A stretch of DNA of 64,000 nt from a phage. The position numbers and the translations under genes were made by a program. The notes beneath the pieces were generated by a model. The model saw only the letters and a list, made by a program, of their open reading frames with translations. It searched no databases and was not told the DNA's origin. The stretch is taken from sequence record NC_100327.1. One strand, 5' to 3'. Positions 1 to 64,000 of the stretch are shown here, in pieces (position 1 is the first letter of the stretch; each line of letters begins with the position of its first letter).

Positions 1-923
1 AACGAGGCTTCCGGATAGATCTTGACCTCACCACAGACACAGTCCTCACTCAGTGTCATTGTTGCCGGACCATAATATGCACCTACCAGCAGTCCATACT
101 TACCAGCTACATAGCTGAGATCTGCACCACAAGCTTTCAGCATTTCTGCCATAATACTTGCTGGGGCCTCATCCATATCGAACTCGCCATTAATGGTGTA
201 ACGGCGCTCACTGGTTCCGTCTGCGTTTTTTACCGCCTCGTCGCATATGTTGGCAGCCTCCTTGAAGGACTCCCAGTTGATGGTTTCGTCAGGACATTTA
301 AGGTACGTTCTTAAATAGTCTAGGATCACCAAGGCAGCGTTATTGGTGTACACCTCTTTACTGATACGAGGATCATAGCATTTTTTACCAATCTTGACGA
401 GTGTAACGTTTGGCAACCCAAAAGGAAACTTGTTAGGGTCAAACCTGAAGCTGGCACGTAGCCAACTGATCCCTCTACCTATCATGTCAGGTGACCATGA
501 TGGGCAGTGTGTACCCATGAAAGGATCAGATGTTTTTCTGTCGTTATGTAGCTCCCACGATACCAGATCTCCATACGAGGAAATAGGATTACCGTCGATA
601 AGTATATCTTCTATACCTTCCAGAGGGTGATTGGCAAGAACAATAGCACAATGGAGGGTTCTGTCGCTATCCTGCTCCAAAAACGCAAGCAATCCAGATG
701 TGCGTGTCTTTCCATACACTACAGAGCAAGGTGCAGCAGAAGATCTGAGAAGCTTTTGTCTATCTTGCTGACTTCTGTAAGATTTGTTGCCCTCAAAAAT
801 CTTATCCAAAGTTCTGGTGGTCACAGTGTTCAGGCTGTCAGCCAGAGCTGCCTTGGATGCGTTCCAGTCATAACTTGAAGATCTTGCAGAAGCAACGATG
901 TTATCAATCATTGCAATTGGCAT
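1..923 (-). CDS. large tail/baseplate structural protein, N-terminal part (3' end lies beyond the window start)
   Basis: ATG at 923-921 preceded by GGAGG-type RBS; minus-strand frame appears open to position 1 on manual translation; only short, junk-like plus-strand ORFs in the track here; last gene of the tail module. Confidence 0.45.
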   Translation of the reverse strand, partial: MPIAMIDNIVASARSSSYDWNASKAALADSLNTVTTRTLDKIFEGNKSYRSQQDRQKLLRSSAAPCSVVYGKTRTSGLLAFLEQDSDRTLHCAIVLANHPLEGIEDILIDGNPISSYGDLVSWELHNDRKTSDPFMGTHCPSWSPDMIGRGISWLRASFRFDPNKFPFGLPNVTLVKIGKKCYDPRISKEVYTNNAALVILDYLRTYLKCPDETINWESFKEAANICDEAVKNADGTSERRYTINGEFDMDEAPASIMAEMLKACGADLSYVAGKYGLLVGAYYGPATMTLSEDCVCGEVKIYPEAS

Positions 924-1360
924 TAATACCTCCAGACATCAACAATGATAGAATCTTTCATGTCGAACATAAAGACCCCTTTATCACCTTTCGCCCAAAT
1001 CTGGTTGTTCCAGAACACACCAGCGGTGAGCCCGTTCAGACCTTCGAAAATAACAATATCGCCACGCTGAACCTGTTTAGGAGTATCCAGTCGAGTCATA
1101 AAGAGATCAAAAATAGTAGGCAGGTGTGTAGTTTTGAAACGAAGCATGCACCATCTTTTGCTTTCCAACTCTGTTTTATACGTTCCTTCGAAGTTGGAAA
1201 GAAAATCTGTTCCGTATTGGGCATCAACACACTTAGCCGCAAAGGTGCAACAATCGTGGAATCCCCATTCAAAAGGTATGGTGGCCTCTTCGTCAAACAC
1301 TTTCCACAATCTTTCTTGCCAATCCACTAAACGAGGGTGTGTGCTCATTAAACCTCCCAA
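923..1360 (-). CDS. hypothetical tail-associated protein with Cys/His motif (HDCCTF), possibly peptidase-like
   Basis: 145-aa ORF tightly packed in the tail module; stop overlaps the downstream start (TAATG). Confidence 0.35.
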   Translation of the reverse strand: MGGLMSTHPRLVDWQERLWKVFDEEATIPFEWGFHDCCTFAAKCVDAQYGTDFLSNFEGTYKTELESKRWCMLRFKTTHLPTIFDLFMTRLDTPKQVQRGDIVIFEGLNGLTAGVFWNNQIWAKGDKGVFMFDMKDSIIVDVWRY

Positions 1361-1914
1361 ATGATCGGGCGGCTCGCCACCTGATCCACATATTTAAAAA
1401 ATCTGTCATTATCGTTTCTTGAGCTGTGGCTTTCCTCCGTGTACCGATAAGGAAAACCTCTTAACCAACTGTTGAAGATGGAAGAGATGGATATGGACAA
1501 AGCACTATTCTCACCTGTCTGAATAGCCATATCTGTTATAAGGCCGTCAAACAAGCCATTAGTTGTGACAGGTAGACCATTCTCCATAGCGGTAATGTAC
1601 AACGTGGCACGACAACCAGAATACTCCGTCTTCAGCAGATCACCCACATACTTAGGATCAAACCCGTTCAATGTTGCTACCACAGATCCGAAGTTGGTGG
1701 CATCTTTCTCAGACACAGCAGTTAATGTTGCTGATCCCCCTATCCCTATAAAATGTTGCCCCTCAATTACTACAACACCAGTGCCTGAGCACACCCTGAC
1801 AGTTCCTGTCGGTAGCTCCAGCTTTGCAGCAATTAAGATCTCAACACCATCAAGCTCCAGCTTTTCAAGAAATAAATTATCTAATGGCGCTCTGATCATC
1901 TTAGAAATCCTCAA
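1348..1914 (-). CDS. hypothetical virion/tail protein
   Basis: 188-aa ORF overlapping its neighbours in the minus-strand structural operon. Confidence 0.35.
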   Translation of the reverse strand: MRISKMIRAPLDNLFLEKLELDGVEILIAAKLELPTGTVRVCSGTGVVVIEGQHFIGIGGSATLTAVSEKDATNFGSVVATLNGFDPKYVGDLLKTEYSGCRATLYITAMENGLPVTTNGLFDGLITDMAIQTGENSALSISISSIFNSWLRGFPYRYTEESHSSRNDNDRFFKYVDQVASRPIIWEV

Positions 1915-2491
1915 AGAAGTTGATAACTATATTATCCCCTTTTTGCATAGCATCGACTTTTTGCTTAATTTTATAAATATCTCTGATATGAAACCTACCC
2001 TTCGGGGATTGAGTTATTATCTTCATAGTGTCCCCTGCGGCAATAGGTTTTCTAAGTCTTGGAGATATGCTTATAACAGCAGACCCAACACCATCGCTAC
2101 GCACTGGAGCTGTTACCACTTTCAATTCATCATTGACAGATATTTTATCCCCAGCTCTGGCTATGTCTCTGTTTGGCTCCCACCCAACCGTCTTCAAAAA
2201 ATCGTCGTTACCAGTAGGCCCAAGGGCGATTGGCTCATTAGCTGTAACTGAGTGACCGTAAGTTTTAATAAGAAAGATGTTTCCATCTTTATACACCTGA
2301 TCAACAAAGCTCTTAAGCTCTAACAACTGTGACTCGCTGATATTAGAGACCGTCAAAGTGCCTTTCCAATTAGGTGTGGCATAGGTTACTTTTTGCGTTT
2401 TACCTGTAAACGGACTTTTAAACGTAACAATATCTGCCAGCAGCTCCAATCTAATATCTGGAAGGTATCTAGGCCTTTCCCATAAAAACAT
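1901..2491 (-). CDS. hypothetical protein, possibly tail fibre assembly
   Basis: 196-aa ORF immediately downstream of the large fibre gene; position only. Confidence 0.3.
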   Translation of the reverse strand: MFLWERPRYLPDIRLELLADIVTFKSPFTGKTQKVTYATPNWKGTLTVSNISESQLLELKSFVDQVYKDGNIFLIKTYGHSVTANEPIALGPTGNDDFLKTVGWEPNRDIARAGDKISVNDELKVVTAPVRSDGVGSAVISISPRLRKPIAAGDTMKIITQSPKGRFHIRDIYKIKQKVDAMQKGDNIVINFFEDF

Positions 2492-2550
2492 TGTGCCTCC
2501 GGGTTAAACAATCATGATAGTTATTTTACCAGATTTTGAGTTAATACGCA

Positions 2551-2583
2551 ATACAAACAAAAAGCCCCCGCCGAAGCGAGGGC
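2551..2583 (-). terminator. rho-independent terminator candidate after the fibre gene
   Basis: GC hairpin (gcccccgc cgaa gcgagggc) followed on the minus strand by a U-tract (complement of acaaacaaaaa). Confidence 0.5.
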
Positions 2584-2590
2584 AAAACAG

Positions 2591-5500
2591 TTACTTCAAT
2601 TTCTCTTGCAACCCAGTAACAACCTCTGTCAATTTTTTAACCTGCTCCTCAAGGGCGGTTATTTTATCATCCTGTTCCCTGCAAACCTGGACAAGCAAGC
2701 CTGTTACAGCTGCGTAATCCACGCTGTAGAATCTTTCCTCTGTTATCAAAGGAGTTCCATCTTGATCAGGGTTTGGGATTTCCTTTCTTTGCACGAAAGA
2801 GCTAACCGCTTCCGGCAGAGCTTCAAGCACTTCTTGTGCTATAACACCTGCATAAGGCATACCGTTCTCTTTAAGAGTGTAAGTATAACCCTTCATCTTC
2901 CGGATAGCTTCTAACGCATCAGGAATAACAGCTATGTTATCTTTCAGGTCTCTGTCAGAACTCTGATTGACAGATGTGCAATTCACAGCGCCGTTTACAG
3001 AAAGATATCTTGATTTATCCGGCAAGGTACCGCAATGCCATACCCAATTTGATTGAGACTCGTCAAGAACCTTAAACTCTAACACGTTTGGACGATCTCC
3101 TGTGCTGCCGTTACCCCAATAATACATATGGGCGGCATTAGCAGGCATGTTGCCACCGTTATTAGTAACATGGCTTCCAGAAATATACACCTTTAACTCT
3201 GGGGTTGGTATTTCCCCTTCTGGGGTTGTTCCTCCATACCTGAAGCTAACACCATTACCACCTGTTTGGGTCCACGGGCCCCAAGTGAAGACCTGTTTCA
3301 CCATATTCCCATAACGTGTGAATCTATCGCCATGGTAGGTAATATACTCTTGAACACACCCATTACCGTTATTGGCGTTATTTTGCAACACAATAAGTGT
3401 TCCGGCCTCATTTACGGGATAATGACGATCATATGTTGCATCATTATTTGCAGGCTGATGGTAAATACCTTCCCACAATCCGTGATAGGTGTTAAGGTCT
3501 GAAGAACCAAGACCTTGACCCCTGTGTTGCATGGCCTTATTCCAGGGATGGTGATTACCACCTTCTATAGACCTGGTGTATAAGTTACTTTGTCTGCCAG
3601 CAATCTGGAAAGCGTAGTTTCCCGAGAATCCTACAGATAAACCTCCTACAACCATGGTGTCTTGTGGACCGTTAACATTACCAGCCATTATTTTTGACGG
3701 GTTATTAGGCCCGAACTGGTTGTTCCAGTCTCCACCAGTATGACATACAAAACCACCTGGGGCTGAAAAAGTACCATCCTTATTGAAGTTGTAGAATCTA
3801 TGAGCTGTGCCCACAACATCTCGAACAATAACTTGACCAGCCTCTGGAGTAGACCTGAACTCTGCTTGACCTTTAAGGCCAGCACCATTACCGCATTTAG
3901 AGGTAAACGTGCCGTTAGTTAGATCCTCTGTTCCATCTGATGCACACTGGAATCCTGCGTTAGAGAATAGCGCCTTTCTAGGACCACTGTAGCACAAATA
4001 GTCAAAACCGTCAGCCCATAGCTCTACTTTAGGCATGTTCATTTTGCTCATTATCGCATAGCGTTCAGCAGTGCCTACATAGTGCCACTGTGTGCCGCCG
4101 CCAGTGTAGAACCCAGAGGTACCTTTGAAGTCAACAATAGGTCTGGTGTTGGTATTGTTATCTCCGAGAACAGCCAGATTTAAATCTGCTGACTGGAGAG
4201 GTGCAACGAACTTAACACCGTCCTGATTGTCTGTTACAGAGCCAACCTGGTAATCTTGCTCCCTGGTAAACACCTCGACAACATTTCTACTTGCGTATAT
4301 GCTGACAGGGAAAGCACGCGCCTCTGCATAGAAAGCAACATATTCTTGTTTACCCCTTGTTGGAGCAACCATCCCAAGAAGTGCTTTTTCATTCTGGTAG
4401 AAATTTACTACCCCGTAGAAAGAGTCTCCTCTGTCTGTCCAACCACCAGTTCTATAGTGACACTGTAAGGTAGCACAGTTCATAGGGTCATTTCCAGATG
4501 ACGATCTGGTAACTATGGTAATATCAGTACCAGTTGCTGGAGCATAGTACGGATCTGTTCTAACGATGATCGGGTAGTATTTCCCATCTTCCATCCCTGC
4601 GGTTCTTGGCAGTGTTAAGAAGTCTTTCACACCTGCTGCTATAGGAACTTTGAACAGATTCTGAGCATCTGCTAGAGTTGTAGCCCCGGTGCCACCTGCG
4701 GCTTGAGGTAGAGGTTCCCACTTGGCCTTCCGGTTGTTATAAACACCCCATTCCAGAGTGCCGTTACCGGATTCGTCCATCCCGCCATCCCAGATAACCA
4801 TCTTGGCGGCTTTCTTAGATCCCCAGAAGCCTCTTTCTGCTCCTGAACTACGTATCCACTCTCCAAGTCCCCAGTTTGTCAGCTGACCAGTAAGATCCCC
4901 AACCTGCATGTATTTAGGGCAGTCTAATACACCGTCTTCGCGGAAACCCAAATATCTATGAGTTTCAGATCCTTTTGCACCTTTGTGGAGGTGGATTGTC
5001 AACCAAGCCTTATTGTCGTTTCTTACCTCAGAGTAGATCCTATATCCATGCTCAAGGACACCGTCAGCGCTGTATTTGTCCCCGTTAACAATACCGGATG
5101 CTGACTTAACATCAGCAGAACTTTGAGACAGGTAAAGGTGCCCGAAGGTAGGAGAATTTCTAGACCCGAGACCGATGTGCGATCTAAAGGTATCATCGTT
5201 ACGAGGTCTAACCATCGGCTGCCATGCAGTCCACTGATTTGTGTTGGCCTGATAGGTTCTCAAATACCAAACATCTACGTTAGAGAATGGGTAGTATTCC
5301 TGACGACAACCTGTACCGCCGTTAGCATTGTTCTGCCAAACAATCAAGTGACCAGCACCAGAACCTGCAGGGTAACCATTTGCCTCAGTTGCATAAGCAG
5401 TCATCGGCTGGTAGTATACACCATCCTGATTACCAGTCAAGTTATTGATATTGAAATTTGGCTCAAGGGCTGCACGTTGCTTATAGAAAGCACCGATATT

Positions 5501-6403
5501 GATACGGACTCCAGCGGCATCTCTAGCCCCTGTGCCGCCTTGCTCTATAGCAAGAGGTTGCCACGAAGCTGTTTGTTGGTTCCACATACCCCAACGGCCT
5601 GTTGCATCAAGCTGCAAGTACCCTGCCGTATTTAAATCATCTCCAGCACGGATAACTGTTCTTGTTGGGTTGTTTGCCTCTAGGCGTTTAAATTCATCAC
5701 GAAGTGCTATTCTTTTCGTTGTTGCTACACCGTTGGTTACTGCAATGGTGTACATGGCTCCGGTGGTAGCGCCACGGAAAATACCATCAACAGTTGTAGT
5801 ATCACGGCGAGATACCACACCGTTCAGAAATTTTTCACCAGCTGCTACAGAAGGGTAGTTGGTGGTTCTTCCCTCTTCAATAACTGCAGGGCCAACAAAG
5901 TTATCAAGGTGAATAACATCGCCTACGGTGTGCACTGTACCAAAATCTACACGCTGTGCAAGTGCTTTAGCATCGTTAGCTGTCTGAACAGTAACATCCA
6001 TTACATCCTGGACAGACTGCCCTTCGGCTGTCATGATCATAGATGCGCCAATGGTAGATTCCAGCTCCTCCCTTAAGGACGGGTCAGTATATACCATCCA
6101 TGCAGCGTCAGTAATCCCACCATCAGCGTACGGTGAAGACAGTGCAGGAACAGTGTGCGGAAATTCGCCTTTCCAACGCAGGTAGAGGTCTTCCTCTTCG
6201 AAGTAGGCAAAATCCATTGGGCCGTTTAACTTACCACCTTCCTTAAAGGAGATTACATGAGAAACAGTCCCATCCACATGGACAACATCGCCAATTTTTA
6301 CACGACGGGTCAGGTCTGGTTGCTGAACAACCAGGTAATCATCCTCTGTCACTGCGGTAGTGGCAGGAAGAGATTCAATTCTGACAACTTTAATATCAGC
6401 CAT
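2591..6403 (-). CDS. long tail fibre / tailspike with C-terminal intramolecular chaperone (peptidase S74-like) domain
   Basis: 1270 aa; ATG with AGGAGA RBS; C-terminus (SDRDLKDNI...coiled coil) resembles the auto-cleaving chaperone domain of phage fibres; two internal copies of a W.PL...GGTGA / LIV.QNNAN.G.GC.QEY module. Confidence 0.7.
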   Translation of the reverse strand: MADIKVVRIESLPATTAVTEDDYLVVQQPDLTRRVKIGDVVHVDGTVSHVISFKEGGKLNGPMDFAYFEEEDLYLRWKGEFPHTVPALSSPYADGGITDAAWMVYTDPSLREELESTIGASMIMTAEGQSVQDVMDVTVQTANDAKALAQRVDFGTVHTVGDVIHLDNFVGPAVIEEGRTTNYPSVAAGEKFLNGVVSRRDTTTVDGIFRGATTGAMYTIAVTNGVATTKRIALRDEFKRLEANNPTRTVIRAGDDLNTAGYLQLDATGRWGMWNQQTASWQPLAIEQGGTGARDAAGVRINIGAFYKQRAALEPNFNINNLTGNQDGVYYQPMTAYATEANGYPAGSGAGHLIVWQNNANGGTGCRQEYYPFSNVDVWYLRTYQANTNQWTAWQPMVRPRNDDTFRSHIGLGSRNSPTFGHLYLSQSSADVKSASGIVNGDKYSADGVLEHGYRIYSEVRNDNKAWLTIHLHKGAKGSETHRYLGFREDGVLDCPKYMQVGDLTGQLTNWGLGEWIRSSGAERGFWGSKKAAKMVIWDGGMDESGNGTLEWGVYNNRKAKWEPLPQAAGGTGATTLADAQNLFKVPIAAGVKDFLTLPRTAGMEDGKYYPIIVRTDPYYAPATGTDITIVTRSSSGNDPMNCATLQCHYRTGGWTDRGDSFYGVVNFYQNEKALLGMVAPTRGKQEYVAFYAEARAFPVSIYASRNVVEVFTREQDYQVGSVTDNQDGVKFVAPLQSADLNLAVLGDNNTNTRPIVDFKGTSGFYTGGGTQWHYVGTAERYAIMSKMNMPKVELWADGFDYLCYSGPRKALFSNAGFQCASDGTEDLTNGTFTSKCGNGAGLKGQAEFRSTPEAGQVIVRDVVGTAHRFYNFNKDGTFSAPGGFVCHTGGDWNNQFGPNNPSKIMAGNVNGPQDTMVVGGLSVGFSGNYAFQIAGRQSNLYTRSIEGGNHHPWNKAMQHRGQGLGSSDLNTYHGLWEGIYHQPANNDATYDRHYPVNEAGTLIVLQNNANNGNGCVQEYITYHGDRFTRYGNMVKQVFTWGPWTQTGGNGVSFRYGGTTPEGEIPTPELKVYISGSHVTNNGGNMPANAAHMYYWGNGSTGDRPNVLEFKVLDESQSNWVWHCGTLPDKSRYLSVNGAVNCTSVNQSSDRDLKDNIAVIPDALEAIRKMKGYTYTLKENGMPYAGVIAQEVLEALPEAVSSFVQRKEIPNPDQDGTPLITEERFYSVDYAAVTGLLVQVCREQDDKITALEEQVKKLTEVVTGLQEKLK

Positions 6404-6438
6404 TCTTTCTCCTGAAAGGGGGCAAACAGCCCCCTATG

Positions 6439-9036
6439 TTAAAGGTACAATCCACGGTATTGAGCATAAAGGCCCAGACCGCGAAGGATTTCGCCAGAGT
6501 GATAGCCAACCGGATCAGAAACTGCCCAGCAGCCGTTTAAAATATTATCCCCATTAATGAAGTGGTGCTTTTGCAGTAGCTTCACACAGGCTTCTACAAC
6601 AATATCTATTTGAGGTATTGTCTCTGAATACCCGCACAGACCTAGCCAGCAGCAACCTGCAAGCCATTCACCTACCACCCACATCCTGTCTCCTCTGTCC
6701 TGATAAGAATATCCCCCAGAGGTGTTAAAGTCTGTAGGCAGATTTCCTGAATGAGATGACTGGAATCTGTTGAGGAACCATGCCCATTTCTGGCAGAACA
6801 GGAATAGTCTTTCATCAACAGGTTCTTTATGTTTCTTGAGCTCATATATTGTGCGGCACGCAGCAACAAAAGATCTTGACTGGAGCTTAGAGTTATCTAC
6901 CATCTCCCACCAACCAGTCAACCCTTCATTGCCTCTTTGCCATACATAACGTGAGGCAACTGGACCCTCTGTCTTAAATGTATTATTATACCAGACTTGA
7001 GCGTCATACAGAAAGCCTATTGTATTTGACAATCTATGGCGATCTATGTTTTCTGCACCCATGCAGTAGACTGCTGGGTATTGCATGCCAGGGTAGGGCC
7101 AATTTGGCTTTTCCTCTAAGAGATAGTTTTCCTTATCTATCACCTTTCCGGCAGGGAACACACCCGGTGTGTGCCTGTATGCACCTTGCTTGTAGTTTCT
7201 GACATAGCAATCTCCAACCTTAGCGGTTGATTCTGTCTTGCTTGCCATCCATACACTAAACCAGATTAGATAAGCATCCCTATCTGCAATATAGAATTGC
7301 GGCAGCGTGTTGACGCAATATAGATCAAACAAGCCATTACCTATCTGCCTGTCGCTTAGGCTGAAATCCACAGAGGTGAGCCCCTTAGGATTAGCAAAGA
7401 AAGGTTTAATCTCTTCTTCGGTGTGATGAGGTTGTGTCGGATCTAGTTTGAAATCTCCTAGAGTAAGAGTTTCTGTTATCCATTGTCCATTAGTGGCATA
7501 TAGATCAGCATACCATAACCACCTGTCTTTGTCAAGAAATTTGACCCTTACCATCTCATCATCTGATCGATAAGTTACTGAGTTTAAAGAAATCTCTCTT
7601 CCAAAATTGAAAGTTACTTTACCTCTTGCTATATTACAACGGGTGAAGTTGTCAGAGTGGTTGTAAATGTCGGTATCATACTGCATACTGACACTAGCGC
7701 CACCGCTCACGGCAATGTTTTCCTCTTTAGGTAAGAGATACGGATTACCGTCTTTACCAACCACCTCTACGAAATCGGTAACCTTGGCAACTATTTCTGT
7801 TACCTCTGCCCCTCCAAAAGGAACCCCTATCCTGTACTGTTTTTTGTTATTGTTGCCATCATTAAGGATGAAATGTGGCTGGAACAGAACCCCTTCTCCT
7901 CCGAAATTCATAACAATTTCAGCATCTCTGCCTATTTTGTATGTAGTCCCTTTTTGGATTATTTCGCAAGGCTGGCGTGCGTTCATTCTAAAATTGATAT
8001 ACCCGTCACTGTCCCTGCTCATGACAGGAACTGTTCCTGCAACAAGACAAGTACCATCTGTAAACGGTGCCTTAATCAACGTGGTCTTTCTAAACAGTTT
8101 GTCGTAGGCGTTTATATCACTGAAATTAAGCAACTTGTTGTAAGACTGTTCAAACGCGGTGTAATACTTTTCCTCACCTGTTAAGGTGTAGAGTTGATAA
8201 CAAGCGTCACACCACATCTCTTCCCCGTCCAACTCTGGGGCTTGATTATCTGCAACCACGTTTATAGGATTTACAATTACAGGCGATCCTGCAGGTATCA
8301 CCGATCCACCCTGCTCTTGGGGTAATCTTACACAATAGGTCACCTTGTGGCTGCCTGTAACACCCTTATCTTGTAATTGGATTGTGCCGAACTCTACAGA
8401 CGTATGACCACTGTCGGCTATGCTACCGTTAGCCCAATAGCGGTTACCATCCCATGCTATATACCACTCAACCCACCAACTTAATCCAGATGTTGTCCAA
8501 TCTGGGTTAGCATCTGTGCCGCCGTAAACATCAGCGTCTACAGTGTTTCTTCCTAACACACCGTTATATGCTTGGAAGGCCTTGTCCAGGTATTCTCCCC
8601 ATGTCGGAGATCCAGCTGGGATTTTTCCTCTACCGTTAGTAAAAGACACCACCACATCTTTAAACCCACCATGTGATGGGACCCCGTCTGTGGATAGAGG
8701 GTAGTGGGACAATCTTTGCATTTTACTTTCTACAGCATATGCGCCCAGAAGATGACTATTGTAAGCTTCCCAAGCATCTTTTGCCCTATCCAGATAGAAA
8801 TCGCTTTTCGATGCCCTGTATGCTTCAATGTATCCCAGAATCAACACAGCTTGGGACTCATGCATTGCCCAATCATTATTTATCTTATTACCTGCCCACC
8901 CTGCAGCTATAAGACCATCAGGGTTTACTAGCTTATTTTGTGTAGGGGTGTTGGTAATACCTGTGTTGTTATCGAGGCACTTCCTGTGCCCCTCAATCAT
9001 CTGAAATACGTTATCAATGTTGTGTTGAATACGCAT
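6439..9036 (-). CDS. large tailspike-like protein, possible polysaccharide-degrading enzyme
   Basis: 865-aa ORF between two fibre-like genes; lacks the N-terminal anchor motif of its neighbours; enzymatic assignment is a guess. Confidence 0.4.
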   Translation of the reverse strand: MRIQHNIDNVFQMIEGHRKCLDNNTGITNTPTQNKLVNPDGLIAAGWAGNKINNDWAMHESQAVLILGYIEAYRASKSDFYLDRAKDAWEAYNSHLLGAYAVESKMQRLSHYPLSTDGVPSHGGFKDVVVSFTNGRGKIPAGSPTWGEYLDKAFQAYNGVLGRNTVDADVYGGTDANPDWTTSGLSWWVEWYIAWDGNRYWANGSIADSGHTSVEFGTIQLQDKGVTGSHKVTYCVRLPQEQGGSVIPAGSPVIVNPINVVADNQAPELDGEEMWCDACYQLYTLTGEEKYYTAFEQSYNKLLNFSDINAYDKLFRKTTLIKAPFTDGTCLVAGTVPVMSRDSDGYINFRMNARQPCEIIQKGTTYKIGRDAEIVMNFGGEGVLFQPHFILNDGNNNKKQYRIGVPFGGAEVTEIVAKVTDFVEVVGKDGNPYLLPKEENIAVSGGASVSMQYDTDIYNHSDNFTRCNIARGKVTFNFGREISLNSVTYRSDDEMVRVKFLDKDRWLWYADLYATNGQWITETLTLGDFKLDPTQPHHTEEEIKPFFANPKGLTSVDFSLSDRQIGNGLFDLYCVNTLPQFYIADRDAYLIWFSVWMASKTESTAKVGDCYVRNYKQGAYRHTPGVFPAGKVIDKENYLLEEKPNWPYPGMQYPAVYCMGAENIDRHRLSNTIGFLYDAQVWYNNTFKTEGPVASRYVWQRGNEGLTGWWEMVDNSKLQSRSFVAACRTIYELKKHKEPVDERLFLFCQKWAWFLNRFQSSHSGNLPTDFNTSGGYSYQDRGDRMWVVGEWLAGCCWLGLCGYSETIPQIDIVVEACVKLLQKHHFINGDNILNGCWAVSDPVGYHSGEILRGLGLYAQYRGLYL

Positions 9037-9037
9037 C

Positions 9038-9706
9038 TTAGATAGCTCCTGCGATAATCAGTGCCCCGTACCAAGTTAACCCGTTGTCGTAGGTTTCCAA
9101 CTTGAAAATGTCTGTTGCACCAGCTGTAAATGTTAGGATAGGATCTCTTCCGTAGGACCATTTAACATTATCAGGCCAATAGACTTTGTTGCCGCCAGAG
9201 GTCTGAGTAATGCATACGGTTATAGTTCTCGCCACCCCTTCAAGACCTTCTGTTTGATTTTCAAAAGAGATTGTGGTATTTGAAGTTAGTCGAACCTTAA
9301 AGGTATCCGCAACTTCAAGATCCATATCAAGCTGACCACCGATAGATCCGTAATCAACTATTCTGCCAGAAGAAGTTGCAGCAAGCTCACCAAAAACAGA
9401 CCAGGCATTTGCAGACACGCCCCCAGCACCCTCTACAGTGGAGTCTGGTAGGATTATTTTAGGATAATCCCCGTTCCACGTGTAGTAGCGCTTAGTCTCT
9501 GGGTCATAAGCAAAGTCCTTCTTGCTCTTAAGATAACCACCCTCTGTGAAATAGACTATCTTAGTAATACTAAGATCGTTGACAACATCGTCAATCTTAG
9601 CCTTTCTTGTCCCATCAGTCTGGTTGACAACCAAGAAGTCATCACTCAGGACTGTTTCTGCATCTTCAAGATCTGGAATTGGTATTGTAGGATAAGCTAC
9701 AGCCAT
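9038..9706 (-). CDS. tail fibre N-terminal anchor/adaptor-like protein
   Basis: N-terminus (DDFLVVNQTDGTRKAKIDDVV...FTEGG...DFAY) is paralogous to the N-terminus of the 2591..6403 fibre; stop abuts the start of the 6439..9036 gene. Confidence 0.45.
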   Translation of the reverse strand: MAVAYPTIPIPDLEDAETVLSDDFLVVNQTDGTRKAKIDDVVNDLSITKIVYFTEGGYLKSKKDFAYDPETKRYYTWNGDYPKIILPDSTVEGAGGVSANAWSVFGELAATSSGRIVDYGSIGGQLDMDLEVADTFKVRLTSNTTISFENQTEGLEGVARTITVCITQTSGGNKVYWPDNVKWSYGRDPILTFTAGATDIFKLETYDNGLTWYGALIIAGAI

Positions 9707-9715
9707 GATTTCTCC

Positions 9716-10432
9716 TTAGTTAACATCAATAGCACGACCAGACTGGTTGGCAATAGCCTCATCATTGGAGGTAGCAATAACACCAGAGTATTCGCGCTCA
9801 TCTGGAGCAAGCGTCCAGGTATTGCGGTTAATGGTTTGTTCTGCCTCAGTCATCAGCAGATCTTTATCCTGAGTCAACAGAGAGCCTACAGGGATCGGGT
9901 TTTCCATCTCAGGACCAGCATACTGGTTCCACCATGTGGCATCTCCGGTTCTAGGTAATCTGAAGTTGATCAGGTAGTACAGTTTATTAGCCCACTTAAT
10001 CCAACCCTCATCATCACAGAGAGAGGTTGTCCCAGAATCAGGTTGTGGGTAGGTGAACTGATCAAGACCTACGAAAGCCAGCCTTACAATCTCGTTCTCT
10101 TTGGTAACAACCTCAAAGAACGCTTGGTATGTTCTCGATCTTCGGTCCATGGTAGACTGGAAGTTTATGATGTTTAGCACATCCGGCTCTTGTCTTGCCA
10201 CTTCCATAATCTTGTTATCAAGAACAGTCTTCATGACCTTCTTACTGAGAAAGTCCATATAAGGGAAGCCAAACAGTTCGTCAAAGTACCAGCTCCCCTT
10301 CCACGTATTAAACCTCATCCACAAGCGCTGGCGCAGACTTACCTGGTTTGAATCTATCAACTCAAGACCTTTGTCTATCGCCAAATCGCCTGTCTGTGGG
10401 TCCATCAATATATCACTATAAAGCGTAGCCAT
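9716..10432 (-). CDS. hypothetical baseplate protein
   Basis: 238-aa ORF in the baseplate region; position only. Confidence 0.3.
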   Translation of the reverse strand: MATLYSDILMDPQTGDLAIDKGLELIDSNQVSLRQRLWMRFNTWKGSWYFDELFGFPYMDFLSKKVMKTVLDNKIMEVARQEPDVLNIINFQSTMDRRSRTYQAFFEVVTKENEIVRLAFVGLDQFTYPQPDSGTTSLCDDEGWIKWANKLYYLINFRLPRTGDATWWNQYAGPEMENPIPVGSLLTQDKDLLMTEAEQTINRNTWTLAPDEREYSGVIATSNDEAIANQSGRAIDVN

Positions 10433-10444
10433 GAAAGCCCTCTA

Positions 10445-11122
10445 TTAGTGCGGTCCACTTGTCTCGCCATCAGGGCAAGAGTGGGTATGACCTTTATATT
10501 CTGCATAGAATGAATCCAAATCCACGCCAGCAGCAGTTATAATTCTACCAGATGGGTCTATTGTAGCACCATTCATTCTGATATTCCCATCCACAGCAGC
10601 TCGCAAATTGGCAGCCCCGTTAGTGAAAGAAAACTCCCCGCTGCTGTCGCACCGTAATGTCCCACCAGGTGTTTGAAGCTCAAAATCGCCAGAAGGTGTC
10701 AGTTTAAAATAAACCCTATCATTCCATAACTCTACATTATCAGGATCGATCTGTAAGGCGTTTGAGTCTGAATGAACAGAGGTGATTGCCCACCCTGGAA
10801 ACAGGCCGTGAGTTTGTTGATCGTCGTTATTGTTTTCATTTCTCTCTGAAAACTGCAATCCTACAACATCTCCAGCCTTAATAGGGAGTGTTAACCTTGC
10901 CTTTCCGCTGTTTGCAGACATCACCTGAATTGGAACGTCATAGATAAGAGGGTATCTCTCCACATCTCCGTCATCAAACGTAGTTTCAGCTATTGGCTGC
11001 ACGGCTGCAGAAGGTATACTGTAGTCAACACTGACAACTCTGGCCCTGATACTGGTGTGGTAGTCCCTCATTATTTTTTCTATAAAGGATCTTACAGCAG
11101 CATCTTTCCTATTTATTGCCAT
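10445..11122 (-). CDS. hypothetical baseplate/spike-like protein
   Basis: 225-aa ORF with C-terminal HTHS..PDG motif; comparable in size to myovirus spike proteins. Confidence 0.3.
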   Translation of the reverse strand: MAINRKDAAVRSFIEKIMRDYHTSIRARVVSVDYSIPSAAVQPIAETTFDDGDVERYPLIYDVPIQVMSANSGKARLTLPIKAGDVVGLQFSERNENNNDDQQTHGLFPGWAITSVHSDSNALQIDPDNVELWNDRVYFKLTPSGDFELQTPGGTLRCDSSGEFSFTNGAANLRAAVDGNIRMNGATIDPSGRIITAAGVDLDSFYAEYKGHTHSCPDGETSGPH

Positions 11123-12126
11123 TATACCTCCTCAGTTTTGTCAACAACTCCACCCACTGTTTCCCCAAGGCCAAGCTCTGTAGTGTAATCACCTCCTTCT
11201 ATGGTGCCCTTATGATGCACCGTGATCACCTTATAGAATCCTGTATATTGCTTGCTTTTAAGGTAAATGGTGGACTCTGGGAGGATAGCTCCGTTAAGGC
11301 ATGTGGTTACAGTAAGGCCAACATCCTCTCTCGGGTTTTTCTTTTTCTTTTTAGATGTCGAACCACCTTTGGCAGCAGCTTTAGCTTTTCGTTTTTTAGC
11401 AGGTTCTGGATTTTTAGGGGTAGGAGATCCGTGCATCCCAGACTCTGCACTTATTTCAAACACAGAGTCTTTGAACCTTTTTCCAACCTTGGTCCAATAC
11501 AAAGCCCCATCCTGAACGCTAAATGTTGAGTTAGTCAGCCTTGCAAACCTGCGGAGGTTCTCTGCAGTGTTTCCAGAGAAAGCCATAGAGTATTGCAAAG
11601 TCTGGTTTCCAAAACCAACAACCCTACCTTTTGGCAAGTTCATATCCTTCAGTAGATCATTAAGCACAGAGTTCAGAGGTGTGCCTTTCTGATAAGATCT
11701 TGTGCTTTGGCACTTAATGATGTTCTCAGTACCATCCCCAAAGATGAACTTAGTTTTTCTGGTCGGACCTTCCCATCTGTCTTCAACAAACTCCACAGTT
11801 CCGGAGAATATCAACTGGTTCTCATTATCATAGCCAGCTTCAAACATAACTGCAAGGGCATCAGCCTGATGCATATCCAAATAGTTAACTGTATCGTCAG
11901 ATAGGTTGTAAACTGTCACATAACCTTTGTTTGGCTCTTTGGTATTGTCCTTTTGTATGTCAAACTCTATATTGGCAGCACCAGTGTCCGAGCTAACTTC
12001 ATAAACTCCGGAATCACTCTCCCCTTTCTTTTCAACAGATTTTGGGATATTGGTTTTTGATTTGCCGCCATGTTCTACAGGACGACCAAACAATAATCGC
12101 CATGTTCTACGTCTGTACTCTGCCAT
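11122..12126 (-). CDS. hypothetical baseplate hub-like protein with Lys-rich tract
   Basis: 334-aa ORF; KKRKAKAAAKGG..KKKKK low-complexity segment; position after the tape measure. Confidence 0.3.
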   Translation of the reverse strand: MAEYRRRTWRLLFGRPVEHGGKSKTNIPKSVEKKGESDSGVYEVSSDTGAANIEFDIQKDNTKEPNKGYVTVYNLSDDTVNYLDMHQADALAVMFEAGYDNENQLIFSGTVEFVEDRWEGPTRKTKFIFGDGTENIIKCQSTRSYQKGTPLNSVLNDLLKDMNLPKGRVVGFGNQTLQYSMAFSGNTAENLRRFARLTNSTFSVQDGALYWTKVGKRFKDSVFEISAESGMHGSPTPKNPEPAKKRKAKAAAKGGSTSKKKKKNPREDVGLTVTTCLNGAILPESTIYLKSKQYTGFYKVITVHHKGTIEGGDYTTELGLGETVGGVVDKTEEV

Positions 12127-12506
12127 TATTCTAACCCTTGCTGTTCCTTGTAAAGATCAACCGGGGTGCCGTATACAAGTTGTAGCTCAGATCTCGCCCC
12201 AAGGTTATATCTTCCAACCCTGCCCCAATATTGATCGTCTTTAAACGACAGCGCCATCAGTCTACCTTTCGGTAAATCATCTCTGTAATGCAGTCCGTCT
12301 AAAATATCTTGACAAGCTGTTACTTTTCTAGTTACTAAAGGGCTGTCACCTACTGGACCAAGAGATAACCACCAGGACTCATCCCTCTCATTCCATTGCA
12401 TACGCATTTCATACGTTTCGTTGTCTAAAACAACACGCATGGTTTGGTCAGGAAAGCCGTCAATGTCCCACACAAAGGTTATTATGCACCAATCTTTAAG
12501 CTCCAT
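12126..12506 (-). CDS. hypothetical tail protein
   Basis: 126-aa ORF overlapping its neighbour, tail module. Confidence 0.3.
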   Translation of the reverse strand: MELKDWCIITFVWDIDGFPDQTMRVVLDNETYEMRMQWNERDESWWLSLGPVGDSPLVTRKVTACQDILDGLHYRDDLPKGRLMALSFKDDQYWGRVGRYNLGARSELQLVYGTPVDLYKEQQGLE

Positions 12507-12518
12507 TATACGCTCCCC

Positions 12519-13430
12519 TTATTTCCCGTTAACTTTGTTGTAGTTTCCCTGCTCAGATGGGACTATGGTAGAAGGTCTTCCATATTCCTGATAATACCAA
12601 TCCGCAGCCGATTGGGTAACACCGTTTTCATCTGTCCACATCATAGACTTGTATGGCTGCCACTCCTCTGCAGCGTTTGTGGATGCAGTGTCTGCGAATG
12701 CTCCTGTGTCCCTCTTGTTACCTACGTTACTACCATTCTTACAGTCGTTGACAGCACCTTTTTGCTGGGTTTTGCCTACTTTCTTAGGATTGCTGTATAC
12801 AGTTGCATTAACAACCTTATTCAAGTAGAATGTGCGGAACTCTGTAAGCTCTACATCAAACACCATTGCAGCGCCTTCACCAACAGACTTGTTGGCAGAA
12901 AGACTGGTTATGATGTAGTTCTCAAGAAGTCTCTCCTCGGTAACCAAAGAAACCAACTGTCGCTTATTGATAATCTCAGTCAAAGCCTCCAATGCAGCGC
13001 CTGGTCGCATAGATGCTGCAGGGTTTTTAGAGTCAGTATTCCTGTCAATGTAGTTTTGCTCATAAATTATGTGTGGGGATGTATTTACCCTACCAGTAAA
13101 AGAAAATACACCATCTTTAATTACAGCGTGGTCTGACAGGGTAGATTTATCTTCCACCGCAAACCCAGTCTTATCAACAGAATGTTTGAAAGAGTAATTC
13201 TCAACCTGATCGAAGATAATGGCAAGATCGTTAGTAAAGTTTTTACCCTTCATCTCCGTATTGCGACCGCCATAGTTAAGACCGCTGACAAACATAGTGT
13301 ACTTTACATCGCTTTCAGTTTGCTGCTCTGCCTTTTCAGCCTTTGGAGATTTAACCTCTTGAGGCTTGTACAGGTCTTTTTCATCAACTATATTGCTTGG
13401 CATAACCTCTCCAGGACACTCCGATACCAT
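12519..13430 (-). CDS. hypothetical tail protein (post-tape-measure)
   Basis: 303-aa ORF directly downstream of the tape measure gene. Confidence 0.3.
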   Translation of the reverse strand: MVSECPGEVMPSNIVDEKDLYKPQEVKSPKAEKAEQQTESDVKYTMFVSGLNYGGRNTEMKGKNFTNDLAIIFDQVENYSFKHSVDKTGFAVEDKSTLSDHAVIKDGVFSFTGRVNTSPHIIYEQNYIDRNTDSKNPAASMRPGAALEALTEIINKRQLVSLVTEERLLENYIITSLSANKSVGEGAAMVFDVELTEFRTFYLNKVVNATVYSNPKKVGKTQQKGAVNDCKNGSNVGNKRDTGAFADTASTNAAEEWQPYKSMMWTDENGVTQSAADWYYQEYGRPSTIVPSEQGNYNKVNGK

Positions 13431-13467
13431 CTAGATATTGTATCATAAAATAGCCGTTTTTACAACA

Positions 13468-13496
13468 CCGATAAAATAAAGGGGGCCGGAGCCCCC
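13468..13496 (-). terminator. rho-independent terminator candidate after the tape measure gene
   Basis: Hairpin gggggc-cgga-gccccc (13481-13496) followed on the minus strand by a U-rich tract. Confidence 0.5.
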
Positions 13497-13507
13497 TGCA
13501 CAGTTTA

Positions 13508-15844
13508 TTACCAAAGGTCGGTAGACATGAAGTTGATATCTTTATTGTTCTCCCACTCAAGTTTTGCATCAAATATTTTGTTAAACTCACCCTCATCTAT
13601 TGAAATCGTGATTTTCCCATCACTGATCTCTAAAGGTAGCATTTCCATAGTTCTTAATTGAGAAGCAAAACCAGGGCCACCCGGCAACGGAAGAGTCCCG
13701 CCCGGTAAGGTGTCCAAAGGATTAACAAACCCGTTACCTCCCGATATGATATCTTTGCGAATCATATCGCTGATAGTATCCAGCTGCTGATTTCTTTCAC
13801 TTAGTGGGTTGTAACGGTCATTAAATAATTCCCCGGCGCTTAGTATTGTACCGATAATGCCCAGCTTACCGAGCAGACCAACTTTGCCACCAGGTGTCTT
13901 GAGGCCACCTCCACCTTTTCCTGCCGGAGCTCCACCACCAGATCCTTCTGTAGTAGCGGCACCCGCTGCTCCAGCTGCACCTCTTAGAGAGTTAAGGAAT
14001 TTAAAGGTTTTTACAAGCATGGATGCCATGACAAAACCTTTTGTTAGGGCGTTGACTACCAGCATGATGGCAGCAGCAAACCCTGCCCATTTAGCATAGC
14101 TAAAGGTGTCATGAAGCTCTTCAGAATATTCCTTCGTCTTAGCTGTTATGAATCCCCATTTAATCCCCCATTCAAGGAAAAACATGCGGATCTTGACTAT
14201 AGTGTTGTTTAGTTCACCAACTACCCAGTTAAGGCCTCTCACAAACCCGCTAACAAAATCACCAGAGGCATCCCACACAAATTGCAGAGTCTCACCCGTG
14301 CGGATCAGTGTATAATAGAACTCTGTTAGTTCGTCAGACCAACGGGTGAACAGTTTCTGACGAGTCAGTTCGATGAAGGTTTTCAGTCTGTTTTCTGCCA
14401 GCACGTTAGACTTCTGCATTCTTTCATAACCAGCTGCAGATGCCTCGTTCATGTACTTAGCCACATACTTCATGATCTTGGCTGTTTTAACCTCACCTTT
14501 CTTCATCATGTCCATGAACTGATCCATGGAGAGTTCAGAAAGACCAAAAGCCTCTTTGGTGGCCTTGATAAAAGGTTCGTATGCACCAGGCAATGCTTCA
14601 GCAAGTTGTTGCTTCAGTTCTTCGGACATTACTTGTCCTTTCCCAAGCATCTGTTGGATTGCCATAATACCGCGCTGGTATTTTACCTCATCGGCACCAT
14701 AAGCAGCAGCATACTGTGAGTATGCAGAAAACAGCTCATGCACTTCCTGATTTGTCATCTGGTTTTTGGCGTTTACCGACATCTGGGCGTAACCTTGAAG
14801 ACCAGATTTGAGATCAAAACCAAGACGCATAGCCTCTTGCTGGACAAACGCAACCTCACTGTTGGCTTTGTTTGGATCTCCAGTAACAGCAGTAAGAGCA
14901 GCACTTGCCCCCTCCATCATGTGACCGGATCTGTTAACCGCAGCAAATCCAGAAAAAGCTGTATACGCAGCTGTTGCATTAATAACAGATCTACGTAAGT
15001 CTCTCATGGCATCGCCTAGTGTAAGCGTTTGGCTGGTGGCGCTTTTAAACCCAGACTGCAGCGCTGACAGGTGGGCGTTAAAGGTTGACTTCTTCATCTC
15101 CCCGCGAGCAAACCTGGACTCTAACTCTGAGTATCCTGGCAAGCTTCCACGGAATCCGGCCCCATACTTGGCAGAAAGTCTTATCGCGGAGTTGTAGAGG
15201 TGGGTTCTCCTTGCCTCACGATCCGACATAAGCCTATTATCCATACCAGCTTTACTGTCTCTTCTTAGCTGTCTATGATAACGATTCATAGCGGCTGTCT
15301 GAGCTTTCACAAGGTTAGGGTCGGAAGCTACACCACCCATATTAGGGTTACCGGGGATATATTTGAAAGCTTTGGCATTAGCCAGAACTCTTGCCTTAGG
15401 TGCCTTATAACCGCCGTAAGACACTGGTGCAGATTTGGCAGCCTTTTTGGCCTCTTTAGCTTGCTGCTGGTAGAACTTACGCATCCTAGCCATTTCTGGA
15501 TTTTTAGCGGTAAGATTACCTACAGCTTGTTTACGTCTCGCATTCTCCCTACGTTCTATTGCAGCCCTTACTGCAGCCTCTTTCTTGGCCTGTGCTACGC
15601 TCTCTCTGTGCAGTTTAGCATTTGCCTGAGATTGCTGTCTGGCAACCCTCTGCATTGTCTGCTGGGTTTTAACAGCTACCGCCTGCCATCTACTCATGGG
15701 GTTGGCTGAGTTAAAATCCTCGCCCAGTTTCCTGAACTCCCTCCCAATACTGCGAATTTTCTCTACAGCTTTTTTGTAGGAGGAGTTCTCTATCTCAAAG
15801 CCAATCTTGTTGACTGTTGTGGCAACTATTTTGTTTGTAGCCAT
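13508..15844 (-). CDS. tail tape measure protein
   Basis: 778 aa, downstream of a chaperone pair with a frameshift site; long helical/charged regions and a Gly/Ala-rich block (AAGAAGAATTEGSGGGAPAGKGGGG). Confidence 0.7.
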   Translation of the reverse strand: MATNKIVATTVNKIGFEIENSSYKKAVEKIRSIGREFRKLGEDFNSANPMSRWQAVAVKTQQTMQRVARQQSQANAKLHRESVAQAKKEAAVRAAIERRENARRKQAVGNLTAKNPEMARMRKFYQQQAKEAKKAAKSAPVSYGGYKAPKARVLANAKAFKYIPGNPNMGGVASDPNLVKAQTAAMNRYHRQLRRDSKAGMDNRLMSDREARRTHLYNSAIRLSAKYGAGFRGSLPGYSELESRFARGEMKKSTFNAHLSALQSGFKSATSQTLTLGDAMRDLRRSVINATAAYTAFSGFAAVNRSGHMMEGASAALTAVTGDPNKANSEVAFVQQEAMRLGFDLKSGLQGYAQMSVNAKNQMTNQEVHELFSAYSQYAAAYGADEVKYQRGIMAIQQMLGKGQVMSEELKQQLAEALPGAYEPFIKATKEAFGLSELSMDQFMDMMKKGEVKTAKIMKYVAKYMNEASAAGYERMQKSNVLAENRLKTFIELTRQKLFTRWSDELTEFYYTLIRTGETLQFVWDASGDFVSGFVRGLNWVVGELNNTIVKIRMFFLEWGIKWGFITAKTKEYSEELHDTFSYAKWAGFAAAIMLVVNALTKGFVMASMLVKTFKFLNSLRGAAGAAGAATTEGSGGGAPAGKGGGGLKTPGGKVGLLGKLGIIGTILSAGELFNDRYNPLSERNQQLDTISDMIRKDIISGGNGFVNPLDTLPGGTLPLPGGPGFASQLRTMEMLPLEISDGKITISIDEGEFNKIFDAKLEWENNKDINFMSTDLW

Positions 15845-15898
15845 GGTTTCCTCATAATAAAAAGGGCCAGATCCCAGAAAAGGAATCCGGCCCTTAGA

Positions 15899-16147
15899 TT
15901 ATCCTCTCCTGCGCTTAGCTTTCGCAGCAGCTGCGGCAGCCTTCTGCTCCCGCTCCATTTCCCTGTTTTGGACGGTATCTAGGAATTCTTCGATATCAAG
16001 ATACTCACAGAGCTTCAGGAAATACGCCATATCTGCAAGATTTAGCGATTCAAAATTTTCCCCTTTGAAATTCTTGAGCACCCTACACCAAAGAAAGTCG
16101 AACCAGTTGAGTGAACTGTTCTTGGCTGCCCACTCACTGGCCCTCAC
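15899..16147 (-). CDS. tail assembly chaperone, -1 frameshift extension (T-like part of a G/GT pair)
   Basis: Frame is -1 relative to the upstream chaperone and stays open back to the slippery site near 16258-16264. Confidence 0.5.
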   Translation of the reverse strand: MRASEWAAKNSSLNWFDFLWCRVLKNFKGENFESLNLADMAYFLKLCEYLDIEEFLDTVQNREMEREQKAAAAAAKAKRRRG

Positions 16148-16158
16148 AACAACCTTGC

Positions 16159-16632
16159 TTATTCCTGCTCTTCCGGAGTCTGATCCAGGTTGTTCACCTG
16201 CTGAATCATACCCATCTGCTGTAACATCTCCAGAAGGCTTCCTAAACCGTCTTGTGTGAAAAAACAGCCGTAGTTAACCTCCAGAACCTTACCTGCCAGC
16301 TTAATCATCTCCAGCAGATGCCCTGCAAACACAACATCTGGGTTAAGCTTATCCACACCATCTACGGTAATATCTTCGAACAAGATTTTAAATAACTCTT
16401 CAATAGAGCTATCATCAAGTTCTTGGAACAGGTAAGCCAGAGCAGTAGGAAGGACCTCTGCCATATTCTGACCACCAGAGATAATAGATCCACCGATAGC
16501 ACCTAGCGGGACAGCCACAATCTTACCGATTTTAGGCATGTTTTTCATTGCTTTCATCGGTCCCCAGTGGGTGATCACAAAGTTGTGCCCTGCTAAATCA
16601 ATCTCTGTTGTAGGTCTAAAGTTTATAGCCAT
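16159..16632 (-). CDS. tail assembly chaperone (G-like)
   Basis: 157-aa acidic protein between tube and tape measure; contains a U_UUU_UUC slippery heptamer about 35 codons before its stop. Confidence 0.5.
   Translation of the reverse strand: MAINFRPTTEIDLAGHNFVITHWGPMKAMKNMPKIGKIVAVPLGAIGGSIISGGQNMAEVLPTALAYLFQELDDSSIEELFKILFEDITVDGVDKLNPDVVFAGHLLEMIKLAGKVLEVNYGCFFTQDGLGSLLEMLQQMGMIQQVNNLDQTPEEQE
16258..16264 (-). promoter_or_regulatory. candidate -1 programmed ribosomal frameshift slippery site (T_TTT_TTC on the minus strand)
   Basis: Heptamer in the G frame (codons tgt ttt ttc); the -1 frame has no stop from here through the 15899..16147 ORF. Confidence 0.5.
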
Positions 16633-16744
16633 TTTATAGCATCCTTATTAGTCATGTTGTGCACCATATTTGTGTATTTTACCATGATTATGGTGCATTG
16701 TCAATTTAACCTTTCAAGCAATTCAAGAACGTGTGTCAAAACCA

Positions 16745-16778
16745 TAAAAGCAAAAAGCCCCACCCGAAGGTGAGGCTT
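16745..16778 (-). terminator. rho-independent terminator candidate after the tube gene
   Basis: Imperfect GC hairpin (aagccccacc cgaa ggtgaggctt) followed on the minus strand by a U-tract. Confidence 0.45.
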
Positions 16779-16794
16779 ATGCTAAAGTGTGCCC

Positions 16795-17268
16795 TTAGAT
16801 AATACCTGCAAGACCTGCGAGGCCAGTAAGAGCACCAGTGATGTTATCACGGTTGAGCCATGCATCCAGAATACCGATATCCCAGTCCAGCTGACCTACT
16901 TCGGTTCCGTAAGTCAGGTCAGGCTGTTTCTGGATCCAACCAATTGTGGAAATACCAGGACCCTGGCTACCTTCCAGCAGAACTGGGAAGAATACCAGAC
17001 CAGTAATCGATGCCTGTTTCTGCCAGTCAGAAAGGTAAGCGTTCCATACAGAAGTGTTCTGCAAAGATACAGTCATAACACCAGATTGGTTACGAGACAG
17101 GGCCGCAGACATTTCGCCATCCACACCGACGTGAGGGTAGATGTTGTCTTCGTTTCTTGAAACAACGATCTTGGTGTCAGCAGCGAAGCCAGTGACACGC
17201 TGCTGCATCAGGTACAGTTTGACCTTTTTAGGGTCATACGCATAAGGAGTTAAAATTTGAGTTTCCAT
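16795..17268 (-). CDS. tail tube protein (contractile-tail type)
   Basis: 157-aa ORF directly downstream of a 458-aa ORF and upstream of the chaperones and tape measure (sheath-tube-chaperone-TMP order). Confidence 0.45.
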   Translation of the reverse strand: METQILTPYAYDPKKVKLYLMQQRVTGFAADTKIVVSRNEDNIYPHVGVDGEMSAALSRNQSGVMTVSLQNTSVWNAYLSDWQKQASITGLVFFPVLLEGSQGPGISTIGWIQKQPDLTYGTEVGQLDWDIGILDAWLNRDNITGALTGLAGLAGII

Positions 17269-17278
17269 CTAGTCTTCC

Positions 17279-18655
17279 TTATTCAGTCATTGCAACAGCA
17301 TTGGTGGATTTAGAACCAACTTTGTCCAGAAGAACGTTGATCCGGATACGAACGAAGTGCAGGGCGTTGTTATACACCAGTTCCACTTTCACACCTTCCA
17401 GAACACGAGCAGCCAACTGATTGGTTGGGATTTCTGCACGTTTAGGAACTGTGATGATCGGGTCGTAGAATACATTATTGTCTTCGTCGAAACCTGTCAG
17501 GATCGCACCATTCTTAATGCCAGTGTTGATTGGGTTGTTCATCAGGACAGACTTGATAACCGGAAGATCATCATCAGACATCTTCATGCTTAAACCCATG
17601 TTGGAGCGACGATGCATGTACCCAAACATAGATTCTTCAGATCTGAACTTGATCCAGTGTGCAAAACGAATAGCGTCTGCATACTGACCTGAAGCACACT
17701 TACCTTCCCAGAAAGCGCCAACACCGTTAATCATTCTGTAGAAGTTAACGTGGTTTTCCCAAATAGCCATACGCTGAGTTAAAGTCAGAGACGGTGCAAT
17801 CACACCTGGCATCTGTTTTAAGTGCAAGCTGTCGCCGTAAGACGGATCGTTGGATGCCATAGCACCTATGATACCACCCTCCGGGAAGTCCTTATCTGCG
17901 CGAGGATCGTACATGCCGACACTGTCATATTGTGCAGCTTTCAGTTTGGTGGCGATGTTATTATCTTTACCAGTCACATCTTCTGCAGTAGAGTAGACGT
18001 GCAGCTTGTAGTTGGCCTGAGCCCACTTAGCACATGCTTCAATGTCGGTGTGGTCTTCATGGCACAGGAAGTACCAATTGTCCCGCTCAGCATTGATCTT
18101 ATCAACTACTGTAGAAGGTTTTTCAGCATTGGCGATATTTTTAATTGTATAGTTACCAGTATGATAACCTACAGTGCAGTCACCAGTGATGGTGATAACA
18201 CCGTCTTCAGCCGCTACAGTGATATCGTCCAAGTTATCATCTGCTTCGATTTTAGTCTTCATGGACTCTGCGATCTGAGTTGCAGCTGTCCCACCAGAGA
18301 TAGGAACTATCAAAGAGGTATTGTAGCCACCTTTTGCAATAGTCATTACTACATCGGTATCAGCTGCGGCAGCAATACCTTTAAAATCTACAGTGGTTTT
18401 TTCTTTGGCCTGTCTGCCGATCATAACATATTGTGGAGGGAATACACCACCAAAAGCTTTTGCTGCAAACTCATACGCTGCAGAGCCTTGTGCGAAACCA
18501 TCTTCCACCATCTGATCCAGCTCCGCATATACGCGAGCTCGCTCAGTAAAGTTGTTGTGGATAGCGATGAACAGGGGAGTTTCGAAACCTACAGTGTCAA
18601 TAGGTTGGGTTCCGAGGTTAACTGTAACATCTACCACTTTATCTAAATATGGCAT
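17279..18655 (-). CDS. tail sheath protein
   Basis: 458 aa, immediately upstream of the tube gene; assignment by size and gene order only. Confidence 0.45.
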   Translation of the reverse strand: MPYLDKVVDVTVNLGTQPIDTVGFETPLFIAIHNNFTERARVYAELDQMVEDGFAQGSAAYEFAAKAFGGVFPPQYVMIGRQAKEKTTVDFKGIAAAADTDVVMTIAKGGYNTSLIVPISGGTAATQIAESMKTKIEADDNLDDITVAAEDGVITITGDCTVGYHTGNYTIKNIANAEKPSTVVDKINAERDNWYFLCHEDHTDIEACAKWAQANYKLHVYSTAEDVTGKDNNIATKLKAAQYDSVGMYDPRADKDFPEGGIIGAMASNDPSYGDSLHLKQMPGVIAPSLTLTQRMAIWENHVNFYRMINGVGAFWEGKCASGQYADAIRFAHWIKFRSEESMFGYMHRRSNMGLSMKMSDDDLPVIKSVLMNNPINTGIKNGAILTGFDEDNNVFYDPIITVPKRAEIPTNQLAARVLEGVKVELVYNNALHFVRIRINVLLDKVGSKSTNAVAMTE

Positions 18656-18727
18656 TTGTTTCCTCTTAATATCTGTGCACGGATATCAAACACGCAGTGT
18701 AATCATTACACTACACAATTATAACGA

Positions 18728-19279
18728 TTACTGACCACTGTCTGTAACCGATTTATCAGAATTGGGTGAAGGGAAGTGTGTGGTTATTTCAGCCTTAATT
18801 CCCTGAAGATCCTCAAAAGCCCCAATGTCTGTCTCAACAAACCTTACGTTAAATGTCAGCATTACCGTGGCTCTATTTTCATACGTCTGCTTATTCAACG
18901 GCACTCTTTGAGGTGAGATTGTTGAATTGTTAGAGTAGGCAAAGCACGATCCCAGAGGGAAATACTTGTCATAAAACATTGGAAGGTTTATTGCTTGCAA
19001 TACTCTGCTAAGTGCAGCATATGCCCTGCCGCGATAAGCTGTTAACAGATAAGTAACAGTGTAACTGTGGGTGACGTAAGCATTACCTTCCGCATCTTGA
19101 AACTCATTATCTTCCCAAGTGGTGGGATTGATCGCCAGGGTTTGCAAAAGTACAAACTCACCTTCCGGCTTCGGTATGGTAGAGCTTTCTGCCAGAACTA
19201 CAGTTCTTCCTGTGGCAACCTTGACAAGCTTAGCGATGGTTGTTTCAAGATCAGAAAAAACTTTTTCGAAAGCTTCCAT
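18728..19279 (-). CDS. hypothetical virion protein (head-tail joining or tail completion region)
   Basis: 183-aa ORF between capsid and sheath genes. Confidence 0.3.
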   Translation of the reverse strand: MEAFEKVFSDLETTIAKLVKVATGRTVVLAESSTIPKPEGEFVLLQTLAINPTTWEDNEFQDAEGNAYVTHSYTVTYLLTAYRGRAYAALSRVLQAINLPMFYDKYFPLGSCFAYSNNSTISPQRVPLNKQTYENRATVMLTFNVRFVETDIGAFEDLQGIKAEITTHFPSPNSDKSVTDSGQ

Positions 19280-19704
19280 CAGTTTTCTCCTTCAGGCTCT
19301 TCTACCACAAAAAATCTATATCTTCCACCACCAGACGTGACATAAGCATCACATTTTAAAACGGTAAACCACTTCAGGTCACCACGGATGTCGGGCAGTT
19401 GAATTTGATCAGCCATTGCATATGTTCCTTCGTCTGGACTATACAACTTGGTTGAGGAGTAAACTGTAAAAGCCTCGTACTGTCTGTCACCCTCAGGATT
19501 TATCTGGGAGGAGTAATCTTTAGCTGCCCTTCCTGTCAACGGCTGCACAACACACTCTAAGACATCAAACTCTTCATACTCAAGTTCTAACCCCTCGTTA
19601 GCAAAAGGACCACCAACTGTTTTGTTATACACTCTGTGGCGACCTTTGAATGTTTTACGGGGTATTAGCCTGTTCTTTCCTATCAGCTTATAACCTGCTG
19701 CCAC
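19279..19704 (-). CDS. hypothetical virion protein
   Basis: 141-aa ORF, stop/start coupled to neighbours. Confidence 0.3.
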   Translation of the reverse strand: MAAGYKLIGKNRLIPRKTFKGRHRVYNKTVGGPFANEGLELEYEEFDVLECVVQPLTGRAAKDYSSQINPEGDRQYEAFTVYSSTKLYSPDEGTYAMADQIQLPDIRGDLKWFTVLKCDAYVTSGGGRYRFFVVEEPEGEN

Positions 19705-19713
19705 TCAACCCCC

Positions 19714-20190
19714 TTATTTTTGCTGTCCAATTTTAAAGGTTGCAGATTCCAGCAGCACATCGTAATGCCGCATAGCCTCGTTGAAGCCCTTCTCTTGTGC
19801 CCACTGCTCACTAACAGTAGGGTTACTAAACTGACCAGCCTCAATAACAAACTGGATAGCTTTGGCCCCTGTGTCCCCCATCTGCTTAAGAATAGCCTCT
19901 GCACTTGATCCTCTAGCCATAGCTCTCAACAATTTTTCTGTCAAGGTCTGTAGTTGAGTGCTGTGAAATGCAAAAGCTGTCTCCATGAAATTGCGAACAG
20001 GCAGCCCGTTCCAACCGAAGTTGTGAATGGCTGCCAATGTTGCCATATTTAAGCCTGACGGGTGAGGTTCGTCATAAAAGCCGTAGGTTATTGTTTTACT
20101 TTCAAGTCTCACAAGTTCTTTGTAGAAGCGATCTAAACGCTTTAGGTTGAACCTTGTTTGACATTTAACCTTTAGCATTATATCCCTCAC
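19714..20190 (-). CDS. hypothetical virion protein
   Basis: 158-aa ORF in the head-tail connector region. Confidence 0.3.
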   Translation of the reverse strand: MRDIMLKVKCQTRFNLKRLDRFYKELVRLESKTITYGFYDEPHPSGLNMATLAAIHNFGWNGLPVRNFMETAFAFHSTQLQTLTEKLLRAMARGSSAEAILKQMGDTGAKAIQFVIEAGQFSNPTVSEQWAQEKGFNEAMRHYDVLLESATFKIGQQK

Positions 20191-20231
20191 TAATGTATTT
20201 TACCACAAAGATACATCAAAAGCAACAATTT

Positions 20232-20909
20232 TTAAAAACTGCGTTTGCGTCTTGGGTGGCGAGGAGGTTGGTTATTTAGACCGCTGATAGGTGTAATCCC
20301 CTGGACATCGAACGGTCCGTTGCTGTTTTCATTAAATTTAACCCGAATTCCTTCGTCTACACGAACACCACCAATGATAATCATTCTGCTGTAAGCATCT
20401 AGCTCAGAATCTACATAGTCTGGGTGTGCCAGCAGCCAATCAAGGAAATCCTTCCATTGGGCGTAGGAAGATCCACCACGAATCTCTATGGTCTCATCAC
20501 CTATTTTTTCCAGACGGGAAGTTATACTTGCATTACCGCTGGACACTTCCTGCATCATCAGCCACCGCACAAGCTGCACAAGCACATTGTACTTAAGTAG
20601 AGGTAGCTTATCAGGATCTGCCGGATAATTTAGTTTCAACTTCTCCATGTCAAGGAATGTTTTAATTACCTCATCAGGGAGGGTTTCCTCATCAACATTG
20701 CCAAGCAACAACCTCATAATATTAATAAGAGGTTGGTCTGGATCAGGTTCCGGAGGTACAGGATCTTCTTTTGGTGGTTCTTCTGGGGTATCGACTACAC
20801 CATCATGGTTAGGCGGTGACGGGATAATCTCTTCATCTTCATACCATGCCATTTGAAAATACCTCGTAAAAATAAAGCCCCATTCCTGATTTGGAAGGGG
20901 CCTTAACAA
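20232..20909 (-). CDS. hypothetical virion protein
   Basis: 225-aa ORF with an acidic Pro-rich N-terminal region. Confidence 0.3.
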   Translation of the reverse strand: MLRPLPNQEWGFIFTRYFQMAWYEDEEIIPSPPNHDGVVDTPEEPPKEDPVPPEPDPDQPLINIMRLLLGNVDEETLPDEVIKTFLDMEKLKLNYPADPDKLPLLKYNVLVQLVRWLMMQEVSSGNASITSRLEKIGDETIEIRGGSSYAQWKDFLDWLLAHPDYVDSELDAYSRMIIIGGVRVDEGIRVKFNENSNGPFDVQGITPISGLNNQPPRHPRRKRSF

Positions 20910-20911
20910 AA

Positions 20912-21757
20912 TTATGCCAGTGCAGCCTCAAAATCTTTCATCATATTTTGGAAAGTTTTTGCCTTACTTAAGATAACACCGTGCTCTTTGGCGAAGGTTT
21001 GGAGTGCATCTTTTGAACCACTTTTGTCATCTTCGTTGTTAAGAGCTGCGGCCTGCTGCAGTATGGCATCAACATCACTGCGAGAAGATCTTGATTCTTG
21101 TGCCTGTTCAGGATCCTGCTCAGTGCCTCCCGGTGCAGCCGGATCTGGGGATTCTCCACCCCCACCACCTGGTTCAGTAGGACCTACAGGTGGCTCCGGC
21201 TCTGGTTCAGGCAGTGGAGCTACCGTAGAAACCAGCCCAAGATTTACAACCTGAGAACGTTTCTTAGGCCACTCGATGGTGAAAGTTTGGGTATCTTCTT
21301 CATAAACAATGTTGCATTGCTCATCGTTTATGGTCACTTTTTTAGGCATACCTTCAGGGTCCCACAGATGGCCCTCTGCCACGGAAACTTTGAAAGCAGC
21401 ATCTACCTCTTTAAACACTGACGGAGTGAGTGTAATATTGACATCCCCGCTTTGCAGTGTTAAAGTGCTTTCATCAAGGTTCTCTGTGAAGAACAGAAGA
21501 ATAACACCCATACGGATAGTTGAAATACCAGTATCAATTGGCAGGCCTGTGTGTTTTGCAATCTTCTCGAAGAAGTCTACAATCGTTCTACATGGATAGT
21601 GAACACTGCCGATAACGAATTCTGTTGGTGGCAGCAGGGCTGATAAACCAACATTGATTTCTGGATTATATTGTGCTAAAAATTGATAAAAACTTAACTG
21701 ATTGTTGAAAACTCTTAATAGAGGATCATACTCAACTGGGTAGACGGTTCGCTTCAC
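20912..21757 (-). CDS. hypothetical virion protein with Pro/Glu-rich linker
   Basis: 281-aa ORF directly downstream of the capsid gene; PEPEPEPPVGPTEPGGGGG low-complexity linker. Confidence 0.3.
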   Translation of the reverse strand: MKRTVYPVEYDPLLRVFNNQLSFYQFLAQYNPEINVGLSALLPPTEFVIGSVHYPCRTIVDFFEKIAKHTGLPIDTGISTIRMGVILLFFTENLDESTLTLQSGDVNITLTPSVFKEVDAAFKVSVAEGHLWDPEGMPKKVTINDEQCNIVYEEDTQTFTIEWPKKRSQVVNLGLVSTVAPLPEPEPEPPVGPTEPGGGGGESPDPAAPGGTEQDPEQAQESRSSRSDVDAILQQAAALNNEDDKSGSKDALQTFAKEHGVILSKAKTFQNMMKDFEAALA

Positions 21758-21780
21758 GGGACACTCCTGTTAAACCCTAA

Positions 21781-21815
21781 TAAATAAAAAAGGGGAGGGG
21801 GAGAACCCCCTCCCC
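21781..21815 (-). terminator. strong rho-independent terminator after the major capsid gene
   Basis: 10-bp GC stem (ggggaggggg agaa ccccctcccc) followed on the minus strand by UUUUUUAUUU. Confidence 0.65.
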
Positions 21816-21839
21816 ATATGGGATGAATCACCTCAGTGA

Positions 21840-22850
21840 TTATTCACCACCTTTCAGAGTTGCTTTAACAACCAGCTCTGGACGGGTGTTAACTGCCAGC
21901 ATGGAAGTTTCAGATTCAATCTTCTCTTCACGCAGGTATGCAGAGTGTTTATACCACATGTACAGTTCCTGTGCTGGAGTGTTTGCTTCGTTAACATCGT
22001 CTGCCGGAGCAAAGTGCAGCTGGAACATCTGATCAATACCCATCGGCAGAATGCGAGCTTCTTTCTTAGGAATATTGCCAGAGATATCTTCGATAAAGGT
22101 GATACCTTTATGCTCAAACACACGGTATACGCTGTCTTGACCGCCAGCACCCAGACGGCGACGCAGAGGTTCCTGAGCAGAGCCGTAATAGGTATATGCC
22201 AGTTCTACCAGCGGGTGATGGGTAATAGCACTGAAGAACTCTGGTGAGCACAGGGCTACAATACGATAGCCAGCTGCGTTATCGCCAGCTTGCAGCGCGA
22301 TGTGCAGACGAGCTTCTTCCAGAACCTCCATAGGATCCTGATCTGCTTTTGCAGGGTCAATCTCAACAGACTTCTGAGACACACCCCACAGAGTGTAGTA
22401 GTCATACTGACAGGTTGTGTCACCAGGTGCATAGGATTTACCCAGAATAGCCTGGAACAGCGCTTTCTCACGCAGTGCTTCATGAGAAACACGGATACGG
22501 CGAACAACGCGGGTTACTACATCCTGAACAGTTTTCGGAGCATCTGGAGTGAAGTAACGACGGAAGTTCTGAACATCTGCTGCGGTGATGCCTTTGTCCA
22601 GAGGGAAGAACGGGATGTTCAGGTTTTTAACCTGAGCACGTTCACTACCAACGTAGTTACGCTCACCACCACGACGGCGTGCCGGAATATCGGTTACAAC
22701 TTCATCAACACGCTCAATCTGAGCAATTGTTGAGGTGCCGAGACGGGTTTCGAACAGATCCATACCAGTAATCAGTCGGAATTGACGCGGAACAAGGTCC
22801 AGAGTAGCACCTAAATCAACAATGCCAAATTCATCTTTACGAGTAATCAT
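21840..22850 (-). CDS. major capsid protein
   Basis: 336 aa; position after portal, scaffold and decoration genes; followed by a strong terminator; size typical of HK97-fold coat proteins. Confidence 0.6.
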   Translation of the reverse strand: MITRKDEFGIVDLGATLDLVPRQFRLITGMDLFETRLGTSTIAQIERVDEVVTDIPARRRGGERNYVGSERAQVKNLNIPFFPLDKGITAADVQNFRRYFTPDAPKTVQDVVTRVVRRIRVSHEALREKALFQAILGKSYAPGDTTCQYDYYTLWGVSQKSVEIDPAKADQDPMEVLEEARLHIALQAGDNAAGYRIVALCSPEFFSAITHHPLVELAYTYYGSAQEPLRRRLGAGGQDSVYRVFEHKGITFIEDISGNIPKKEARILPMGIDQMFQLHFAPADDVNEANTPAQELYMWYKHSAYLREEKIESETSMLAVNTRPELVVKATLKGGE

Positions 22851-22898
22851 TTATTTCTCCAAAGTAAAACTTAAATATTTTCCCGAACAATTTAGGAC

Positions 22899-23288
22899 TT
22901 ACTCTTCACCAAGAGTCTGGACGTGAACTTTGTTACCCAGAGCTTCCAGCTTTTCAATAACAGCCTGCTTAGCTGCTTCACCGTTAGACCCCAGCAGCTT
23001 ATCTTTTGCAAAGGTAACACCGTGAACTGCAACAACCAGTTTATATTTCTGACCTGTTTGCAGAGGCTCAGCAAGATGAACTTTTCCTGCATCTTTTACC
23101 AAAGCTCGGTCTACAAGAACACCATAAACGTCTGAGCCATCATCGTTAGCGATAGTGCCAGTTTTTGTTACAACAGTACCAGCATGGTGGTGCTCTGTCA
23201 GTGTAATTTCCATCTCTTTAAAATTGTAGCCAGCATCGCTAGAATCAACTTTGCCGAGCACGATATCAGAATATTGAGCGGTAATCAT
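22899..23288 (-). CDS. head decoration protein-like
   Basis: 129-aa ORF immediately upstream of the capsid gene (lambda D-like position). Confidence 0.4.
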   Translation of the reverse strand: MITAQYSDIVLGKVDSSDAGYNFKEMEITLTEHHHAGTVVTKTGTIANDDGSDVYGVLVDRALVKDAGKVHLAEPLQTGQKYKLVVAVHGVTFAKDKLLGSNGEAAKQAVIEKLEALGNKVHVQTLGEE

Positions 23289-23308
23289 TTATTTCCCCCG
23301 TTAATGTC

Positions 23309-24286
23309 TTATTTGGTAGATTCTGCACGTGCACGAGCAAGTGCTTTTGCAACGTTTTCAGCAAGAATTTCTTCTGCGGATTTTGCAATATCATCCACAA
23401 CAGGTTCGCCATCATTACCATGTTCAGTGGTGGCAAACTCTTCTTTAGTTTTATGCACCTCTGCTTCCAGCTCTTCAATTTTTGCTTGAGCTTTCTCCAG
23501 CATAGCTACGATAGGTTCGTTAGCTTTTTCCAGCATGAAGTCAACCAGGGTTGCATGATCTTCTTCACCAACAAAGCTTAAAGCTTGAGCCTTAGTCAGC
23601 ATTTTAGCTTTTTCAACTTCAACCTGGGCCTTGATGATTTCTTCAGCTTTACTCTGGGTTGCTTTCAGCTCTTCTACTTGCTTCAGCAGATCCAGATACT
23701 CTTTAGTTTTGGTTACGTCCACCGGATTCTCCTCGGTATTTGCGGATTTTGCAACATCATCCACCTCGGTAGTTTTATCCACCTCAGCAGGTTCCTGTAC
23801 CGCCTTGATCAGGTTCCCTTCTTTATCGAAGAGATCAGCGGTTACTTGTTCAAAAATCTGTTGTGTTTTTAACAGGCTGTACTGATCTGCCACACTAAGC
23901 TGCTTGCCTTCTTTTGCAGCTTTATGAATGGTCACGTTATCACAACGCTCTTCCAGCCATGCAATACAAGACTCTGCGTCAGCTTGCGCCCATTCCCAAT
24001 CAGGATGCTCTTTAGCCCAAGCCTCCTCTTCAATCTCAAAACCAAGCATGTGTGCAAGTGCTTTAGCATCATCATACCACATATCGAAGAAACGACGCAG
24101 GTATTCTTCAAAACTAAGCTCCACAGTAACTTGGCGAAGTGCCTTAACAATATCGTCTGTTAACTGCTCAGGCTTAAGATCACTCTTCATCAAAAGAGAT
24201 ACAGGTCTGTTGTTAGCGCTATAGCCTTGCGCCTTATGGCACAGGGCAATCCCCTTCTCTTTAATAGTAATCGTTTTTTCAGACAT
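23309..24286 (-). CDS. scaffolding protein
   Basis: 325 aa, highly charged with helical repeats (EELKATQSKAEEIIKAQVEVEKAK), between portal/protease and capsid. Confidence 0.45.
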   Translation of the reverse strand: MSEKTITIKEKGIALCHKAQGYSANNRPVSLLMKSDLKPEQLTDDIVKALRQVTVELSFEEYLRRFFDMWYDDAKALAHMLGFEIEEEAWAKEHPDWEWAQADAESCIAWLEERCDNVTIHKAAKEGKQLSVADQYSLLKTQQIFEQVTADLFDKEGNLIKAVQEPAEVDKTTEVDDVAKSANTEENPVDVTKTKEYLDLLKQVEELKATQSKAEEIIKAQVEVEKAKMLTKAQALSFVGEEDHATLVDFMLEKANEPIVAMLEKAQAKIEELEAEVHKTKEEFATTEHGNDGEPVVDDIAKSAEEILAENVAKALARARAESTK

Positions 24287-24861
24287 TATTCATTGCCCTC
24301 TTCTACAACACTGATCCCGAAGTTTACGTTGGTAATTTCACCAGTTTCTTCATCAACATTACCTGTTGCCTGAATGCTTAGGCCACCAACAATGCCAGCC
24401 TTCTTAGCTTCCCATAATTCAGGATTATTGTATTTAACTTTAGCAACCCAAGAGCCAGCCTTGATGACCTGCTCAGTGCCAATTACTACAACATCAAACT
24501 CTTCTTGAATCCACGTCTTTTCAATAGTGAAAGCATCTGTAGAGGTCAAGTGAAAAAGGTTTTCAGAAACTAGGCCTGCGGCGTATGCTGCGTCCCAGTT
24601 ATCTTTAGCCTTTTTGATGGTGTCTTTACTCATCCACTCACCGTGAGCATCTTTAGTGTCAGGTTCGTAGATGATTTCGTAGGAAATCATTTCTTCCTGT
24701 GGCATCTTATTCCCCATGTGGATTATTTTATCACGCCAAAGGAGGTTTTGCAACCCCCTGTGTTGATAATTTTTAATTTTCCATGTTGGATATGGAATTA
24801 TCTCTGGTTGATGATATTTTAGAAGTGCCGTTTCCAGTGGATCCTGCAGCCATTCCATCAC
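24286..24861 (-). CDS. putative prohead protease (XkdF-like); true start probably internal (~24690-24717)
   Basis: ORF directly downstream of the portal gene; the track start overlaps the portal ORF by ~90 nt, so an internal Met is more likely. Confidence 0.35.
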   Translation of the reverse strand: MMEWLQDPLETALLKYHQPEIIPYPTWKIKNYQHRGLQNLLWRDKIIHMGNKMPQEEMISYEIIYEPDTKDAHGEWMSKDTIKKAKDNWDAAYAAGLVSENLFHLTSTDAFTIEKTWIQEEFDVVVIGTEQVIKAGSWVAKVKYNNPELWEAKKAGIVGGLSIQATGNVDEETGEITNVNFGISVVEEGNE

Positions 24862-26329
24862 CAGCCCTACTGATGTCCTGGCCCAAGAGCTTCATCAGCT
24901 CTTCCTGATCCATGTCCTCGTCAAATCTTTCATCAAACCCGCCTACTTCAAGAATCTTATTAATTACTGCAGGAGTTTTTGGCAAGTAACCTACAGCACC
25001 GATCCTCTGGACAAACTTGGAGAAGCTCTCCATGTCCACTTCTTCGATCAGACCAGGTTTCAGTTTAGGCATATCATCATCTTCAAGGATGATACCATTC
25101 AATGCCAGAAGCTGTGGGATAAGATCTTTATTGAAGGCCTCAGTGATAATATCTATATCACGCTGAACAAAATGACCATGGATAGACTGTTTTGACTCAG
25201 ACAGAGAGAAAGATCCGACGTTATCGTTACCGAGGTTAATAAAGCCAGCACCGAAACGGTCAAGAATCGCCTTCTTACGGGCATCAATCAAATCTTTAGT
25301 GGAATACTGCTTACCCATACCGTCAACCCCCTTCAGGGTCATGGAGTAAAGCTCTTTACCAGACTTATCTCTATCAGACGGAAGTATAAAGAAACTTTGC
25401 TCACCACTATGGGCGTTTGCTGCGTCAAGCATAAGGTCTGCAACCATTCTCCCTTCCATTGAATTCGGGTCAATGCTGGCCTTGTTCAAAATATTGGAAG
25501 GAATTTTCAGCTCAAGCACACCACCAAGGTCTTTGGAACAGCCAACAACCTCAAGGTTTTCAATCAGAACTTTCTCACGGAAAGATCTGTAGCAACCTAT
25601 CATTGGCGACACACCTGCAGGGTTAGATTCTGTTCCTGACAGAGTCATGAGCATAAGCTTTTTAGCAGGGATGAAAATTTCAGGCTCATTAAAGCCTTTT
25701 GAAGGCATTGCAGCAAGAGGTCCAGCCCAGCGTGCATTCTGAGTGTTTAGAAATGCATTAGGTGACTGATAAATACCTGTCAGTGTTCTACTATTCTTGT
25801 CAAAGACAAACGGCTCTGATCTGGACAAACTGGCCTGAGGTCGGAATGCAATTTTATCAATAAGAAGCATCCCGGCATATTTACCTTCTTTCTCTCTGCG
25901 GTATACTTTCTCAAACAGTGAAAAACCATACTCGTTAAAGGTAGCTGCGCTTCTTGCAATATCTCGAAGAGTTTGTTGGTTTGCCAAATTACGCAAAGAA
26001 TACTCTATAAGCTCGGCAGCTTTCTTAGAGTCTTCACTTTTAACATTATAAAGGATCTTAAAATCATTGAATGCTTTCGTGATGAAAACATACTTTGTAT
26101 CTAAGGCAGTAGCAACTGTGGAATCACATTTCATAGTCTCCACTGTAGCAATCAGCTGAGGCCAACGCAATTCCTCAACCATCATAGATTGCGATTCTGC
26201 CATAATTTGGGAAAGTGCGCCAGAACCGATCTCACTCATACGAACATTATGAGTTGGTGCGCCTGCGTTCCCAGATTTATTCACAGTTTTGGCTGTGGCG
26301 TTGTGTTTCCTGCGGTTCTTTTTGGACAC
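24773..26329 (-). CDS. portal protein
   Basis: 518 aa, immediately downstream of the terminase large subunit; size and position typical. Confidence 0.7.
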   Translation of the reverse strand: MSKKNRRKHNATAKTVNKSGNAGAPTHNVRMSEIGSGALSQIMAESQSMMVEELRWPQLIATVETMKCDSTVATALDTKYVFITKAFNDFKILYNVKSEDSKKAAELIEYSLRNLANQQTLRDIARSAATFNEYGFSLFEKVYRREKEGKYAGMLLIDKIAFRPQASLSRSEPFVFDKNSRTLTGIYQSPNAFLNTQNARWAGPLAAMPSKGFNEPEIFIPAKKLMLMTLSGTESNPAGVSPMIGCYRSFREKVLIENLEVVGCSKDLGGVLELKIPSNILNKASIDPNSMEGRMVADLMLDAANAHSGEQSFFILPSDRDKSGKELYSMTLKGVDGMGKQYSTKDLIDARKKAILDRFGAGFINLGNDNVGSFSLSESKQSIHGHFVQRDIDIITEAFNKDLIPQLLALNGIILEDDDMPKLKPGLIEEVDMESFSKFVQRIGAVGYLPKTPAVINKILEVGGFDERFDEDMDQEELMKLLGQDISRAGDGMAAGSTGNGTSKISSTRDNSISNMEN

Positions 26330-26431
26330 AAGCTTTACCCCTCAAAACAGTATAACAAAATAGCCCTCGTGTTAGAGGGCTAGTATCTCCGATTACTCTA
26401 TTCTACCACATCTAATTAAGATTGGCAACAC

Positions 26432-27217
26432 TTAGATAAAACGCTTGAACATAGAAGGTGATGAGATTGATGGAATCACACAAGGAAGTGCTACCTCCTC
26501 TTTCTCCAGGAAATTAATCGCAGAAGCTACACAGTCAGCCCAGTCGTCTTTTCTGTTAAATGTTGATCTTTCCCCGTTGAATTTTTCAAGTTCGGTCAGA
26601 AATGCTTCCAGAGTATCAGGATGGAAACTGGATTTTACAATCCTTACCATTCCTTGTTGGGCAAGATTGGCAAAAGGTGAGAACCTTGTCAGTTTAGACT
26701 TGTTGGAAGGCATTGGGTCTTCTTCAACCCTAAACCCTTCGGCGAGCAAGGATCTGGAGGAGGTTAAGAACTCACTCTTACCTGCCTGACCGGGGTCCAC
26801 AGAGAATACGATTATACAATCATCACCATCAAACTGCGCCTGTTTCCTGATGATCACATCTCGTTCACCAGCCTTTTTACAGAACTTGCCTTCCAGACCT
26901 GTGGAATACCTCCCGTCATCCACGTTCTCAGGACAATAATCACCGGACAGGTAATAAAAGCCGTCGCTATCTTTACTTACCTTAACACTGGCGGTAAAGT
27001 CAGGAAATTTATTACCGGAAGTTCTCTCGGTTCCTGCCTTATCCCATGCCCTGCAAGATACTGACCCAAGAGGTACTCTATCGGCATCACGAAGGAAAGA
27101 TCTTTGAAAATAGTTTGCACCCTCAGGCTTTGCAAACCAGTTACCATGGAGAAGCTGAGCTTTTTCCAGCTCTGGTAGACCTTCGAGGAAAGCAAGGTAT
27201 TCTGGGTTGTCTCTCAA
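26432..27217 (-). CDS. terminase large subunit, exon 3 (nuclease domain)
   Basis: Contains the RNase-H-like nuclease region (IIVFSVDPGQAGKSEF); the track start is TTG, so the real exon boundary lies upstream and is set by splicing. Confidence 0.75.
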   Translation of the reverse strand: MRDNPEYLAFLEGLPELEKAQLLHGNWFAKPEGANYFQRSFLRDADRVPLGSVSCRAWDKAGTERTSGNKFPDFTASVKVSKDSDGFYYLSGDYCPENVDDGRYSTGLEGKFCKKAGERDVIIRKQAQFDGDDCIIVFSVDPGQAGKSEFLTSSRSLLAEGFRVEEDPMPSNKSKLTRFSPFANLAQQGMVRIVKSSFHPDTLEAFLTELEKFNGERSTFNRKDDWADCVASAINFLEKEEVALPCVIPSISSPSMFKRFI

Positions 27218-28208
27218 ACAGACAGGATTATCGAATCCTTATATTCAAAGGTGGTCGCAACACCACCCTCCGCACCATTACGTGCTGCTGCATGTTACCA
27301 TGCAGAGTAGACTATATCACCACCCATCTCAGGGTGCTTCGCTTTTCGAGCGCCATAAGCTTGCGCCCTACTCCCTCTCGGGATAGTCGTTGAACTACAT
27401 TACCAATCGTAATTGTTTGAAATATAGGTGTAAGTCTTACGGTCTTTTATTCCTTTAACAACACTAAAACTTACTCCCCACTTCTTAGCTATTTTATTTA
27501 CACACAAAACCCTATCACTAAGATCCTCGCAGATACCTATTATCTTGTGCTCACTTATCCTATTAGAGGTTGGCACTTTTCTAAAGTTAAACTCTTTAGA
27601 AATATCTGGGTATACTGAGCCATTCTTTATACCACTTACAAGTGGTTGATTGACACCAAACATTTCACAAATGTCTTTTACCCTTGCACCTTGCTCTAAC
27701 AGCCTACATATTTCAAGAGCAGTGGCATCATCTAGGGACCTGTATTTATTGACATAGTCCTTTTTAAGTCCCATTTCATGAGCGTGATGTGTGTTTTCCT
27801 CAGGCGTTGTCCACTCAAGGTTCCATGCGGCGTTATTCAACTTATTACCATCCAGGTGGTTTACTTGAGTTTTCACGCTGGGATTATCATTATCAACAAA
27901 AGTCATAGCGATAACTCTATGGACTAGCACTTGGAACTTTTTCCCGCCCTCGCACAAAGTGACCATAGCATAGCCAGTCTTTTTCTGCACATTAGGATGG
28001 AGGAATTTATTAGAATACAGACTGTAAATTCTGCCATCGTATGTAGCACAATAATGATTGTAGCCTAAAAAGCCTAAATTTCTCATTTCAAACATCTCCC
28101 TACTACAGGTTCGGAAGGGTAATTATAGCTGCTGATTGTCCGTTTAGCAATCGGATTTTCCAGCAATTAACGAAGTTATTCGACGTGCATTTCTGCACGA
28201 AGCCACTA
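27218..28208 (-). mobile_element. group I intron (second intron in the terminase gene) carrying an HNH endonuclease ORF; boundaries approximate
   Basis: On the minus strand, in 5'-3' order: P-like AATTGCTGGAAA (28157-28168), Q-like CAATCAGCAGC (28128-28138), the ORF, R GTTCAACGACTATCC (27381-27395), S GATATAGTCTAC (27307-27318). Confidence 0.65.
27400..28095 (-). CDS. HNH homing endonuclease (intron-encoded)
   Basis: 231 aa; His/Asn-rich catalytic region (NHLDGNKLNNAAWNLEW) plus a C-terminal DNA-binding-like region; lies inside the intervening sequence. Confidence 0.75.
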   Translation of the reverse strand: MFEMRNLGFLGYNHYCATYDGRIYSLYSNKFLHPNVQKKTGYAMVTLCEGGKKFQVLVHRVIAMTFVDNDNPSVKTQVNHLDGNKLNNAAWNLEWTTPEENTHHAHEMGLKKDYVNKYRSLDDATALEICRLLEQGARVKDICEMFGVNQPLVSGIKNGSVYPDISKEFNFRKVPTSNRISEHKIIGICEDLSDRVLCVNKIAKKWGVSFSVVKGIKDRKTYTYISNNYDW

Positions 28209-28499
28209 TCATTTAATGGTTGCGCCTATAAACGAGAATGACAACGGTCTTGGCTTGATCTCCACACCCAGTCCGTTAACCGTGGTGTATTTCTCTATCA
28301 ACTCTTCTTTAGAGTCTCCCCAGATAAATTCACCGTCGCGTCGGATAAAATATCTTTTCTTACCGCATTTCTCCGGATCTGGATACCCTTCATCGTCCAA
28401 CCACCATCTAACCAGTTTGGCAAGCATGTGTTCTGAATCGGGGTTACAGCTGATAACCATTCTTGATGGATACTTTGACTGAGATCGCAGACGAGACAT
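28209..28499 (-). CDS. terminase large subunit, exon 2 (ATPase C-terminal segment)
   Basis: Contains RMVISCNPDSEHML, resembling the conserved ATPase coupling motif of large terminases; reading frame is interrupted on both sides. Confidence 0.7.
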   Translation of the reverse strand: MSRLRSQSKYPSRMVISCNPDSEHMLAKLVRWWLDDEGYPDPEKCGKKRYFIRRDGEFIWGDSKEELIEKYTTVNGLGVEIKPRPLSFSFIGATIK

Positions 28500-29412
28500 C
28501 AGGTAGTCTATCTGCTCCCATTCGAACTGTGTCGTTTATGTTCGGGCAAGGTCGCTAGTCTTGCCCCGCCATTTTCAGGCAGCTGCATGTCTCCATGCAG
28601 ACCAGACTATATCTTATGAATGTGCAAATACTCTGCCGCTCTAAGAATAGTTTCCTCATCCTCTTGGAAGAAACCTAAAGCTCTGTTGCATTTATCACAA
28701 AGCAACCCTCTTACAGCACCAGTTTTATGGTCATGATCAACACAAAAGAAATCTCTGTACCCTTGCGTCCTATACTCATCAAGAGATATTCTACAAATGG
28801 CACACTTATGATCTTGATCTGAGAGTAGACGATAGTATTCATCTTTTGTTATGTGAAATTTCTTCTCAATCTGATAAAACTTTTCACACATCTTACACCT
28901 GTTCGTAACCAGATATACTTTACCATAGTCACGTTTTGTGTAAAAACTATCAGCGAGCATACTTTCATGACAAGATTTGCATTCAAAAAGTTCACCTTTC
29001 TTCAGCAAGTCTTGAATAAATAATGCTGCGTCATCTCTCTTAACCATATTTTTGTTTCTACGAGATCCACCATTCCTGTAGTACATATAGCATTCCTTGC
29101 ATGTACCTGAGTATCCATCCTTGCTCTTAGATGATAAAAAGAAATCATCAATAGGTAGAACTCTTTGGCAATCCATACATTTTTTAGTATTACACATTCA
29201 CCCTCCCGTTTCGAATCGCTTGATTCTACGTCTTTCGACTAGTCGTTGAACGTTCATCCTCTCGGATGCTTCGCTGCGGATTATCTAAATTAACACACTG
29301 TTACCATACCTTCGATCTCTCTTCGAAGCCTCTATCATGTTACCATGACAGGTTGGTGGTGTCAATAATAAAGATTTCCCCGCAATTAGGGAGGTTTTAC
29401 GAGAGCTACAAA
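28500..29412 (-). mobile_element. group I intron (first intron in the terminase gene) carrying an Endo VII-type HNH endonuclease ORF; boundaries approximate
   Basis: Minus strand: P AATTGCGGGGAAA (29375-29387), Q AATCCGCAGCG (29272-29282), R GTTCAACGACTAGTC (29237-29251), the ORF, S AAGATATAGTCTGG (28602-28613) overlapping the ORF stop codon. Confidence 0.7.
28607..29197 (-). CDS. HNH / endonuclease VII-like homing endonuclease (intron-encoded)
   Basis: 196 aa, Cys-rich; DHDHKTGAVRGLLCDKCN matches the T4 endonuclease VII / HNH core as I recall it. Confidence 0.75.
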   Translation of the reverse strand: MCNTKKCMDCQRVLPIDDFFLSSKSKDGYSGTCKECYMYYRNGGSRRNKNMVKRDDAALFIQDLLKKGELFECKSCHESMLADSFYTKRDYGKVYLVTNRCKMCEKFYQIEKKFHITKDEYYRLLSDQDHKCAICRISLDEYRTQGYRDFFCVDHDHKTGAVRGLLCDKCNRALGFFQEDEETILRAAEYLHIHKI

Positions 29413-29841
29413 TTAACCCTCATCGAAGCAAACCATGGTGTACTCAAGCCCCTGATGGTTAAGCTTATCTTGTACATACTCCATATGGCAGTATTTTACA
29501 ACAGCTCCCTTTTTGCTTCTATCCCACTTACCAGTGTTCGGATCAAACCGTGGAAAAATGAACTTATGATCCTTCTCTCTGAACTTTGGCTTAATGTTTT
29601 CAGGCAGATCACTATAAATAGCTACTGCTTTAGGCCATAGTCCACCCTCACCTTCCAACTGTGGGGTTGTTCTTCGGAACATAACCACAGAGCTGTGGGG
29701 GTCATCAATAATTTTAAGTGGCATCAACTGCAAGAGGAACGACTTGCCAGACCCTGCGGCACCGCCGATTACCAAAATATCTGCATCGTTTTCTAGGATC
29801 ATCTTCTGCTTTTCAGAACACGGTCCGTAAATCTTAGACAT
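29413..29841 (-). CDS. terminase large subunit, exon 1 (ATPase N-terminal segment)
   Basis: ATG with AAGGAGAG RBS; Walker A (GGAAGSGKS) and Walker B (MVCFDE); frame ends in a stop just after the Walker B motif, where the intron begins. Confidence 0.85.
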   Translation of the reverse strand: MSKIYGPCSEKQKMILENDADILVIGGAAGSGKSFLLQLMPLKIIDDPHSSVVMFRRTTPQLEGEGGLWPKAVAIYSDLPENIKPKFREKDHKFIFPRFDPNTGKWDRSKKGAVVKYCHMEYVQDKLNHQGLEYTMVCFDEG

Positions 29842-30128
29842 TAACCTCTCTCCTTTGGAAACAGTGTTCTAATATAGTCTTGCAAAATGATCAATTTAGC
29901 TCTATCATTGCTACAAGACAGATTATTATCCCTCATAATGCCAGAATTCACTGCATCTGGCGCACCTTTCTTCAAAGGCATAGCTTTAGCAGGTGGTTTC
30001 ATGGCACCTTCCGGGGGTTTAACAATCAACCTTCCTACATCCGGAGGGTCAATCTTGTATTCTCTCTCAACGCTGGTTGCACACCCACATAATAACAAGC
30101 ACACAATAAACAGTGTAGCAACTCTCAT
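29841..30128 (-). CDS. o-spanin (Rz1-like outer-membrane lipoprotein) candidate
   Basis: 95 aa; signal-like N-terminus with LLLCGC Cys motif; Pro-rich (PPDVGRLIVKPPEGAMKPPAKAMP); 4-nt overlap with the upstream gene. Confidence 0.5.
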   Translation of the reverse strand: MRVATLFIVCLLLCGCATSVEREYKIDPPDVGRLIVKPPEGAMKPPAKAMPLKKGAPDAVNSGIMRDNNLSCSNDRAKLIILQDYIRTLFPKERG

Positions 30129-30523
30129 CTACCCTCCTGATTAATACTCTCATTATAAATATCTATAAGCTGATCAGGGAGTGTTGACTTCTTACCCTCA
30201 GGTGACTGGAGGTAAATAATCTGCTTTTCTTTACCTGCCTTCTCAGCCATATTTAATTTATCCTGTAGATCAGAAAGGGATTTTTCAAGGTTTTTAACCT
30301 CCTCTGCGTGGCCCATTTTAATTTTGTCGGCCTGCTTTTGTTGCTGATCAAGGATCCGTTCCCACTTTAACTCTGTTGCTGACACACCTTCTTGGTAGGC
30401 ATCATTAAGCTTAGAGTTAAACCAATACACGGCCCCAAGATAAGCTGTACCTATCGCAGCTGCAAAAACTAAACCTTTTATGATCCCTCTATACCTGCTC
30501 AGCCATGTTAAAACTGAAATCAT
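30125..30523 (-). CDS. i-spanin (Rz-like) candidate
   Basis: 132 aa; N-terminal transmembrane segment (GLVFAAAIGTAYLGAVYWF) followed by a charged coiled-coil region; overlaps the o-spanin candidate. Confidence 0.55.
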   Translation of the reverse strand: MISVLTWLSRYRGIIKGLVFAAAIGTAYLGAVYWFNSKLNDAYQEGVSATELKWERILDQQQKQADKIKMGHAEEVKNLEKSLSDLQDKLNMAEKAGKEKQIIYLQSPEGKKSTLPDQLIDIYNESINQEGR

Positions 30524-30540
30524 TTTAAGGCTCCAGAAAC

Positions 30541-30572
30541 GAAAAAACCCCGCAGCTATACAGCTAACGGGG
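30541..30572 (-). terminator. rho-independent terminator candidate
   Basis: ccccg...cgggg stem enclosing a palindromic loop, followed on the minus strand by UUUUUU. Confidence 0.4.
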
Positions 30573-30628
30573 CGGGTTAAAATTGAGTAACCTAAATAGA
30601 TCGAAACTAACTAAAAGGAGACTAATAC

Positions 30629-30898
30629 TTATCGAGGCACTCGGTGGATGATTCTAACAGTAACTGCATTTTCATTCATCAAGTATGCATCTACATCTCT
30701 GTAAATATAAAACTTCTGCTCACTATCAACAACACAAGCTACCGCCCCTTCAGAGTTGTCTTCAAAAAAGACCACCACTGCATCGCAGCTGAGTTCATGA
30801 TATGACTCTCGAAGATTTACAGCCAGAGGATTGAAATCGTCACGAAAATCTACGGTATGGGTTGGATTTACACGCTCTACAATTTTAAGTGTATACAT
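30629..30898 (-). CDS. hypothetical protein
   Basis: Track ORF 30629..30988 trimmed to the internal Met (MYTLKIV...) because its N-terminal extension overlaps tRNA-Pro. Confidence 0.3.
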   Translation of the reverse strand: MYTLKIVERVNPTHTVDFRDDFNPLAVNLRESYHELSCDAVVVFFEDNSEGAVACVVDSEQKFYIYRDVDAYLMNENAVTVRIIHRVPR

Positions 30899-30944
30899 TT
30901 TAAAGGTTCCTTTTGTTTGTATATGTTTAAAGTATAACTGAAAG

Positions 30945-31021
30945 TGGTCTCCACGGAGTGATTCGAACACTCGACCTCCTGATCCCAAATCAGGCGCTCT
31001 ACCAAGCTGAGCTACGCGGAG
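30945..31021 (-). tRNA. tRNA-Pro (anticodon UGG)
   Basis: Manual fold: acceptor CTCCGCG/CGTGGAG with C1-G72, anticodon loop TTTGGGA, T-loop TTCGAAT, encoded CCA. Confidence 0.8.
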
Positions 31022-31032
31022 TATTTATTATT

Positions 31033-31107
31033 TGGTGGCCCTGGGTGGAATTGAACCACCGTCTGGCGATTATGAGTCGCTTGCTTGAACCTTCCAGCTA
31101 CAGGGCC
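31033..31107 (-). tRNA. tRNA-Met (anticodon CAU; could be Ile-lysidine type)
   Basis: Acceptor GGCCCTG/CAGGGCC, anticodon loop CTCATAA, T-loop TTCAATT, encoded CCA. Confidence 0.7.
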
Positions 31108-31108
31108 A

Positions 31109-31184
31109 TGGTGCTGATGGCAGGACTTGAACCCGCAACCTATTGATTACAAATCAATTGCACTACCGATTGTGCTACATCAGC
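31109..31184 (-). tRNA. tRNA-Thr (anticodon UGU)
   Basis: Acceptor GCTGATG/CATCAGC, anticodon loop TTTGTAA, T-loop TTCAAGT, encoded CCA. Confidence 0.8.
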
Positions 31185-31189
31185 AAAAA

Positions 31190-31288
31190 GGTGCTAGGTG
31201 ATGGAATCGAACCACCTATGTATTCAACGACTACCTCGTCTATTTTCAGGATTAAAAATCCTCGCCCTTGCCAAAGGGCTTACCTAGC
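31190..31288 (-). ncRNA. non-canonical tRNA-like RNA (99 nt; identity unresolved)
   Basis: 7-bp acceptor-like helix GCTAGGT/ACCTAGC, D-like hairpin, canonical T-arm (GGTGG TTCGATT CCATC), but ~20 nt too long with a GGATT-TTT-AATCC hairpin in place of a normal anticodon arm. Confidence 0.4.
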
Positions 31289-31295
31289 TCAGTAT

Positions 31296-31382
31296 GTTGA
31301 CCATGTTGCTAGTCGGCGATGACGACTGTAACATTTGATAATCCGGTTCTGCTTCCGACTTTCGCTTAATTACAAGGTCAAC
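31296..31382 (-). ncRNA. structured small RNA candidate closed by a 7-bp terminal helix (not a canonical tRNA)
   Basis: GTTGACC...GGTCAAC terminal inverted repeat with internal hairpins (AGTCG-N7-CGACT); sits inside the tRNA operon between the element above and tRNA-Ser. Confidence 0.3.
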
Positions 31383-31386
31383 AATG

Positions 31387-31477
31387 TGGCGGAGAGTAAT
31401 GGAATCGAACCATCATCGAGTCATCCTCAACGGGACGGTTTTCAAGACCGCTTGAGCACCATTGCTCCCTACCCTCC
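31387..31477 (-). tRNA. tRNA-Ser (anticodon UGA), class II with long variable arm
   Basis: Anticodon arm CGGTCTTGAAAACCG, long variable arm, T-loop TTCGATT, encoded CCA; 91 nt. Confidence 0.75.
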
Positions 31478-31591
31478 TTTATAAATTATACTGATAATGA
31501 CACTGATTTTCGAGCAGTTAGTGACTAGTATAAACGACGATAAATATCAATGCCATTATCTGTATTATTTATGCATCTAAAAATATAAATT

Positions 31592-31678
31592 TGGTGGGGA
31601 GTGGTGGAGTCGAACCACCCGAGTCGCAATGACAATAGATTTACAGTCTACACCGCTACCTCTACGGGATAACTCCCC
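31592..31678 (-). tRNA. tRNA-Tyr (anticodon GUA), class II
   Basis: Anticodon arm GTAGACTGTAAATCTAT, long variable arm, T-loop TTCGACT, encoded CCA; 87 nt. Confidence 0.8.
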
Positions 31679-31682
31679 AATT

Positions 31683-31757
31683 TGGCACCCCGTACTGGAC
31701 TCGAACCAGTGTCAACGGCTTAGAAGGCCGCTGCTTTATCCACTAAGCTAACAGGGC
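31683..31757 (-). tRNA. tRNA-Arg (anticodon UCU)
   Basis: D-arm GCTTAGTGGATAAAGC, anticodon loop CTTCTAA, T-loop TTCGAGT, encoded CCA; acceptor has two G-U pairs. Confidence 0.75.
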
Positions 31758-31815
31758 ACTGGGTGGCTTTCTTTTACACCTTAGCCGCCAGAAAAGGTGG
31801 GAGACCATGTTTACA

Positions 31816-31844
31816 ATATTACACTGTTAAGCAAAGTTTGTCAA
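31816..31844 (-). promoter_or_regulatory. sigma70-like promoter candidate for the tRNA operon
   Basis: Minus strand TTGACA (31844-31839), 17-nt spacer, TAATAT (31821-31816), about 55 nt upstream of tRNA-Arg. Confidence 0.45.
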
Positions 31845-31853
31845 GAAAATATT

Positions 31854-32192
31854 TTAGCTATTGCTAACAGGTTGTATTTCTGTGGTAAATGGCATAAAAG
31901 GTGCTGGTTTTTCAGCCTCTTCTACTACCACCTCTTCCTCTTCACCAAACATCTCATCATATTCTTCCTGCATTCGGTCTGCCTTATCAAGAACATACTC
32001 TGCAATGCTTTGACGAATATTTTGTTTGGTTTTCGGGTCCAACATCAGCTCTCTTAGAACTTTGTGAGCTTCTGGAACCATCGCTATAAAAGATTCCTTC
32101 ATATCGAGGATGTTCTTCTCTAGCTGAATGGCGTTGGACTCCTCTTTCAGAGGTCTGCCTCTACGGCGACGCTTTTTAGTTGTATCCGCCAT
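31854..32192 (-). CDS. hypothetical small protein with basic AT-hook-like N-terminus and acidic C-terminus
   Basis: Track ORF trimmed to MADTTKKRRRRGRP...; upstream part of the track ORF overlaps a GC-rich structured non-coding region. Confidence 0.35.
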   Translation of the reverse strand: MADTTKKRRRRGRPLKEESNAIQLEKNILDMKESFIAMVPEAHKVLRELMLDPKTKQNIRQSIAEYVLDKADRMQEEYDEMFGEEEEVVVEEAEKPAPFMPFTTEIQPVSNS

Positions 32193-32540
32193 GTTTCCTC
32201 CATTATCACGTGATAGGTGGATTTTATCATAGCAAATACTGATTGTCAAGTTCGCCGCAGGGTGGTATTCCCTGCGACTTGTCCAGCGTCCTGGACCAGC
32301 AAGACCCAACAAGTGGGTTTTCCAGCTATACCCATTACCGCGCACAGGCTCGACCTTATTACAGGTTGGCTGGGGTCACATCGTCATGTGCTGGCTGCCC
32401 CTACCATTTTAAGTGTGGTGCACTATCAAGCCCTCTAAGGGGAACTCAGTCTTCTCCGAACCCTGTTTCAAAGCATCCAGAGATAAAGCCATCAAATTCA
32501 TCTTTAAATTGGATATTCATCATGATACACGAAAACAACC

Positions 32541-32783
32541 TCATTGTAAAGCACAAATAAATAAAACATACTTAATTTGTTTGTTATCAGGCTCAGGGTA
32601 GAAGTAGAAGATCTTGCTATCACCGATCTGAACACCACCATCCCAACAACATAGCCCATAACCTGTATTCATACAAGCTAAGTCGTTGGCAAAATCTATT
32701 GCATCATCCAGTGCACGAAATTCACCTTCATCTTCTAAATAATCCTCATTCATGGAACGAAAAACGAGCTTAACCTTAAACAT
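32541..32783 (-). CDS. hypothetical protein
   Basis: 80-aa ORF in the minus-strand operon. Confidence 0.3.
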   Translation of the reverse strand: MFKVKLVFRSMNEDYLEDEGEFRALDDAIDFANDLACMNTGYGLCCWDGGVQIGDSKIFYFYPEPDNKQIKYVLFICALQ

Positions 32784-32859
32784 AGCATTACCTGTAGACC
32801 TCGTAAGTTAAAATTGCATCACATCATATTGCAGATCTTATCAGGTAACACTATTTTTG

Positions 32860-33069
32860 TCAACAGATTCCGGCCTTATCCTTCCTGTCTGCGTATTCTT
32901 TAATCGCAACCTCATCTGCATTAGTGACCAGGTCTTCAAAGTAACTCTCAAGCTCCTCGTCAATGTCAGGAGACCAGCTCTTTTTCCTGTCAGTGTGAAT
33001 TGCAGACTTGTTGAACTTATTACAGTTCTTTGCTACCGGGTTGTTCATTAAGCGCTCCTCAGCGTTCAT
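32860..33069 (-). CDS. hypothetical protein
   Basis: 69-aa ORF overlapping the stop of the upstream gene. Confidence 0.3.
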   Translation of the reverse strand: MNAEERLMNNPVAKNCNKFNKSAIHTDRKKSWSPDIDEELESYFEDLVTNADEVAIKEYADRKDKAGIC

Positions 33070-33637
33070 AGTAAATTTTATTTAACATTACCTCATCTTT
33101 TGCAGAAAGAATACCGAGATATGCATCACCGAATCTACCTGCAACAACCTCTGCATGATACATCACTTCGTTAATATCGTCAAGAGTGATAACTGGATGA
33201 CCGTATCTCTCTGAGTATTGTCTCAGAGTGCGATGTAGAGAGTCATCATCATAGGCAGACTTTTTAATATCACAAACACGACGAATAGCCTTGATGTCGA
33301 AAAAACCTGTGCGATACCACCCAAGAAAAAGGTTTCGTGCAGTGTCAACATCTACATTGATACCATCAAGAACCTTATCTACAAGATAGCTGTCATCCTT
33401 TGGACCAGCGTCCTTAGTGCGAATGTAGTTGCCATCTTTTCCAGGCGACATCTCCTTCTCATCCCCAACCTGCATGCCATCATTTGGCGGTGTTAGCCAC
33501 TTATCCGGATGCTTACGATCACGAGCGTTAGAATGATTACGCTGGAAACCGGGCTTCCACTTGAAAGTTTTCTCCATCTGTTCTTCATTCTGATAACGTT
33601 TTGCAATCTTTTCACGGTCATCTTTGCGTGAACCCAT
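33059..33637 (-). CDS. hypothetical protein (first gene of the minus-strand late operon)
   Basis: 192-aa ORF immediately downstream of the large non-coding block. Confidence 0.35.
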   Translation of the reverse strand: MGSRKDDREKIAKRYQNEEQMEKTFKWKPGFQRNHSNARDRKHPDKWLTPPNDGMQVGDEKEMSPGKDGNYIRTKDAGPKDDSYLVDKVLDGINVDVDTARNLFLGWYRTGFFDIKAIRRVCDIKKSAYDDDSLHRTLRQYSERYGHPVITLDDINEVMYHAEVVAGRFGDAYLGILSAKDEVMLNKIYYER

Positions 33638-34140
33638 AGCTGCCTCCTCTTCAAGTTATAGAAAAACTCACTGTATCGCTTTGTAACGAGCTTTTCTATC
33701 AAACTGGTGCGATTGCATTACCTGGTATAGTTTATATAGCTGTGGAGCGATTTAGGGGCCTTCTTGTCAGTTTCCACACATAAACTTCATCCAAGCTCGC
33801 GCGGGAGACTCTCAACCGACTCCTTACGGCGCTGGCAAGCTTTCGTCGGTGGTCCACATCAGTGCTCGGCCTTTGGCCTGCGCTATCGCTTCGCTCCCAC
33901 ACATGTTAACAGACCTGCATGTATGAACTTCTGTTATTGTGTGCACCAAGGAGGCCCGGCATCTCGCCCCTCGTAGGCGAGTGCCAATGAAGGGCCGACA
34001 CTGCCCATAGTAAGTAATAAATTTAAAACATGGTACTTAGGATCTAGTATATTCTACATAAGTTAAGTATATGTACTTAGTACCATAAGTACTAGATCTT
34101 TTATTTTTTATTATTTAGTTATTTTAGTTATATTCTTTAT

Positions 34141-34250
34141 GTGTCCGTATCACGGACAGTTAGTGTCCGTATTACGGGCAGATGTGTCCGCGTGACGGAC
34201 AGTAGTGTCCGTATCACGGACAGTTAATAGTATCCGTTCCATGACGAACA
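34141..34250. repeat. array of palindromic iteron-like repeats (TGTCCGT-N3-ACGGACA) with ~21-bp phasing
   Basis: Copies at 34143-34159, 34165-34181, 34185-34201 and 34206-34222, plus a degenerate copy at 34231-34250; adjacent AT-rich tract at 34085-34140. Confidence 0.6.
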
Positions 34251-34297
34251 TAAAACATACGAATCCTTATAGTACAGATATTTAAGTTTTTACTGGT

Positions 34298-34648
34298 CTA
34301 ACCAGTTGTTGACATCCGAATAACTTCTTCTGGTGGCAAAACTTTGGAAAATGTGCATCTTTTACCTCTCCCTTGTGTGGATGTTTCAACCACTCCTGCA
34401 CATTCTAAAGTTTTAACGCACGCTGCTGCTTTTGTTTTCTTTATCCCAACATCTGCTGCAATTTTCCTTGTGCTTGGTGTGAAGCGTGAATTTCCTCCAA
34501 GCTTATACCAGTTGTGCAGGTAGCAGTATACGATCTTGTCATACAAGTCAAGAACAACAACCTCCCCAGTTGTGTCATTCAAAACTTTTGACATAGATAG
34601 TATTTCAAGGGGGACTTTAAGATATAGCAGCTTATCCCCATCTTTCAT
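34298..34648 (-). CDS. putative helix-turn-helix DNA-binding protein
   Basis: 116-aa ORF; RKIAADVGIKKTKAAACVKTLECAGVVE segment looks like an HTH; gene ends ~50 bp from the iteron array. Confidence 0.35.
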   Translation of the reverse strand: MKDGDKLLYLKVPLEILSMSKVLNDTTGEVVVLDLYDKIVYCYLHNWYKLGGNSRFTPSTRKIAADVGIKKTKAAACVKTLECAGVVETSTQGRGKRCTFSKVLPPEEVIRMSTTG

Positions 34649-34695
34649 ATCTCCTGATTCTCCTTGTGTGGCAATTTTCTTTAAAATAGCAGGGA

Positions 34696-35250
34696 TTACT
34701 CCCTGCTGTCAATATCAAAACTCATTGCAATACGGTATGCCTCTTCTAATGGTAAGAGTCTCCCCCACACATCCCAACCGACATCAAGCTGCCTGCCAAA
34801 CAACTGTTGTGTGGTTCCGTGAGCATGACCGAACAGTTGGACTGATCCGTGAGGCTTTCTGTTCCACTTTGCAAACTGGTAATGGCTCATACAGATCAAA
34901 TTCTTGTTGTGGCGAAGCTCGTAATAATCTACAACCTCATGACCGAACTCTTTCATAATTCTGACAGTCGTCCTTGTGTCATGGTTGCCACGAACAAGAA
35001 TAATATGTCCGTTCAACATATTTAGAATATCTGGAAGTAAGTTGTTGATATTCTTATCATTAGTGCACGCAATATCTCCCAAGTGGAACACAGTGTCTGC
35101 AGGTGACACAACAGAGTTCCACTCGGCGATGATTCCCGCATTCATACTGTCAAGATTGTGATCATACTGAGATCTGTGTTTTTGACATGAATCAAACTCC
35201 ATGACCCGCTGGTGGAGAAAGTGTGTGTCGCTTGTTACAAAGTATTTCAT
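34696..35250 (-). CDS. calcineurin-like metallophosphoesterase (putative 2',3'/3'-phosphatase partner of the kinase)
   Basis: Motifs DTHF, GDIA and GNHD; start placed at MKYFVTSDTHF (ATG 35250, GAGGA RBS) rather than the track start, which overlaps the kinase gene. Confidence 0.6.
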   Translation of the reverse strand: MKYFVTSDTHFLHQRVMEFDSCQKHRSQYDHNLDSMNAGIIAEWNSVVSPADTVFHLGDIACTNDKNINNLLPDILNMLNGHIILVRGNHDTRTTVRIMKEFGHEVVDYYELRHNKNLICMSHYQFAKWNRKPHGSVQLFGHAHGTTQQLFGRQLDVGWDVWGRLLPLEEAYRIAMSFDIDSRE

Positions 35251-35257
35251 ACATTCC

Positions 35258-35668
35258 TCATTTAAGTTTAATGCAGTTTTTAAGCTGGCGTTCCATACGA
35301 TCCACAACCTTGTCTGGAACATCATGAATGCTTTTATTACCGTGGCGGTTTTCAACCACGATCACGGTATAACTATACCCATGACTGATTGCCATGTCAA
35401 CATATTCCTGCACATGTTTTTCTTTTGTAAACGTATTACTTACCACGATACGGTCGTATCCCATACGCATCATATCTTCTACGTTATCTTTGCACCATTT
35501 TGCTGCGAGTGTTACTTTACTTGCATCCCAGTTGTAATTGCCGTCATCGTCATACCAGAACATGTCGTTCTCAAAATGTGGATACAGACCCTCTAAAGAT
35601 AGCGCATTTGCCAGTGTTGATTTGCCAGACCCTGGTAGACCACGCACGATATATAGCATTTTAGACAT
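35258..35668 (-). CDS. polynucleotide 5'-kinase (P-loop kinase domain, T4 Pnk N-terminal-like)
   Basis: Start at ATG 35668 with GGAGGG RBS; Walker A GLPGSGKST; size and motifs resemble the kinase half of T4 Pnk. Confidence 0.6.
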   Translation of the reverse strand: MSKMLYIVRGLPGSGKSTLANALSLEGLYPHFENDMFWYDDDGNYNWDASKVTLAAKWCKDNVEDMMRMGYDRIVVSNTFTKEKHVQEYVDMAISHGYSYTVIVVENRHGNKSIHDVPDKVVDRMERQLKNCIKLK

Positions 35669-35768
35669 AGTGACCCTCCGTTTTAATTTCAACGGTAGTA
35701 TACCTAACTGTTTTGTTAATTTCAAGTGTTGACACTAGGTTATTTGTGTGGCAGGATAGACTGACAAA

Positions 35769-36704
35769 ATGACAAATGAGGAACATATAATGAAGTATTT
35801 TAATGCAGACGACCTAGTTGACAAAGGTCTTGTAACCAGTAGGTATTACCCAGATCTCGGGTTAAAGATCTATAAATATGCTAGAAAAGTATTTTACAAC
35901 AATTTATGGCATTTGTCCCCTCGTTTACTGGAGTGCCGAGGCATTGTTGTAGGTAATGAAGGAAATGTTGTGGCATGGCCCTTCACAAAAGTGTTTAACT
36001 TGGGAGAAAACTCCACCAACCTGCCTGACAATAAGCTTGTGACTGCGGTAGAGAAAAAGAACGGATTCCTTGGTGTGGTATCATCTCATAAAGGTGACCT
36101 ATTGTTCTCAACAACCGGGTCTCTTGATTCTCCATATTGTAACCTTGCAAAGGAAACCATCCAAGAGCAATGTGGTAATTTAGATCTTATCAAGAAGGTT
36201 ATGGGCAATGAAAACATGACATTCATGTTTGAAATTTGTCACCCTTCAGATCCGCATATTGTTCAAGAAGACCATGGCGCATATTTGATAGGTTGCAGAT
36301 ATAATGATTCTGGAATAATGCTACCAGAAGCCGCTTTAGATGGGATTGCCAAATACCTTGGTGCAAAACGTCCTCACACTGTGCGTGAAATTCCGTTCAG
36401 CTATGCAAAAGAGTTAGCTGCAGAAACAAGAGGTGAAGGATATATGATTCGTAAGCCTTACTACCCTTATGATCTGCAGTTGAAGATCAAGTCTCCATAC
36501 TATCTGGCACGAAAGGCCGTAATGAGGGGTAAAGCTTGGAAGATTTGGGATGATGATATCTTTAAACGTGTTGACGAAGAGTTTTACGGCATGGTAAACT
36601 TCATTCGTAACAACTACACAGAGGATGTATGGAACTGCCTCCTGGAGCAGGAACGCCGTGAGATACTTGACTGCTATTTCCACAACGAGGACTATATGCA
36701 ATGA
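35769..36704 (+). CDS. RNA ligase 1 (T4 RnlA-like)
   Basis: Conserved blocks shared with T4 Rnl1 as I recall them (LLECRGIVV, KVFNLGEN, nucleotidyl-transferase lysine motif EKKNGFLG); sits opposite the kinase/phosphatase genes. Confidence 0.6.
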   Translation: MTNEEHIMKYFNADDLVDKGLVTSRYYPDLGLKIYKYARKVFYNNLWHLSPRLLECRGIVVGNEGNVVAWPFTKVFNLGENSTNLPDNKLVTAVEKKNGFLGVVSSHKGDLLFSTTGSLDSPYCNLAKETIQEQCGNLDLIKKVMGNENMTFMFEICHPSDPHIVQEDHGAYLIGCRYNDSGIMLPEAALDGIAKYLGAKRPHTVREIPFSYAKELAAETRGEGYMIRKPYYPYDLQLKIKSPYYLARKAVMRGKAWKIWDDDIFKRVDEEFYGMVNFIRNNYTEDVWNCLLEQERREILDCYFHNEDYMQ

Positions 36705-37051
36705 AGAAGTTGATTGTGTGGCTGGATGACTTGAGAGATCCGTCAAATTACGAGCTCCAAGACGCTGTTTGGCTAAAGAATTCCTCCGAGTTTATAGATT
36801 TTATTAACGATAATAGAAAGCTCTACAGACGCGTTTCTGAGTGGCACATGGACAACGACCTTGGAGAGTTGTTCGAAGGGTACGATTGCCTATCTATGTT
36901 GGAGGAAAAATTTGTATTTGGTAAGCCCCCTGTAGTTGACAACGTGAAGATTTTCGTGCATACTTCTAACCCATCAGCGGCTCGTAAATTCATGCTTGCA
37001 GCTGACTCGTTTAAAAAGTTTGGAATAGAGATTAAACAAAACATCTACTGA
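36701..37051 (+). CDS. hypothetical protein, small Rossmann/receiver-like fold
   Basis: 116-aa ORF translationally coupled between the RNA ligase and the Sir2-like gene. Confidence 0.3.
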   Translation: MKKLIVWLDDLRDPSNYELQDAVWLKNSSEFIDFINDNRKLYRRVSEWHMDNDLGELFEGYDCLSMLEEKFVFGKPPVVDNVKIFVHTSNPSAARKFMLAADSFKKFGIEIKQNIY

Positions 37052-37059
37052 GGACACTT

Positions 37060-37821
37060 ATGCGACGACTGATTATTATCTCCGGTGCTGGTTTGAGCGC
37101 TGAATCTGGTATTCCCACTTTCCGATCTGGTAGCACTGCAATGTGGGAGAATTTCAGCATCGATGAGGTGTGCAACATCCACACCTTTGCCAAGAACTAC
37201 TACAAGGTGCATGACTTTTACAATGCACGTCGTGTAGCTCTAGGCGGTGTTGAGCCTAACCTTGCACATCTTCGGATCGCTGAGTGGTATTCCCGCTGGT
37301 CTGGTCGTGTGATCAACCTTACCACCAATGTAGATGATTTGCTGGAGCGTGCGGGTGTAAAACATGAAGATATTTTACATGTTCACGGGTATTTGCCAGA
37401 AATAGTCTATGAGGACGACGAAGGAAGTAACGTCATTAAGGACATTGGATACTCTGAGGTAGATGCAGGAAAGTATACCTGGGTTAAGCCTAATGTGGTG
37501 TTCTTCGGAGAAGTAGCTCCGAAGTATACAGACATGTATGACCTGTTGACTTCTCTTACGAGTAATGATATGGTTATCCTTGTAGGGTGTTCCAACACAG
37601 TTATCAATTTTAACTGGGAGCTATTCCCTGCCTGCAATAAGGGAACCAAACTGCTGATCGTTAACAAATACGACTCACAGCAGCTAGGGGAGAATGGTAT
37701 TTCACGTAGTGATATTTACCAATATGAGGATCGCGGCATCCCAGTTTGGTTTAACGGGGCGGTTGATGCTTTCTCTGATAAAACATTCATTGAGACCGTA
37801 GAAAACTTTATGGAACTTTAA
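37060..37821 (+). CDS. Sir2-family (sirtuin-like) NAD-dependent protein
   Basis: Sirtuin motifs GAGLSAESGIPTFR, TTNVD, HVHG and VVFFGE; 253 aa. Confidence 0.65.
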   Translation: MRRLIIISGAGLSAESGIPTFRSGSTAMWENFSIDEVCNIHTFAKNYYKVHDFYNARRVALGGVEPNLAHLRIAEWYSRWSGRVINLTTNVDDLLERAGVKHEDILHVHGYLPEIVYEDDEGSNVIKDIGYSEVDAGKYTWVKPNVVFFGEVAPKYTDMYDLLTSLTSNDMVILVGCSNTVINFNWELFPACNKGTKLLIVNKYDSQQLGENGISRSDIYQYEDRGIPVWFNGAVDAFSDKTFIETVENFMEL

Positions 37822-37834
37822 AAGGAGACCTTTA

Positions 37835-38548
37835 ATGCTGAATACCAAATTAATTGACAACCTGGAAAAACTGTCCCAACCTGAAAACTACCTTTGGTCT
37901 GCCAACTGGGTGGAAAACTGGAACCGTGTGGCAGCTAAAGTGAAAAAATCATACACACCATTCGAATTACAGCTTAGCTTCATTGAGGAAGAGTTCAATG
38001 AAGTTTTGGAAGAGCTGGAGAAAGGTGATGGCGGAGATCACCTGCTAAAAGAGGCCTGCGATCTTCACGTTGTCACAAGTTATGCCGCTTATCTTGTTAA
38101 TGATAATCACGAAAAGTGGTCAAACCTGTTTGATAATCCACAGGGTCTTAAGTTCAAGATCGGTGAGTTCTATGATACACTGATCGCTGCGAAAAACACC
38201 TCTAAGCAAAAAGCGTCCGCTTACCGCTTAGCAGAGTTGTCAACAGCTTTGCTGTTCCAGCTTCGCGGCGATGTGTGCGGGATGATGCGTAAGGTTCTCA
38301 AATCGAATGACAGCAAGTTTGCACGGGTCAACCATCTACAGTATTCACACGGTGCCAGTGCAGATATGCCTGCTGAACAACTCATCGAGTTGGAGATTAA
38401 AGATCTTGAGCGTCGTTTTGGTGGTCGCTACGAAGGTTTCGTTGCTAAAGAGGAGTTCTACAACGGCAATAAAGTTATTATATTCCTTGACAGTAAAGGT
38501 AAGATTATGAAGCCTTCGAGCTTCAAGGATGTAACAGAGTATATTTAA
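37835..38548 (+). CDS. MazG-like nucleotide pyrophosphohydrolase domain protein
   Basis: N-terminal EExxE...E...D helix motif (FIEEEFNEVLEELEKGDGGDHLLKEACDL); C-terminal half of unknown function. Confidence 0.45.
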   Translation: MLNTKLIDNLEKLSQPENYLWSANWVENWNRVAAKVKKSYTPFELQLSFIEEEFNEVLEELEKGDGGDHLLKEACDLHVVTSYAAYLVNDNHEKWSNLFDNPQGLKFKIGEFYDTLIAAKNTSKQKASAYRLAELSTALLFQLRGDVCGMMRKVLKSNDSKFARVNHLQYSHGASADMPAEQLIELEIKDLERRFGGRYEGFVAKEEFYNGNKVIIFLDSKGKIMKPSSFKDVTEYI

Positions 38549-38554
38549 CAACAT

Positions 38555-38581
38555 AGCCGGGATTACCCGGCTTTACTTATT
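38555..38581 (+). terminator. rho-independent terminator
   Basis: agccggg atta cccggct hairpin followed by a T-rich tract, directly after the stop of the 37835..38548 gene. Confidence 0.6.
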
Positions 38582-38610
38582 ATGGAAAGTATGCAGTGAG
38601 GTAGTCAGTT

Positions 38611-38919
38611 ATGTACAAGCATTCCAGAGATCTTGAAAAAGATGCTGTGTTTGGCGACCAGATGAAGGAGCTGATCAAACTTATTGGTAGAATGGAAGAT
38701 AAGTTTGACACTAAAATCTACATCGATAGCAAGGTCTTCAACCACAAAATATGGACAAATGTGTGTGTTGGGCTACATGGTGATAAAGATATTGTAAATT
38801 TGGTTGTAATAAAGTTCATAGTGTGGCAGAATAGGACTATACGTTATTACGACCCACACTTACTTGTTTATCCTATAAAAGACCTACTACAGAAGGAGGA
38901 CTGCAATGCCGTTATTTAA
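38611..38919 (+). CDS. hypothetical protein
   Basis: 102-aa ORF with an upstream GAGG RBS. Confidence 0.3.
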   Translation: MYKHSRDLEKDAVFGDQMKELIKLIGRMEDKFDTKIYIDSKVFNHKIWTNVCVGLHGDKDIVNLVVIKFIVWQNRTIRYYDPHLLVYPIKDLLQKEDCNAVI

Positions 38920-39175
38920 TCTTGCTAAACCTGTAGAAGCACATCAGTTTGACGGAAGCTCTTCATCAGTATCTGATCTGCAACGGTGGATTGATACAGG
39001 TGTGTTTACATCGTCACCTGTTCGGACCAGAGATCTTCGTCGCATGTGTGAGCTTGTCGAGCCTTTTGGTAACCTTGTCTTGTACCAGGGAGATTGGCTA
39101 GTTGACTTTATGGGAGACTGGTTGGTAATGAGTAAAGAAGAGATGTTTAAAATTTTTAAGGAAGAGGCCGAGTAA
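38906..39175 (+). CDS. hypothetical protein
   Basis: 89-aa ORF overlapping its neighbours. Confidence 0.3.
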   Translation: MPLFNLAKPVEAHQFDGSSSSVSDLQRWIDTGVFTSSPVRTRDLRRMCELVEPFGNLVLYQGDWLVDFMGDWLVMSKEEMFKIFKEEAE

Positions 39176-40458
39176 TGCATCAGATCAAAACAACACTGTA
39201 CGCACTGAATAAAGATGGCAGCTACCAACAGTGGAAAGTATTCACGGATGGTGATAAGGTTATCGTAGAGTTTGGCAAGCTTGATGGTAAACTGCAGTAC
39301 AAAGAGACGGTATGCACACCTAAGAACGTAGGTCGTGCCAACGAGACTACAGCTGAGCAACAGGCCGAGCTTGAGGCTATCAGCAAGTGGGAAAAACAAG
39401 TCCGTCTGGGGTATGTTGAAAACATGGAAGATTGCGAGCAGGGTGTTGATCTTTTACCCATGCTGGTGCATGACTACCTGAAGCGTGGCAAGGCACTTAA
39501 ATTACCTTGCTGGATCTTGCGTAAGTTAGATGGCCTTCGTCTGCTTGTTGTTTTCCAAAATGGTGAGCCTAAATTTATTTCCCGTGGTAATAAGTCCTAC
39601 CCTATTCAAGGAAAGCTTTTAGAGCAACTTCGTTCTTTCCATTCTACCACTGGGATTAAACAACTTGATGGGGAACTATACATTCATGGTCTTCCTTTGC
39701 AGAAAATAGTGTCTCTTGCTAAACGGTGGCGCACACAGGAAGAGATTCAGGCCGAGATCGATAAAGACTATGAGGCAGATAAAAAACGCCGTCATGCAGC
39801 AATTAAGGCAGGCTTATCAACATACAAAAACTTCAACAAGGTAGATATTCCTGTCGATGTTGAGCCTGTTCGTGATGATTTGCGTTACGGTGGGTACTGT
39901 AGCTACGATCTGGAGTATCACATTTTTGATATTCCTAGCGACAAGGTGTGGTGGGATCCAGAAACAGAGTCTGGACGCTGCAAGGATCTTATGGATGCAG
40001 AGGATACCGTTACCACTCTGATGCTTGACCATATCAAGGTTGTTGACGCAGAGCTTGCGTACACAGTTGATCATTGCGAAGAATCTGTTGGTATATTCAT
40101 GTCCGAAGGATATGAAGGTACTATCATGCGTAATTTCTGCGGTAAATACGAGTACGGTCAGCGAACATCTGAAGCATTGAAATGGAAAAAGTTCAACGAC
40201 GCAGAGGTGAAAGTTATTGACGTTGAGAAAGATAAGAATGATGAAGGTGTTCTTATCTGTGTTGACAAGGAAGGTGTTATTGTTAAAATGAAGATGAAAG
40301 GCACGCACGAGGAGCGTAGCTATGACAGGATGCAGGAAATGATCGGCAAGTTTGTCACCTTCAAATATCAATCAAGGACAGAAGACAACAACTACCAATT
40401 CCCTGTCGGTATCTGCGTCCGAAATGTTGACCCAGACACTTGGGAGGTTCTGGAATGA
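39175..40458 (+). CDS. ATP-dependent DNA ligase (KxDG nucleotidyltransferase)
   Basis: Motif I RKLDGLR and motif III-like LDGELYIHG; 427 aa. Confidence 0.55.
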   Translation: MHQIKTTLYALNKDGSYQQWKVFTDGDKVIVEFGKLDGKLQYKETVCTPKNVGRANETTAEQQAELEAISKWEKQVRLGYVENMEDCEQGVDLLPMLVHDYLKRGKALKLPCWILRKLDGLRLLVVFQNGEPKFISRGNKSYPIQGKLLEQLRSFHSTTGIKQLDGELYIHGLPLQKIVSLAKRWRTQEEIQAEIDKDYEADKKRRHAAIKAGLSTYKNFNKVDIPVDVEPVRDDLRYGGYCSYDLEYHIFDIPSDKVWWDPETESGRCKDLMDAEDTVTTLMLDHIKVVDAELAYTVDHCEESVGIFMSEGYEGTIMRNFCGKYEYGQRTSEALKWKKFNDAEVKVIDVEKDKNDEGVLICVDKEGVIVKMKMKGTHEERSYDRMQEMIGKFVTFKYQSRTEDNNYQFPVGICVRNVDPDTWEVLE

Positions 40459-40582
40459 TGTAGGAAGGTTTAGTAGGTAACGGTAGCCAATCGAATGATG
40501 GTTTTTCAATTGGCACCTACATAACCACACTGTGTAGTGTTGTTGATCTGGTTAGTTATGAGTAAACTGGAGAGTATGAAAA

Positions 40583-41053
40583 ATGAAACTTGATAAAAAT
40601 GTTCAACGAAAAGCTTTCTTGGATATGATCGCATATTCAGAAGGCACAGATAATGGTAGACAACCCACCAAGGATCGGGGCTATGATGTCATAGTTGGTG
40701 GCAAGCTGTTTAGCGATTACAGCAAGCATCCAGGTGTGTACGTTAAGCTAAATGCTAAACTTACCTCCTCCGCTGCTGGGCGTTACCAGGTTTTGGAGAA
40801 GTTTGCTAAACACTACATGGAACAGTTAGGATTGCCAGATTTTGGCCCTGCCAGTCAGGACAAGATTGCGTTGCAACTGATCCGTGAGTGCAAGGCTCTC
40901 GCCGACATTGACGAAGGGCGTATCCACGAGGCTATCCATAAATGCCGTTCCCGCTGGGCTTCGTTACCTGGTGCTGGATATGGTCAGCATGAACAGAAGA
41001 TTGAGAAGTTGATCGAGGTGTTTAAAAAGGCAGGCGGTGTTGTCCTTGATTGA
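40583..41053 (+). CDS. endolysin, lambda R-like lytic transglycosylase
   Basis: Collinear with lambda R as I recall it (QRKAFLDMIAYSEGTDNGRQ...YDVIVGG...ASLPGAGYGQ). Confidence 0.8.
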   Translation: MKLDKNVQRKAFLDMIAYSEGTDNGRQPTKDRGYDVIVGGKLFSDYSKHPGVYVKLNAKLTSSAAGRYQVLEKFAKHYMEQLGLPDFGPASQDKIALQLIRECKALADIDEGRIHEAIHKCRSRWASLPGAGYGQHEQKIEKLIEVFKKAGGVVLD

Positions 41054-41116
41054 TCATTGACATAACCACACGGACGTGGTATTGTTGCCTCATAAAATGT
41101 TTAGGAGGGTTTAACC

Positions 41117-41323
41117 ATGAAAGATTTTCTGTTGGCAATTTTGTTCATGGCAGCATGTCTGGCCTGTGGTGTCGTGTTTGCAGGTGAAACAGCGTATCTT
41201 GTCGATGTATATCGGGACAATGGTAAACGTATTTGCCTTTATGAGACAAGCCAAGGTGAGCTCTACGAGCTTGTGAAACAAGGCGAGGCTGGATCTTGTC
41301 CTCGCACCCATTTCTTTGAATGA
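41117..41323 (+). CDS. small secreted or membrane protein next to the endolysin (possible lysis accessory)
   Basis: 68 aa with hydrophobic N-terminus (FLLAILFMAACLACGVVFAG); AGGAGG RBS. Confidence 0.35.
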   Translation: MKDFLLAILFMAACLACGVVFAGETAYLVDVYRDNGKRICLYETSQGELYELVKQGEAGSCPRTHFFE

Positions 41324-41332
41324 GGAGAATAC

Positions 41333-41797
41333 GTGGAAGACGGACGTTTAATGAAGTCTGAACGCAGGCTTATTGTGCAACTGATCCCAGAAACAGCTTG
41401 GTATAATAACCTACGAAACGCTGTGAAGAAGAGTGAGTGGGATAAGATCCGTAAGAAGTGCTACAGAGAAGCCAACTACACTTGTGAGGTGTGCGGAGGT
41501 AAAGGCAGCAAACACCCAGTGGAGTGTCATGAACTTTACACTTTCGAAGATGGAGTGATCCGTCTTGTCGGACTGATAGCGTTGTGCCCGGATTGTCACA
41601 CATCGGTGCACCCTGGGTTAGCAAATATCCGTGGAAAGTATGCTCAGGCAGTTAATCAGTTGGCTAAGGTGAATAAGATCACCAAGGGCATGGCAGAGGC
41701 TTATTATCGAGACTGCTTTGCAGAGTGGCGGGAGCTTAGCAAGGTTCCGGAATGGAAGACTGACTTTTCTTGGATACATCAGTATTTGGAGAATTAA
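41333..41797 (+). CDS. zinc-finger protein, HNH-like (possible free-standing endonuclease)
   Basis: CxxC...H...H...CPDCH arrangement (CEVCGG...ECHE...ALCPDCH). Confidence 0.35.
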   Translation: MEDGRLMKSERRLIVQLIPETAWYNNLRNAVKKSEWDKIRKKCYREANYTCEVCGGKGSKHPVECHELYTFEDGVIRLVGLIALCPDCHTSVHPGLANIRGKYAQAVNQLAKVNKITKGMAEAYYRDCFAEWRELSKVPEWKTDFSWIHQYLEN

Positions 41798-41799
41798 GT

Positions 41800-42654
41800 G
41801 TGGTATACTACAATGACAATGATAAAGATGCAGTTGCTTGGTTGAAGAATCTAATATCTTTAGGACTACTTCCTCAAGGCGAGGTGGATGATCGTTCTAT
41901 TACAGAGGTTACTGTAGAAGATCTTAGAGGTTTCACACAGTGGCACTTCTTCGCTGGCATAGGTGGATGGCCTTTGGCCTTGAAACTTGCTGGCATTCCA
42001 GAAACTTGGTCGGTATGCACAGGATCTCCGTGCTGCCAACCTTTCTCTCAAGCAGGTAAGCAACGTGGAAAATTTGACCCAAGACATCTTGCACCAACAT
42101 ACCTCCGGCTCGTTAAACAGCTTAAACCTGAGTTCATGTTTGGAGAGCAGGTTGCAAAAGCGATTGAATCCGGATGGCTCGACGATATGCAGAATGAAAT
42201 GGAAAACGCTGGTTACAGCTTCGGGGCTTCCATACTTAATGCTGCAATCCTCAACGCCCCGCACCGCCGCGAACGACTTTACTTCGGGGCAGTTAGCAAC
42301 GTGGTTAACCCCTACGGTAACTCAGGTAGGGTGCAGATCTCAGGAAGCGATGGAAAGGCGCAAGCAACAACGCTTAGCAACTGGCAGGAAGTCATTAAGT
42401 CCTGGGAATCTGTGGGAGCAGGTGAGGATGTATTACGGGTGTGGGAGCATACAAGACAGTATCTATGCCGAGACGGAAAATGGCGTAAACTTCCTGAACC
42501 CGGCATTCCCTTGTTGGTTGATGGGCTATCCACCCCAATGGGATTGTCTCGCCACAAAGGCTTCGGTAACGCCATAGTTCCTCAAATAGGGGCACTTTGG
42601 GTGCAAGAGTTTATGAAGTCAGTGGATGATTGTGTGAGAGGTGAGCATGGCTAA
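41800..42654 (+). CDS. DNA cytosine-C5 methyltransferase (orphan)
   Basis: Motif I FFAGIGG, motif IV GSPCCQPFSQAGK, RERLYFG block; start set at GTG 41800 with GGAGA RBS (track start is an upstream TTG). Confidence 0.6.
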   Translation: MVYYNDNDKDAVAWLKNLISLGLLPQGEVDDRSITEVTVEDLRGFTQWHFFAGIGGWPLALKLAGIPETWSVCTGSPCCQPFSQAGKQRGKFDPRHLAPTYLRLVKQLKPEFMFGEQVAKAIESGWLDDMQNEMENAGYSFGASILNAAILNAPHRRERLYFGAVSNVVNPYGNSGRVQISGSDGKAQATTLSNWQEVIKSWESVGAGEDVLRVWEHTRQYLCRDGKWRKLPEPGIPLLVDGLSTPMGLSRHKGFGNAIVPQIGALWVQEFMKSVDDCVRGEHG

Positions 42655-42937
42655 GAAACCTGTAAAAGAGAAATTTGATAAGACAGCTTTTGTATTCGAT
42701 ACACCTCTGGACGACATCATTAGAGGTATGCAATCATTGTATCGGAAGGCTGAATCTGAGCAGCTGTCGGAATCAGAACTTTACTGGCTCGGTTGGTGGG
42801 AGTTAAACCTGCCTAAAGCTGAAAGTTCTTCTCTGAGAACTGTTAAAACGTGCGCCCAAGAAAACGCTGCACTTGGAATCTACCACAAAAGGAAAAGATC
42901 AACAAAAAGCTCTCCAAGAAAGACTAAAAAGTCTTGA
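42641..42937 (+). CDS. hypothetical protein with basic C-terminus
   Basis: 98-aa ORF overlapping the methyltransferase stop. Confidence 0.3.
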   Translation: MSMAKKPVKEKFDKTAFVFDTPLDDIIRGMQSLYRKAESEQLSESELYWLGWWELNLPKAESSSLRTVKTCAQENAALGIYHKRKRSTKSSPRKTKKS

Positions 42938-42963
42938 CAAAAGTGTTATTAATCTGATATTAT
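42934..42963 (+). promoter_or_regulatory. sigma70-like promoter candidate
   Basis: TTGACA (42934-42939), 18-nt spacer, TATTAT (42958-42963), ~35 nt upstream of the 42997 start. Confidence 0.5.
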
Positions 42964-42996
42964 CAGTCAGATATTTATAAACTAGGAGAACTAGAC

Positions 42997-43305
42997 ATGC
43001 TTAAAATTTTTATTGTTGAAGATAAAGATATTGTCCAGTTGTATGCAAACGAGAATCATAAAGGTATTATTCTGAAGAAGGAAAGCAACCTCTATGAAAA
43101 CACAATTCAACCTGGTGATGTAATTAAGATCTGTGGCTATCTGCTACCAGACTCATTGATGAAAATAACCCACCACTGGGGGTCTAATCCGTTCCTTTTT
43201 GAAAAGTATTGGGATGTTGAGTCACTTATTGCAGAGAGTGATGATGCATTTCATTACAGCATCCAACCATCTTGCAGAATAACTAACAGGAGGGTCTTTG
43301 AGTAG
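42997..43305 (+). CDS. hypothetical protein
   Basis: 102-aa ORF with ATG, AGGAGA RBS and an upstream promoter-like element. Confidence 0.35.
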   Translation: MLKIFIVEDKDIVQLYANENHKGIILKKESNLYENTIQPGDVIKICGYLLPDSLMKITHHWGSNPFLFEKYWDVESLIAESDDAFHYSIQPSCRITNRRVFE

Positions 43306-44437
43306 AGAATATCCACTTATTGAGTCCATAGATTGTCTAGCTGATCTTCTTGAACCTGACGCTATAGTTTATTATGACTTCGATCAGGTTGCATATCAAG
43401 CTGCAGCAAGTTGTGAAAAAAGGACAATTGAGGTAACACACAAAGCCTCCGGACGTAAGAAGATGTTTAAAACACGAACAGAGTTCTGGGGGCGGCAGAA
43501 GAACACCGTTGGTGGTTGGTTAAAAGCTGAGAATACCAACCGTGAAGCTGCATGTAAAAAGGCTGGCAAGGAGTTTATTCCGTGGACACGAGAAGATTTC
43601 GATGTCTTGGATATCCAAACCCCTGATCCTGTAGAGAACTGCTTGCACACAATTAAGTGTAAAGCTAATGCAGTCCTTAATTATCTCGGTATTCCGGAAG
43701 ATCGGTGCGTGGGGGTACTTGGAGGCACAGGTAATTTCAGACTAGATCTTCCCATGCCGGAAAGATATAAAGCCAACCGTAACAATACTCTTCGACCACT
43801 GCTGCTTGGAGATGCAAGACAGTATCTCCAAAAGCAGTATAATGCTCAAGTGATCAACGGTATCGAGGCTGACGACTGGTTAGCTATCCAGCAATTTGAA
43901 GGTTGGAACCACTACCAAAAAACAGGTAAGTTCAACAAGTTTATTATCTCTATTGATAAGGACCAAAGAACACTACCGGGGCTTGTGTTCGATCCCATGC
44001 GAAACGATAAGGGAGATTTTGTAAGGGAAACCCCTATGCTGATCGATAACGGTATGGGGAACATCTTCATGAAGCCTAATGGAGAGGTTGGCGGTTACGG
44101 GATGCTGTTCTTCGGATACCAAATGCTGTGTGGTGACTCTGCTGACAACATCAAGCCGTATCAAGGACTTATCGGTAAGGGTAAGTTCGGGGATGCCTCA
44201 GCATTCTACCTACTGTCTCAGTGCAGCACTCCAAAGGAGATGTGGGTGGCTATTATTGATCAGTACAAGAAGTGGTTCCCGAAAGGTGTTGTTAAGTATA
44301 CTGACTTCAATGGTATTGATCGTAGAATTTCCGTAGGTCAATGGATGAGTATAATTTTTGACTGTTTGTATATGAAGCGGACATTTAATGACCAGACAAA
44401 ACTTGTTAACGTTCTTAGAAATGTTGGAGCAATCTGA
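43298..44437 (+). CDS. 5'-3' exonuclease / flap endonuclease (RNase H-like)
   Basis: TTG start with AGGAGG RBS; GIEADDWLA matches the conserved acidic motif of 5' nucleases. Confidence 0.55.
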   Translation: MSREYPLIESIDCLADLLEPDAIVYYDFDQVAYQAAASCEKRTIEVTHKASGRKKMFKTRTEFWGRQKNTVGGWLKAENTNREAACKKAGKEFIPWTREDFDVLDIQTPDPVENCLHTIKCKANAVLNYLGIPEDRCVGVLGGTGNFRLDLPMPERYKANRNNTLRPLLLGDARQYLQKQYNAQVINGIEADDWLAIQQFEGWNHYQKTGKFNKFIISIDKDQRTLPGLVFDPMRNDKGDFVRETPMLIDNGMGNIFMKPNGEVGGYGMLFFGYQMLCGDSADNIKPYQGLIGKGKFGDASAFYLLSQCSTPKEMWVAIIDQYKKWFPKGVVKYTDFNGIDRRISVGQWMSIIFDCLYMKRTFNDQTKLVNVLRNVGAI

Positions 44438-44769
44438 TGACTAAAAATGCTGTAGATAACGCAATTATGGAAGCTGTTTTTGAGGATGATCACACAACAG
44501 GGACACTTAAAACAAAAAATACATTCGTTGTTGCCACAGGTATGTGGCGGTTGTATGAAGATGACACCATTTCATACATCCTGTACACGGATGATTACGC
44601 AGATGACCGTGTATGGTCTGCTGTTTTAAAAGAGGATTGTGAGCTGATTGAGGGCGAGCGGTTATGCATGTTCACCAGTGTGGAAACAGATGTTAAGCTT
44701 TGCTCTCTCGTCTTGTTCAAAGATAAGGCTTATGCTCCTGATGAAGGAGAGGAGGACGAGGAAGCATGA
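44437..44769 (+). CDS. hypothetical acidic protein
   Basis: 110-aa ORF, translationally coupled to neighbours. Confidence 0.3.
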   Translation: MTKNAVDNAIMEAVFEDDHTTGTLKTKNTFVVATGMWRLYEDDTISYILYTDDYADDRVWSAVLKEDCELIEGERLCMFTSVETDVKLCSLVLFKDKAYAPDEGEEDEEA

Positions 44770-45395
44770 GAGAGCGTCTATTATCCATAGACCAGTCGTT
44801 GACACACACAGCTTGCGTTGTATGGGACGATGGAAAGCCTGTTCATAAGGTTGTGTTACGAACTCAAAGCTCATCTGCAAAAGAGAAGAAACCAGGGACG
44901 GTTTCTTTTGCAACAGCTGCTGAGCGTATTGACTGGATCTGCAAACAGGTCAGATATTACATCCACACGCACGGCGTTGACACCGTGGTTATGGAAGGGC
45001 TTTCCTTTGGATCACGCGGGGATGCCACACGCGAACTGGCTGGGTTGTTTTACGGTCTTGAAGTTATGCTTTGGGATGCTTTAGCTGATTGTGAAAATGA
45101 CGGCCTGTTTAAGGTCCACACCGTGACACCAACAACTGCCAAAAAGTTTGCTCGTAGTCATCTTCCTGAGGAACTTGCTTTTGAGGAGAAGAAAAAGCTT
45201 GACAAAAAGACAGGTAAAGAGCATACTGTGAAGAAACCTGTTACGATGGATAAAAAGTTGATGGTTAAGGCCTGCGAAGTATCTGAACCTGGGTTCCTAG
45301 ATGGGATCAATTTGGTACAAGGTAAGGCCGATCTCGCAGATGCTTATTGGATAGGCAGGGCGCATCTGGAGGGGTTATCGCAAAGCGTAAAATAA
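44766..45395 (+). CDS. RuvC-like Holliday junction resolvase
   Basis: N-terminal LSIDQSLTHTACVVWD and acidic residues in a RuvC-like arrangement; 209 aa. Confidence 0.5.
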   Translation: MRERLLSIDQSLTHTACVVWDDGKPVHKVVLRTQSSSAKEKKPGTVSFATAAERIDWICKQVRYYIHTHGVDTVVMEGLSFGSRGDATRELAGLFYGLEVMLWDALADCENDGLFKVHTVTPTTAKKFARSHLPEELAFEEKKKLDKKTGKEHTVKKPVTMDKKLMVKACEVSEPGFLDGINLVQGKADLADAYWIGRAHLEGLSQSVK

Positions 45396-45472
45396 GAAAG
45401 AAAGCTGTCAAAGCCCCCGTTCATAGCGGGTGGCTAAAAGATTCTAAGGACATAGCCAACTTTCGAAAAGAA

Positions 45473-45952
45473 TTGTCAGAGGAGCAGGATGGTCTTGATC
45501 CGATCTTGTGCGAGCCACTTCGTAAGCCTTGTTTAGATCATGATCATCTGACTGGTCGTTGCAGGGGTGTTTTGTCTCAGTGCACTAATACCTTTGAGGG
45601 GTATGTGCTTAAATACTGGATGAAATACTGTAACGAGTATACAGATTGCAGTTTATCAGAGGCGTTGCGCCGGATGGCTGACTATCTGGAGAAAGACTAC
45701 AGCGACTTCCCGCTCCACAAAAACTACAGAGATGATATGACAAAGTTCTTGAGGAGATGCTCTAAAGCTACGATTATTGCACGAGCAGAATCAGATCTCA
45801 ATCTTGTCATTAATCCAGAGTGCACCAAGCATGAGGCTATTGAGTCCTACATGCAGGAGTTTATAAAGAAAACTGAGGAGAGAGATTTCTATGGGGATGA
45901 AAAAGGTATTCAATCCTTGCGACTCAGTCCTGATCAGGATGAAATACCGTAA
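45473..45952 (+). CDS. endonuclease VII-like HNH nuclease; start uncertain (track ORF begins at 45347 inside the RuvC-like gene)
   Basis: CLDHDHLTGRCRGVLSQC matches the T4 endonuclease VII core as I recall it; no ATG in the 5' region, nearest in-frame TTG at 45473. Confidence 0.45.
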   Translation: MSEEQDGLDPILCEPLRKPCLDHDHLTGRCRGVLSQCTNTFEGYVLKYWMKYCNEYTDCSLSEALRRMADYLEKDYSDFPLHKNYRDDMTKFLRRCSKATIIARAESDLNLVINPECTKHEAIESYMQEFIKKTEERDFYGDEKGIQSLRLSPDQDEIP

Positions 45953-46112
45953 CTGGAAAGGTGTTGTTGCAGATCGCTGCGTTACTGAGCCTAATTTATG
46001 GTTTGGCTCTACAGAGTATCATAAAGAAGAGCAGTGGTTGATGCATGCCTTTGATGTAGACAAGGGCGAATATCGTGACTTCGCTTTAAAAGACATTCTT
46101 CAGTTTTACTAA
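45891..46112 (+). CDS. hypothetical protein
   Basis: 73-aa ORF. Confidence 0.25.
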   Translation: MGMKKVFNPCDSVLIRMKYRNWKGVVADRCVTEPNLWFGSTEYHKEEQWLMHAFDVDKGEYRDFALKDILQFY

Positions 46113-46118
46113 GGAATT

Positions 46119-47108
46119 TTGACGATGATGACAAAGTTAACTCTTGAGCAAATTTTAACACTAAAGCAGCAGGGATACACTAATAGACAAATTGCTCGTG
46201 AATTTTTAGGCCGTGAGTCACGTGAGAGTTGGATCCGACTACAGCTTAAACGTGCACAAGAGAATATGTCAGAGATTGTAGGAGAAGCAACGGAGCGCTT
46301 CCTTGAAGAACACAAAGGAGCTAAAGTTTGGGTGTATGATACAGAAACATCACCAACAAACGGCTGGTTCTTTGGGCACTATAAGACCAACATTCAAACC
46401 TGCGGTATTGAAATTATGCCCTATATGCTAACTTTCGCAGGTAAGTGGTTAGACAGTCCTAGTGTGGTTGACTGCGCTCTTCCCGATTACAAAATGTGGG
46501 ATGAGGATATTCACAATGACCTCGAATTGATTCAGGACTTGTGGTATTATCTGGATAAATGTGATGTCGCAGTAGCCCACAATTCAGGTTTTGACTGTGG
46601 GTGGGCAAACCAACGATTTGCATTTCACGGGTTGCCTCCAACAAGCCCATACAAAGAGGTTGACACCCTTAAAATGATCAAGAAGGCATTCCGTTTGAAT
46701 GCAAACACTTTGGAGTATGCATGCAAATACTTCCAACTTGCCCGACAGAAACTGATTGACCACACATTTGAAATGTGGATCAAGTGTGTTCATGGTGATC
46801 TTGAGGCGTTTAAACAGATGCGGGAGTACAATGTTGGTGATATCCTATCTCTGGAAGGCCTGTATTTGCTGGCACGCCCGTTTGCTAAGCAGCACCCCAA
46901 CATGTCATTGTACTACCAGGATGAGGAGCCAAAAGTTCGTTGCCCACGCTGCGGTGGAGAACACCTTCACGAGGAAGAAGCTTTGGCGTATACTCAACTG
47001 AGTGCATTTAAAACATATCGCTGCGAAGGTTGTGGATCTGTTGTTCGTGACCGTAACAACATCCGTACCAGAGAAGAAATGAAAAACACCCTGATTCAGA
47101 TAATCTAA
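46119..47108 (+). CDS. DEDD-family 3'-5' exonuclease with N-terminal HTH and C-terminal zinc ribbon
   Basis: Exo motifs VWVYDTETS and AHNSGFDCGW; C-terminal CPRCGG...CEGCG. Confidence 0.5.
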   Translation: MTMMTKLTLEQILTLKQQGYTNRQIAREFLGRESRESWIRLQLKRAQENMSEIVGEATERFLEEHKGAKVWVYDTETSPTNGWFFGHYKTNIQTCGIEIMPYMLTFAGKWLDSPSVVDCALPDYKMWDEDIHNDLELIQDLWYYLDKCDVAVAHNSGFDCGWANQRFAFHGLPPTSPYKEVDTLKMIKKAFRLNANTLEYACKYFQLARQKLIDHTFEMWIKCVHGDLEAFKQMREYNVGDILSLEGLYLLARPFAKQHPNMSLYYQDEEPKVRCPRCGGEHLHEEEALAYTQLSAFKTYRCEGCGSVVRDRNNIRTREEMKNTLIQII

Positions 47109-47117
47109 TCAAGTATA

Positions 47118-47145
47118 GGGAGGCTTGCGCCTCCCTTTTCCTTTT
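47118..47145 (+). terminator. rho-independent terminator
   Basis: gggaggc ttgc gcctccc hairpin followed by TTTTCCTTTT. Confidence 0.6.
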
Positions 47146-47154
47146 GGAGGCACT

Positions 47155-47973
47155 TTGAGCAAGAAAGAGTCCAACGACAAATATTACACAAACCCTGAGT
47201 ATGCAGAATATCTTGTTGGTAAAGTAAAAGATAAGTATGGAAATTGTGCATACGTTGAGCCTTCTGCTGGAAGGGGTTCTTTTTCAAAACTATTTTCAGA
47301 GATACTGTCTTACGATCTAGTACCAGATCCTGAATTTGAAGGACCAACACCGTGCATTCAGGCAAACTTCTTGGAGGTGCATCCCAAGGCAGATGTCTTC
47401 ATAGGTAACCCACCATTTGGCAAGAATTCATCTTTAGCTTGCAAATTCTTTAACCATTGTGCATCATTGCTAGAGCTTGGAGGGGCTATAGCCTTCATCT
47501 TGCCACGGACATTTGAAAAAATATTTTTTGCAAACAAACTGGACATGTCGATGCACCTTGTCTACAGTGAAAGGTGCCCTAAGAACTCGTTTCTACTTAA
47601 TGGCAAACCTTATGACGTGCCGTGTGTTTTCCAAATTTGGGAGAAAAAGGCGTGCAACAGGGATCCTGTAGAGATTGGGGAGAATAAGTTATTTTCTTTT
47701 AGCACTCCAGATGACTACGACTTCTGTGTAAGACGTGTTGGGTATAATGCTGGAAAAGTATTGGGGGAGGATGACCCAAAATCTGAAGAATCAACATATT
47801 TCATAAAATCTTTAGTTGACGGTGTTGACAGAGTGTTTGCTGAATGCTATTCTTCTTTTCAAGAAGAAGCAGGTAAGACTGCCGGAATGAAGAGTATAGG
47901 TAAGAAAGAACTACAATACATTTTGGAGACTAGGTATGATCAAAAGCATAGACTTGACCAAAGAACTTACTGA
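47155..47973 (+). CDS. DNA N6-adenine methyltransferase (NPPF catalytic motif)
   Basis: Motif I VEPSAGRGSF and motif IV IGNPPFG; start set at TTG 47155 after a GGAGG RBS (track start lies inside the terminator hairpin). Confidence 0.55.
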   Translation: MSKKESNDKYYTNPEYAEYLVGKVKDKYGNCAYVEPSAGRGSFSKLFSEILSYDLVPDPEFEGPTPCIQANFLEVHPKADVFIGNPPFGKNSSLACKFFNHCASLLELGGAIAFILPRTFEKIFFANKLDMSMHLVYSERCPKNSFLLNGKPYDVPCVFQIWEKKACNRDPVEIGENKLFSFSTPDDYDFCVRRVGYNAGKVLGEDDPKSEESTYFIKSLVDGVDRVFAECYSSFQEEAGKTAGMKSIGKKELQYILETRYDQKHRLDQRTY

Positions 47974-48394
47974 TGCAAAAGCTTTTGGTGAGACAGCGGT
48001 ACAAAGGGGGCAGGCGATGGGACTGGCACTACCTTTCGTATTAAAAGAGCACTTTACAGATTTTCAACTTATCAAGGGTGATAAGGGAATGCTTATCCTG
48101 GAGCATAAGTTGAGTAAGAAACGCTATAAAGTTGTTTTTAATTCTAAAGCTCCAACAAAACTGGGATTCAGAACTTACAATCTTAACCCATCCTACACTA
48201 AGGGTGTTGGAAGGGTAGAACAACAGCATTTCAGTGCCAGAGCTTCTTTAGCCCCTTTGATGCTAAATTTCTCAGGGGTGGCTTTAGGATACCTTGATAA
48301 GAAAAGAGTTCTTCATGTCCGTTTCACAGACTTTGTAACGCTTCTAGCCAACAACGAGGTTGATGAAAAGGGACGTGTAAAAACAAACTTCTAA
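47936..48394 (+). CDS. hypothetical protein
   Basis: 152-aa ORF. Confidence 0.3.
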   Translation: MIKSIDLTKELTDAKAFGETAVQRGQAMGLALPFVLKEHFTDFQLIKGDKGMLILEHKLSKKRYKVVFNSKAPTKLGFRTYNLNPSYTKGVGRVEQQHFSARASLAPLMLNFSGVALGYLDKKRVLHVRFTDFVTLLANNEVDEKGRVKTNF

Positions 48395-48409
48395 TAACGC
48401 ATAGTATGA

Positions 48410-48613
48410 TTGGAGAACGCAATGACACTAAAGTTAACAATTCCAGACAGCTTTTCAGAAGACTTTATCCCAGAAATGATGGGTAAGATGCGATCATTGC
48501 TTGATCAGATCGAGGAAGCTGTTTGGGAAGACGATGCTGTAGTGGCTAACGAGCTGGTAGATAAGTGTAAAAGTATTATTGATGCAGTTGAAGAATACCA
48601 CGGAGGTTTTTGA
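48410..48613 (+). CDS. hypothetical small acidic protein
   Basis: 67-aa ORF, coupled to the downstream kinase gene. Confidence 0.3.
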   Translation: MENAMTLKLTIPDSFSEDFIPEMMGKMRSLLDQIEEAVWEDDAVVANELVDKCKSIIDAVEEYHGGF

Positions 48614-49227
48614 TGGATATTATTGTTCTTAACGCCCCACCCAGCAGTGGTAAGGATCACATTGCAGATCTCTTGTTGGAAGCTATTCCTAACTCACACC
48701 ACCGTGAGGTTAAGGAGATGCTCTTCAGTGTGGCAATTAAGGCAGCTGGTGTAACTCCTCAACTCTGGAATGCACTTTATGACCGCCACTACAAAGAAGA
48801 GCCTTGCCCTTTCTTAATGATAGACGGCAAGCATGTTTCTCCGCGAGAATGGATGATCCATTGTAGTGAAAATCTGATTAAACCTATCTTTGGTGAAGAT
48901 GCTTTCGGTAAAGCCGCAGTCGCATCTTTGAAGAAAGATTTCCCTAAAGGTAAAGGGGTTGTTGTTTACTCCGATGGTGGATTCAAAGAGGAGCTGGCAT
49001 GCCTTAGCGAGTACGCGTACAGCACAGGTGGAGATCTGTTGTTGTTCCGTATTCACCGTGTCGGATATGACTGGGGAAATGATTCCAGAACCTATCTAAG
49101 TCTGGAAAAGAACGGAATAAAAGGAATTGAGTTCGATGTTGTAAACCCTGAAGGTGCACCTTGGGAATGTGCATCGGAGATTGTGTGCAAGTATATTGAT
49201 GCTAAAGAGGCCCAAGAAGAATGTTAA
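48610..49227 (+). CDS. deoxynucleoside monophosphate kinase-like P-loop kinase
   Basis: N-terminal P-loop VLNAPPSSGKD resembles phage dNMP kinases; nucleotide-metabolism context. Confidence 0.5.
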   Translation: MMDIIVLNAPPSSGKDHIADLLLEAIPNSHHREVKEMLFSVAIKAAGVTPQLWNALYDRHYKEEPCPFLMIDGKHVSPREWMIHCSENLIKPIFGEDAFGKAAVASLKKDFPKGKGVVVYSDGGFKEELACLSEYAYSTGGDLLLFRIHRVGYDWGNDSRTYLSLEKNGIKGIEFDVVNPEGAPWECASEIVCKYIDAKEAQEEC

Positions 49228-49814
49228 TCGGTATTGATGTAGATTTGACACTGGTAGATTCAGGAACAGCATGGTGGGAGTGGTTGGAGCGTTTATATGG
49301 TCCAGCCAGTAAGACAGTCACTAAACCTTCTAATGGGTTAATGTATTACGATCTGTCAAAGTATTGGCCTGATCGCCCCAAAGAAAACATCATAGGGCCT
49401 TTTGATTTCTGGAGTGACCCGTTCCTCTACGACTTTCTTAAGCCTGAAGAGGGGGCTATTGAGGTTATGAAAGATTTGGTGGCTCGTGGTCACAAGCTTG
49501 CATTTATCTCGGTATGCAAGAAAGGTCACCTTGCATCTAAATCAAGGTTCTTAAAGCGTTGGACTAGTGATTTTATGGATCTGGACGATCACACCCAGGG
49601 TCACGGCTTCTACGCCACGCATTTCAAGGGAAATGTGGCTGTAGATGTTATAATTGACGACAGGCATGAATACCTGAACCAATTCGCTTCACGCCCTGAA
49701 GTTATTAAAATCCTAAAAGATACGCCTTATGAGCAATTTGAGGAGTTAAAGGTCAGTGTTGACTATACCGCTAATAGCTGGTATAAAATAGGAAAGTTTT
49801 TAGAAGGTATTTGA
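49221..49814 (+). CDS. HAD-superfamily 5'(3')-nucleotidase-like phosphatase
   Basis: HAD motif I IDVDLT at the N-terminus; 197 aa. Confidence 0.45.
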   Translation: MLIGIDVDLTLVDSGTAWWEWLERLYGPASKTVTKPSNGLMYYDLSKYWPDRPKENIIGPFDFWSDPFLYDFLKPEEGAIEVMKDLVARGHKLAFISVCKKGHLASKSRFLKRWTSDFMDLDDHTQGHGFYATHFKGNVAVDVIIDDRHEYLNQFASRPEVIKILKDTPYEQFEELKVSVDYTANSWYKIGKFLEGI

Positions 49815-49815
49815 A

Positions 49816-50016
49816 ATGGGCAGATGTTCTAAAGGTGGCGATCCTGTAGTCAGATACGGTGACTGGCTAGAGGTGTATGATCTGGGAGGTAAGCTGGTGT
49901 ATGCCTCCAGGATCACCCAAGACATGTGCTCCGATATGTTCAACAGATACCTTGCATTTAAGGCCAACATAAACCCAGACGAAATTTCCAAAATTAAAAC
50001 AAGGAGAGCTAAATAA
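49816..50016 (+). CDS. hypothetical protein
   Basis: 66-aa ORF coupled to thyX. Confidence 0.3.
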   Translation: MGRCSKGGDPVVRYGDWLEVYDLGGKLVYASRITQDMCSDMFNRYLAFKANINPDEISKIKTRRAK

Positions 50017-50999
50017 TGCTAAAACTGTGCACTGCAAAGATCATTGCTGACAGCATTTCCGAGAAAGGTAAGCGCATCACCACTTTTGAGCTAGAGTATC
50101 CTCGAATTATTCACTCAGAGCTTATGACGCACCGAGTGTTCAGCCGAAACGCCATGTCTTCCCGTGCAGTGCCTGTCGGAAAGATGCTGCAACAGATTGT
50201 GGAGAATCCGGCAATGCCAGTTCGCTTCGGTGTAAATAAGCGAGGAATGGAAGATGGTGGGGAACACGATCAAAAGATCCGTGTAGAGTACACTGATATG
50301 GAGCTAACTCCGGAAGAGTTTTGGAAAGAAGCTGCAAAAAACGCCGCTTGGCATGCAGAGAAGTTTGCCCTTGCTGGTTACCATAAGCAAGTATGTAACC
50401 GCTTAGTGGAGCCTTTTCAGCGCATGAAAACAGTTGTAACAAGCACCGAGTGGAATAATTTTTTCCACCTCCGTTGCTGGCACGATGCGGATCCTACGAT
50501 TCAGATGTTAGCTAATTGTATGTGGGAGGCTCTTGTGAATAGCACTCCTGAAATCCTTAAACCGGGTCAATGGCACACTCCATATGTAGAGCACGTTTAT
50601 TTGGACGGGGAGTTTAACTACGCTGTACGTGACACAGAAGGAAAGCTCTGCATTCTCGATACTAAAGAAGCTCTGTCTATCAGTGCTAGTTGCTGTGCAC
50701 AAGTATCTTATCGAAATATTGACAGCACGTTTGAAAAGGCAGACAGTGTGGCTAAAAAATTGATTGGTGGGGATCGTATTCATGCAAGCCCTTACGAGCA
50801 CCAGGCAACACCTATGGATCACGATAACGCAATGGAACGTTTAAACTACTACCTGTCTTCATGTGAAATCACACAAGACATCAGTACTTGGCAGGAAGGT
50901 GTAACCCATCAAGACCGTGATGGTAAATTCTGGTCTGCCAACTTTTGTGGGTGGGTTCAGCACAGACAACTGCTTAATAACCACTTCGTGAAAGGTTAA
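50016..50999 (+). CDS. thyX: flavin-dependent thymidylate synthase ThyX
   Basis: ThyX signature RHRx7S (HRVFSRNAMSSRA); 327 aa. Confidence 0.8.
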   Translation: MLKLCTAKIIADSISEKGKRITTFELEYPRIIHSELMTHRVFSRNAMSSRAVPVGKMLQQIVENPAMPVRFGVNKRGMEDGGEHDQKIRVEYTDMELTPEEFWKEAAKNAAWHAEKFALAGYHKQVCNRLVEPFQRMKTVVTSTEWNNFFHLRCWHDADPTIQMLANCMWEALVNSTPEILKPGQWHTPYVEHVYLDGEFNYAVRDTEGKLCILDTKEALSISASCCAQVSYRNIDSTFEKADSVAKKLIGGDRIHASPYEHQATPMDHDNAMERLNYYLSSCEITQDISTWQEGVTHQDRDGKFWSANFCGWVQHRQLLNNHFVKG

Positions 51000-51000
51000 T

Positions 51001-51027
51001 CCTATCACAGCGATAGGTAACTTTTGT
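51001..51027 (+). terminator. terminator-like hairpin after thyX
   Basis: cctatc acagc gatagg hairpin followed by a T-rich run. Confidence 0.45.
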
Positions 51028-51028
51028 G

Positions 51029-51057
51029 TTGACTAATAGTATTAGATAATCTATAAT
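51029..51057 (+). promoter_or_regulatory. sigma70-like promoter candidate
   Basis: TTGACT (51029-51034), 17-nt spacer, TATAAT (51052-51057). Confidence 0.55.
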
Positions 51058-51058
51058 A

Positions 51059-51559
51059 ATGGCTCACTTTGTTGGTGAGCCAGAAATGGAGACAGATATG
51101 AGTAATGTTATGATTCCTAAAAAGACATTTATTTCAGTTACTTTGGATTTCCTATCTACCGTTCCCGGGTTTAACGTTCGCACACGAAACGGTCTCCGAG
51201 CTGCACTCTTTGCCGTAGGGTTTGATTTAAAAAGTATTGATGTTCTTCGTGGAAAAAACGTTCGATGCAAAAATAAGCCAACACATTATCGAAAGGCAGA
51301 TGTATTTGCTGGTGTCATGCGTGCAGACTTTAGATACCCGCAAATGTATAACGGTGTAGATATTTTAGATGTGGATAAAGCACCTGGTGAGGCAATGCTT
51401 GTTCAAGATCTTCCGTATGATATTCCTGTAGAGGATCGTGTTAATGTAAGAAAGTATACAAAACAATCTGAAAAGGCTGAAGATATTCATATTGTTGATG
51501 AACCTTTCAATTTTGAAGATCTGCATCGCCTGGAAAAATTATTCGGTATTGAAAGCTAA
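51059..51559 (+). CDS. hypothetical protein
   Basis: 166-aa ORF downstream of a promoter-like element; real start may be the internal Met near 51095. Confidence 0.3.
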   Translation: MAHFVGEPEMETDMSNVMIPKKTFISVTLDFLSTVPGFNVRTRNGLRAALFAVGFDLKSIDVLRGKNVRCKNKPTHYRKADVFAGVMRADFRYPQMYNGVDILDVDKAPGEAMLVQDLPYDIPVEDRVNVRKYTKQSEKAEDIHIVDEPFNFEDLHRLEKLFGIES

Positions 51560-51800
51560 GGTGGTGAAGATGAGTCATAACTCCAAGTGGAAGGATCTTG
51601 GTTTTGCAAGTCGGTCAGAGTATGTTGGTTGGCTTTGGTTCAACGGCCTGACAAACGATATTAAAATGTATGATGATGTTTATTATGACGAGTATACAGG
51701 CAAAATTATAAATATCTCTGTAGAAGAGGATACCTTTATCCAGCAAGATACTGATACCTGCCTTGATAAATACGTTGATGAAGTGGAGGAAGCAAATTGA
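51492..51800 (+). CDS. hypothetical protein
   Basis: 102-aa track ORF; likely start at MSHNSKWKD (~51570). Confidence 0.3.
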   Translation: MLMNLSILKICIAWKNYSVLKAKVVKMSHNSKWKDLGFASRSEYVGWLWFNGLTNDIKMYDDVYYDEYTGKIINISVEEDTFIQQDTDTCLDKYVDEVEEAN

Positions 51801-54112
51801 TCACCAAGGTAATTAAAAGCAACGGATGTGAAGTGGCATTCGATCCAGAACGTTTAAATAAGGCAGCTATTTTCGGTGACGACGGTAACGGCAATTGGTC
51901 ACATATTGCACTGGATGCATACAAACGACTGTATGATGGATGTACAACCAAAGAAGTTAACCAAGCTATCATAGACTCCTGTGTTAGCCGTAAAGACGAA
52001 GCACATTCCCGTATGGCTGGTCGTGTTCTTATTGGTCAGATTTATAAAGAGGCTTTTGGAGGGTTTACAAAGATCCCTTCCTTACCATCATTTTACAACG
52101 ACATGGTTGAGAAAGGGTATTGGGAGGATATGGGATATAGCTTTACCGAGCTAAACACTTTAGACGCTGTTATTGACCACAGTAAAGATCTCGGTTATGG
52201 CTATGCAGTCCTTAAACAGTTTCGCGACAAATACGGGATCAAGGATACTCTTAAAGACACCTTGTTTGAATCTCCCCAGATGATGTTTATGGGGATAGCA
52301 ATGGCTGTCATGAAGAATATGCCGAAAGAACGTCGTATCAACGATGTTGTAAAATTATACACTTATCTGTCCGACTTAAAGATCAATGCCCCGACACCGT
52401 ACTTAAACGGGCTGCGCACAGGTAAGACAGGGTATGCATCTTGTTGTGTAATAAAAGCTGACGATACAGCAAAATCTATTGGTGTGGCACGTGAAGTTGC
52501 GTACACAATGACGGTTAACCAAGCAGGTATCGGCTACTATTTATCATCAAGATCTGCAGGTGATGGTGTTCGCGGTAACACTATTAAACACATGGGTAAG
52601 ATTCCATATTATCGAGGTATTGATGCTGGTGTTAAGGAGAACAGACAACAATCACGTGGCGGTTCTGCAACAGTATCATTCCTTGCACTGGACCCGCAGA
52701 TTGATGAGCTAATCCGTTTGAGAAACCCTATGACTGTTGCTTCAAAAAGAATCAACACCATGGACTACTCCATCGGTATTAATAGGTCGTTTATCAACCG
52801 TGTGGCTAAGAATTTAGATTGGATGCTTGTTTCTTATAAGCACGCTCCTCAACTGCATGAGGGTATCTTCACCATGTCTATGGAGGAGTTCGATGCAGAG
52901 GTTGAGCGTATTGCTAAAGATGACAGTATTCCTAAGACATGGATCCGGGCTAGAGATCTTGCTGTTGAGCTGATCACGCAGCGTACTGAGGTGGGAAGGC
53001 TGTACGTATACTGGACAGATGAGATGAATAGACATACACCTTTTAAAGATGTGATCTATTCAAGCAACCTGTGTGCAGAAATAGCCCTCCCGACAAAAGG
53101 CTATTCAGATATGCGTAATATCTTCAAGTACGATGTTGATGATGGTGAGGTTGCATTGTGCTTCCTGTCATCTCTTGTAGCTGGAAGGGTTACCCCAGAG
53201 GAGTATGAGGATGTTGCATACTACACGGTGCTTATGATTGACAATGTTATGGAAATCATGACATATCCGTATGAAAACATGGAGAGTACTGTTAAAAAAC
53301 GCAGATCCATCGGGGTTGGCCTTACCAATGTTGCACATTTTATTGCCAGCCACAAGGTTACTTACGGATCTCCTGAAAGTAAACAGCTTGTTCACGATCT
53401 TGCAGAACTTCACAGCTACAGCTTGCATAAGGCAAGTTTACGGTTGGCAAAAGAGCGTGGTGTCTGCGAGTGGATGTATAAAACAAAATATCCAGAAGGT
53501 TGGTTACCAATCGACACTTATAACAAAGAGGTCGATAGTGTGGTGAAAGATCCTTCTCTTAAACAGGATTGGGAAGGGTTACGTAAAGAAATCATTGAAA
53601 ATGGTGGGCTACGTAATAGCGTTCTTGAAGCATATATGCCTAATGAAAGCTCTTCGCTGGCAACAAACACCACTAACGGGGTTTATCCTGTCCGTGAGCA
53701 CATTATCTTTAAAAAGTCGCCACAAGGGCAGGTGCTGTTTATCGTTCCTGAATACGATGAGTTGAAAGAGTATTACACTTCGGCTTGGGACGTTGATACT
53801 AACGACATGATCGATATGTATGCTGTGATTCAAAAATTCACAGGTCAGGCAATCAGCGCGGATTTATACATAGACTACACCAAGTTGAAAGATGGTAAAA
53901 TTTCAATGAAGGAGCAGCTAGGGTACCTTATCCGTGCCACTAAATTCGGGATGAAGACATGGTATTATTTAAACTCTAGGGTTGGTGCTGGTGACTCCTT
54001 GGCAGAGGAACTTCATGCCAAGAAACAGGCTGAAGATGAAACCAGAAAGAACTATCCTTTGATTGCAGATAGTTCAGTTGAAGATCCGTATTGCGAAAGC
54101 TGTGCACTATAA
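51797..54112 (+). CDS. nrdA: ribonucleotide reductase class I alpha subunit NrdA
   Basis: 771 aa; N-terminal ATP-cone-like region; active-site block SNLCAEIALP. Confidence 0.85.
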   Translation: MITKVIKSNGCEVAFDPERLNKAAIFGDDGNGNWSHIALDAYKRLYDGCTTKEVNQAIIDSCVSRKDEAHSRMAGRVLIGQIYKEAFGGFTKIPSLPSFYNDMVEKGYWEDMGYSFTELNTLDAVIDHSKDLGYGYAVLKQFRDKYGIKDTLKDTLFESPQMMFMGIAMAVMKNMPKERRINDVVKLYTYLSDLKINAPTPYLNGLRTGKTGYASCCVIKADDTAKSIGVAREVAYTMTVNQAGIGYYLSSRSAGDGVRGNTIKHMGKIPYYRGIDAGVKENRQQSRGGSATVSFLALDPQIDELIRLRNPMTVASKRINTMDYSIGINRSFINRVAKNLDWMLVSYKHAPQLHEGIFTMSMEEFDAEVERIAKDDSIPKTWIRARDLAVELITQRTEVGRLYVYWTDEMNRHTPFKDVIYSSNLCAEIALPTKGYSDMRNIFKYDVDDGEVALCFLSSLVAGRVTPEEYEDVAYYTVLMIDNVMEIMTYPYENMESTVKKRRSIGVGLTNVAHFIASHKVTYGSPESKQLVHDLAELHSYSLHKASLRLAKERGVCEWMYKTKYPEGWLPIDTYNKEVDSVVKDPSLKQDWEGLRKEIIENGGLRNSVLEAYMPNESSSLATNTTNGVYPVREHIIFKKSPQGQVLFIVPEYDELKEYYTSAWDVDTNDMIDMYAVIQKFTGQAISADLYIDYTKLKDGKISMKEQLGYLIRATKFGMKTWYYLNSRVGAGDSLAEELHAKKQAEDETRKNYPLIADSSVEDPYCESCAL

Positions 54113-54119
54113 TTTTAAA

Positions 54120-54138
54120 GGGGCTTCGGCCCCATTTT
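54120..54138 (+). terminator. intercistronic hairpin / attenuator between nrdA and nrdB
   Basis: ggggc ttcg gcccc hairpin followed by ATTTT. Confidence 0.45.
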
Positions 54139-54150
54139 AGAGGTAGAATA

Positions 54151-55239
54151 ATGGCTGTATTTAATGCTGAGAACACCGCTCATAAAACTGGTGACTATCC
54201 GCTGTTTCTGGGACAGCAAATGGGTATGTACGACTCTATCAACAAAAAATATCCACAACTGTTTGAACTATACAAAAAACAAAAAGAGCAAGATTGGGCA
54301 GAGGATGAAGTGGATTTGTCGCAATCTATTTCAGATTTTGTAACATGCTCAAAGTCAACTTATGACGTGATGGTGCAGACCTTGATGTGGCAATGGGAGG
54401 CTGATAGCGTTGCGGCAAGATCGATCATCTGCCTCTTTTCACCATTCATCACTAATAGTGAGCTTTTCACTCTATTGATGAAACAGTCAGAGATTGAAGT
54501 TCTTCACGCACTAACTTACTCAGAGATTGTTAGACAATGCCTCCCCAATGCCCGTGAGATTATAGAAGAGATTCAGGAAAACCAAAACGTTCTGAGCAGA
54601 TCTGGCGTTATTGTCAAATACATGCAAGAGCTTGAGGATATTGGTGCAAAATACCGACTGGATCCTTCTAGTGTTGAAGAAGATATTGTGCGGAAATGCA
54701 TTCTTAGAGCGCTTTTTGCACTTTTAGCCCTGGAAAGTATTGAGTTTATTGCAAGTTTTGCATGCACTTTCGCAGTAGCTGAACAGGGTATTTTTGTTCA
54801 GGTGGCGCAGCTTGTTCAAAAAATCATGCTTGACGAAATGCTACATTCGAAAGGTGATTTTGCCATCATTGATATCTTGCTTAACGATCCCGCATGGGAG
54901 AAAAGCTTCCTGGAGATAAAAGGGGAGTTAAAAGAGATTCTTGATGAAGTACGAACCAAAGAGTACGGTTGGAGTGACTATATTTTCAGCGAAGGAAGAG
55001 CGATTATAGGTCTTAACTCACCGTTGCTTAAAGAATGGGTTGACTATAACTGTTCACCGATTTATGATTACTACGACATCGACAAAGACTTTGTGCCGCC
55101 AACAAAGGACCCGCTACCGTTTATGCAGGTGTGGATGAAACCTTCATTGCAACAGACGGCGAACCAAGAAATGTCGAACACTGACTACCGCGTCAACACA
55201 ACTGTTAACGACGCTGAAGAAGAAATTTGGGAGTTTTAA
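54151..55239 (+). CDS. nrdB: ribonucleotide reductase class I beta subunit NrdB
   Basis: Start at ATG 54151 with GAGG RBS (track start is an upstream TTG); ~360 aa immediately after nrdA. Confidence 0.75.
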   Translation: MAVFNAENTAHKTGDYPLFLGQQMGMYDSINKKYPQLFELYKKQKEQDWAEDEVDLSQSISDFVTCSKSTYDVMVQTLMWQWEADSVAARSIICLFSPFITNSELFTLLMKQSEIEVLHALTYSEIVRQCLPNAREIIEEIQENQNVLSRSGVIVKYMQELEDIGAKYRLDPSSVEEDIVRKCILRALFALLALESIEFIASFACTFAVAEQGIFVQVAQLVQKIMLDEMLHSKGDFAIIDILLNDPAWEKSFLEIKGELKEILDEVRTKEYGWSDYIFSEGRAIIGLNSPLLKEWVDYNCSPIYDYYDIDKDFVPPTKDPLPFMQVWMKPSLQQTANQEMSNTDYRVNTTVNDAEEEIWEF

Positions 55240-55242
55240 TAT

Positions 55243-55521
55243 ATGAGCTGCGAAAAATCTTTTTTCATCATCATTTACGGTAAGGATAACTGCCCACATT
55301 GTGTCAGAGCAAAAGAATTTGCAATCAGCAAAGGTCTGCCTTTTGTATATAAGACACTTGGCGAGGGATACACAAAAGAAGAGCTTATTGAGAAGTGTAG
55401 TCCAATCGTCCCCAGAACGTTGCCGCAGATCTTCTTAGAAAGCGATCTTGACAGTATCCATATAGGCGGTGCCGACGATTTCATCTCTTTTGTTAAGAAT
55501 GGTTTTGGAGAGAAAAAGTGA
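55243..55521 (+). CDS. glutaredoxin (NrdH/Grx-like)
   Basis: 92 aa with CPHC active site (YGKDNCPHCVRAKEF). Confidence 0.7.
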   Translation: MSCEKSFFIIIYGKDNCPHCVRAKEFAISKGLPFVYKTLGEGYTKEELIEKCSPIVPRTLPQIFLESDLDSIHIGGADDFISFVKNGFGEKK

Positions 55522-57641
55522 AAGTTGTAAAACGGGACGGTAGAGAAGAGTTCTATAACGGAATTAAGGTGATCAAGGCGGCAGAGTCCGCCTTACTTGA
55601 GTCTGGACATACTGAAGAAGAAGCTTACCGGATCGCTTGTGCGGTTAATGAAGTTGTTGCTAACAATCTACCAACCGACCAGTGCACGATCTCTGTAAAA
55701 AATATCCATATCCTTGTTGAAGATGCTCTTATGGATATGGGTTTAAAATGTGCAGCCAGAGAATACATCCAGTATAGACAGACAAGAGATAATAACAGAG
55801 AGGCAGGTGGAAAACTGCTTGCAGATATTAGTGGCTTCTTGGATCGAACTTGTGATGAATTTACAAAAGAAAACGCAAATAAGCCTACCAATCATGTACA
55901 CACTCATCGTGACCTGCTTGCAGGCATCCTTAGCAAACACCTTGCATCAACACAGATCCTGCCAGACCGTGTCTCAGAAGAGCACAATAAAGGCTTCATC
56001 CATGTGCATGATCTTGACTACTTGATCAGTCCGTTAACAAACTGTTGTTTGGTAAATTATCCAGATATGTTGGAAAACGGATTCAACATTGGTAACGCCC
56101 ATGTCAGTAAGCCGAAGTCAATAGGGGTTGCAACAACAATCCTTAGCCAAATCTCTAGTGCGGTAGCTAGTGCTCAATATGGGGGTCAGACTATGAGCCA
56201 TATTGATCATTATCTGGCACAGTATGCTGAGGCGACTTATGAGAAGAACCTTAAATTTTGCCAGGAACATTGGTTGCCAGATGCTGAGACTGTTGCAATG
56301 CAGATGACAGATAAAGACGTATTTGACAGCATGCAGACTTTACTCTATCAAATCAATACGTTAACTTCTGTCAACGGGCAAACCCCATTCATCACATTAA
56401 GTTTAGGTCTGGACACCTCAGTCTTTGGTAGAATGATTACCAAAAACTACTTGAAAGTCCACAAAATGGGTCTTGGTGAAGAACGTATCACACCTGTGTT
56501 CCCTAAAGTGTTGTTCTTCCTAGAAGAGGGTGTCAACATGAACCCTGGAGATCCTAACTATGATTTGAAACGATTAGCTCTGGAATGCTCTGCAGAGCGG
56601 ATTTATCCTGACTTTGTTTCTGTTCCACTAAATCGTAAAGTGACAGGCTCGACAGATGGTAAAGTAACGAGCATGGGTTGCCGGAGTTTTCTTAGCAAAT
56701 ACAATGACTTGGAAACAGGCGAGGAGAAATACCTTGGCAGATTTAACTTAGGCGTTGTTAGCCTTAATCTGCCAATGATTGCGGCAAAAGCTAAAACGGA
56801 AGGTGTTGATTTCTTTGCAGTTCTTGACGAATACCTAGATCTTGCATACGAGGCTCACCTTGTAAGGGTTGATCGTCTAAAAGGGACAAAGGCAGGGCAG
56901 AACCCTATCATGTGGTGTGAAGGCGCTCTTGCTCGCCTGGGCCCTGAAGAGAGTATTGATAAACTCTTCTACGACGGGTACGCTTCCATCAGTATTGGGT
57001 ATATTGGTGTGTATGAAACCTGTCAGATTTTGGGCAGGGAGGGTGACAAGGCTTTAGCTCTTGGAATACTTCAGCACATGAGAGATGCTTGTGAGAGATA
57101 CAAGAAGGAAAGTAGACTAGCGTTTAGCTTGTACGGCACCCCTTCTGAGAGTCTATGCTATAAAGCTGCAACCTGTCTGGATCGTGAATATCCTGAAGTG
57201 TTGAAGCACGAGCATGAATATCTCACCAACAGTTTCCATCAGCCAGTATGGATCAATAGCTCTCCTTTTGATAAGTGGGAGTATGAGGAAGGTTTTGCTA
57301 TGATCTCCTCTGGTGGCAACATCGGATACGTAGAGACACCAAATCTGAAAAACAACTTAGATGCTTTGGAAGCTCTTGTTGATTTCGGATATAAACACAT
57401 TATGTATTTTGGTATCAACCAGCCTGTGGATAAATGTCTCAAGTGTGGTTTCTCTGGTGAGTTCAGTGCAACAGCTAAAGGCTTTGTATGCCCAGAGTGT
57501 GGAAACCATGAAGAGGGAACGATCAGCGTAATTCGACGTGTGTCTGGATACCTTTCCAGTCCTAACTCTCGTCCTTACAATAAAGGTAAGCAAGCGGAAG
57601 TTATCGAGCGAGTTAAGCACTACGGAAGTTGTGGTTGCTGA
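55518..57641 (+). CDS. nrdD: anaerobic ribonucleoside-triphosphate reductase NrdD
   Basis: 707 aa; C-terminal zinc ribbon (CLKCGF...CPECG) and glycyl-radical motif RRVSGY. Confidence 0.85.
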   Translation: MKVVKRDGREEFYNGIKVIKAAESALLESGHTEEEAYRIACAVNEVVANNLPTDQCTISVKNIHILVEDALMDMGLKCAAREYIQYRQTRDNNREAGGKLLADISGFLDRTCDEFTKENANKPTNHVHTHRDLLAGILSKHLASTQILPDRVSEEHNKGFIHVHDLDYLISPLTNCCLVNYPDMLENGFNIGNAHVSKPKSIGVATTILSQISSAVASAQYGGQTMSHIDHYLAQYAEATYEKNLKFCQEHWLPDAETVAMQMTDKDVFDSMQTLLYQINTLTSVNGQTPFITLSLGLDTSVFGRMITKNYLKVHKMGLGEERITPVFPKVLFFLEEGVNMNPGDPNYDLKRLALECSAERIYPDFVSVPLNRKVTGSTDGKVTSMGCRSFLSKYNDLETGEEKYLGRFNLGVVSLNLPMIAAKAKTEGVDFFAVLDEYLDLAYEAHLVRVDRLKGTKAGQNPIMWCEGALARLGPEESIDKLFYDGYASISIGYIGVYETCQILGREGDKALALGILQHMRDACERYKKESRLAFSLYGTPSESLCYKAATCLDREYPEVLKHEHEYLTNSFHQPVWINSSPFDKWEYEEGFAMISSGGNIGYVETPNLKNNLDALEALVDFGYKHIMYFGINQPVDKCLKCGFSGEFSATAKGFVCPECGNHEEGTISVIRRVSGYLSSPNSRPYNKGKQAEVIERVKHYGSCGC

Positions 57642-57710
57642 TACTTGACAAAAGCCACAAGGATGTGGCATATTATTGACACACAGTGAGCTAGGAGTAG
57701 GAGGTGCAGT

Positions 57711-57827
57711 ATGTCTACAGGTATTTATAAAATTTGCAAGTGCGGCTGTCATTGCAATCTTCGTTGGTGCAAGGCACTGGACGATTTTATTTGGCATTGC
57801 CCTGAATGCGATGCGGAGTACTTATAA
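57711..57827 (+). CDS. small Cys-rich (zinc-ribbon-like) protein, 38 aa
   Basis: ATG 7 nt after AGGAGG; MSTGIYKICKCGCHCNLRWCKALDDFIWHCPECDAEYL; not in the ORF track because it is short. Confidence 0.35.
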   Translation: MSTGIYKICKCGCHCNLRWCKALDDFIWHCPECDAEYL

Positions 57828-57978
57828 GCATAAGGGGTCGAAATGCGGAAATCTATCAAGAAAATCAAGATAAAATTGTTAGCACTGAAGCGTAAGTATA
57901 AAAAGTTATACGGCTTCATCAAATGGACTTTTATAAGTTTATCTTGAATAGAAGCACACCACAGAAGAGAGGTTCCTT

Positions 57979-58215
57979 ATGATAGGTGTCTGTGTAAAAG
58001 CTAACAGATGGTTTACATTCGGTAAGGATTACGAAATTATCTTTCATTCGGACAGAGCCACAACAGTAGAAAGTAATGATGGGTGCTACTGGTTCGTTAG
58101 TTACCAGGGTGATGGGTATTATAGATCTACTGATTCCAGAGGGGAAGAAGCTGTTTTCTTAGATAGAGCTTATTGTGGGCCTGAATATCCCTATCTCAAA
58201 GAGGGTAAGGCATGA
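57979..58215 (+). CDS. hypothetical protein
   Basis: 78-aa ORF coupled to nrdG. Confidence 0.3.
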   Translation: MIGVCVKANRWFTFGKDYEIIFHSDRATTVESNDGCYWFVSYQGDGYYRSTDSRGEEAVFLDRAYCGPEYPYLKEGKA

Positions 58216-58685
58216 ATGTTGTCAATATTATAGAGTGTAGCATGGTTGACGGCCCAGGTATCAGGACAACAGTGTTCTGTTCTGGTTGTCCACATCACTG
58301 CGTCGGTTGCCAAAACAAAAGTGTTTGGTCCCCCGCTAAAGGGGAACCGTTAACAAATGACACAATCGAGAGCATACTTAGCTCTATAGAACCAAACCAT
58401 ATTACCGGCGTTACATTATGCGGTGGAGAGCCTTTAGCACCTTACAATATTGATGGTATGTATTCAATCATTTGCGCTATCCGTGAACGCTTCGGCAACA
58501 CAAAAACTATCTGGGTGTACACAGGGTATTTGTTTGAAGAAGTCCCCGATTACATTAAAGATAGTGTTGATTACATTATGGACGGTAAGTACGAAAAAGA
58601 TAACCCCACCAAAAAACCCTTTAGAGGCAGTGATAACCAAAGAATGTTTAAAAAGGTAGCAGATGGTTGGGTTCAGGTTGACTAA
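58212..58685 (+). CDS. nrdG: anaerobic ribonucleotide reductase activating protein NrdG (radical SAM)
   Basis: Cys cluster CSGCPHHCVGC near the N-terminus; ~157 aa; adjacent to nrdD. Confidence 0.75.
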   Translation: MNVVNIIECSMVDGPGIRTTVFCSGCPHHCVGCQNKSVWSPAKGEPLTNDTIESILSSIEPNHITGVTLCGGEPLAPYNIDGMYSIICAIRERFGNTKTIWVYTGYLFEEVPDYIKDSVDYIMDGKYEKDNPTKKPFRGSDNQRMFKKVADGWVQVD

Positions 58686-58688
58686 TCG

Positions 58689-58718
58689 TTGACAAAGCTT
58701 TGTTAAGTCGGTTATAAT
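58689..58718 (+). promoter_or_regulatory. sigma70-like promoter candidate
   Basis: TTGACA (58689-58694), 18-nt spacer, TATAAT (58713-58718). Confidence 0.55.
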
Positions 58719-58747
58719 TGTCGTAATGAAAGCAGAGGAGGTGCCAA

Positions 58748-58861
58748 ATGGCTAAAAAAGCCTTGAAGAAGGCGTACAAGAAAGAGATTGCGCTTGAGCT
58801 TAAGAAAAAACACAAGCGTGAAAATAAACATCATGAAGATGAAGAGGGGGTGCAACAGTGA
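58748..58861 (+). CDS. small basic protein, 37 aa
   Basis: ATG after GAGGAGG RBS and a consensus promoter; MAKKALKKAYKKEIALELKKKHKRENKHHEDEEGVQQ. Confidence 0.35.
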   Translation: MAKKALKKAYKKEIALELKKKHKRENKHHEDEEGVQQ

Positions 58862-59208
58862 CACAAGAACGTATCGATTTGGCTAATAAGTTTGTAGATC
58901 TCATTTTGCCACGGTTAGTTACTCAACATGCAGATGCTATTTCTACTAATCTTGATGGCTTACGCCTAATGCTGAATCGCACAGATGACCCTCGTATTCG
59001 GGCTGATTTAGAAGCCTCTGCCAACAAACTGGAAAAGTTCTTGCAAGTAGACACGCAAGAAGCCTTGCACAAGATTATGGTGGAAGGTTTCTCTAAAGAA
59101 TTTACCATTAAAGAGCTTAAGGAGCTGATCCACCAAGAAGAGATGAATATCCGAGTTCAGGCTGTTGCAAGCAGCATGGAAGCGGCTATTGAAAAACTGT
59201 TGCAGTAA
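58858..59208 (+). CDS. hypothetical protein
   Basis: 116-aa ORF with GTG start overlapping the small ORF stop. Confidence 0.3.
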   Translation: MTQERIDLANKFVDLILPRLVTQHADAISTNLDGLRLMLNRTDDPRIRADLEASANKLEKFLQVDTQEALHKIMVEGFSKEFTIKELKELIHQEEMNIRVQAVASSMEAAIEKLLQ

Positions 59209-59246
59209 AAGTACTTGGCACATCTCAATCTGAAAGGAGTCCCAAC

Positions 59247-60035
59247 ATGGGTCGAGCTAAAGAAACAAAACGCATGCGTGATGAAGCTAGAGAGGCTCGC
59301 AAATCTGATCGCCTGCGTAAGGCTGCTGAGAAATTTGCTGACGAAAGAGAGCACACCGCTCCAGCTCTCCGACCAATGAATAAGAAGCAGCAAAAGTATC
59401 TTGATTATCTAGGGTCACGTAAGATTATTATTGTAAACGGTGTGTTTGGATCCGGTAAGACATTTATGGCATCTGCATATGCAGGTGATCTTCTGCGTAA
59501 GAACGAGATTGATAAGATCATTGTTGCACGTCCTTACGTCCAGACAGGAAAGACTTCAGGATTTAAACCCGGAAATGCAATGCAGAAACTGTGGCCCTAT
59601 CTTCGAAGCATGATGGACACGATTTGTCGTCGTGTTGGCAAAGGTGCTTTTACCGCAATGCTGGGAGACGGTCAGAACAGTCGTATCGAGATTTGTGAAG
59701 TTGAAAGCATTCGTGGTCGTAGTTTCGATGAGCGATGCTTTGTCCTGATTGACGAGGCACAGCAAACTAACCCTGAAGAAATGTTGTCAATTATCACAAG
59801 GATCTCTGATCAAGCCACCCTTGTAATTATGGGTGATAATAGCCAACGTGACATCCCTGGTAAATCTGGCCTCGCATGGGTGACGGATTTCTTTACTCGT
59901 CATCCAGATCCTGAGGTTGGAATGATTAGCTTTGATAGTCCAGACGATGTCGTTCGTTCCGGGTTGGGTCGTCAGATTGCACTCAATCTTATTGAAGATC
60001 GTGCAAATCATATTTGGACCCCTGTTTCCGAGTAA
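59247..60035 (+). CDS. phoH: PhoH-like ATPase
   Basis: Walker A GVFGSGKT, LIDEAQ and IMGDNSQRD blocks in PhoH-like order. Confidence 0.8.
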   Translation: MGRAKETKRMRDEAREARKSDRLRKAAEKFADEREHTAPALRPMNKKQQKYLDYLGSRKIIIVNGVFGSGKTFMASAYAGDLLRKNEIDKIIVARPYVQTGKTSGFKPGNAMQKLWPYLRSMMDTICRRVGKGAFTAMLGDGQNSRIEICEVESIRGRSFDERCFVLIDEAQQTNPEEMLSIITRISDQATLVIMGDNSQRDIPGKSGLAWVTDFFTRHPDPEVGMISFDSPDDVVRSGLGRQIALNLIEDRANHIWTPVSE

Positions 60036-60080
60036 TACAGAAGGGTGGTTATTCCACCCTTAAAATATCTAAAACAGTTG

Positions 60081-60109
60081 TTGACAAACAGGTAAGCTTT
60101 AGATATTAT
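60081..60109 (+). promoter_or_regulatory. sigma70-like promoter candidate
   Basis: TTGACA (60081-60086), 17-nt spacer, TATTAT (60104-60109); preceded by a hairpin at 60042-60060. Confidence 0.5.
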
Positions 60110-60139
60110 CATCGGACAAAACAAGGAGAAGGAGATAGT

Positions 60140-60451
60140 ATGGCTACAATACAAGAGAGACTGAATAAAATATACTGCCTGTTCGTCTACAACGGTGAGA
60201 CAATTTTGGCAAATAAAGGATCCAAGAATGTGTGGATCAAGGACAGTGGTGGTAATATAATCAACTTAGCGTTGCTACGTGAGCGCCGACACAGATTCTT
60301 TATCGAGTCTCGAATTATTGAAAGCAGCACCTGCTACAGAACAGGCGATAAAGTAATTGTTGACAATGATACGTGGTATGTGGTAGACTGGCAATCATTG
60401 AGTTGTGATGCTTCTGACAATCGTAAGTATTCCATAGTGATTGCTAAATAA
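60140..60451 (+). CDS. hypothetical protein
   Basis: Track ORF 60014..60451 trimmed to the first ATG (MATIQERLNK) after the promoter and GGAGAAGGAG RBS. Confidence 0.35.
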   Translation: MATIQERLNKIYCLFVYNGETILANKGSKNVWIKDSGGNIINLALLRERRHRFFIESRIIESSTCYRTGDKVIVDNDTWYVVDWQSLSCDASDNRKYSIVIAK

Positions 60452-60511
60452 AGGTAAATGTGAATCAGGTTTAAATAAATAGCTTTCAACTTCCAATATT
60501 AAGGATTTCTC

Positions 60512-61558
60512 ATGAATTTAACACCTCGCAGCACCATGGTACACGGCATGAAAGAAAAACAGAACGGTTTCGAACCTATGAGTAATAAAATGTTTGGTAT
60601 GCCGGGCGGTATCATGGAAACATACAGCTACCCAACACCTGTTGTTGACCACGTTCTTTATATCGACGATTTGGAAGACCTGCAGGATCATATGTCTCGT
60701 CTGCAGACGATCCGTATGGCTCAGCCGGAAGAAAGCATTCGGGTGATCATCAATAGCCCTGGTGGTTGCGTGCACATTGCAATGGCTTATCTACAGGCAT
60801 TCCGCGAGTCTCAGGCAAGCGTTGTTGCACATGCTGAAGGGATGTGCTGCTCTGCGGGAACAATCTTATGGCTGGGTTGTAAAGAACGCACTGTGGCTCC
60901 GGACACAGAATTTATGTTCCACTACTATCAAGGTGGCACTTATGGTAACGGTGTGAACATGAATACTCAGGTCAGCTACTGGAAAAAACGTTTTGAACGC
61001 CTGATCGAAAAATACTACGGTGGGGTGCTGACAGAAGATGAGATCGCATCCATCACAGCTGGTGGTGAAGTGTGGTTGGACGGAGAGGAGCTGGCAGCTC
61101 GAACTGGAGCCATCATTCTGGATGAAGGTAACATACAGCGCATCCAGAACGGACAAAAACCTAAAAAGCTTCTGGCAAAAGGTGATGAAGGCGTGTTAGG
61201 TGAAGCAGGTCTTCCTGAGATTCACCAGTGCACCTCTTTAGATGAGCTAGTTCATGCTGTTGAATCTGCGAAAGCGGTTGGTTCGAAAGGTGATGTTCAC
61301 ACTGTGTTCCTAAATCTGCAGATGGAAAGTGGTGAGACCATTAAGATTGCCTTAGGTGAGATTACCTCAGAAGATCTGCAGCGATTCTCTGTCGTTGAAC
61401 TTCAAGACATTCTGTCCCAATTGAAGACAACCCTGAACGGCGGTGAAGAGGTTAAGGTAAAAGATAAGACTCGCAAGCGTCTGGTGGACAATATTATTAA
61501 AACAGCAAAAGAGCTCAATGAAAAAATCCTGGGTGCAGGAATTGTCGAAGAAGCTTAA
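60512..61558 (+). CDS. ClpP-like serine protease with C-terminal extension
   Basis: ClpP-type blocks INSPGG, AEGMCCSAGT and EFMFH, followed by a ~170-aa helical C-terminal region. Confidence 0.5.
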   Translation: MNLTPRSTMVHGMKEKQNGFEPMSNKMFGMPGGIMETYSYPTPVVDHVLYIDDLEDLQDHMSRLQTIRMAQPEESIRVIINSPGGCVHIAMAYLQAFRESQASVVAHAEGMCCSAGTILWLGCKERTVAPDTEFMFHYYQGGTYGNGVNMNTQVSYWKKRFERLIEKYYGGVLTEDEIASITAGGEVWLDGEELAARTGAIILDEGNIQRIQNGQKPKKLLAKGDEGVLGEAGLPEIHQCTSLDELVHAVESAKAVGSKGDVHTVFLNLQMESGETIKIALGEITSEDLQRFSVVELQDILSQLKTTLNGGEEVKVKDKTRKRLVDNIIKTAKELNEKILGAGIVEEA

Positions 61559-61570
61559 ACATTAATTCTA

Positions 61571-61594
61571 AAGCCCTCTTCGGAGGGCTTTTAT
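61571..61594 (+). terminator. rho-independent terminator
   Basis: agccctc ttcg gagggct hairpin followed by TTTTAT. Confidence 0.6.
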
Positions 61595-61609
61595 GATCTG
61601 GAGATTTGC

Positions 61610-62143
61610 ATGACTTGTGCTAGAAAACCTGATGAACAACGTAACGCTTACGATGAGTATGTGACACCGGAGTGGTGTGCAGAAGGGCTGTATGACCTTA
61701 TTCCGTTCCCAGAAGACTGGACCTATTTAGAGCCTTGCAGGAATAGTGCCTCAGGTGTGTTCTACTCACGTATGCCGTTAGGATCTGCATGGGGAGAAAT
61801 CCAAGAAGGTGTTGACTATCTGAATACAGAATACAACCATGTTGACTGTATTATCACCAACCCACCATACAGTTTGGCTCGTGAGTTTGTAGACAAGGCG
61901 TTGAAAGATGCTGACGTAGTTATTATGCTTTTGCGTCTTAATTTTCTGGAAAGCAAAGCCAGATTTGAATGGTGGCTTGATAATGCACCTACCACTGTGA
62001 TCACAATATCTAAGCGTCCATCTTTTCAATCAAATGGCAGAACTGACGGGCAAGCATATGCATATTTTGTCTGGGATAAGAAAAACCGTTTAGACTTGCC
62101 GCCATTTATGTGGTTGGCACCTCCAGAGGTAGACCTGAAATGA
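61610..62143 (+). CDS. phage Dam-like DNA N6-adenine methyltransferase (small, NPPY)
   Basis: 177 aa with YVTPEW and IITNPPYS motifs. Confidence 0.55.
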   Translation: MTCARKPDEQRNAYDEYVTPEWCAEGLYDLIPFPEDWTYLEPCRNSASGVFYSRMPLGSAWGEIQEGVDYLNTEYNHVDCIITNPPYSLAREFVDKALKDADVVIMLLRLNFLESKARFEWWLDNAPTTVITISKRPSFQSNGRTDGQAYAYFVWDKKNRLDLPPFMWLAPPEVDLK

Positions 62144-62424
62144 AAATGAGTGCTAAGGACAAATTACACCAGTTAGCGCTAAAACGTCCTGTAACGCTTC
62201 CTGACGAGCTTAACTCTATTTATGATGCGATTGTAGGGGAGATACAAAATAAAGCGTTAGCAGGCTTTCTGGGGTGCGGATTTTCGATAAATCTACCATC
62301 GCATCTCTCAGATTACTTCCCGCACATTGTTGGAGATTTAAGGGCAGGAGGTCTGCAGGTAGATGTTGTTGGCATCTCCCCAGAGAAAAATAATACGGTT
62401 GCCTACTTGACAGTAACCTGGTAG
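62110..62424 (+). CDS. hypothetical protein
   Basis: Track ORF; likely start at the internal Met (~62141). Confidence 0.3.
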   Translation: MVGTSRGRPEMKMSAKDKLHQLALKRPVTLPDELNSIYDAIVGEIQNKALAGFLGCGFSINLPSHLSDYFPHIVGDLRAGGLQVDVVGISPEKNNTVAYLTVTW

Positions 62425-62700
62425 TTGTGTATTGTTGTTTTCAACAAGAGGGGGTCATTTATGTACAAGTCATTTTCAATCTACTCAAGACAGTCGAAAC
62501 ACTACACAGAGATCCTGATCACTCAGAAAAAATCTGTGGAAGGTGAGTGGGAATATCACCATAAAATGTTGCGTCCAGACTGGGTTTTTGATAGACTTAT
62601 TGCTATGATCCCTCTCGGAGAAGTATACCCTCTGACAGCCCATCGCGATGCTTGGGATTTAATTGATTACATAGATTCATTTAAGGAGCCTAGATTATGA
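62425..62700 (+). CDS. hypothetical protein
   Basis: 91-aa track ORF; probable start at MYKSFSIY (~62461). Confidence 0.3.
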   Translation: MCIVVFNKRGSFMYKSFSIYSRQSKHYTEILITQKKSVEGEWEYHHKMLRPDWVFDRLIAMIPLGEVYPLTAHRDAWDLIDYIDSFKEPRL

Positions 62701-63098
62701 AGATTGAGATTACTAAAGAAGGTAAGAAAGTGTCCGGCAACTATGCAACAGTAATTCGGGATTTAATGTTTGAAGCCACCAAGATCGGTACATCTAAAGT
62801 TGGTCAAACTGTTAGTGTGCAAAGTAATATCGCCACAGGAGAGAAGGTATTCATTGTGGTCAAAGGGCAGGATCCTGTGGAAGGAACAGTGGGCCGAGGA
62901 GGTTACCTGTGCATTTCTGAAGAGCCTCGTATGCTAGTGGCTGACTCCGCTACTATAGGTGGGAAACGTGTGTGCGAGGCGGATGAGGTGATGATTATCC
63001 AGCCTGTTGACCCAGATGATCCAGCAACTTGGGTGGTAGGAAATGAAATCTTCTCTTTAGAAGAGTTATCCTTCCTAGCCCCGCGCTCTGTTCAGTAA
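62697..63098 (+). CDS. hypothetical protein
   Basis: 133-aa ORF coupled to the upstream gene. Confidence 0.3.
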   Translation: MKIEITKEGKKVSGNYATVIRDLMFEATKIGTSKVGQTVSVQSNIATGEKVFIVVKGQDPVEGTVGRGGYLCISEEPRMLVADSATIGGKRVCEADEVMIIQPVDPDDPATWVVGNEIFSLEELSFLAPRSVQ

Positions 63099-63137
63099 TA
63101 ATTTATCTTACCAGGGACGGTAGAAGCAGGAGGTAGC

Positions 63138-63371
63138 ATGAAAGTTAAATTTCTTACAGATTTAGGGTACCCTTCCTTGGTTGACTGTGTTGGTAAAATT
63201 GTGGAAGCAAAACGGCTATCTGCAAACGAGAATGTTGTCCTGGTTAAAGGGAAGGATTTACTAGCTGCAGGTGCAGAGTCTGGCAGGATCTCTCCTGATT
63301 ATATGTATTACCTATCTTTAAGTAATCTGCCAGAGCGAGGCGGTAAAGGCCTTGAAGTTGTGGAGGGGTGA
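63138..63371 (+). CDS. hypothetical protein
   Basis: 77-aa ORF with GGAGG RBS. Confidence 0.3.
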   Translation: MKVKFLTDLGYPSLVDCVGKIVEAKRLSANENVVLVKGKDLLAAGAESGRISPDYMYYLSLSNLPERGGKGLEVVEG

Positions 63372-63901
63372 CAGGTATGCTTCTGATTAACTGGGAAGAC
63401 CTCTATGGGGACAAAGACCCTGTTGCGTTTGTTGATCGTAGGTGGAGATACACTGAAGAACAACTGGCGGCAAAAAATTTAACTGCAAAACGCAGAAAGA
63501 TCATCCAGTGCAAGTACAAATACGCACAGTTTGCTGCAAAAGTGTCTCCACAAATCGAGAGCTTTGTGCTTAAATTGTATGACGAGTACCTCAAATTCAA
63601 ATTGGATTTTGTACAGGTGTACCGTGCACAGATACGACCAGATACCAACATATGTAGATGGAAGGTTGTTTGTGACGGTAAAGATTTGCCGCTCAGCTTG
63701 ACAATTGAGTGGCGTTATGGGTATCATGAGTGTGGTCTGTATGATATTTGGGATGTCATTGTAGATCCTGCTAAGCATCTGAACACAGAGGAGCTGGAAT
63801 ATATCAATAAGGTTATTCTCGATATGTTTTTCAGCTACACCCATGAAAACTCTGAGAAAGAACGGGATAATTTTCTTGACACCCTCAGTTGCCATTTGTA
63901 G
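63368..63901 (+). CDS. hypothetical protein
   Basis: 177-aa ORF overlapping its neighbour. Confidence 0.3.
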   Translation: MTGMLLINWEDLYGDKDPVAFVDRRWRYTEEQLAAKNLTAKRRKIIQCKYKYAQFAAKVSPQIESFVLKLYDEYLKFKLDFVQVYRAQIRPDTNICRWKVVCDGKDLPLSLTIEWRYGYHECGLYDIWDVIVDPAKHLNTEELEYINKVILDMFFSYTHENSEKERDNFLDTLSCHL

Positions 63902-63931
63902 TATACAATTTAACCTACAAAGGGAGGACCA

Positions 63932-64000
63932 ATGAGTATAAATGTTGTGCTAATAGGTTACCTGGTAATGTCCGTTATAACAGCGGTATTCTTGACAGGT
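63932..64000 (+). CDS. hypothetical membrane protein, 5' end only (continues beyond the window)
   Basis: ATG after GGGAGGA RBS; hydrophobic N-terminus MSINVVLIGYLVMSVITAVFLTG. Confidence 0.3.
   Translation, partial: MSINVVLIGYLVMSVITAVFLTG

Follow-up and report, generated by a model that had tools for sequence, protein, structure and literature searches.

A covarying RNA three-way junction within a composite interval of an rV5-like coliphage

Anatomy of the interval

We analysed a 64,000-nt stretch of phage DNA (NC_100327.1; hereafter the window) and followed up the interval at 32193–32540, which had been read as a spacer between two small minus-strand genes. Judged from its sequence, the DNA is that of an rV5-like coliphage (Vequintavirus), and 118 GenBank phage records were 98–99% identical to it across the 1.35 kb surrounding the interval. 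Eighteen records labelled "Campylobacter phage" (MG0656xx) were about 98% identical to rV5-like coliphages over the same region, which suggests that they are mislabelled or contaminating phage sequences. The genes around the interval are all on the minus strand. It is flanked by homologues of JES2013 ORF70 (32541–32783), an 80-aa gene that forms the upstream neighbour, and ORF69 (31854–32192). Beyond ORF69, seven tRNA genes are clustered at 30945–31757, the cluster beginning approximately 570 nt downstream of the RNA motif described below. At 31190–31288 (minus strand) lies a tRNA-like gene to which ARAGORN assigned a four-base anticodon and which scored 35.5 bits with the Rfam tRNA model, with a 26-nt insertion. 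In the GenBank records of close relatives, most of the gap between ORF70 and ORF69 carries no annotation.

The interval proved to be composite, consisting of a translationally coupled 32-aa gene, a non-coding RNA of approximately 190 nt (32445–32256, minus strand) and a strong early promoter. The sequence-only reading had taken it for one structured spacer RNA of approximately 350 nt; since 32249–32221 is a promoter and 32544–32446 an ORF, the structured non-coding part amounts to approximately 190 nt, with the gene and the promoter making up the remainder. The whole 348 nt was not exceptionally stable when compared with shuffled sequences (z = −1.6). The G + C content was 55% in 32256–32445 against 43.6% in the window.

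The 32-aa ORF (MRLFSCIMMNIQFKDEFDGFISGCFETGFGED; 32446–32544, minus strand) begins with an ATG that overlaps the TGA stop codon of the upstream 80-aa gene (ATGA). Among seven rV5-like relatives, its variable sites were distributed over the three codon positions as [0,1,6], five of the seven being synonymous, a third-position bias like that of ORF70 [3,0,17] and ORF69 [4,0,17]. Frame and stop codon were kept in eight sequences, the product matched phrog_6828 (E = 7e-9), and one record (MH752840) already annotates the ORF. These results establish 32446–32544 as a real small protein gene coupled to the one before it, and they add it to the annotation of rV5-like phages. The statement that the coding strand carries no ORF was thus wrong for the 5′ 100 nt of the interval. 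A protein gene with conserved synonymous-site variation was found in relatives at 32446–32544 only, the RNA region showing indels of 1, 3 and 10 nt and no codon periodicity. A possible weak promoter (TTTACA-17-TATCAT; 32522–32550, minus strand), identified by consensus match (10 of 12 positions), might give rise to a transcript that begins shortly before the RNA.

At its 3′ end the RNA carries a block of three hairpins (32256–32325, minus strand) with a predicted folding energy of −29.5 kcal/mol against a shuffle mean of −20.4 (z = −3.17; none of 200 shuffles was as stable). Hairpin A (ACCCA-CUUGU-UGGGU; 32304–32318), taken from the minimum free energy (MFE) fold, is probably dispensable because a 10-nt deletion removes part of it in one relative (L030). 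Hairpin B (GUCCAG-GACG-CUGGAC, extended by CUUG/CAAG; 32278–32300), supported by both sequence and fold, keeps its pairing through a U-A to U-G change in relatives, and a different stem (UGCUGG/CCAGCA) occupies its position in the sister clade. Hairpin C (CGCAGGG-AAUACCA-CCCUGCG; 32256–32276) ends 6 nt upstream of a −35 box, and its variation among rV5-like relatives is confined to the loop. Two of these structures, cgcaggg/ccctgcg at 32256–32276 and gtccag/ctggac at 32281–32296, lie exactly where the sequence-only reading had placed them, and its judgement that they are not simple terminators was borne out: no T-run follows any of the hairpins, and a terminator scan of 32193–32540 returned nothing. 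Intrinsic terminators were accordingly rejected, as the GC-rich hairpins are there and the U run after the stems is not; hairpin C is followed by GCGAACUUGACA, which contains no U-tract. The 3′ hairpins were the most variable part of the RNA, at 27% when the 10-nt deletion in one relative is counted.

The promoter (TTGACA-17-TAAAAT with TG; 32221–32249, minus strand) matches the sigma-70 consensus at 11 of 12 positions and serves the 112-aa gene (ORF69) at 31854–32192. Only three of 63 positions in the promoter and 5′ UTR were variable among relatives. The PeSL (promoter-early stem-loop) cassettes of T4-type phages consist of a stem-loop that directly precedes an early promoter close to the sigma-70 consensus (PMC4122927, PMC2839356). 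By analogy, hairpin C together with the promoter resembles such a cassette, the likeness at 32276–32221 being a hairpin without a U-tract followed by a near-consensus sigma-70 promoter. PeSLs are dispersed, multi-copy elements of hyperplastic regions, whereas here only the last hairpin and the promoter fit the description. The strong promoters at 32863 and 31844 had, as far as could be seen by eye, no obvious upstream GC hairpin.

A three-way junction conserved in the RNA

The main element of the RNA consists of a variable hairpin, P1, and a 43-nt three-way junction (together 32401–32330, minus strand), defined by covariation. The sequence-only reading had alluded to it merely as "further stems", and the hairpins that it cited are the least conserved part of the RNA. 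The junction core (32329–32371, minus strand), as delimited by our covariance model R1, is near-invariant (AACCUGUAAUAAGGUCGAG...CGGUAAU). It is closed by helix Pc, in which 32370–32367 pair with 32334 and 32332–32330 and G32333 is bulged. P2 (ACCU-GUAAUA-AGGU; 32366–32353), a 4-bp stem with a GUAAUA loop, follows, and is separated by the J2/3 strand CGA (variants CGA, CAA, CGU and CA) from P3 (32349–32340), a 3-bp mini-hairpin with a free loop. The J3/c strand GGUAA (32339–32335) leads back to Pc. All of these elements are on the minus strand.

We aligned 41 distinct sequences by hand. In this alignment P2 was directly continuous with Pc, and Pc had a purine bulge after its first pair. The three inner pairs of Pc were canonical in all 41 sequences, each occurring as four types (AU/UA/UG/CG, CG/UA/AU/GC and CG/GC/AU/UA). 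P2 had the consensus RCCW-GUAAUA-WGGY with two compensatory variants, A-U to G-C in the second PEi20 copy and U-A to A-U in Vibrio phage PS17B-2, and the middle pair of P3 changed from C-G to U-A in seven of the 41. RNAalifold run on a MAFFT alignment gave a wrong outer helix, the closing helix emerging only through alignment by hand. Scored against the junction fold, 90.9% of the cells in the MAFFT alignment were paired (shuffles, 78.4%), and in a model-based alignment of 43 hits 93.5% were (shuffles, 80.0%). The covariation scores were 0.326 for the former (shuffles, 0.103, none of 500 reaching it; slid controls, 0.085 or lower) and 0.337 for the latter (shuffles, 0.096, again none of 500; slid controls, 0.073 or lower), values that reflect a few independent events per pair because the sequences come from only about a dozen lineages. 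The covariation analysis across related phages that the sequence-only reading had proposed thus shows that the junction helices covary, and we regard them, on this comparative sequence evidence, as real helices of an RNA fold. G-U pairs occurred only in the gene-strand sense, and the RNA is therefore read in the direction of the genes.

The fold 32401–32330 was thermodynamically ordinary (z = +0.11). Its evidence is evolutionary rather than thermodynamic, since MFE prediction misses the junction. P1 (GGGG...CCCC enclosing CACAU-GACG-AUGUG; 32372–32401, minus strand) abuts the junction; in nearly every clade it is a stem of 4–7 bp that ends 0–1 nt ahead of it. Because a shuffle test was uninformative here (a 5-bp stem formed in 55% of shuffles), P1 rests on compensatory changes, including some that separate close relatives, exemplified by GGGAAU/AUUCCC versus GGGAG/CUCCC, UGCAA/UUGCA versus UGCGU/ACGCG and AAAGG/CCUUU versus AAAGA/UCUUU.

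The 44 nt on the 5′ side of P1 form a Vequintavirus-specific module (32402–32445, minus strand), recognized by clade comparison and consisting of the hairpin CCCC-UUAGA-GGG (32442–32431) followed by CUUGAUAGUGCACCACACUUAAAAUGGUA. It is near-identical in a second Vequintavirinae-like clade, in which P1 and the 3′ region differ. Among seven rV5-like phages only two of 49 positions were variable in this module, or two of 74 with P1 included, compared with about 8% in ORF70. In the sister clade a promoter (TTGACA-17-TATACT) lies immediately upstream of the RNA, which would therefore start the transcript there. The interval had earlier been suggested to act as a regulatory leader, as a site of processing or as an independent small RNA. 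From that reading a structured RNA, conserved and encoded on the gene strand, survives, and the single 350-nt molecule falls; an independent small RNA would fit the sister clade, which has its own sigma-70 promoter directly upstream. A contig of that Vequintavirinae-like sister group (L013) also contains a group I intron at 3115–3418 (RF00028, 81 bits).

Within the window, model R1 had a sole match at 32371–32329 (63.7 bits, E = 4e-20), and a search of the other GC-rich spacer gave no second copy. That spacer (33640–34297, minus strand) directly follows a replication-initiation-protein gene (34298–34648). It contains three to four inverted-repeat boxes (CTGTCCGTGATACGGACAC and two to three variants) at about 34230–34140, followed by approximately 130 nt of AT-rich palindromic sequence and then approximately 300 nt of GC-rich sequence, and from its sequence it looks like a candidate origin with iterons and an unwinding element.

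Distribution and genomic neighbourhood

With the spacer as query, blastn returned 745 phage records, of which 118 were full-length rV5-like matches and the rest covered about 45 nt only (32373–32329) at 85–95% identity. Approximately 630 were T4-like records, from phages infecting Escherichia, Shigella, Yersinia, Salmonella and Citrobacter, and these were joined by Vibrio and Pseudomonas phages. A second query brought the total to 1007 records and added Klebsiella and Edwardsiella T4-likes, while pattern scans of viral and metagenome contigs revealed further carrier lineages. The motif thus occurs in about 750–1000 phage records, namely those of T4-likes (T4 among them), rV5-like phages, and myoviruses of Vibrio and Pseudomonas. 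Its carriers, on the order of a thousand sequenced phages, include many coliphages that are candidates for therapy. The GUAAUA loop, the GGUAA strand and the P2 sequence were near-invariant in phages that infect Escherichia, Klebsiella, Edwardsiella, Vibrio and Pseudomonas; such near-invariance could partly stem from recent horizontal transfer and not from constraint. Copy number varied, with two tandem copies in PEi20-type phages and, in Vibrio phage PS17B-2, a second GUAAU-type hairpin that substitutes for P1.

Among 185,579 bacterial and archaeal genomes, a strict pattern gave no match and a loose pattern gave six, about the number expected by chance and all of 25 bits or less. Two of the loose-pattern matches, in Pedobacter, lie inside a Gly/Tyr/Pro-rich coding region and were rejected. 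By these sequence searches the family is restricted to phages. The Rfam scan that had been suggested for the interval returned no family there, even at E ≤ 10, and with all 4227 models of Rfam 15 nothing matched over the motif at the gathering score, or in the window at E ≤ 10. Nor did any family match the 151-nt element searched by itself or the 13 homologous loci, the best overlaps being noise of 9–12 bits. ARAGORN and the Rfam tRNA model found no tRNA in the spacer, and no tmRNA was found. Judged by sequence and distribution, this RNA core is a member of a previously unannotated, phage-restricted family.

In 11 of the 12 clades outside the T4-likes, same-strand tRNA genes lie no more than approximately 1.2 kb from the motif. 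It lies inside the tRNA cluster in Pseudomonas phage PsgM04F and in one further locus (L092), and 41–47 nt after a tRNA gene in two others (L034 and L045). The T4-likes are the exception: there the motif is not near tRNA genes and always lies between genes of one long operon, in a short gap after denV or ipII and in gene orientation. In T4 it is located between denV and vs.8 (NC_000866, in the region of about 64,860–64,990, minus strand), approximately 6 kb from the region of the tRNA genes, rnaC and rnaD. Nearly all T4-likes have a second conserved hairpin (AUGYGCCAHGGAAUGGCCC, with GGA in the loop; for example, L003 2567–2590), which follows the motif on its 3′ side at a distance of approximately 25 nt. 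Comparison of neighbours across the lineages revealed no protein family common next to the motif.

In all records inspected, the motif was either unannotated or covered by spurious small ORFs. The annotated start codon of T4 vs.8 (NC_000866, 64,253–64,912) lies inside the P1 hairpin of the motif. Because the 40 codons that this start adds are out of frame or interrupted by stops in DalCa and T2 and are not preserved in PEi20 either, the true start of vs.8 is probably the ATG of MRTFLTG.... Tiny ORFs are called over the motif in the records of T2, Vibrio phage F100 and PsgM04F. The present analysis corrects the annotation of T4 vs.8, T2, F100 and PsgM04F, and a covariance model now exists for the motif. 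In F100, a stretch of approximately 1.2 kb that begins near the motif (L005 1700–2900) contains tiny ORFs only on both strands; it is partly conserved in other Vibrio phages of 137–141 kb and may represent one or more large non-coding RNAs. The tRNA cluster of PsgM04F holds a non-coding block of approximately 275 nt (L006 2056–2330) without an Rfam match, 82–83% identical to sequence of Phapecoctavirus coliphages (ESCO13 and 536P1).

The 112-aa protein encoded downstream of the promoter (31854–32192) belongs to the rv5_gp070 family (phrog_3330) and has an N-terminal KKRRRRGRP, which is Arg-rich and AT-hook-like, and an acidic tail. RGRP is also the DNA-binding core of AT-hooks. Throughout the Vequintavirinae, genes for this protein lie within tRNA clusters, as they do in PVP-SE1, Hena1 and PcCB7V. 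In both Vequintavirinae-like clades the motif is just upstream of a gene whose small product has a basic N-terminus and an acidic tail. The homologues in Seunavirus, Mydovirus, Henunavirus and Certrevirus had no motif within 1.5 kb, and the T4-like, Vibrio and Pseudomonas carriers of the motif lacked the protein. Since protein and motif are not co-distributed, we rejected the 112-aa protein as a dedicated partner of the RNA.

Function and relation to known RNAs

The reading that we favour, with a confidence that falls slightly short of even, is that the motif forms a stable RNA module and, as a decoy or cofactor, binds some conserved factor of the host or the phage. The RNA would be made within early and tRNA polycistronic transcripts, and from its own promoter in the sister clade, and it would act as an RNA in its own right, being neither a terminator nor a leader for one particular gene. 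By sequence-specific binding of a single highly conserved partner it would serve as a cofactor, decoy or sponge; the candidate partner is either a nuclease of host defence or a host factor that takes part in translation, tRNA function or RNA processing. Binding of one conserved partner is suggested because the loop, the junction strands and P2 are invariant while the motif is scattered among unrelated phages, and the variable copy number and the association with tRNA operons also argue for it. An invariant core in phages of several bacterial orders, together with its absence from bacteria and the co-location with tRNA genes, points to an interaction with conserved host machinery or immunity. 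Protection of the 3′ end, or a PeSL-like insulation of the RNA from the promoter that follows, would be the likeliest role of the three downstream hairpins. More tentatively, we consider that the motif may define a new class of phage RNA, exchanged horizontally among T4-like phages, rV5-like phages and Vibrio and Pseudomonas myoviruses and either catalytic or able to capture a conserved host factor, for example a defence nuclease, a nuclease directed at tRNA, or a component of translation or RNA processing. If so, T4 carries an unrecognized functional RNA under the mis-drawn start of vs.8. As T4 is the best-developed phage genetic system, the motif is directly testable.

A role in cis appears unlikely. 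The nascent junction could modify the RNA polymerase that is transcribing it (put-like processive antitermination), the motif could offer a nut-like site to the Arg-rich KKRRRRGRP end of the adjacent 112-aa protein, or it could direct processing; early transcripts would then extend through the tRNA cluster and the genes downstream. Its location between operon genes in T4-likes fits such a role equally well; it always lies on the strand of the flanking genes, inside early operons and with no terminator after it, its size and stem-loops are like those of put RNAs (PMC9378689), and in both Vequintavirinae-like clades it directly precedes the gene for the protein with the basic N-terminus. Against it, four genera with 112-aa homologues lack the motif within 1.5 kb and carriers outside the subfamily lack the protein, and in several clades the motif is not promoter-proximal, being in the middle or at the end of a tRNA cluster. 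No intrinsic terminators were predicted downstream in the window, and the RGRP of the protein is equally an AT-hook core. That the RNA is a small self-cleaving ribozyme or a riboswitch aptamer, with the conserved junction nucleotides as active site or ligand pocket, seems quite unlikely. Variable outer helices around near-invariant junction strands (CGA and GGUAA) would suit it, as would the sporadic spread without a fixed neighbouring gene, which is typical of small ribozymes. No ribozyme or riboswitch model of Rfam 15 matched even at E ≤ 10, no expression platform (terminator or SD-sequestering helix) is conserved across clades, and the clades share no downstream gene. The P2 helix keeps an invariant sequence, which would not usually be expected of a stem with a structural role alone.

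It is distinctly improbable that the interval holds only terminator-like stem-loops and a promoter, as a regulatory or recombination cassette of the PeSL type, with untranslated filler between genes. The position of hairpin C 6 nt before a near-perfect sigma-70 promoter is the PeSL layout (PMC4122927), the hairpin block is significantly stable and the region tolerates indels, but this would account for 32256–32325 alone. For 32329–32445 it is contradicted by conservation of the junction across phage families with compensatory changes, and it leaves the near-invariant 5′ module unaccounted for; unlike the dispersed PeSL repeats, the junction is single-copy in the window. Scarcely credible, finally, is that one strand or the other encodes a protein here (a candidate being the 105-aa ORF at 32243–32560, plus strand) or that the region is a protein-binding or recombination site of double-stranded DNA. 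Over most of the region none of the three plus-strand frames is closed, and some GenBank records place small ORFs over the motif (T2, F100 and PsgM04F, and the extension of T4 vs.8). Against coding stand the 1-, 3- and 10-nt indels of relatives, the antisense frames broken in the sister clade, the length variants of P3 and J2/3 that shift every frame among T4-likes, and the loss of the vs.8 extension in DalCa and T2; against a DNA site, G-U pairs and strand-specific compensatory changes favour RNA over duplex DNA.

Compared with known RNAs, the motif appears, from its sequence, fold and lack of a family match, to be a new family. Short resemblances to 16S rRNA positions 528–534, the 23S rRNA 1093–1098 loop and the anticodon loop of tRNA-Tyr were at chance level or topologically inconsistent and were rejected, as were a similarity to the start of the type I-E CRISPR repeat (GAGUUCCCC), which is not conserved in the sister clade, and hammerhead-like strings in P1 of some T4-likes, which had no Rfam support. 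The searchable literature yielded nothing relevant, either for the exact sequence of the motif or on the denV/vs.8 region, the small RNAs of T4 or the GUAAUA loop. tRNAs differ from the motif in having a four-way junction where it has a hairpin and a three-way junction.

Like the motif, the T4 species 1 and 2 RNAs (rnaC and rnaD) are non-coding RNAs of a large lytic phage in a tRNA-gene setting, and they are co-transcribed with the T4 tRNA genes. The motif differs from them in having no tRNA-like acceptor/T-arm end, and homology was rejected, R1 with filters off scoring at best 7.3 bits on T4 69000–74000. The put RNAs of HK022 are about 70 nt long, have two stems, lie in phage early operons and act without a dedicated adjacent protein gene (PMC9378689). 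The motif resembles putL and putR in its length of about 70–90 nt and its two or three stem-loops; it has no demonstrated sequence similarity to them, is not consistently promoter-proximal, and occurs in lytic myoviruses rather than lambdoid phages. A lambda-type N/nut system was rejected, the adjacent Arg-rich protein not co-occurring with the motif across genera, and no boxA-like sequence was seen on reading the region by eye.

PhiTE, a relative of rV5, reportedly carries a pseudo-ToxI RNA that acts as a decoy against host defence. The motif is like such RNA decoys (PhiTE pseudo-ToxI and RNA anti-CRISPRs) in being small, structured, sporadic in lytic phages and variable in copy number. RNA decoys copy a bacterial RNA, whereas the motif has no counterpart in the 185,579 bacterial genomes. 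PeSLs differ from the three-way junction as well, which is conserved across phage families and present once in the window. A survey of viral metagenomes has listed 10,006 candidate RNAs supported by covariation, some of them near tRNAs (Fremin & Kyrpides 2023; PMC10690425), and the motif might be among these unnamed viral candidates.

Follow-up and report, generated by a model that had tools for sequence, protein, structure and literature searches.

Where does a phage of the rV5 type begin to replicate its DNA? The origin of rV5 was never mapped, and skew analysis could not locate one; the genome is circularly permuted and encodes a gp4d/DnaB-type primase-helicase (PMC3606486). A PIF1/RecD-type helicase is also encoded by rV5. 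In the stretch of phage DNA analysed here (64,000 nucleotides; the window) an earlier note had pointed to an array of palindromes beside an AT-rich tract, and had proposed that it was either a replication origin, consisting of iterons and an AT-rich unwinding element, or a 'master operator', a multi-operator site of a phage regulator.

Over positions 33000-36000 the window matches Escherichia phage inoa with 100% identity, and some 115 further genomes of Vequintavirus (the rV5-like phages) with 98-100%; on the basis of this identity its source is a Vequintavirus, an rV5-like coliphage. Phages of this type are among the coliphages most often isolated (PMC8594841). What is called the genome below is a pseudo-genome of ~139 kb, composed of the window and two further phage inoa stretches. 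Similar DNA was absent from the E. coli genomes searched, so the locus does not stem from the host, a prophage or a satellite. In the inoa record the array is annotated merely as 'repeat_region', and a literature search for the repeat sequence found no paper containing it. An Rfam scan (the window at gathering thresholds, 33600-34320 at E values up to 10) returned just tRNAs and chance-level matches. All coordinates are window positions, and features given without a strand have none assigned.

Palindrome array and its conservation

The array comprises four 17-bp sites. Iteron 1 (34142-34158, TGTCCGTATCACGGACA) is a perfect 7+3+7 dyad, and iteron 4 (34206-34222) has the same sequence. Iteron 2 (34164-34180, TGTCCGTATTACGGGCA) has one half-site mismatch, and iteron 3 occupies positions 34185-34201 (TGTCCGCGTGACGGACA). 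The earlier note had reported four near-identical palindromes starting at 34143, 34165, 34185 and 34206. Four are indeed present and the last two starts are right, whereas the first two are off by one and copy 2 carries the mismatch. The site had been described as 7-3-7 (TGTCCGT-N3-ACGGACA); this had to be revised, as the conserved core is 6+5+6 (TGTCCG-N5-CGGACA) and the seventh pair occurs in copies 1 and 4 only.

Start-to-start distances in the array are 22, 21 and 21 bp, in agreement with the 20-22 bp phasing on one helix face claimed before. The half-site centres within each dyad are 11 bp (one helical turn) apart, so each bound dimer would occupy one face of the helix. Adjacent dyads are separated by two helical turns, therefore dimers bound to the four sites would share one face. 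Iteron origins have tandem direct repeats in helical phase, and the four copies with their spacing of 22/21/21 bp are of this kind. The repeats are semi-palindromic; at their centres they have TATCA, TATTA and CGTGA, not poly-A.

With up to two mismatches allowed, the core matched six times in the 64-kb window as opposed to 1.19 ± 1.10 times in 100 dinucleotide-preserving shuffles, none of which reached six. Four of the window matches have zero or one mismatch, and all of these fall inside 81 bp. Outside the array the ~139-kb genome contained no further site with 0-1 mismatch and no cluster of half-sites. A genome-wide master operator, which would have sites at several promoters, was rejected for this reason: there is one locus only in ~139 kb, and it is not overlapped by a σ70 or rV5 late-type promoter. 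A CRISPR-like array was also dismissed, the 'spacers' being just 4-5 bp long. To our knowledge, the spacing does not fit LexA, CRP or IHF sites.

Conservation was assessed by aligning the 660-bp intergenic region of 11 relatives, whose proteins encoded next to the array are 87-100% identical to the one here; divergence in the genus is low. The array and the AT-rich tract are the best-conserved parts, with mean pairwise differences of 0.037 and 0.033, respectively. Most relatives have four iterons, nomo has three, navn (which lacks iteron 1) and YN3 have two. Since phages with two repeats exist, four repeats are not required. In the 39 sites of the 11 relatives hardly any change occurs at positions 1-6 and 12-17; the exceptions are A15G, which is fixed in copy 2 wherever this copy occurs, and one T3C in FV3. 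Of the 5-bp centre, positions 7, 8, 10 and 11 are free to vary. Invariant half-sites around a variable centre fit a dimer that would read two half-sites.

The palindromes might also function in RNA: the mRNA of the adjacent winged-helix gene would then fold into four hairpins in tandem within its 3′ untranslated region, with effects on stability or processing. Each unit could form a stem of 6-7 bp, the inner pair occurs as T-A, T-G and C-G, and transcription starting at the promoter (34712-34683) would include the array if it reads through. However, no compensatory change was found in the 6-bp arms of the 39 sites, which argues for sequence-specific DNA recognition rather than for an RNA hairpin, an argument that low divergence makes weak both ways. 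The arm changes that do occur break pairing inconsistently by strand (T3-G15 in copy 2, C3-A15 in copy 3 of FV3), a C-A mismatch in the inner pair of copy 3 is kept in most phages, and nothing about an RNA element would call for so strict a phasing of 21-22 bp. An RNA element is, in our estimate, very unlikely. The stems are not followed by a U-tract, so the palindromes are not terminators.

The fifth, degenerate copy that had been suspected in the array did not hold up. The corresponding segment (34228-34249) is the most variable intergenic stretch among the 11 relatives, with a pairwise difference of 0.32 versus 0.03-0.07 elsewhere, and probably represents the remnant of a repeat that decayed, or the scar of a recombination event, rather than a conserved site.

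AT-rich tract and its flank

Next to the array lies the AT-rich tract (34009-34139), which by composition, stability and conservation is a candidate DNA-unwinding element. It has the lowest GC content in the ~139-kb genome (17.5% per 80 bp and 19.2% per 120 bp; the runner-up has 22.5-24%), and nearest-neighbour energies place in it the 100-bp window with the lowest stability in this genome. The AT-rich unwinding element that adjoins the repeats of iteron origins thus has a counterpart at 34009-34139, unwinding itself being predicted.

The earlier note was right in placing short dyads in this tract beside the array. ATGGTACTTAG (34030-34040) is matched by CTTAGTACCAT (34076-34086), and GATCTAGTA (34041-34049) by TACTAGATC (34090-34098). 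The two dyads are interleaved, not nested, so that no single cruciform is possible. The tract has two GATC sites, at 34041 and 34095. An oriC-type 13-mer on the plus strand (34095-34107, GATCTTTTATTTT) matches the E. coli consensus GATCTnTTnTTTT perfectly and is the sole perfect one in the genome. In the alignment of the 11 relatives 91% of the tract columns are invariant. Since the tract is kept in sequence and not just in composition, and since it has the interleaved dyads, it probably holds an additional sequence-specific element. The conservation beyond composition can be set against an origin, as can the finding that four repeats are dispensable in some phages.

Sites of host factors are common, though not universal, in iteron origins. 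No DnaA box (TTATCCACA within one mismatch) was found between 33500 and 34400. The GC skew turns ~1.5 kb from the array, at the switch of transcription direction, and does not turn at the array. The missing DnaA box and the missing skew turn are points against an origin. In the rV5 genome, skew changes were reported to track transcription direction (PMC3606486), and because skew follows transcription we regard it as uninformative on the origin.

The AT-rich tract is flanked by a GC-rich conserved non-coding block (33725-34008), which may or may not be part of the candidate origin. The block was considered as a structured RNA, and its fold energies were no better than those of shuffles (z -1.35 and -1.51). 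It was also considered as coding sequence (rV5 ORF78). The reading frame is open in the relatives, but variable sites number 10, 12 and 9 at codon positions 1, 2 and 3, respectively, therefore the block is not under coding selection.

Winged-helix protein and its relatives

The gene nearest to the array (34298-34648, minus strand) encodes a protein of 116 aa. Its rV5 equivalent is ORF79, annotated as 'putative transcriptional regulator', and several database records name the protein likewise. The stop codon is 75 bp from the end of the last full repeat, a distance that had been underestimated as ~50 bp. The gene is located in the early region behind a σ70 promoter, amid genes of RNA repair and nucleotide metabolism, and ~4 kb from the terminase gene.

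Pfam searches yielded scores slightly below the cut-offs, namely 27.4 bits for DUF6945 (28 needed) and 24.5 bits for HTH_36 (25 needed), and no match to the RepA_N model. In PHROGs the protein belongs to phrog_12838, 'replication initiation protein'; three further families of initiators are matched more weakly, in their N-terminal parts. The best PDB match by sequence was 4RO3 (E 3e-6). When a family profile of 15 sequences was compared with PDB, 4RO3 was matched over the whole domain with an E value of 3.9e-14, followed by the next entry with 6e-4. 4RO3 is the N-terminal domain of RepA, the RepA_N-family initiator of the Vibrio cholerae satellite PLE (PMC7145576). A single-sequence fold was unusable (pLDDT 39), and the structural model rests on an alignment of 13 sequences, from which AlphaFold2 predicted a beta-hairpin followed by a winged helix (pLDDT 78, pTM 0.72). 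With this model Foldseek again ranked 4RO3 first (E 5e-6, 27% identity over 101 columns), and next the RepA N-terminal domains of plasmids pSK41 and pTZ2162 (~113 columns of the 116 residues).

Judged from these matches, the 116-aa protein is homologous, and specifically so, to the N-terminal domain with which PLE RepA binds its iterons. The dimeric winged-helix DNA-binding domain that RepA_N proteins have at their N-terminus was thus recognised by sequence, profile and Foldseek, and a DNA-binding domain of the initiator type is encoded in cis to the array, as in iteron origins. The protein appears to be a stand-alone domain of the PLE RepA type (DUF6945/HTH_36) and presumably binds iterons as a dimer. 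The host- or replisome-specific C-terminal domain of the RepA_N family is absent: the chain stops at residue 116, just past the wing. Proteins of the Vequintavirinae are 105-116 aa long, versus 182-217 aa for metagenomic homologues, which have an extension.

By these searches the family has very few members. HMMER, run exhaustively against 1.84 billion representatives, gave eight matches, including three real distant relatives (P0008, P0009 and P0011), and a profile search gave 16 proteins in total, 11 of them the metagenomic homologues of 182-217 aa. The loci of the latter have at most two 22-bp direct repeats by an AT tract and no clear palindrome array. A word-index protein search detected close relatives only, a search of IMG/VR with the 116-aa protein found no relatives, and none of the plasmids searched encodes a relative of 4RO3. 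PLE RepA, too, was not detected as RepA_N by BLASTP, and domains of the RepA_N / PLE-RepA type were described as rare in Gram-negative systems (PMC7145576).

The winged-helix protein could also be imagined as a small-terminase-like or centromere-binding factor, the array then being a pac or partition-like site. Lambda gpNu1 and the centromere-binding proteins of plasmids bind repeat arrays via (winged) helix-turn-helix domains and provide a precedent. The circular permutation of the genome (PMC3606486) and a faint SoPB_HTH match of a Seunavirus-type homologue (E 0.06) would be in line with such a function. Against it stand the position of the gene in the early region behind a σ70 promoter and ~4 kb away from the terminase gene, and the lack of similarity to terminase small subunits in Pfam, PHROGs and PDB; moreover, no need for partition is known in a lytic phage. 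We regard a packaging or partition site as highly improbable.

In tblastn searches the 116-aa protein was confined to Vequintavirus. Remote homologues were identified in Seunavirus (EC152, GAP31, 4MG), Mydovirus and Henunavirus, namely their 105-aa 'HTH' proteins (hhalign probability 97.8%, E 1e-12). The 105-aa proteins of the Seunavirus group also match DUF6945, and the Seunavirus-type homologue shows a trace of Phage_rep_O (E 0.017). No homologue was found in the corresponding intergenic region of phi92-like phages (Justusliebigvirus).

In Seunavirus, Mydovirus and Henunavirus the homologue gene is accompanied by two direct repeats with 23-bp spacing, each with a dyad (TCAAATTGA or GCTCAAATTGAGC) unlike that of the Vequintavirus repeats. 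As different repeats occur with divergent homologues, protein and repeat sequence change together between lineages. The repeats of the three genera are followed by an A-rich tract ending in AAAGATCTTTTA (also given as AAAGATCT), and the core of the 13-mer, AGATCTTTTA, is likewise found after the A-rich tract. The order of elements in these genera (repeats, ATAAA...-rich run, AAAAGATCT) is the order seen here on the minus strand. Alignment of the tract with that of Henunavirus scored better than 300 of 300 shuffles, whereas the other two of the three comparisons (EC152 and Mydo) were marginal.

The position of the gene is not constant. The repeats of the Seunavirus group precede the start codon of the homologue by 14-20 bp and so adjoin the gene at its 5′ end; those of Vequintavirus adjoin it at its 3′ end. 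The gene is thus flipped relative to the repeats, therefore the constant partner of the repeats is the AT-rich tract and not the promoter of the gene. The 5′ location in the Seunavirus group, which also suits autoregulation, and the partly marginal similarity of the tracts between genera are points that can be raised against an origin.

Candidate origin and competing roles of the locus

The standard scan of positions 33500-34800 found one σ70 promoter, TTGACA-18-TATTTT (34683-34712, minus strand; 'P76' of rV5), which precedes the winged-helix gene. No terminator was found in the same interval, including the segment between the gene and the array. The array is therefore inside the transcription unit, downstream of the gene, and transcripts from the promoter at 34712-34683 would cross the array and the AT-rich tract.

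Neither the standard σ70 scan nor the rV5 late-type motif revealed a promoter on the array or on the AT-rich tract. The late-promoter motif (TGGTAAAATA) occurs in the window 21 times versus 6.2 expected; of its 14 matches on the minus strand 11 lie at up to 29.5 kb, within the late region, and the stretch of 33.6-34.7 kb is free of them. A relaxed scan gave a single poor candidate, leftward CGGACA-15-TAAAAT over iteron 1 (34147-34121), with four of six -35 positions and a 15-bp spacer. The strong promoter of the winged-helix gene itself has no array site. For the two promoter classes scanned, σ70 and rV5 late-type, the overlap of sites with -35 and -10 elements that characterises repressor operators was not observed.

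The winged-helix protein might nevertheless regulate locally. Bound to the four sites, it could block read-through from 34712-34683 into the downstream small genes and the tRNA cluster, or it could repress the weak leftward promoter at 34147-34121, whose -35 element is the CGGACA of iteron 1. Dyads of 17 bp have the classical geometry of repressor operators, the array is within a transcription unit with no terminator after the gene, and iteron 1 does bear a weak promoter-like match. The repeats of Seunavirus, Mydovirus and Henunavirus are at a typical autoregulatory place, and the label of transcriptional regulator in several database records points in the same direction. On the other hand, the sole promoter candidate on the array is poor and escaped the standard scan, the late-type motif is absent there, and the protein's own strong promoter lacks a site. 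A local operator would also leave unexplained the constant adjacency of the array to the most unstable tract of the genome, and by profile the protein is 10 orders of magnitude closer to the iteron-binding domain of an initiator than to any repressor. A purely local operator or roadblock, the strongest of the rival readings, seems to us unlikely, though worth keeping in mind. Iteron-binding initiators of iteron plasmids commonly autoregulate, so the roles of operator and origin are not exclusive.

In lambda, OR1-3 and OL1-3 are tandem 17-bp dyad sites to which dimers bind cooperatively, and the array, too, consists of tandem 17-bp dyads open to cooperative dimers. Unlike the lambda operators, the sites here are off recognisable promoters and adjoin an unwinding-prone tract, and the 116-aa protein is unrelated to helix-turn-helix repressors of the cI/Cro type.

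The repeats are quite probably the binding sites of the adjacent 116-aa protein; indirect support comes from the constant half-sites around a varying centre and from the different repeats that accompany divergent homologues. With less assurance, we favour on balance the reading that the locus is a theta-type, iteron-type replication origin of rV5-like phages, with a layout similar to that of ori-lambda. The origin proposed in the earlier note thus gains from the computational evidence, namely the least stable tract, the homology to the RepA N-terminal domain and the joint occurrence of gene, repeats and A-rich tract in other genera.

At such an origin dimers of the winged-helix protein would bind the four 17-bp dyads and, aligned on one face of the helix, would bend or wrap the DNA. 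The resulting stress, possibly aided by transcription from the promoter at 34712-34683, would melt the adjoining AT-rich tract, and the T7-gp4-like primase-helicase, perhaps together with the PIF1/Dda-like helicase, could load on the bubble. We infer all these steps, from the binding of protein to repeats through melting and helicase loading to initiation at the locus. Against an origin it can be argued that the 116-aa protein is devoid of the C-terminal domain that in the RepA_N family is thought to serve recruitment of the replisome.

The candidate origin is precise, comprising ~220 bp and one small gene. If confirmed, it would add a large family of lytic enterobacterial phages to the systems that use the iteron-binding domain of the RepA_N / PLE-RepA type, would prove that this domain can do without a C-terminal recruitment domain, and would provide a defined origin for engineering rV5-like phages or phage-dependent replicons.

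Of the systems compared, PLE offers the closest DNA-binding domain. PLE RepA binds semi-palindromic iterons in gel shifts, and during ICP1 infection the satellite needs both RepA and its origin in order to replicate, and the two suffice for this; RepA works with the ICP1 replisome, which has a T7-type polymerase and helicase-primase, and an SF1B helicase is needed (PMC7145576). DNA-binding domains of the PLE RepA_N proteins change together with the origins between lineages (PMC8263062). The locus described here resembles PLE in the homologous DNA-binding domain, in iterons that are direct repeats each with an inverted repeat, and in a putative origin that is non-coding and separate from the rep gene. 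The replisome of the helper ICP1 is of the same type as that of rV5 (T7-like polymerase and helicase-primase, with an SF1B helicase required), and the co-change of domain and repeats has its parallel in the difference between Vequintavirus and the Seunavirus group. The two differ in that the protein here has 116 aa and no C-terminal (recruitment) domain, in that the phage is lytic and not a satellite, and in the repeats: here the dyads are four in number and short (17 bp), and their 5-bp centre is mixed, whereas those of PLE have long arms converging on a poly-A tract.

In architecture the locus is reminiscent of the origin of lambda. Ori-lambda has four iterons ~20-24 bp apart, each a dyad of ~17-19 bp (TCCCTC-N5-GAGGGA) bound by an O dimer, and immediately adjoining them is the AT-rich region that melts; the system depends on transcription that passes through the origin or close to it. 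Here, four 6+5+6 dyads with 21-22-bp spacing adjoin the AT-rich tract, and a promoter is located upstream. In contrast to ori-lambda, which is within the O gene, the array is downstream of the gene. The O protein has a C-terminal domain that recruits P-DnaB, whereas the 116-aa protein has none and shows no significant match to Phage_rep_O.

The winged-helix dimer domains at the N-terminus of RepA_N proteins of Firmicutes plasmids (pSK41, pTZ2162) were matched by Foldseek after 4RO3. These systems differ from the present one, in which there is no Pfam RepA_N match and no C-terminal domain, the putative origin is outside the gene, and the replicon is a lytic phage of a Gram-negative host. Compared with the known kinds of iteron origin, the locus would thus stand apart by a binder without a recruitment domain, an origin outside the gene and its presence in a lytic myovirus of Gram-negative bacteria.

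A bolder proposal, which we advance tentatively and consider rather doubtful, is that the Vequintavirinae start replication with an initiator that has only a DNA-binding domain: a dimer of a 105-116-aa protein resembling RepA_N/PLE RepA would act solely by wrapping phased iterons against an ultra-unstable unwinding element, and the T7-gp4-like primase-helicase would load on the bubble by itself. If this were true, the N-terminal domain of PLE RepA and the anti-satellite nuclease Odn of ICP1 would have arisen from such an origin-binding module of a phage. Odn is an origin-directed nuclease, in which the same PLE-RepA-type domain is fused to a nuclease (PMC8263062), which explains why ICP1 turned up among the search matches.

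Repeat array and flanking GC-rich DNA

The repeat array (window 34141-34226; loci L002, L003 and L005) contains four copies of the 17-bp palindrome in most phages, three in nomo and two in navn and YN3. This copy-number polymorphism, which is present although the phages are near-identical, implies that the repeats often recombine unequally with one another. Three metagenomic Logan contigs derived from rV5-like phages (L013, L017 and L018) all end inside or just past the repeats, indicating that short-read assemblies are broken by the array.

The AT tract beside the array is directly adjoined by a conserved, GC-rich (55-63%) non-coding block (window 33725-34008). The frame of rV5 'ORF78', which lies in this block, is open throughout 11 relatives, but its codon positions 1, 2 and 3 have 10, 12 and 9 variable sites, respectively. 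An Rfam match to the block was not found, and its predicted fold was no better than those of shuffled sequences (z about -1.4). The block could be part of the candidate origin, or it could represent an unstructured RNA. Another GC-rich stretch without annotated gene (up to 59%, window ~32200-32450) is located upstream of the tRNA cluster, flanked by two small minus-strand genes.

A second possible cis-acting region

Phage inoa has, outside the window, a segment of ~2.5 kb without annotated gene (69.7-72.3 kb; 34754-37270 in L020, a stretch of inoa). It probably corresponds to the box marked 'non-coding' in the rV5 paper (PMC3606486). Transcription converges in this segment, and its far edge, which extends into the first small genes, has the genome's second least stable DNA. 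The segment is a possible second cis-acting region.

The winged-helix gene and its longer homologues

The spacer (18 bp) of the σ70 promoter serving the winged-helix gene contains a hairpin, GCAGGGAG-TA-ATCCCTGC (window 34690-34707), whose 8-bp stem includes one G·A mismatch. The hairpin lies where the upstream phosphoesterase gene has its 3′ end, and hairpin and promoter may form a combined terminator/promoter arrangement.

Metagenomic homologues of the winged-helix protein (P0009, P0011, P0014, P0017 and P0020; loci L022-L028) are 182-217 aa long and carry C-terminal extensions. In several of them the extension has at its end an acidic tail of the form ...D(E/D)xPF, which resembles the C-terminal tip of SSB. 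The genes of these homologues stand at the beginning of an early operon and adjoin a large divergent intergenic region; in L023 the gene is flanked by those of a DnaB-primase and PolA.

Late-promoter motif, tRNA-like gene and database records

The rV5 late-promoter-like motif TGGTAAAATA was enriched in the window, with 21 matches against 6.2 expected. On the minus strand 11 of the 14 matches fall within the late region, at positions no higher than 29.5 kb (window 381-29501), a distribution that agrees with the T4-late-like promoter class proposed in the literature.

Within the tRNA cluster ARAGORN called a 99-nt tRNA-like gene on the minus strand (window 31190-31288) with a four-base anticodon (atcc). 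The gene, which scores 35.5 bits with the Rfam tRNA model and is annotated as 'tRNA-OTHER' in phage inoa, may encode an intron-containing or otherwise unusual tRNA.

Eighteen GenBank records named 'Campylobacter phage' (MG0656xx) are ~99% identical to these rV5-like phages of E. coli and probably represent assemblies that were mislabelled or stem from contamination.

What the first reader, a model, noticed from the sequence alone, without database searches (positions are those of the whole stretch)
33755..34015. GC-rich, hairpin-dense non-coding segment in a ~660 bp gene-free block
The interval between the minus-strand gene starting at 33637 and the gene ending at 34298 has no convincing ORF. 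Its central ~250 bp is markedly more GC-rich than the surrounding phage DNA and contains many short inverted repeats. The only track ORF there (33764..33976, plus strand) has Arg/Ser/Pro-rich junk composition. A structured non-coding RNA or a horizontally acquired fragment would both explain this.
Basis: seen in the sequence. Interest (0 to 1): 0.5.

Follow-up and report, generated by a model that had tools for sequence, protein, structure and literature searches.

The report
Conserved folded DNA beside phage origin
The GC-rich stretch is a conserved non-coding element beside what looks like the replication origin of an rV5-like coliphage, and small E. coli plasmids that carry rV5-like capsid and tail genes have copies of it, so it may be a handle by which those plasmids exploit the phage.

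Summary
The window is an rV5-like coliphage (Vequintavirus). The 660-bp gene-free block is real. Its core, 33755-34015, has the highest GC of the whole 64 kb (0.563 against 0.436), and no reading frame is conserved there.

The 'hairpin-dense' claim is not above chance for the phage copy alone. No Rfam family matches.

The block reads as an origin-like module: a small winged-helix 'replication initiation' protein, four 21-22-bp iteron-like repeats, a 125-bp tract of 19% GC, then the GC-rich element.

Two sub-modules, A and E, are as conserved as the flanking genes. They recur at about 85% identity in roughly 13-kb circular E. coli plasmids. Between phage and plasmid the loops are unchanged while the stems carry compensatory changes. 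In the plasmids they belong to a variable array of hairpin modules punctuated by CCCACACA, again beside AT-rich DNA and iterons.

These plasmids encode homologues of rV5 capsid, tape-measure, baseplate and neck proteins, so they look like undescribed satellites.

Best guess (0.35): an origin accessory element that works as folded single strands, a priming or replisome-entry signal. A structured origin-directed RNA is nearly as likely (0.3). The active strand and any transcription remain unresolved.

The parts
33059..33637 (-). Left neighbour gene (192 aa, nom_69 homologue). Function unknown; found only in Vequintavirus.
   Evidence: ORF list; annotation of phage nom; phrog_12226, unknown function; found only in the same ~119 phage records.
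33638..33712 (.). Highly conserved leader or left flank. It contains a 12-bp inverted repeat, 33658-33669 with 33688-33699.
   Evidence: Inverted repeat I10. Nucleotide diversity 0.021, lower than the flanking coding DNA. Conserved even in the divergent UViG L065.
33713..33794 (.). 'Start block' (ATTGCA...AGTTnAT...ATTTAGGGG) that aligns with the plasmid copies, plus a 5' segment. It holds CCACACA at 33774-33780, and GTTTCCACA at 33770-33778 matches 8 of 9 positions of the DnaA-box consensus. This is the least constrained part of the element.
   Evidence: Alignments A1 and A2. Diversity 0.096, about 3-6 times that of modules A, B' and E. The motif is not repeated elsewhere in the window. An extended -10 (TGgTATAGT, 33722-33730) was seen by eye; it is not conserved in Aya, the UViG or the plasmids.
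33795..33860 (.). Module A:
- conserved GCGCGGGAGnCTCT (33799-33812)
- 6-bp stem, 33815-33820 with 33845-33850
- invariant 24-nt loop (33821-33844)
- CCACAT (33854-33859)
   Evidence: Phage stem ACCGAC/GTCGGT against plasmid stem GCTGCC/GGCAGC: three of the six pairs change on both sides, while the loop is identical apart from one A/C position. Diversity 0.032. About 85% identity to the plasmids.
33861..33903 (.). Module B': GGCC-TTT-GGCC hairpin (33868-33878) with flanking pairs, ending in CCCACACA (33896-33903).
   Evidence: RNAalifold helix at columns 117-140 of A4, invariant apart from two changes on one side only. Diversity 0.016, the lowest in the block. CCCACACA position.
33904..33947 (.). 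Module D'. The outer stem pairs CACACA (33898-33903, inside the CCCACACA listed with module B') with TGTGTG (33938-33943). The inner hairpin pairs TAACAG (33907-33912) with CTGTTA (33931-33936).
   Evidence: MFE structures. An 18-nt deletion (33920-33937) in Murica, TP5 and MaxTheCat removes the inner hairpin but leaves CACACATG...CATGTGTG pairing. The AACAG/CTGTT helix is shared with plasmid module D.
33948..34003 (.). Module E, a two-tier hairpin:
- outer stem GGCCC (33953-33957) with GGGCC (33992-33996)
- inner stem 33958-33968 with 33976-33985, with one bulged base
- 7-nt loop
   Evidence: Phage GGCATCTCGCC/GGCGAGTGCC against plasmid GTCATCTCTCC/GGAGAGTGAC: two pairs change on both sides. 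Nearly invariant in 14 phages. Diversity 0.029. 87% identity to CP020521.
34016..34140 (.). AT-rich tract (GC 0.19) with a long AT-rich palindrome (~34031-34098) followed by a T-run. It is a candidate DNA-unwinding region, and on the plus strand it also looks like a terminator.
   Evidence: Composition. The long hairpin shows up as a chance-level miRNA-precursor match. Diversity 0.025. Sequence read directly.
34141..34226 (.). Four iteron-like direct repeats spaced 21-22 bp apart. Each contains a dyad (GTGTCCGTatcACGGACAg).
   Evidence: Repeat family D1. Annotated as repeat_region in phage nom. In UViG L065 they are replaced by unrelated repeats, together with a 28%-identical variant of the adjacent protein.
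34298..34648 (-). Right neighbour gene (116 aa, winged-helix HTH). It is the putative iteron-binding replication initiator.
   Evidence: phrog_12838 'replication initiation protein' (5e-80), with weaker hits to phrog_8102 and phrog_428. Pfam HTH_36 and DUF6945 fall just below their cut-offs. RefSeq records name it 'replication initiation protein'. Found only in the same 118 records.

Best explanation
The GC-rich segment is a cis-acting accessory element of the phage's replication origin. It acts as folded single strands rather than as a protein-coding or ordinary duplex site.

Proposed mechanism:
1. The 116-aa winged-helix protein binds the four iterons.
2. The adjacent 19%-GC tract melts.
3. 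As unwinding spreads leftwards, modules A, B', D' and E fold into hairpins.
4. Their invariant loops and C/A-rich linkers (CCCACACA) are recognised by a priming or replisome-loading protein, in the manner of single-strand initiation (ssi) signals next to plasmid origins.
5. The ~13-kb plasmids carry their own initiator and iterons for maintenance, but keep and multiply the same modules. On rV5 infection the helper's replication machinery would then amplify them.

Shown:
- The segment is non-coding.
- Modules A, B' and E are conserved.
- Stems A and E are supported by compensatory changes.
- The element sits in an origin-like context in the phage, in a divergent phage and in the plasmids.
- It is shared with plasmids that encode rV5-like virion proteins.

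Inferred:
- That the locus is the origin.
- That the active form is single-stranded DNA.
- That the job is priming or loading.
- That the plasmids are satellites.
For: 1. Context. The order is initiator-like gene, four dyad-containing 21-22-bp repeats, a 125-bp tract of 19% GC, then the element.

2. Same order in the plasmids. They have the array, AT-rich repeats, iterons, and a Rep-like protein that hits phrog_428 and phrog_391, 'replication initiation O-like'.

3. Module swap. The 137-kb UViG L065 has a 28%-identical initiator variant and unrelated repeats, but keeps the element and its left flank. The element is therefore independent of initiator specificity.

4. Constraint. Diversity among 12 phages is 0.032 for A, 0.016 for B' and 0.029 for E. 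It is 0.048 and 0.032 in the flanking coding DNA, and 0.096-0.116 in unconstrained spacers.

5. Structure. Three of six pairs in stem A and two pairs in stem E change on both sides between phage and plasmids, while the loops stay identical. The 18-nt deletion keeps the outer stem of D'.

6. Plasmid arrays fold far better than shuffles: z = -4.6 (DNA) and -4.9 (RNA), and 5-8 perfect hairpins against ~1.6 expected in three of the arrays, with 0 of 200 shuffles reaching that.

7. No strand bias. The 24 distinct perfect hairpins hold 150 Watson-Crick pairs. Past the stem ends, the next pair is a G-T wobble on the plus strand in 4 cases and on the minus strand in 6. Ten of the 24 loops are triloops, including GGA and GTA, and module C contains CCGAAGG. 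GNA mini-hairpins are described at the G4 origin, in RSF1010 ssiA (CCGAAGG) and in N4 promoters (PMC13037366). G4ori is three stem-loops with a CTG on their 3' side (PMC6783573).

8. The plasmids encode homologues of rV5 virion proteins: baseplate 50% identity, neck 45%, capsid 24%, tape measure 26%. Outside coding DNA, the only blastn matches to the window are modules A and E, plus one 35-nt match in the plasmids' unannotated 2097-3069 region.
Against: - No experiment places the rV5 origin here. The 'replication initiation' label is a PHROG and RefSeq name, and the Pfam hits fall just under their cut-offs.
- The modules actually present in the phage (A with a 24-nt loop, E with a bulge and internal loops) look more RNA-like than the neat triloop hairpins, which occur only in the plasmids.
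- The phage copy alone does not fold better than shuffles.
- Within 14 phages there is not one compensatory pair.
- The CTG start motif of DnaG-type signals follows only about half of the plasmid modules, on the minus strand, and is not conserved in the phage.
- Terminator-like hairpins with T-runs follow the array on the plus strand in all three contexts (sequence). That fits a transcript at least as well.
Confidence: 0.35

Rival explanations
1. A structured non-coding RNA of roughly 270-370 nt. It would be transcribed either on the plus strand towards the AT-rich region (an origin-activating or primer transcript, as at T4 oriF/oriG or ColE1), or on the minus strand as part of the leader of the nom_69 operon. 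The invariant loops would be recognition sites for a protein or for another RNA. The plasmids would use the same modules to sense or interfere with the helper.
For: - The island is GC-rich and non-coding in a 44%-GC phage.
- Loops are invariant while stems covary.
- Modules A and E have bulges and large loops, as RNA motifs often do.
- An extended -10 (TGgTATAGT, 33722-33730) lies 25 nt upstream in most phages.
- Hairpins with U-tracts follow the array on the plus strand in the phage (34031-34118), in UViG L065 (CCTTC-ATGGGA-GAAGG followed by a T-rich run) and in the plasmids (module F is flagged as terminator-like).
- Helix B' keeps a U-G pair on the plus strand, and one C-to-U change there preserves pairing on that strand only.
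Against: - No Rfam match, even at E = 10.
- The candidate promoter is lost in Aya, the UViG and the plasmids, and the consensus scan finds no plus-strand promoter.
- The strong plasmid promoter for the adjacent operon lies downstream of the array, so the array is not in that leader.
- G-U evidence conflicts: stem A favours the minus strand, B' favours the plus strand.
- Wobble extensions are balanced, 4 against 6.
- No GNRA or UNCG tetraloops were seen, while triloops are common.
- No transcriptome of a Vequintavirus was found in the library.
Confidence: 0.3
2. A packaging recognition (pac) site for the rV5 terminase. The plasmids have no annotated terminase, so they copy and multiply it to be packaged by the helper.
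For: - rV5-like phages package by the headful and are circularly permuted, and no pac site has been mapped (PMC8407724 and PMC13211470).
- The plasmids have no annotated terminase or portal.
- They share almost no other non-coding DNA with the phage.
- An 8-bp motif repeated 3-5 times at irregular spacing resembles multi-site pac regions such as that of P1 (from my own knowledge).
Against: - The element is next to iterons, not next to the terminase genes.
- CCCACACA is weakly represented in the phage itself: one perfect copy plus degenerate ones.
- Compensatory stem changes are not expected for a duplex binding site.
- The plasmid's 161-aa HTH protein could be its own small terminase; this was not resolved.
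- No deposited genome starts at this position (coordinates).
Confidence: 0.12
3. A duplex-DNA regulatory region (operators or an enhancer) for the nom_69 operon or for the initiator. In this reading the palindromes are protein-binding sites and not folded structures.
For: - The element lies upstream of the nom_69 operon and of the plasmid operon promoter.
- GAGnCTC in module A is a palindrome with a free central base, A, G or T.
- The stems are Watson-Crick on both strands.
Against: Each palindrome has a different sequence, and stems change by compensation while the loops stay fixed. That is the reverse of what a dimeric DNA-binding site predicts. The motifs do not recur elsewhere in the window.
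Confidence: 0.1
4. A functionless remnant of past recombination between phage and plasmid.
For: Sequence is shared with a mobile element. The phage copy has no significant fold of its own.
Against: - It is present in all 118 Vequintavirus records.
- Modules A, B' and E are as conserved as coding DNA and 3-6 times more conserved than neighbouring spacers.
- The compensatory changes imply selection on pairing.
Confidence: 0.08

Closest known systems
Single-strand initiation (ssi) signals beside plasmid origins, for example RSF1010 oriV (iterons, GC-rich stretch, AT-rich stretch, ssiA/ssiB)
   Same: The order is iterons, AT-rich tract, hairpin-forming segment. The hairpins are independent of initiator specificity. 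A CCGAAGG mini-hairpin is present in plasmid module C, the same heptamer described in ssiA (PMC13037366).
   Different: - There is no pair of signals on opposite strands within one large inverted repeat.
- The phage copy lacks the mini-hairpins.
- The element is about 250 nt with four dissimilar modules, not about 40 nt.
- No RepB'-type primase was looked for.
- Function is untested.
Phage G4 origin of complementary-strand synthesis (G4oric) and G4-type ssi signals
   Same: Plasmid modules C and G are sets of three adjacent stem-loops. On the minus strand about half of them are followed on the 3' side by CTG (CTGTGTGGG), the layout described for G4ori (PMC6783573).
   Different: Three-hairpin modules are absent from the phage copy. 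The CTG is not conserved. There is no sequence similarity. rV5 is a double-stranded DNA phage with its own replication genes.
Origin-directed primer or activator transcripts (ColE1 RNA II, T4 oriF/oriG transcripts; from my own knowledge)
   Same: A structured segment sits directly upstream of an AT-rich unwinding region, with terminator-like features at the junction.
   Different: There is no RNA I/RNA II match in Rfam, no conserved promoter, and transcription has not been demonstrated.
cis sites shared by satellites and their helpers (P4 and P2 cos, cos-bearing PICIs; from my own knowledge)
   Same: A short non-coding segment is almost the only non-coding DNA-level homology between a small element without an annotated terminase and a large phage whose virion proteins it partly mirrors.
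   Different: Here the helper is virulent and the element is a plasmid. The shared site lies at an origin-like locus and is structured. Its role (packaging, replication or sensing) is unknown.

Membership tests
Any Rfam RNA family (release 15) | A covariance-model score at or above the family's gathering threshold | tested here: not met
   Across the whole window, only the tRNA family reached its gathering score, 6 matches at 30948-31757. In 31700-34400 at E up to 10 there are only chance-level hits: rli43 at 21.9 bits against a threshold of 100, and mir-154 at 19.3 against 52, both over the AT-rich palindrome.
Iteron-type replication origin | An adjacent gene for a DNA-binding initiator | tested here: inconclusive
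   The 116-aa protein hits phrog_12838, phrog_8102 and phrog_428, all named 'replication initiation protein'. Pfam HTH_36 scores 24.5 against a cut-off of 25, and DUF6945 scores 27.4 against 28. These are names, not experiments.
Iteron-type replication origin | Three or more direct repeats of about 20 bp with helical spacing | tested here: met
   Four copies at 34141-34226, spaced 22, 21 and 21 bp. In L065 they are swapped together with the protein variant.
Iteron-type replication origin | An AT-rich unwinding region next to the repeats | tested here: met
   34016-34140 has GC 0.19, against 0.436 for the window.
Iteron-type replication origin | Replication starts here | not testable with these tools
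   This needs marker-frequency, 2D-gel or nascent-strand data from infected cells.
G4-type ssi signal | Three stem-loops with a 5'-CTG-3' start site on their 3' side (PMC6783573) | tested here: inconclusive
   Plasmid modules C and G have three hairpins, and a CTG follows about half of the modules on the minus strand. The phage copy has neither feature conserved.
G4-type ssi signal | Supports priming on SSB-coated single-stranded DNA by primase alone | not testable with these tools
   This needs an M13 origin-less complementation assay or an in vitro priming assay.
RSF1010-type ssiA/ssiB | Two ~40-nt signals on opposite strands, forming a large inverted repeat beside the AT-rich region | tested here: not met
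   No large inverted repeat spans the element. The modules are dissimilar and colinear.
ColE1-type RNA II / RNA I | Homology to RNA I, and a promoter a fixed distance upstream of the origin | tested here: not met
   No Rfam hit. No conserved promoter.
Protein-coding gene | A reading frame conserved among relatives, with variation concentrated at third codon positions | tested here: not met
   The frame is broken in 11 of 14 relatives. Variable sites fall 15/16/18 by codon position. Relatives carry 1-nt indels.
Terminase pac site | A packaging series starts at the site | not tested
   This needs read-start analysis of virion DNA. The literature reports only circular permutation and headful packaging.

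The most novel reading that the evidence does not exclude
The element is the cis-acting handle of an undescribed helper-satellite pair. In this reading, a family of ~13-kb autonomously replicating E. coli plasmids encodes its own variants of rV5 capsid, tape-measure, baseplate and neck proteins. These plasmids parasitise virulent rV5-like phages by carrying an expanded, modular copy of the phage's origin-flanking hairpin element, and so capture the helper's replication (or packaging) machinery.
Probability: 0.3. Interest if true: 0.8.

Novelty: new variant of a known kind. Interest (0 to 1): 0.55.

Why it matters
rV5-like phages are widely used in therapy and biocontrol cocktails. Yet I found no description of their origin of replication, their non-coding elements or any parasites in the searchable literature.

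If this locus is the origin, it gives a concrete starting point for studying replication in this genus. The element would then be an accessory signal that can be tested directly.

The link to the plasmids matters more. They would be plasmid-borne satellites of a virulent coliphage that bring their own capsid and tail parts. That combination is not covered by the satellite families I know (P4-like, PICI, cfPICI, PLE, PICMI). The shared element would show which helper function they hijack.

Tried and rejected
- Rfam, at gathering and relaxed thresholds: nothing.
- tRNA or tmRNA in the block: none.
- Coding potential: rejected.
- Host origin: no E. coli chromosome matches; only plasmids match.
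- Wider homologues:
  - The 18-mer of loop A gave 59 hits in bacterial genomes, all chance matches with unrelated flanks.
  - A 25-base loop pattern in metagenomes gave only three rV5-like contigs (one is the same contig as L065), a 39.8-kb contig carrying the rV5-type locus, and two plasmid-like contigs.
  - IMG/VR gave one divergent rV5-like contig.
  - No plasmid capsid homologue was found in IMG/VR.
- The nom_69 and nom_70 proteins occur only in Vequintavirus, so no deeper comparison was possible.
- A scan for triple CCCACACA arrays in viral contigs returned only unrelated tandem repeats and CRISPR arrays whose repeat happens to contain CCCACACA. A CRISPR-repeat mimic was considered and dropped for lack of any repeat-level match.
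- CCCACACA and the 'start block' are not enriched elsewhere in the window, so they are not a general phage promoter or site.
- CCCACACA as a DnaA box: only the CACA core fits. One 8-of-9 box (GTTTCCACA) is lost in Aya and the UViG.
- Strand assignment from G-U pairs, MFE asymmetry and loop types: contradictory or neutral.
- Covariation within the genus: none.
- Sigma-70 promoter and terminator scans: nothing convincing in the phage.
- Literature on rV5 satellites, non-coding RNAs or transcriptomes: nothing found.

Full report
**What the window is.** The block 33640-34300 is 100% identical to Escherichia phage nom and 88-100% identical to 118 phage records, all Vequintavirus (rV5-like). In those records the block lies between a 192-aa hypothetical gene and a 116-aa 'putative transcriptional regulator / replication initiation protein'. 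Both are on the minus strand. Nothing but repeat regions is annotated in between.

**Checking the observation.**
- The gene-free block is real.
- 33755-34015 has GC 0.563, the highest 261-nt window in the 64 kb (mean 0.436, sd 0.034).
- The plus-strand ORF 33764..33976 is not a gene. Its frame is interrupted in 11 of 14 relatives. Variable sites are spread 15/16/18 over the codon positions. Relatives carry 1-, 3- and 18-nt indels.
- The claim of many inverted repeats does not hold for the phage copy alone. MFE z-scores are -1.2 to -2.0 on either strand, with RNA or DNA parameters. It has two perfect hairpins with stems of at least 5 bp, against 1.4 expected.
- No Rfam family matches.

**The rest of the block.** To the right of the GC-rich core lie a 125-bp tract of 19% GC containing a long AT-rich palindrome (34016-34140) and four direct repeats of 21-22 bp, each with an internal dyad (34141-34226).
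- The adjacent 116-aa protein is a winged-helix protein. It falls in PHROG families named 'replication initiation protein', and its Pfam HTH_36 and DUF6945 hits sit just below threshold.
- Both flanking genes and the block occur only in Vequintavirus.
- A divergent 137-kb rV5-like metagenomic contig (L065/L081) keeps the GC-rich element and its left flank. To the right it has a different AT/CT-rich tract, unrelated repeats, and a 143-aa protein only 28% identical to the 116-aa protein.
- This is the pattern of an initiator-plus-iteron specificity swap. It shows that the GC-rich element is a separate unit.

**Homologues outside phages.** A sensitive blastn against complete E. coli genomes finds no chromosomal match. 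It does find two sub-segments at about 85% identity in circular plasmids of about 13 kb (one 39.6-kb record holds three copies). PLSDB and metagenomes add a few more.

In these plasmids the segments belong to a 250-350-nt array inside a non-coding region of 2.2 kb or more. The array is a series of hairpin modules, each ending in CCCACACA. I labelled the modules A to H. Module content differs between plasmids: A-B-C-D-E, A-B-D-F, A-B-C-F, A-B-H-G-F, A-B-C-H-G-F and so on. The phage carries A-B'-D'-E, colinear with plasmid CP020521.

**Evidence for structure.**
- Module A has a 6-bp stem. It reads ACCGAC/GTCGGT in phages and GCTGCC/GGCAGC in plasmids, so three pairs change on both sides. The stem encloses a 24-nt loop that is identical apart from one A/C position.
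- The inner stem of module E differs by two double changes, and its loops are unchanged.
- In three phages an 18-nt deletion removes the inner hairpin of D' and leaves an 8-bp outer stem.
- The plasmid arrays fold much better than shuffles (z = -4.6 to -4.9 on the plus strand, -3.4 on the minus strand). In three of the arrays there are 5-8 perfect hairpins against about 1.6 expected.
- Modules C, G and a variant in CP134895 share one architecture, three short hairpins followed by CCCACACA, built from different sequences.

**Constraint in the phage.** Among 12 Vequintavirus sequences, nucleotide diversity is 0.032 (A), 0.016 (B') and 0.029 (E). The flanking coding DNA has 0.048 and 0.032. The two least constrained spacers of the block have 0.096-0.116. 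Within the genus there is no compensatory pair at all, because the element is simply conserved.

**Which strand, and RNA or DNA?** The evidence does not decide.
- One stem-A variant (Aya, UViG) keeps pairing only on the minus strand. Helix B' has a U-G pair and one C-to-U change that keep pairing only on the plus strand.
- The 24 distinct perfect hairpins contain 150 Watson-Crick pairs. Beyond the stem ends, wobble extensions are balanced, 4 on the plus strand and 6 on the minus.
- Ten of the 24 hairpin loops are triloops, including GGA and GTA. Module C contains CCGAAGG. I saw no GNRA or UNCG tetraloops.
- Symmetric Watson-Crick stems and GNA-type triloops suit DNA hairpins. Such mini-hairpins are described at the G4 origin, in RSF1010 ssiA (CCGAAGG) and in N4 promoters (PMC13037366). 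G4ori is three stem-loops with a CTG on their 3' side (PMC6783573).
- On the other hand, the modules the phage itself carries (A and E) have large loops, a bulge and internal loops, which is more RNA-like.
- On the plus strand the array is followed by a hairpin and a T/U-run in the phage, the UViG and the plasmids.
- A plus-strand extended -10 lies just upstream in most phages, but is not conserved in Aya, the UViG or the plasmids.
- The plasmids' strong operon promoter lies downstream of the array.

**The plasmids.**
- They are 13.2-13.7 kb and typed non-mobilizable. They have their own iterons and a 303-aa protein with weak hits to 'replication initiation (O-like)' PHROGs.
- Four of their proteins are homologous to proteins encoded in this window: a baseplate protein (50% identity, 12717-13340), a neck or tail-completion protein (45%, 19750-20172), the major capsid protein (24%, 21855-22838) and the tape-measure protein (26%, 14114-15832).
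- No terminase or portal is annotated.
- Outside coding DNA, their blastn matches to the window are modules A and E, plus one 35-nt match in the plasmids' unannotated 2097-3069 region.
- They therefore look like satellites of rV5-like phages. I found no description of such elements in the library.

**Interpretation.** The best-supported statement is that the GC-rich segment is a conserved, non-coding, partly structured cis element. It flanks an origin-like module, and a family of putative satellites has copied and expanded it.
- For mechanism I favour an origin accessory signal that works as folded single strands, a priming or replisome-entry site of the ssi kind (0.35).
- A structured origin-directed or leader RNA is nearly as likely (0.30).
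- A pac site (0.12), a duplex regulatory region (0.10) and an inert recombination remnant (0.08) are less likely, for the reasons given under the rival explanations.
- rV5-like phages package by the headful with circular permutation, and no pac site has been mapped (PMC8407724 and PMC13211470).

**Verdict.** The element belongs to no described family. By its layout it is a new variant of origin-associated structured elements. Its main interest is the link to the plasmid family.

Noticed in passing
L005 (NZ_CP020521.1, whole 13,689-bp plasmid); also CP148565, CP035869, CP134895, CP178698, CP043822, and metagenome contigs L078 and L080: This is a family of ~13-kb circular, non-mobilizable E. coli plasmids. 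They encode homologues of rV5 major capsid, tape-measure, baseplate and neck proteins, plus their own Rep-like protein and iterons. No terminase or portal is annotated. They look like undescribed plasmid-borne satellites of virulent rV5-like phages. CP043822 (39.6 kb) holds three copies of the unit.
   Followed up: partly
L005 2560-2630, against window 21062-21096: A consensus sigma-70 promoter (TTGACA, 17-nt spacer, TATAAT) in the plasmid points into a 35-nt stretch that is 89% identical to the phage. There it is antisense to the phage's 281-aa gene next to the capsid gene (20912-21757, minus strand). It could be an antisense RNA aimed at the helper, or the remnant of a homologous gene. An unannotated open frame of 140 codons lies on the plasmid's minus strand in the same region.
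   Followed up: partly
window 32195-32445: A second unannotated gap of about 250 bp with raised GC (~0.52) lies between two small minus-strand genes near the tRNA cluster. It contains several local hairpins. It has no Rfam hit, no significant fold (z = -1.3 and -1.5), and no similarity to the plasmids.
   Followed up: partly
window 31190-31288 (minus strand): An odd 97-99-nt tRNA-like gene sits in the tRNA cluster. ARAGORN gives no amino acid and a 4-base anticodon. Rfam scores it 35.5 bits with a 26-nt insertion. Other records call it tRNA-OTHER or tRNA-Lys(TTT).
   Followed up: no
window 34696-36704: An RNA-repair-type gene set lies immediately right of the origin-like block and close to the tRNA cluster. 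It comprises a metallophosphoesterase, a polynucleotide-kinase-like P-loop protein, and a gene annotated 'RNA ligase and tail attachment protein' in phage nom. Gene orientation switches at about 35750, where cumulative GC skew is at its minimum.
   Followed up: no
phage records MG0656xx (hits H12, H13, H35-H40 and others): Eighteen GenBank records named 'Campylobacter phage' carry this Vequintavirus locus at 97-99% identity. They look like rV5-like coliphage genomes under a different host label.
   Followed up: no
L065 2200-2345: The divergent rV5-like contig replaces the GTGTCCGT...ACGGACAG iterons with a different set of dyad repeats (ATCTGATGCAAATATGTATCAGA). Next to them is a 143-aa protein 28% identical to the 116-aa initiator-like protein. 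This is an apparent swap of an origin-specificity module within the genus.
   Followed up: partly
CP057073.1 (PLSDB, 137,565 bp): A record deposited as an E. coli plasmid matches the element as an rV5-like phage does, and it has a phage-sized length. It is probably a Vequintavirus genome assembled from a culture.
   Followed up: no
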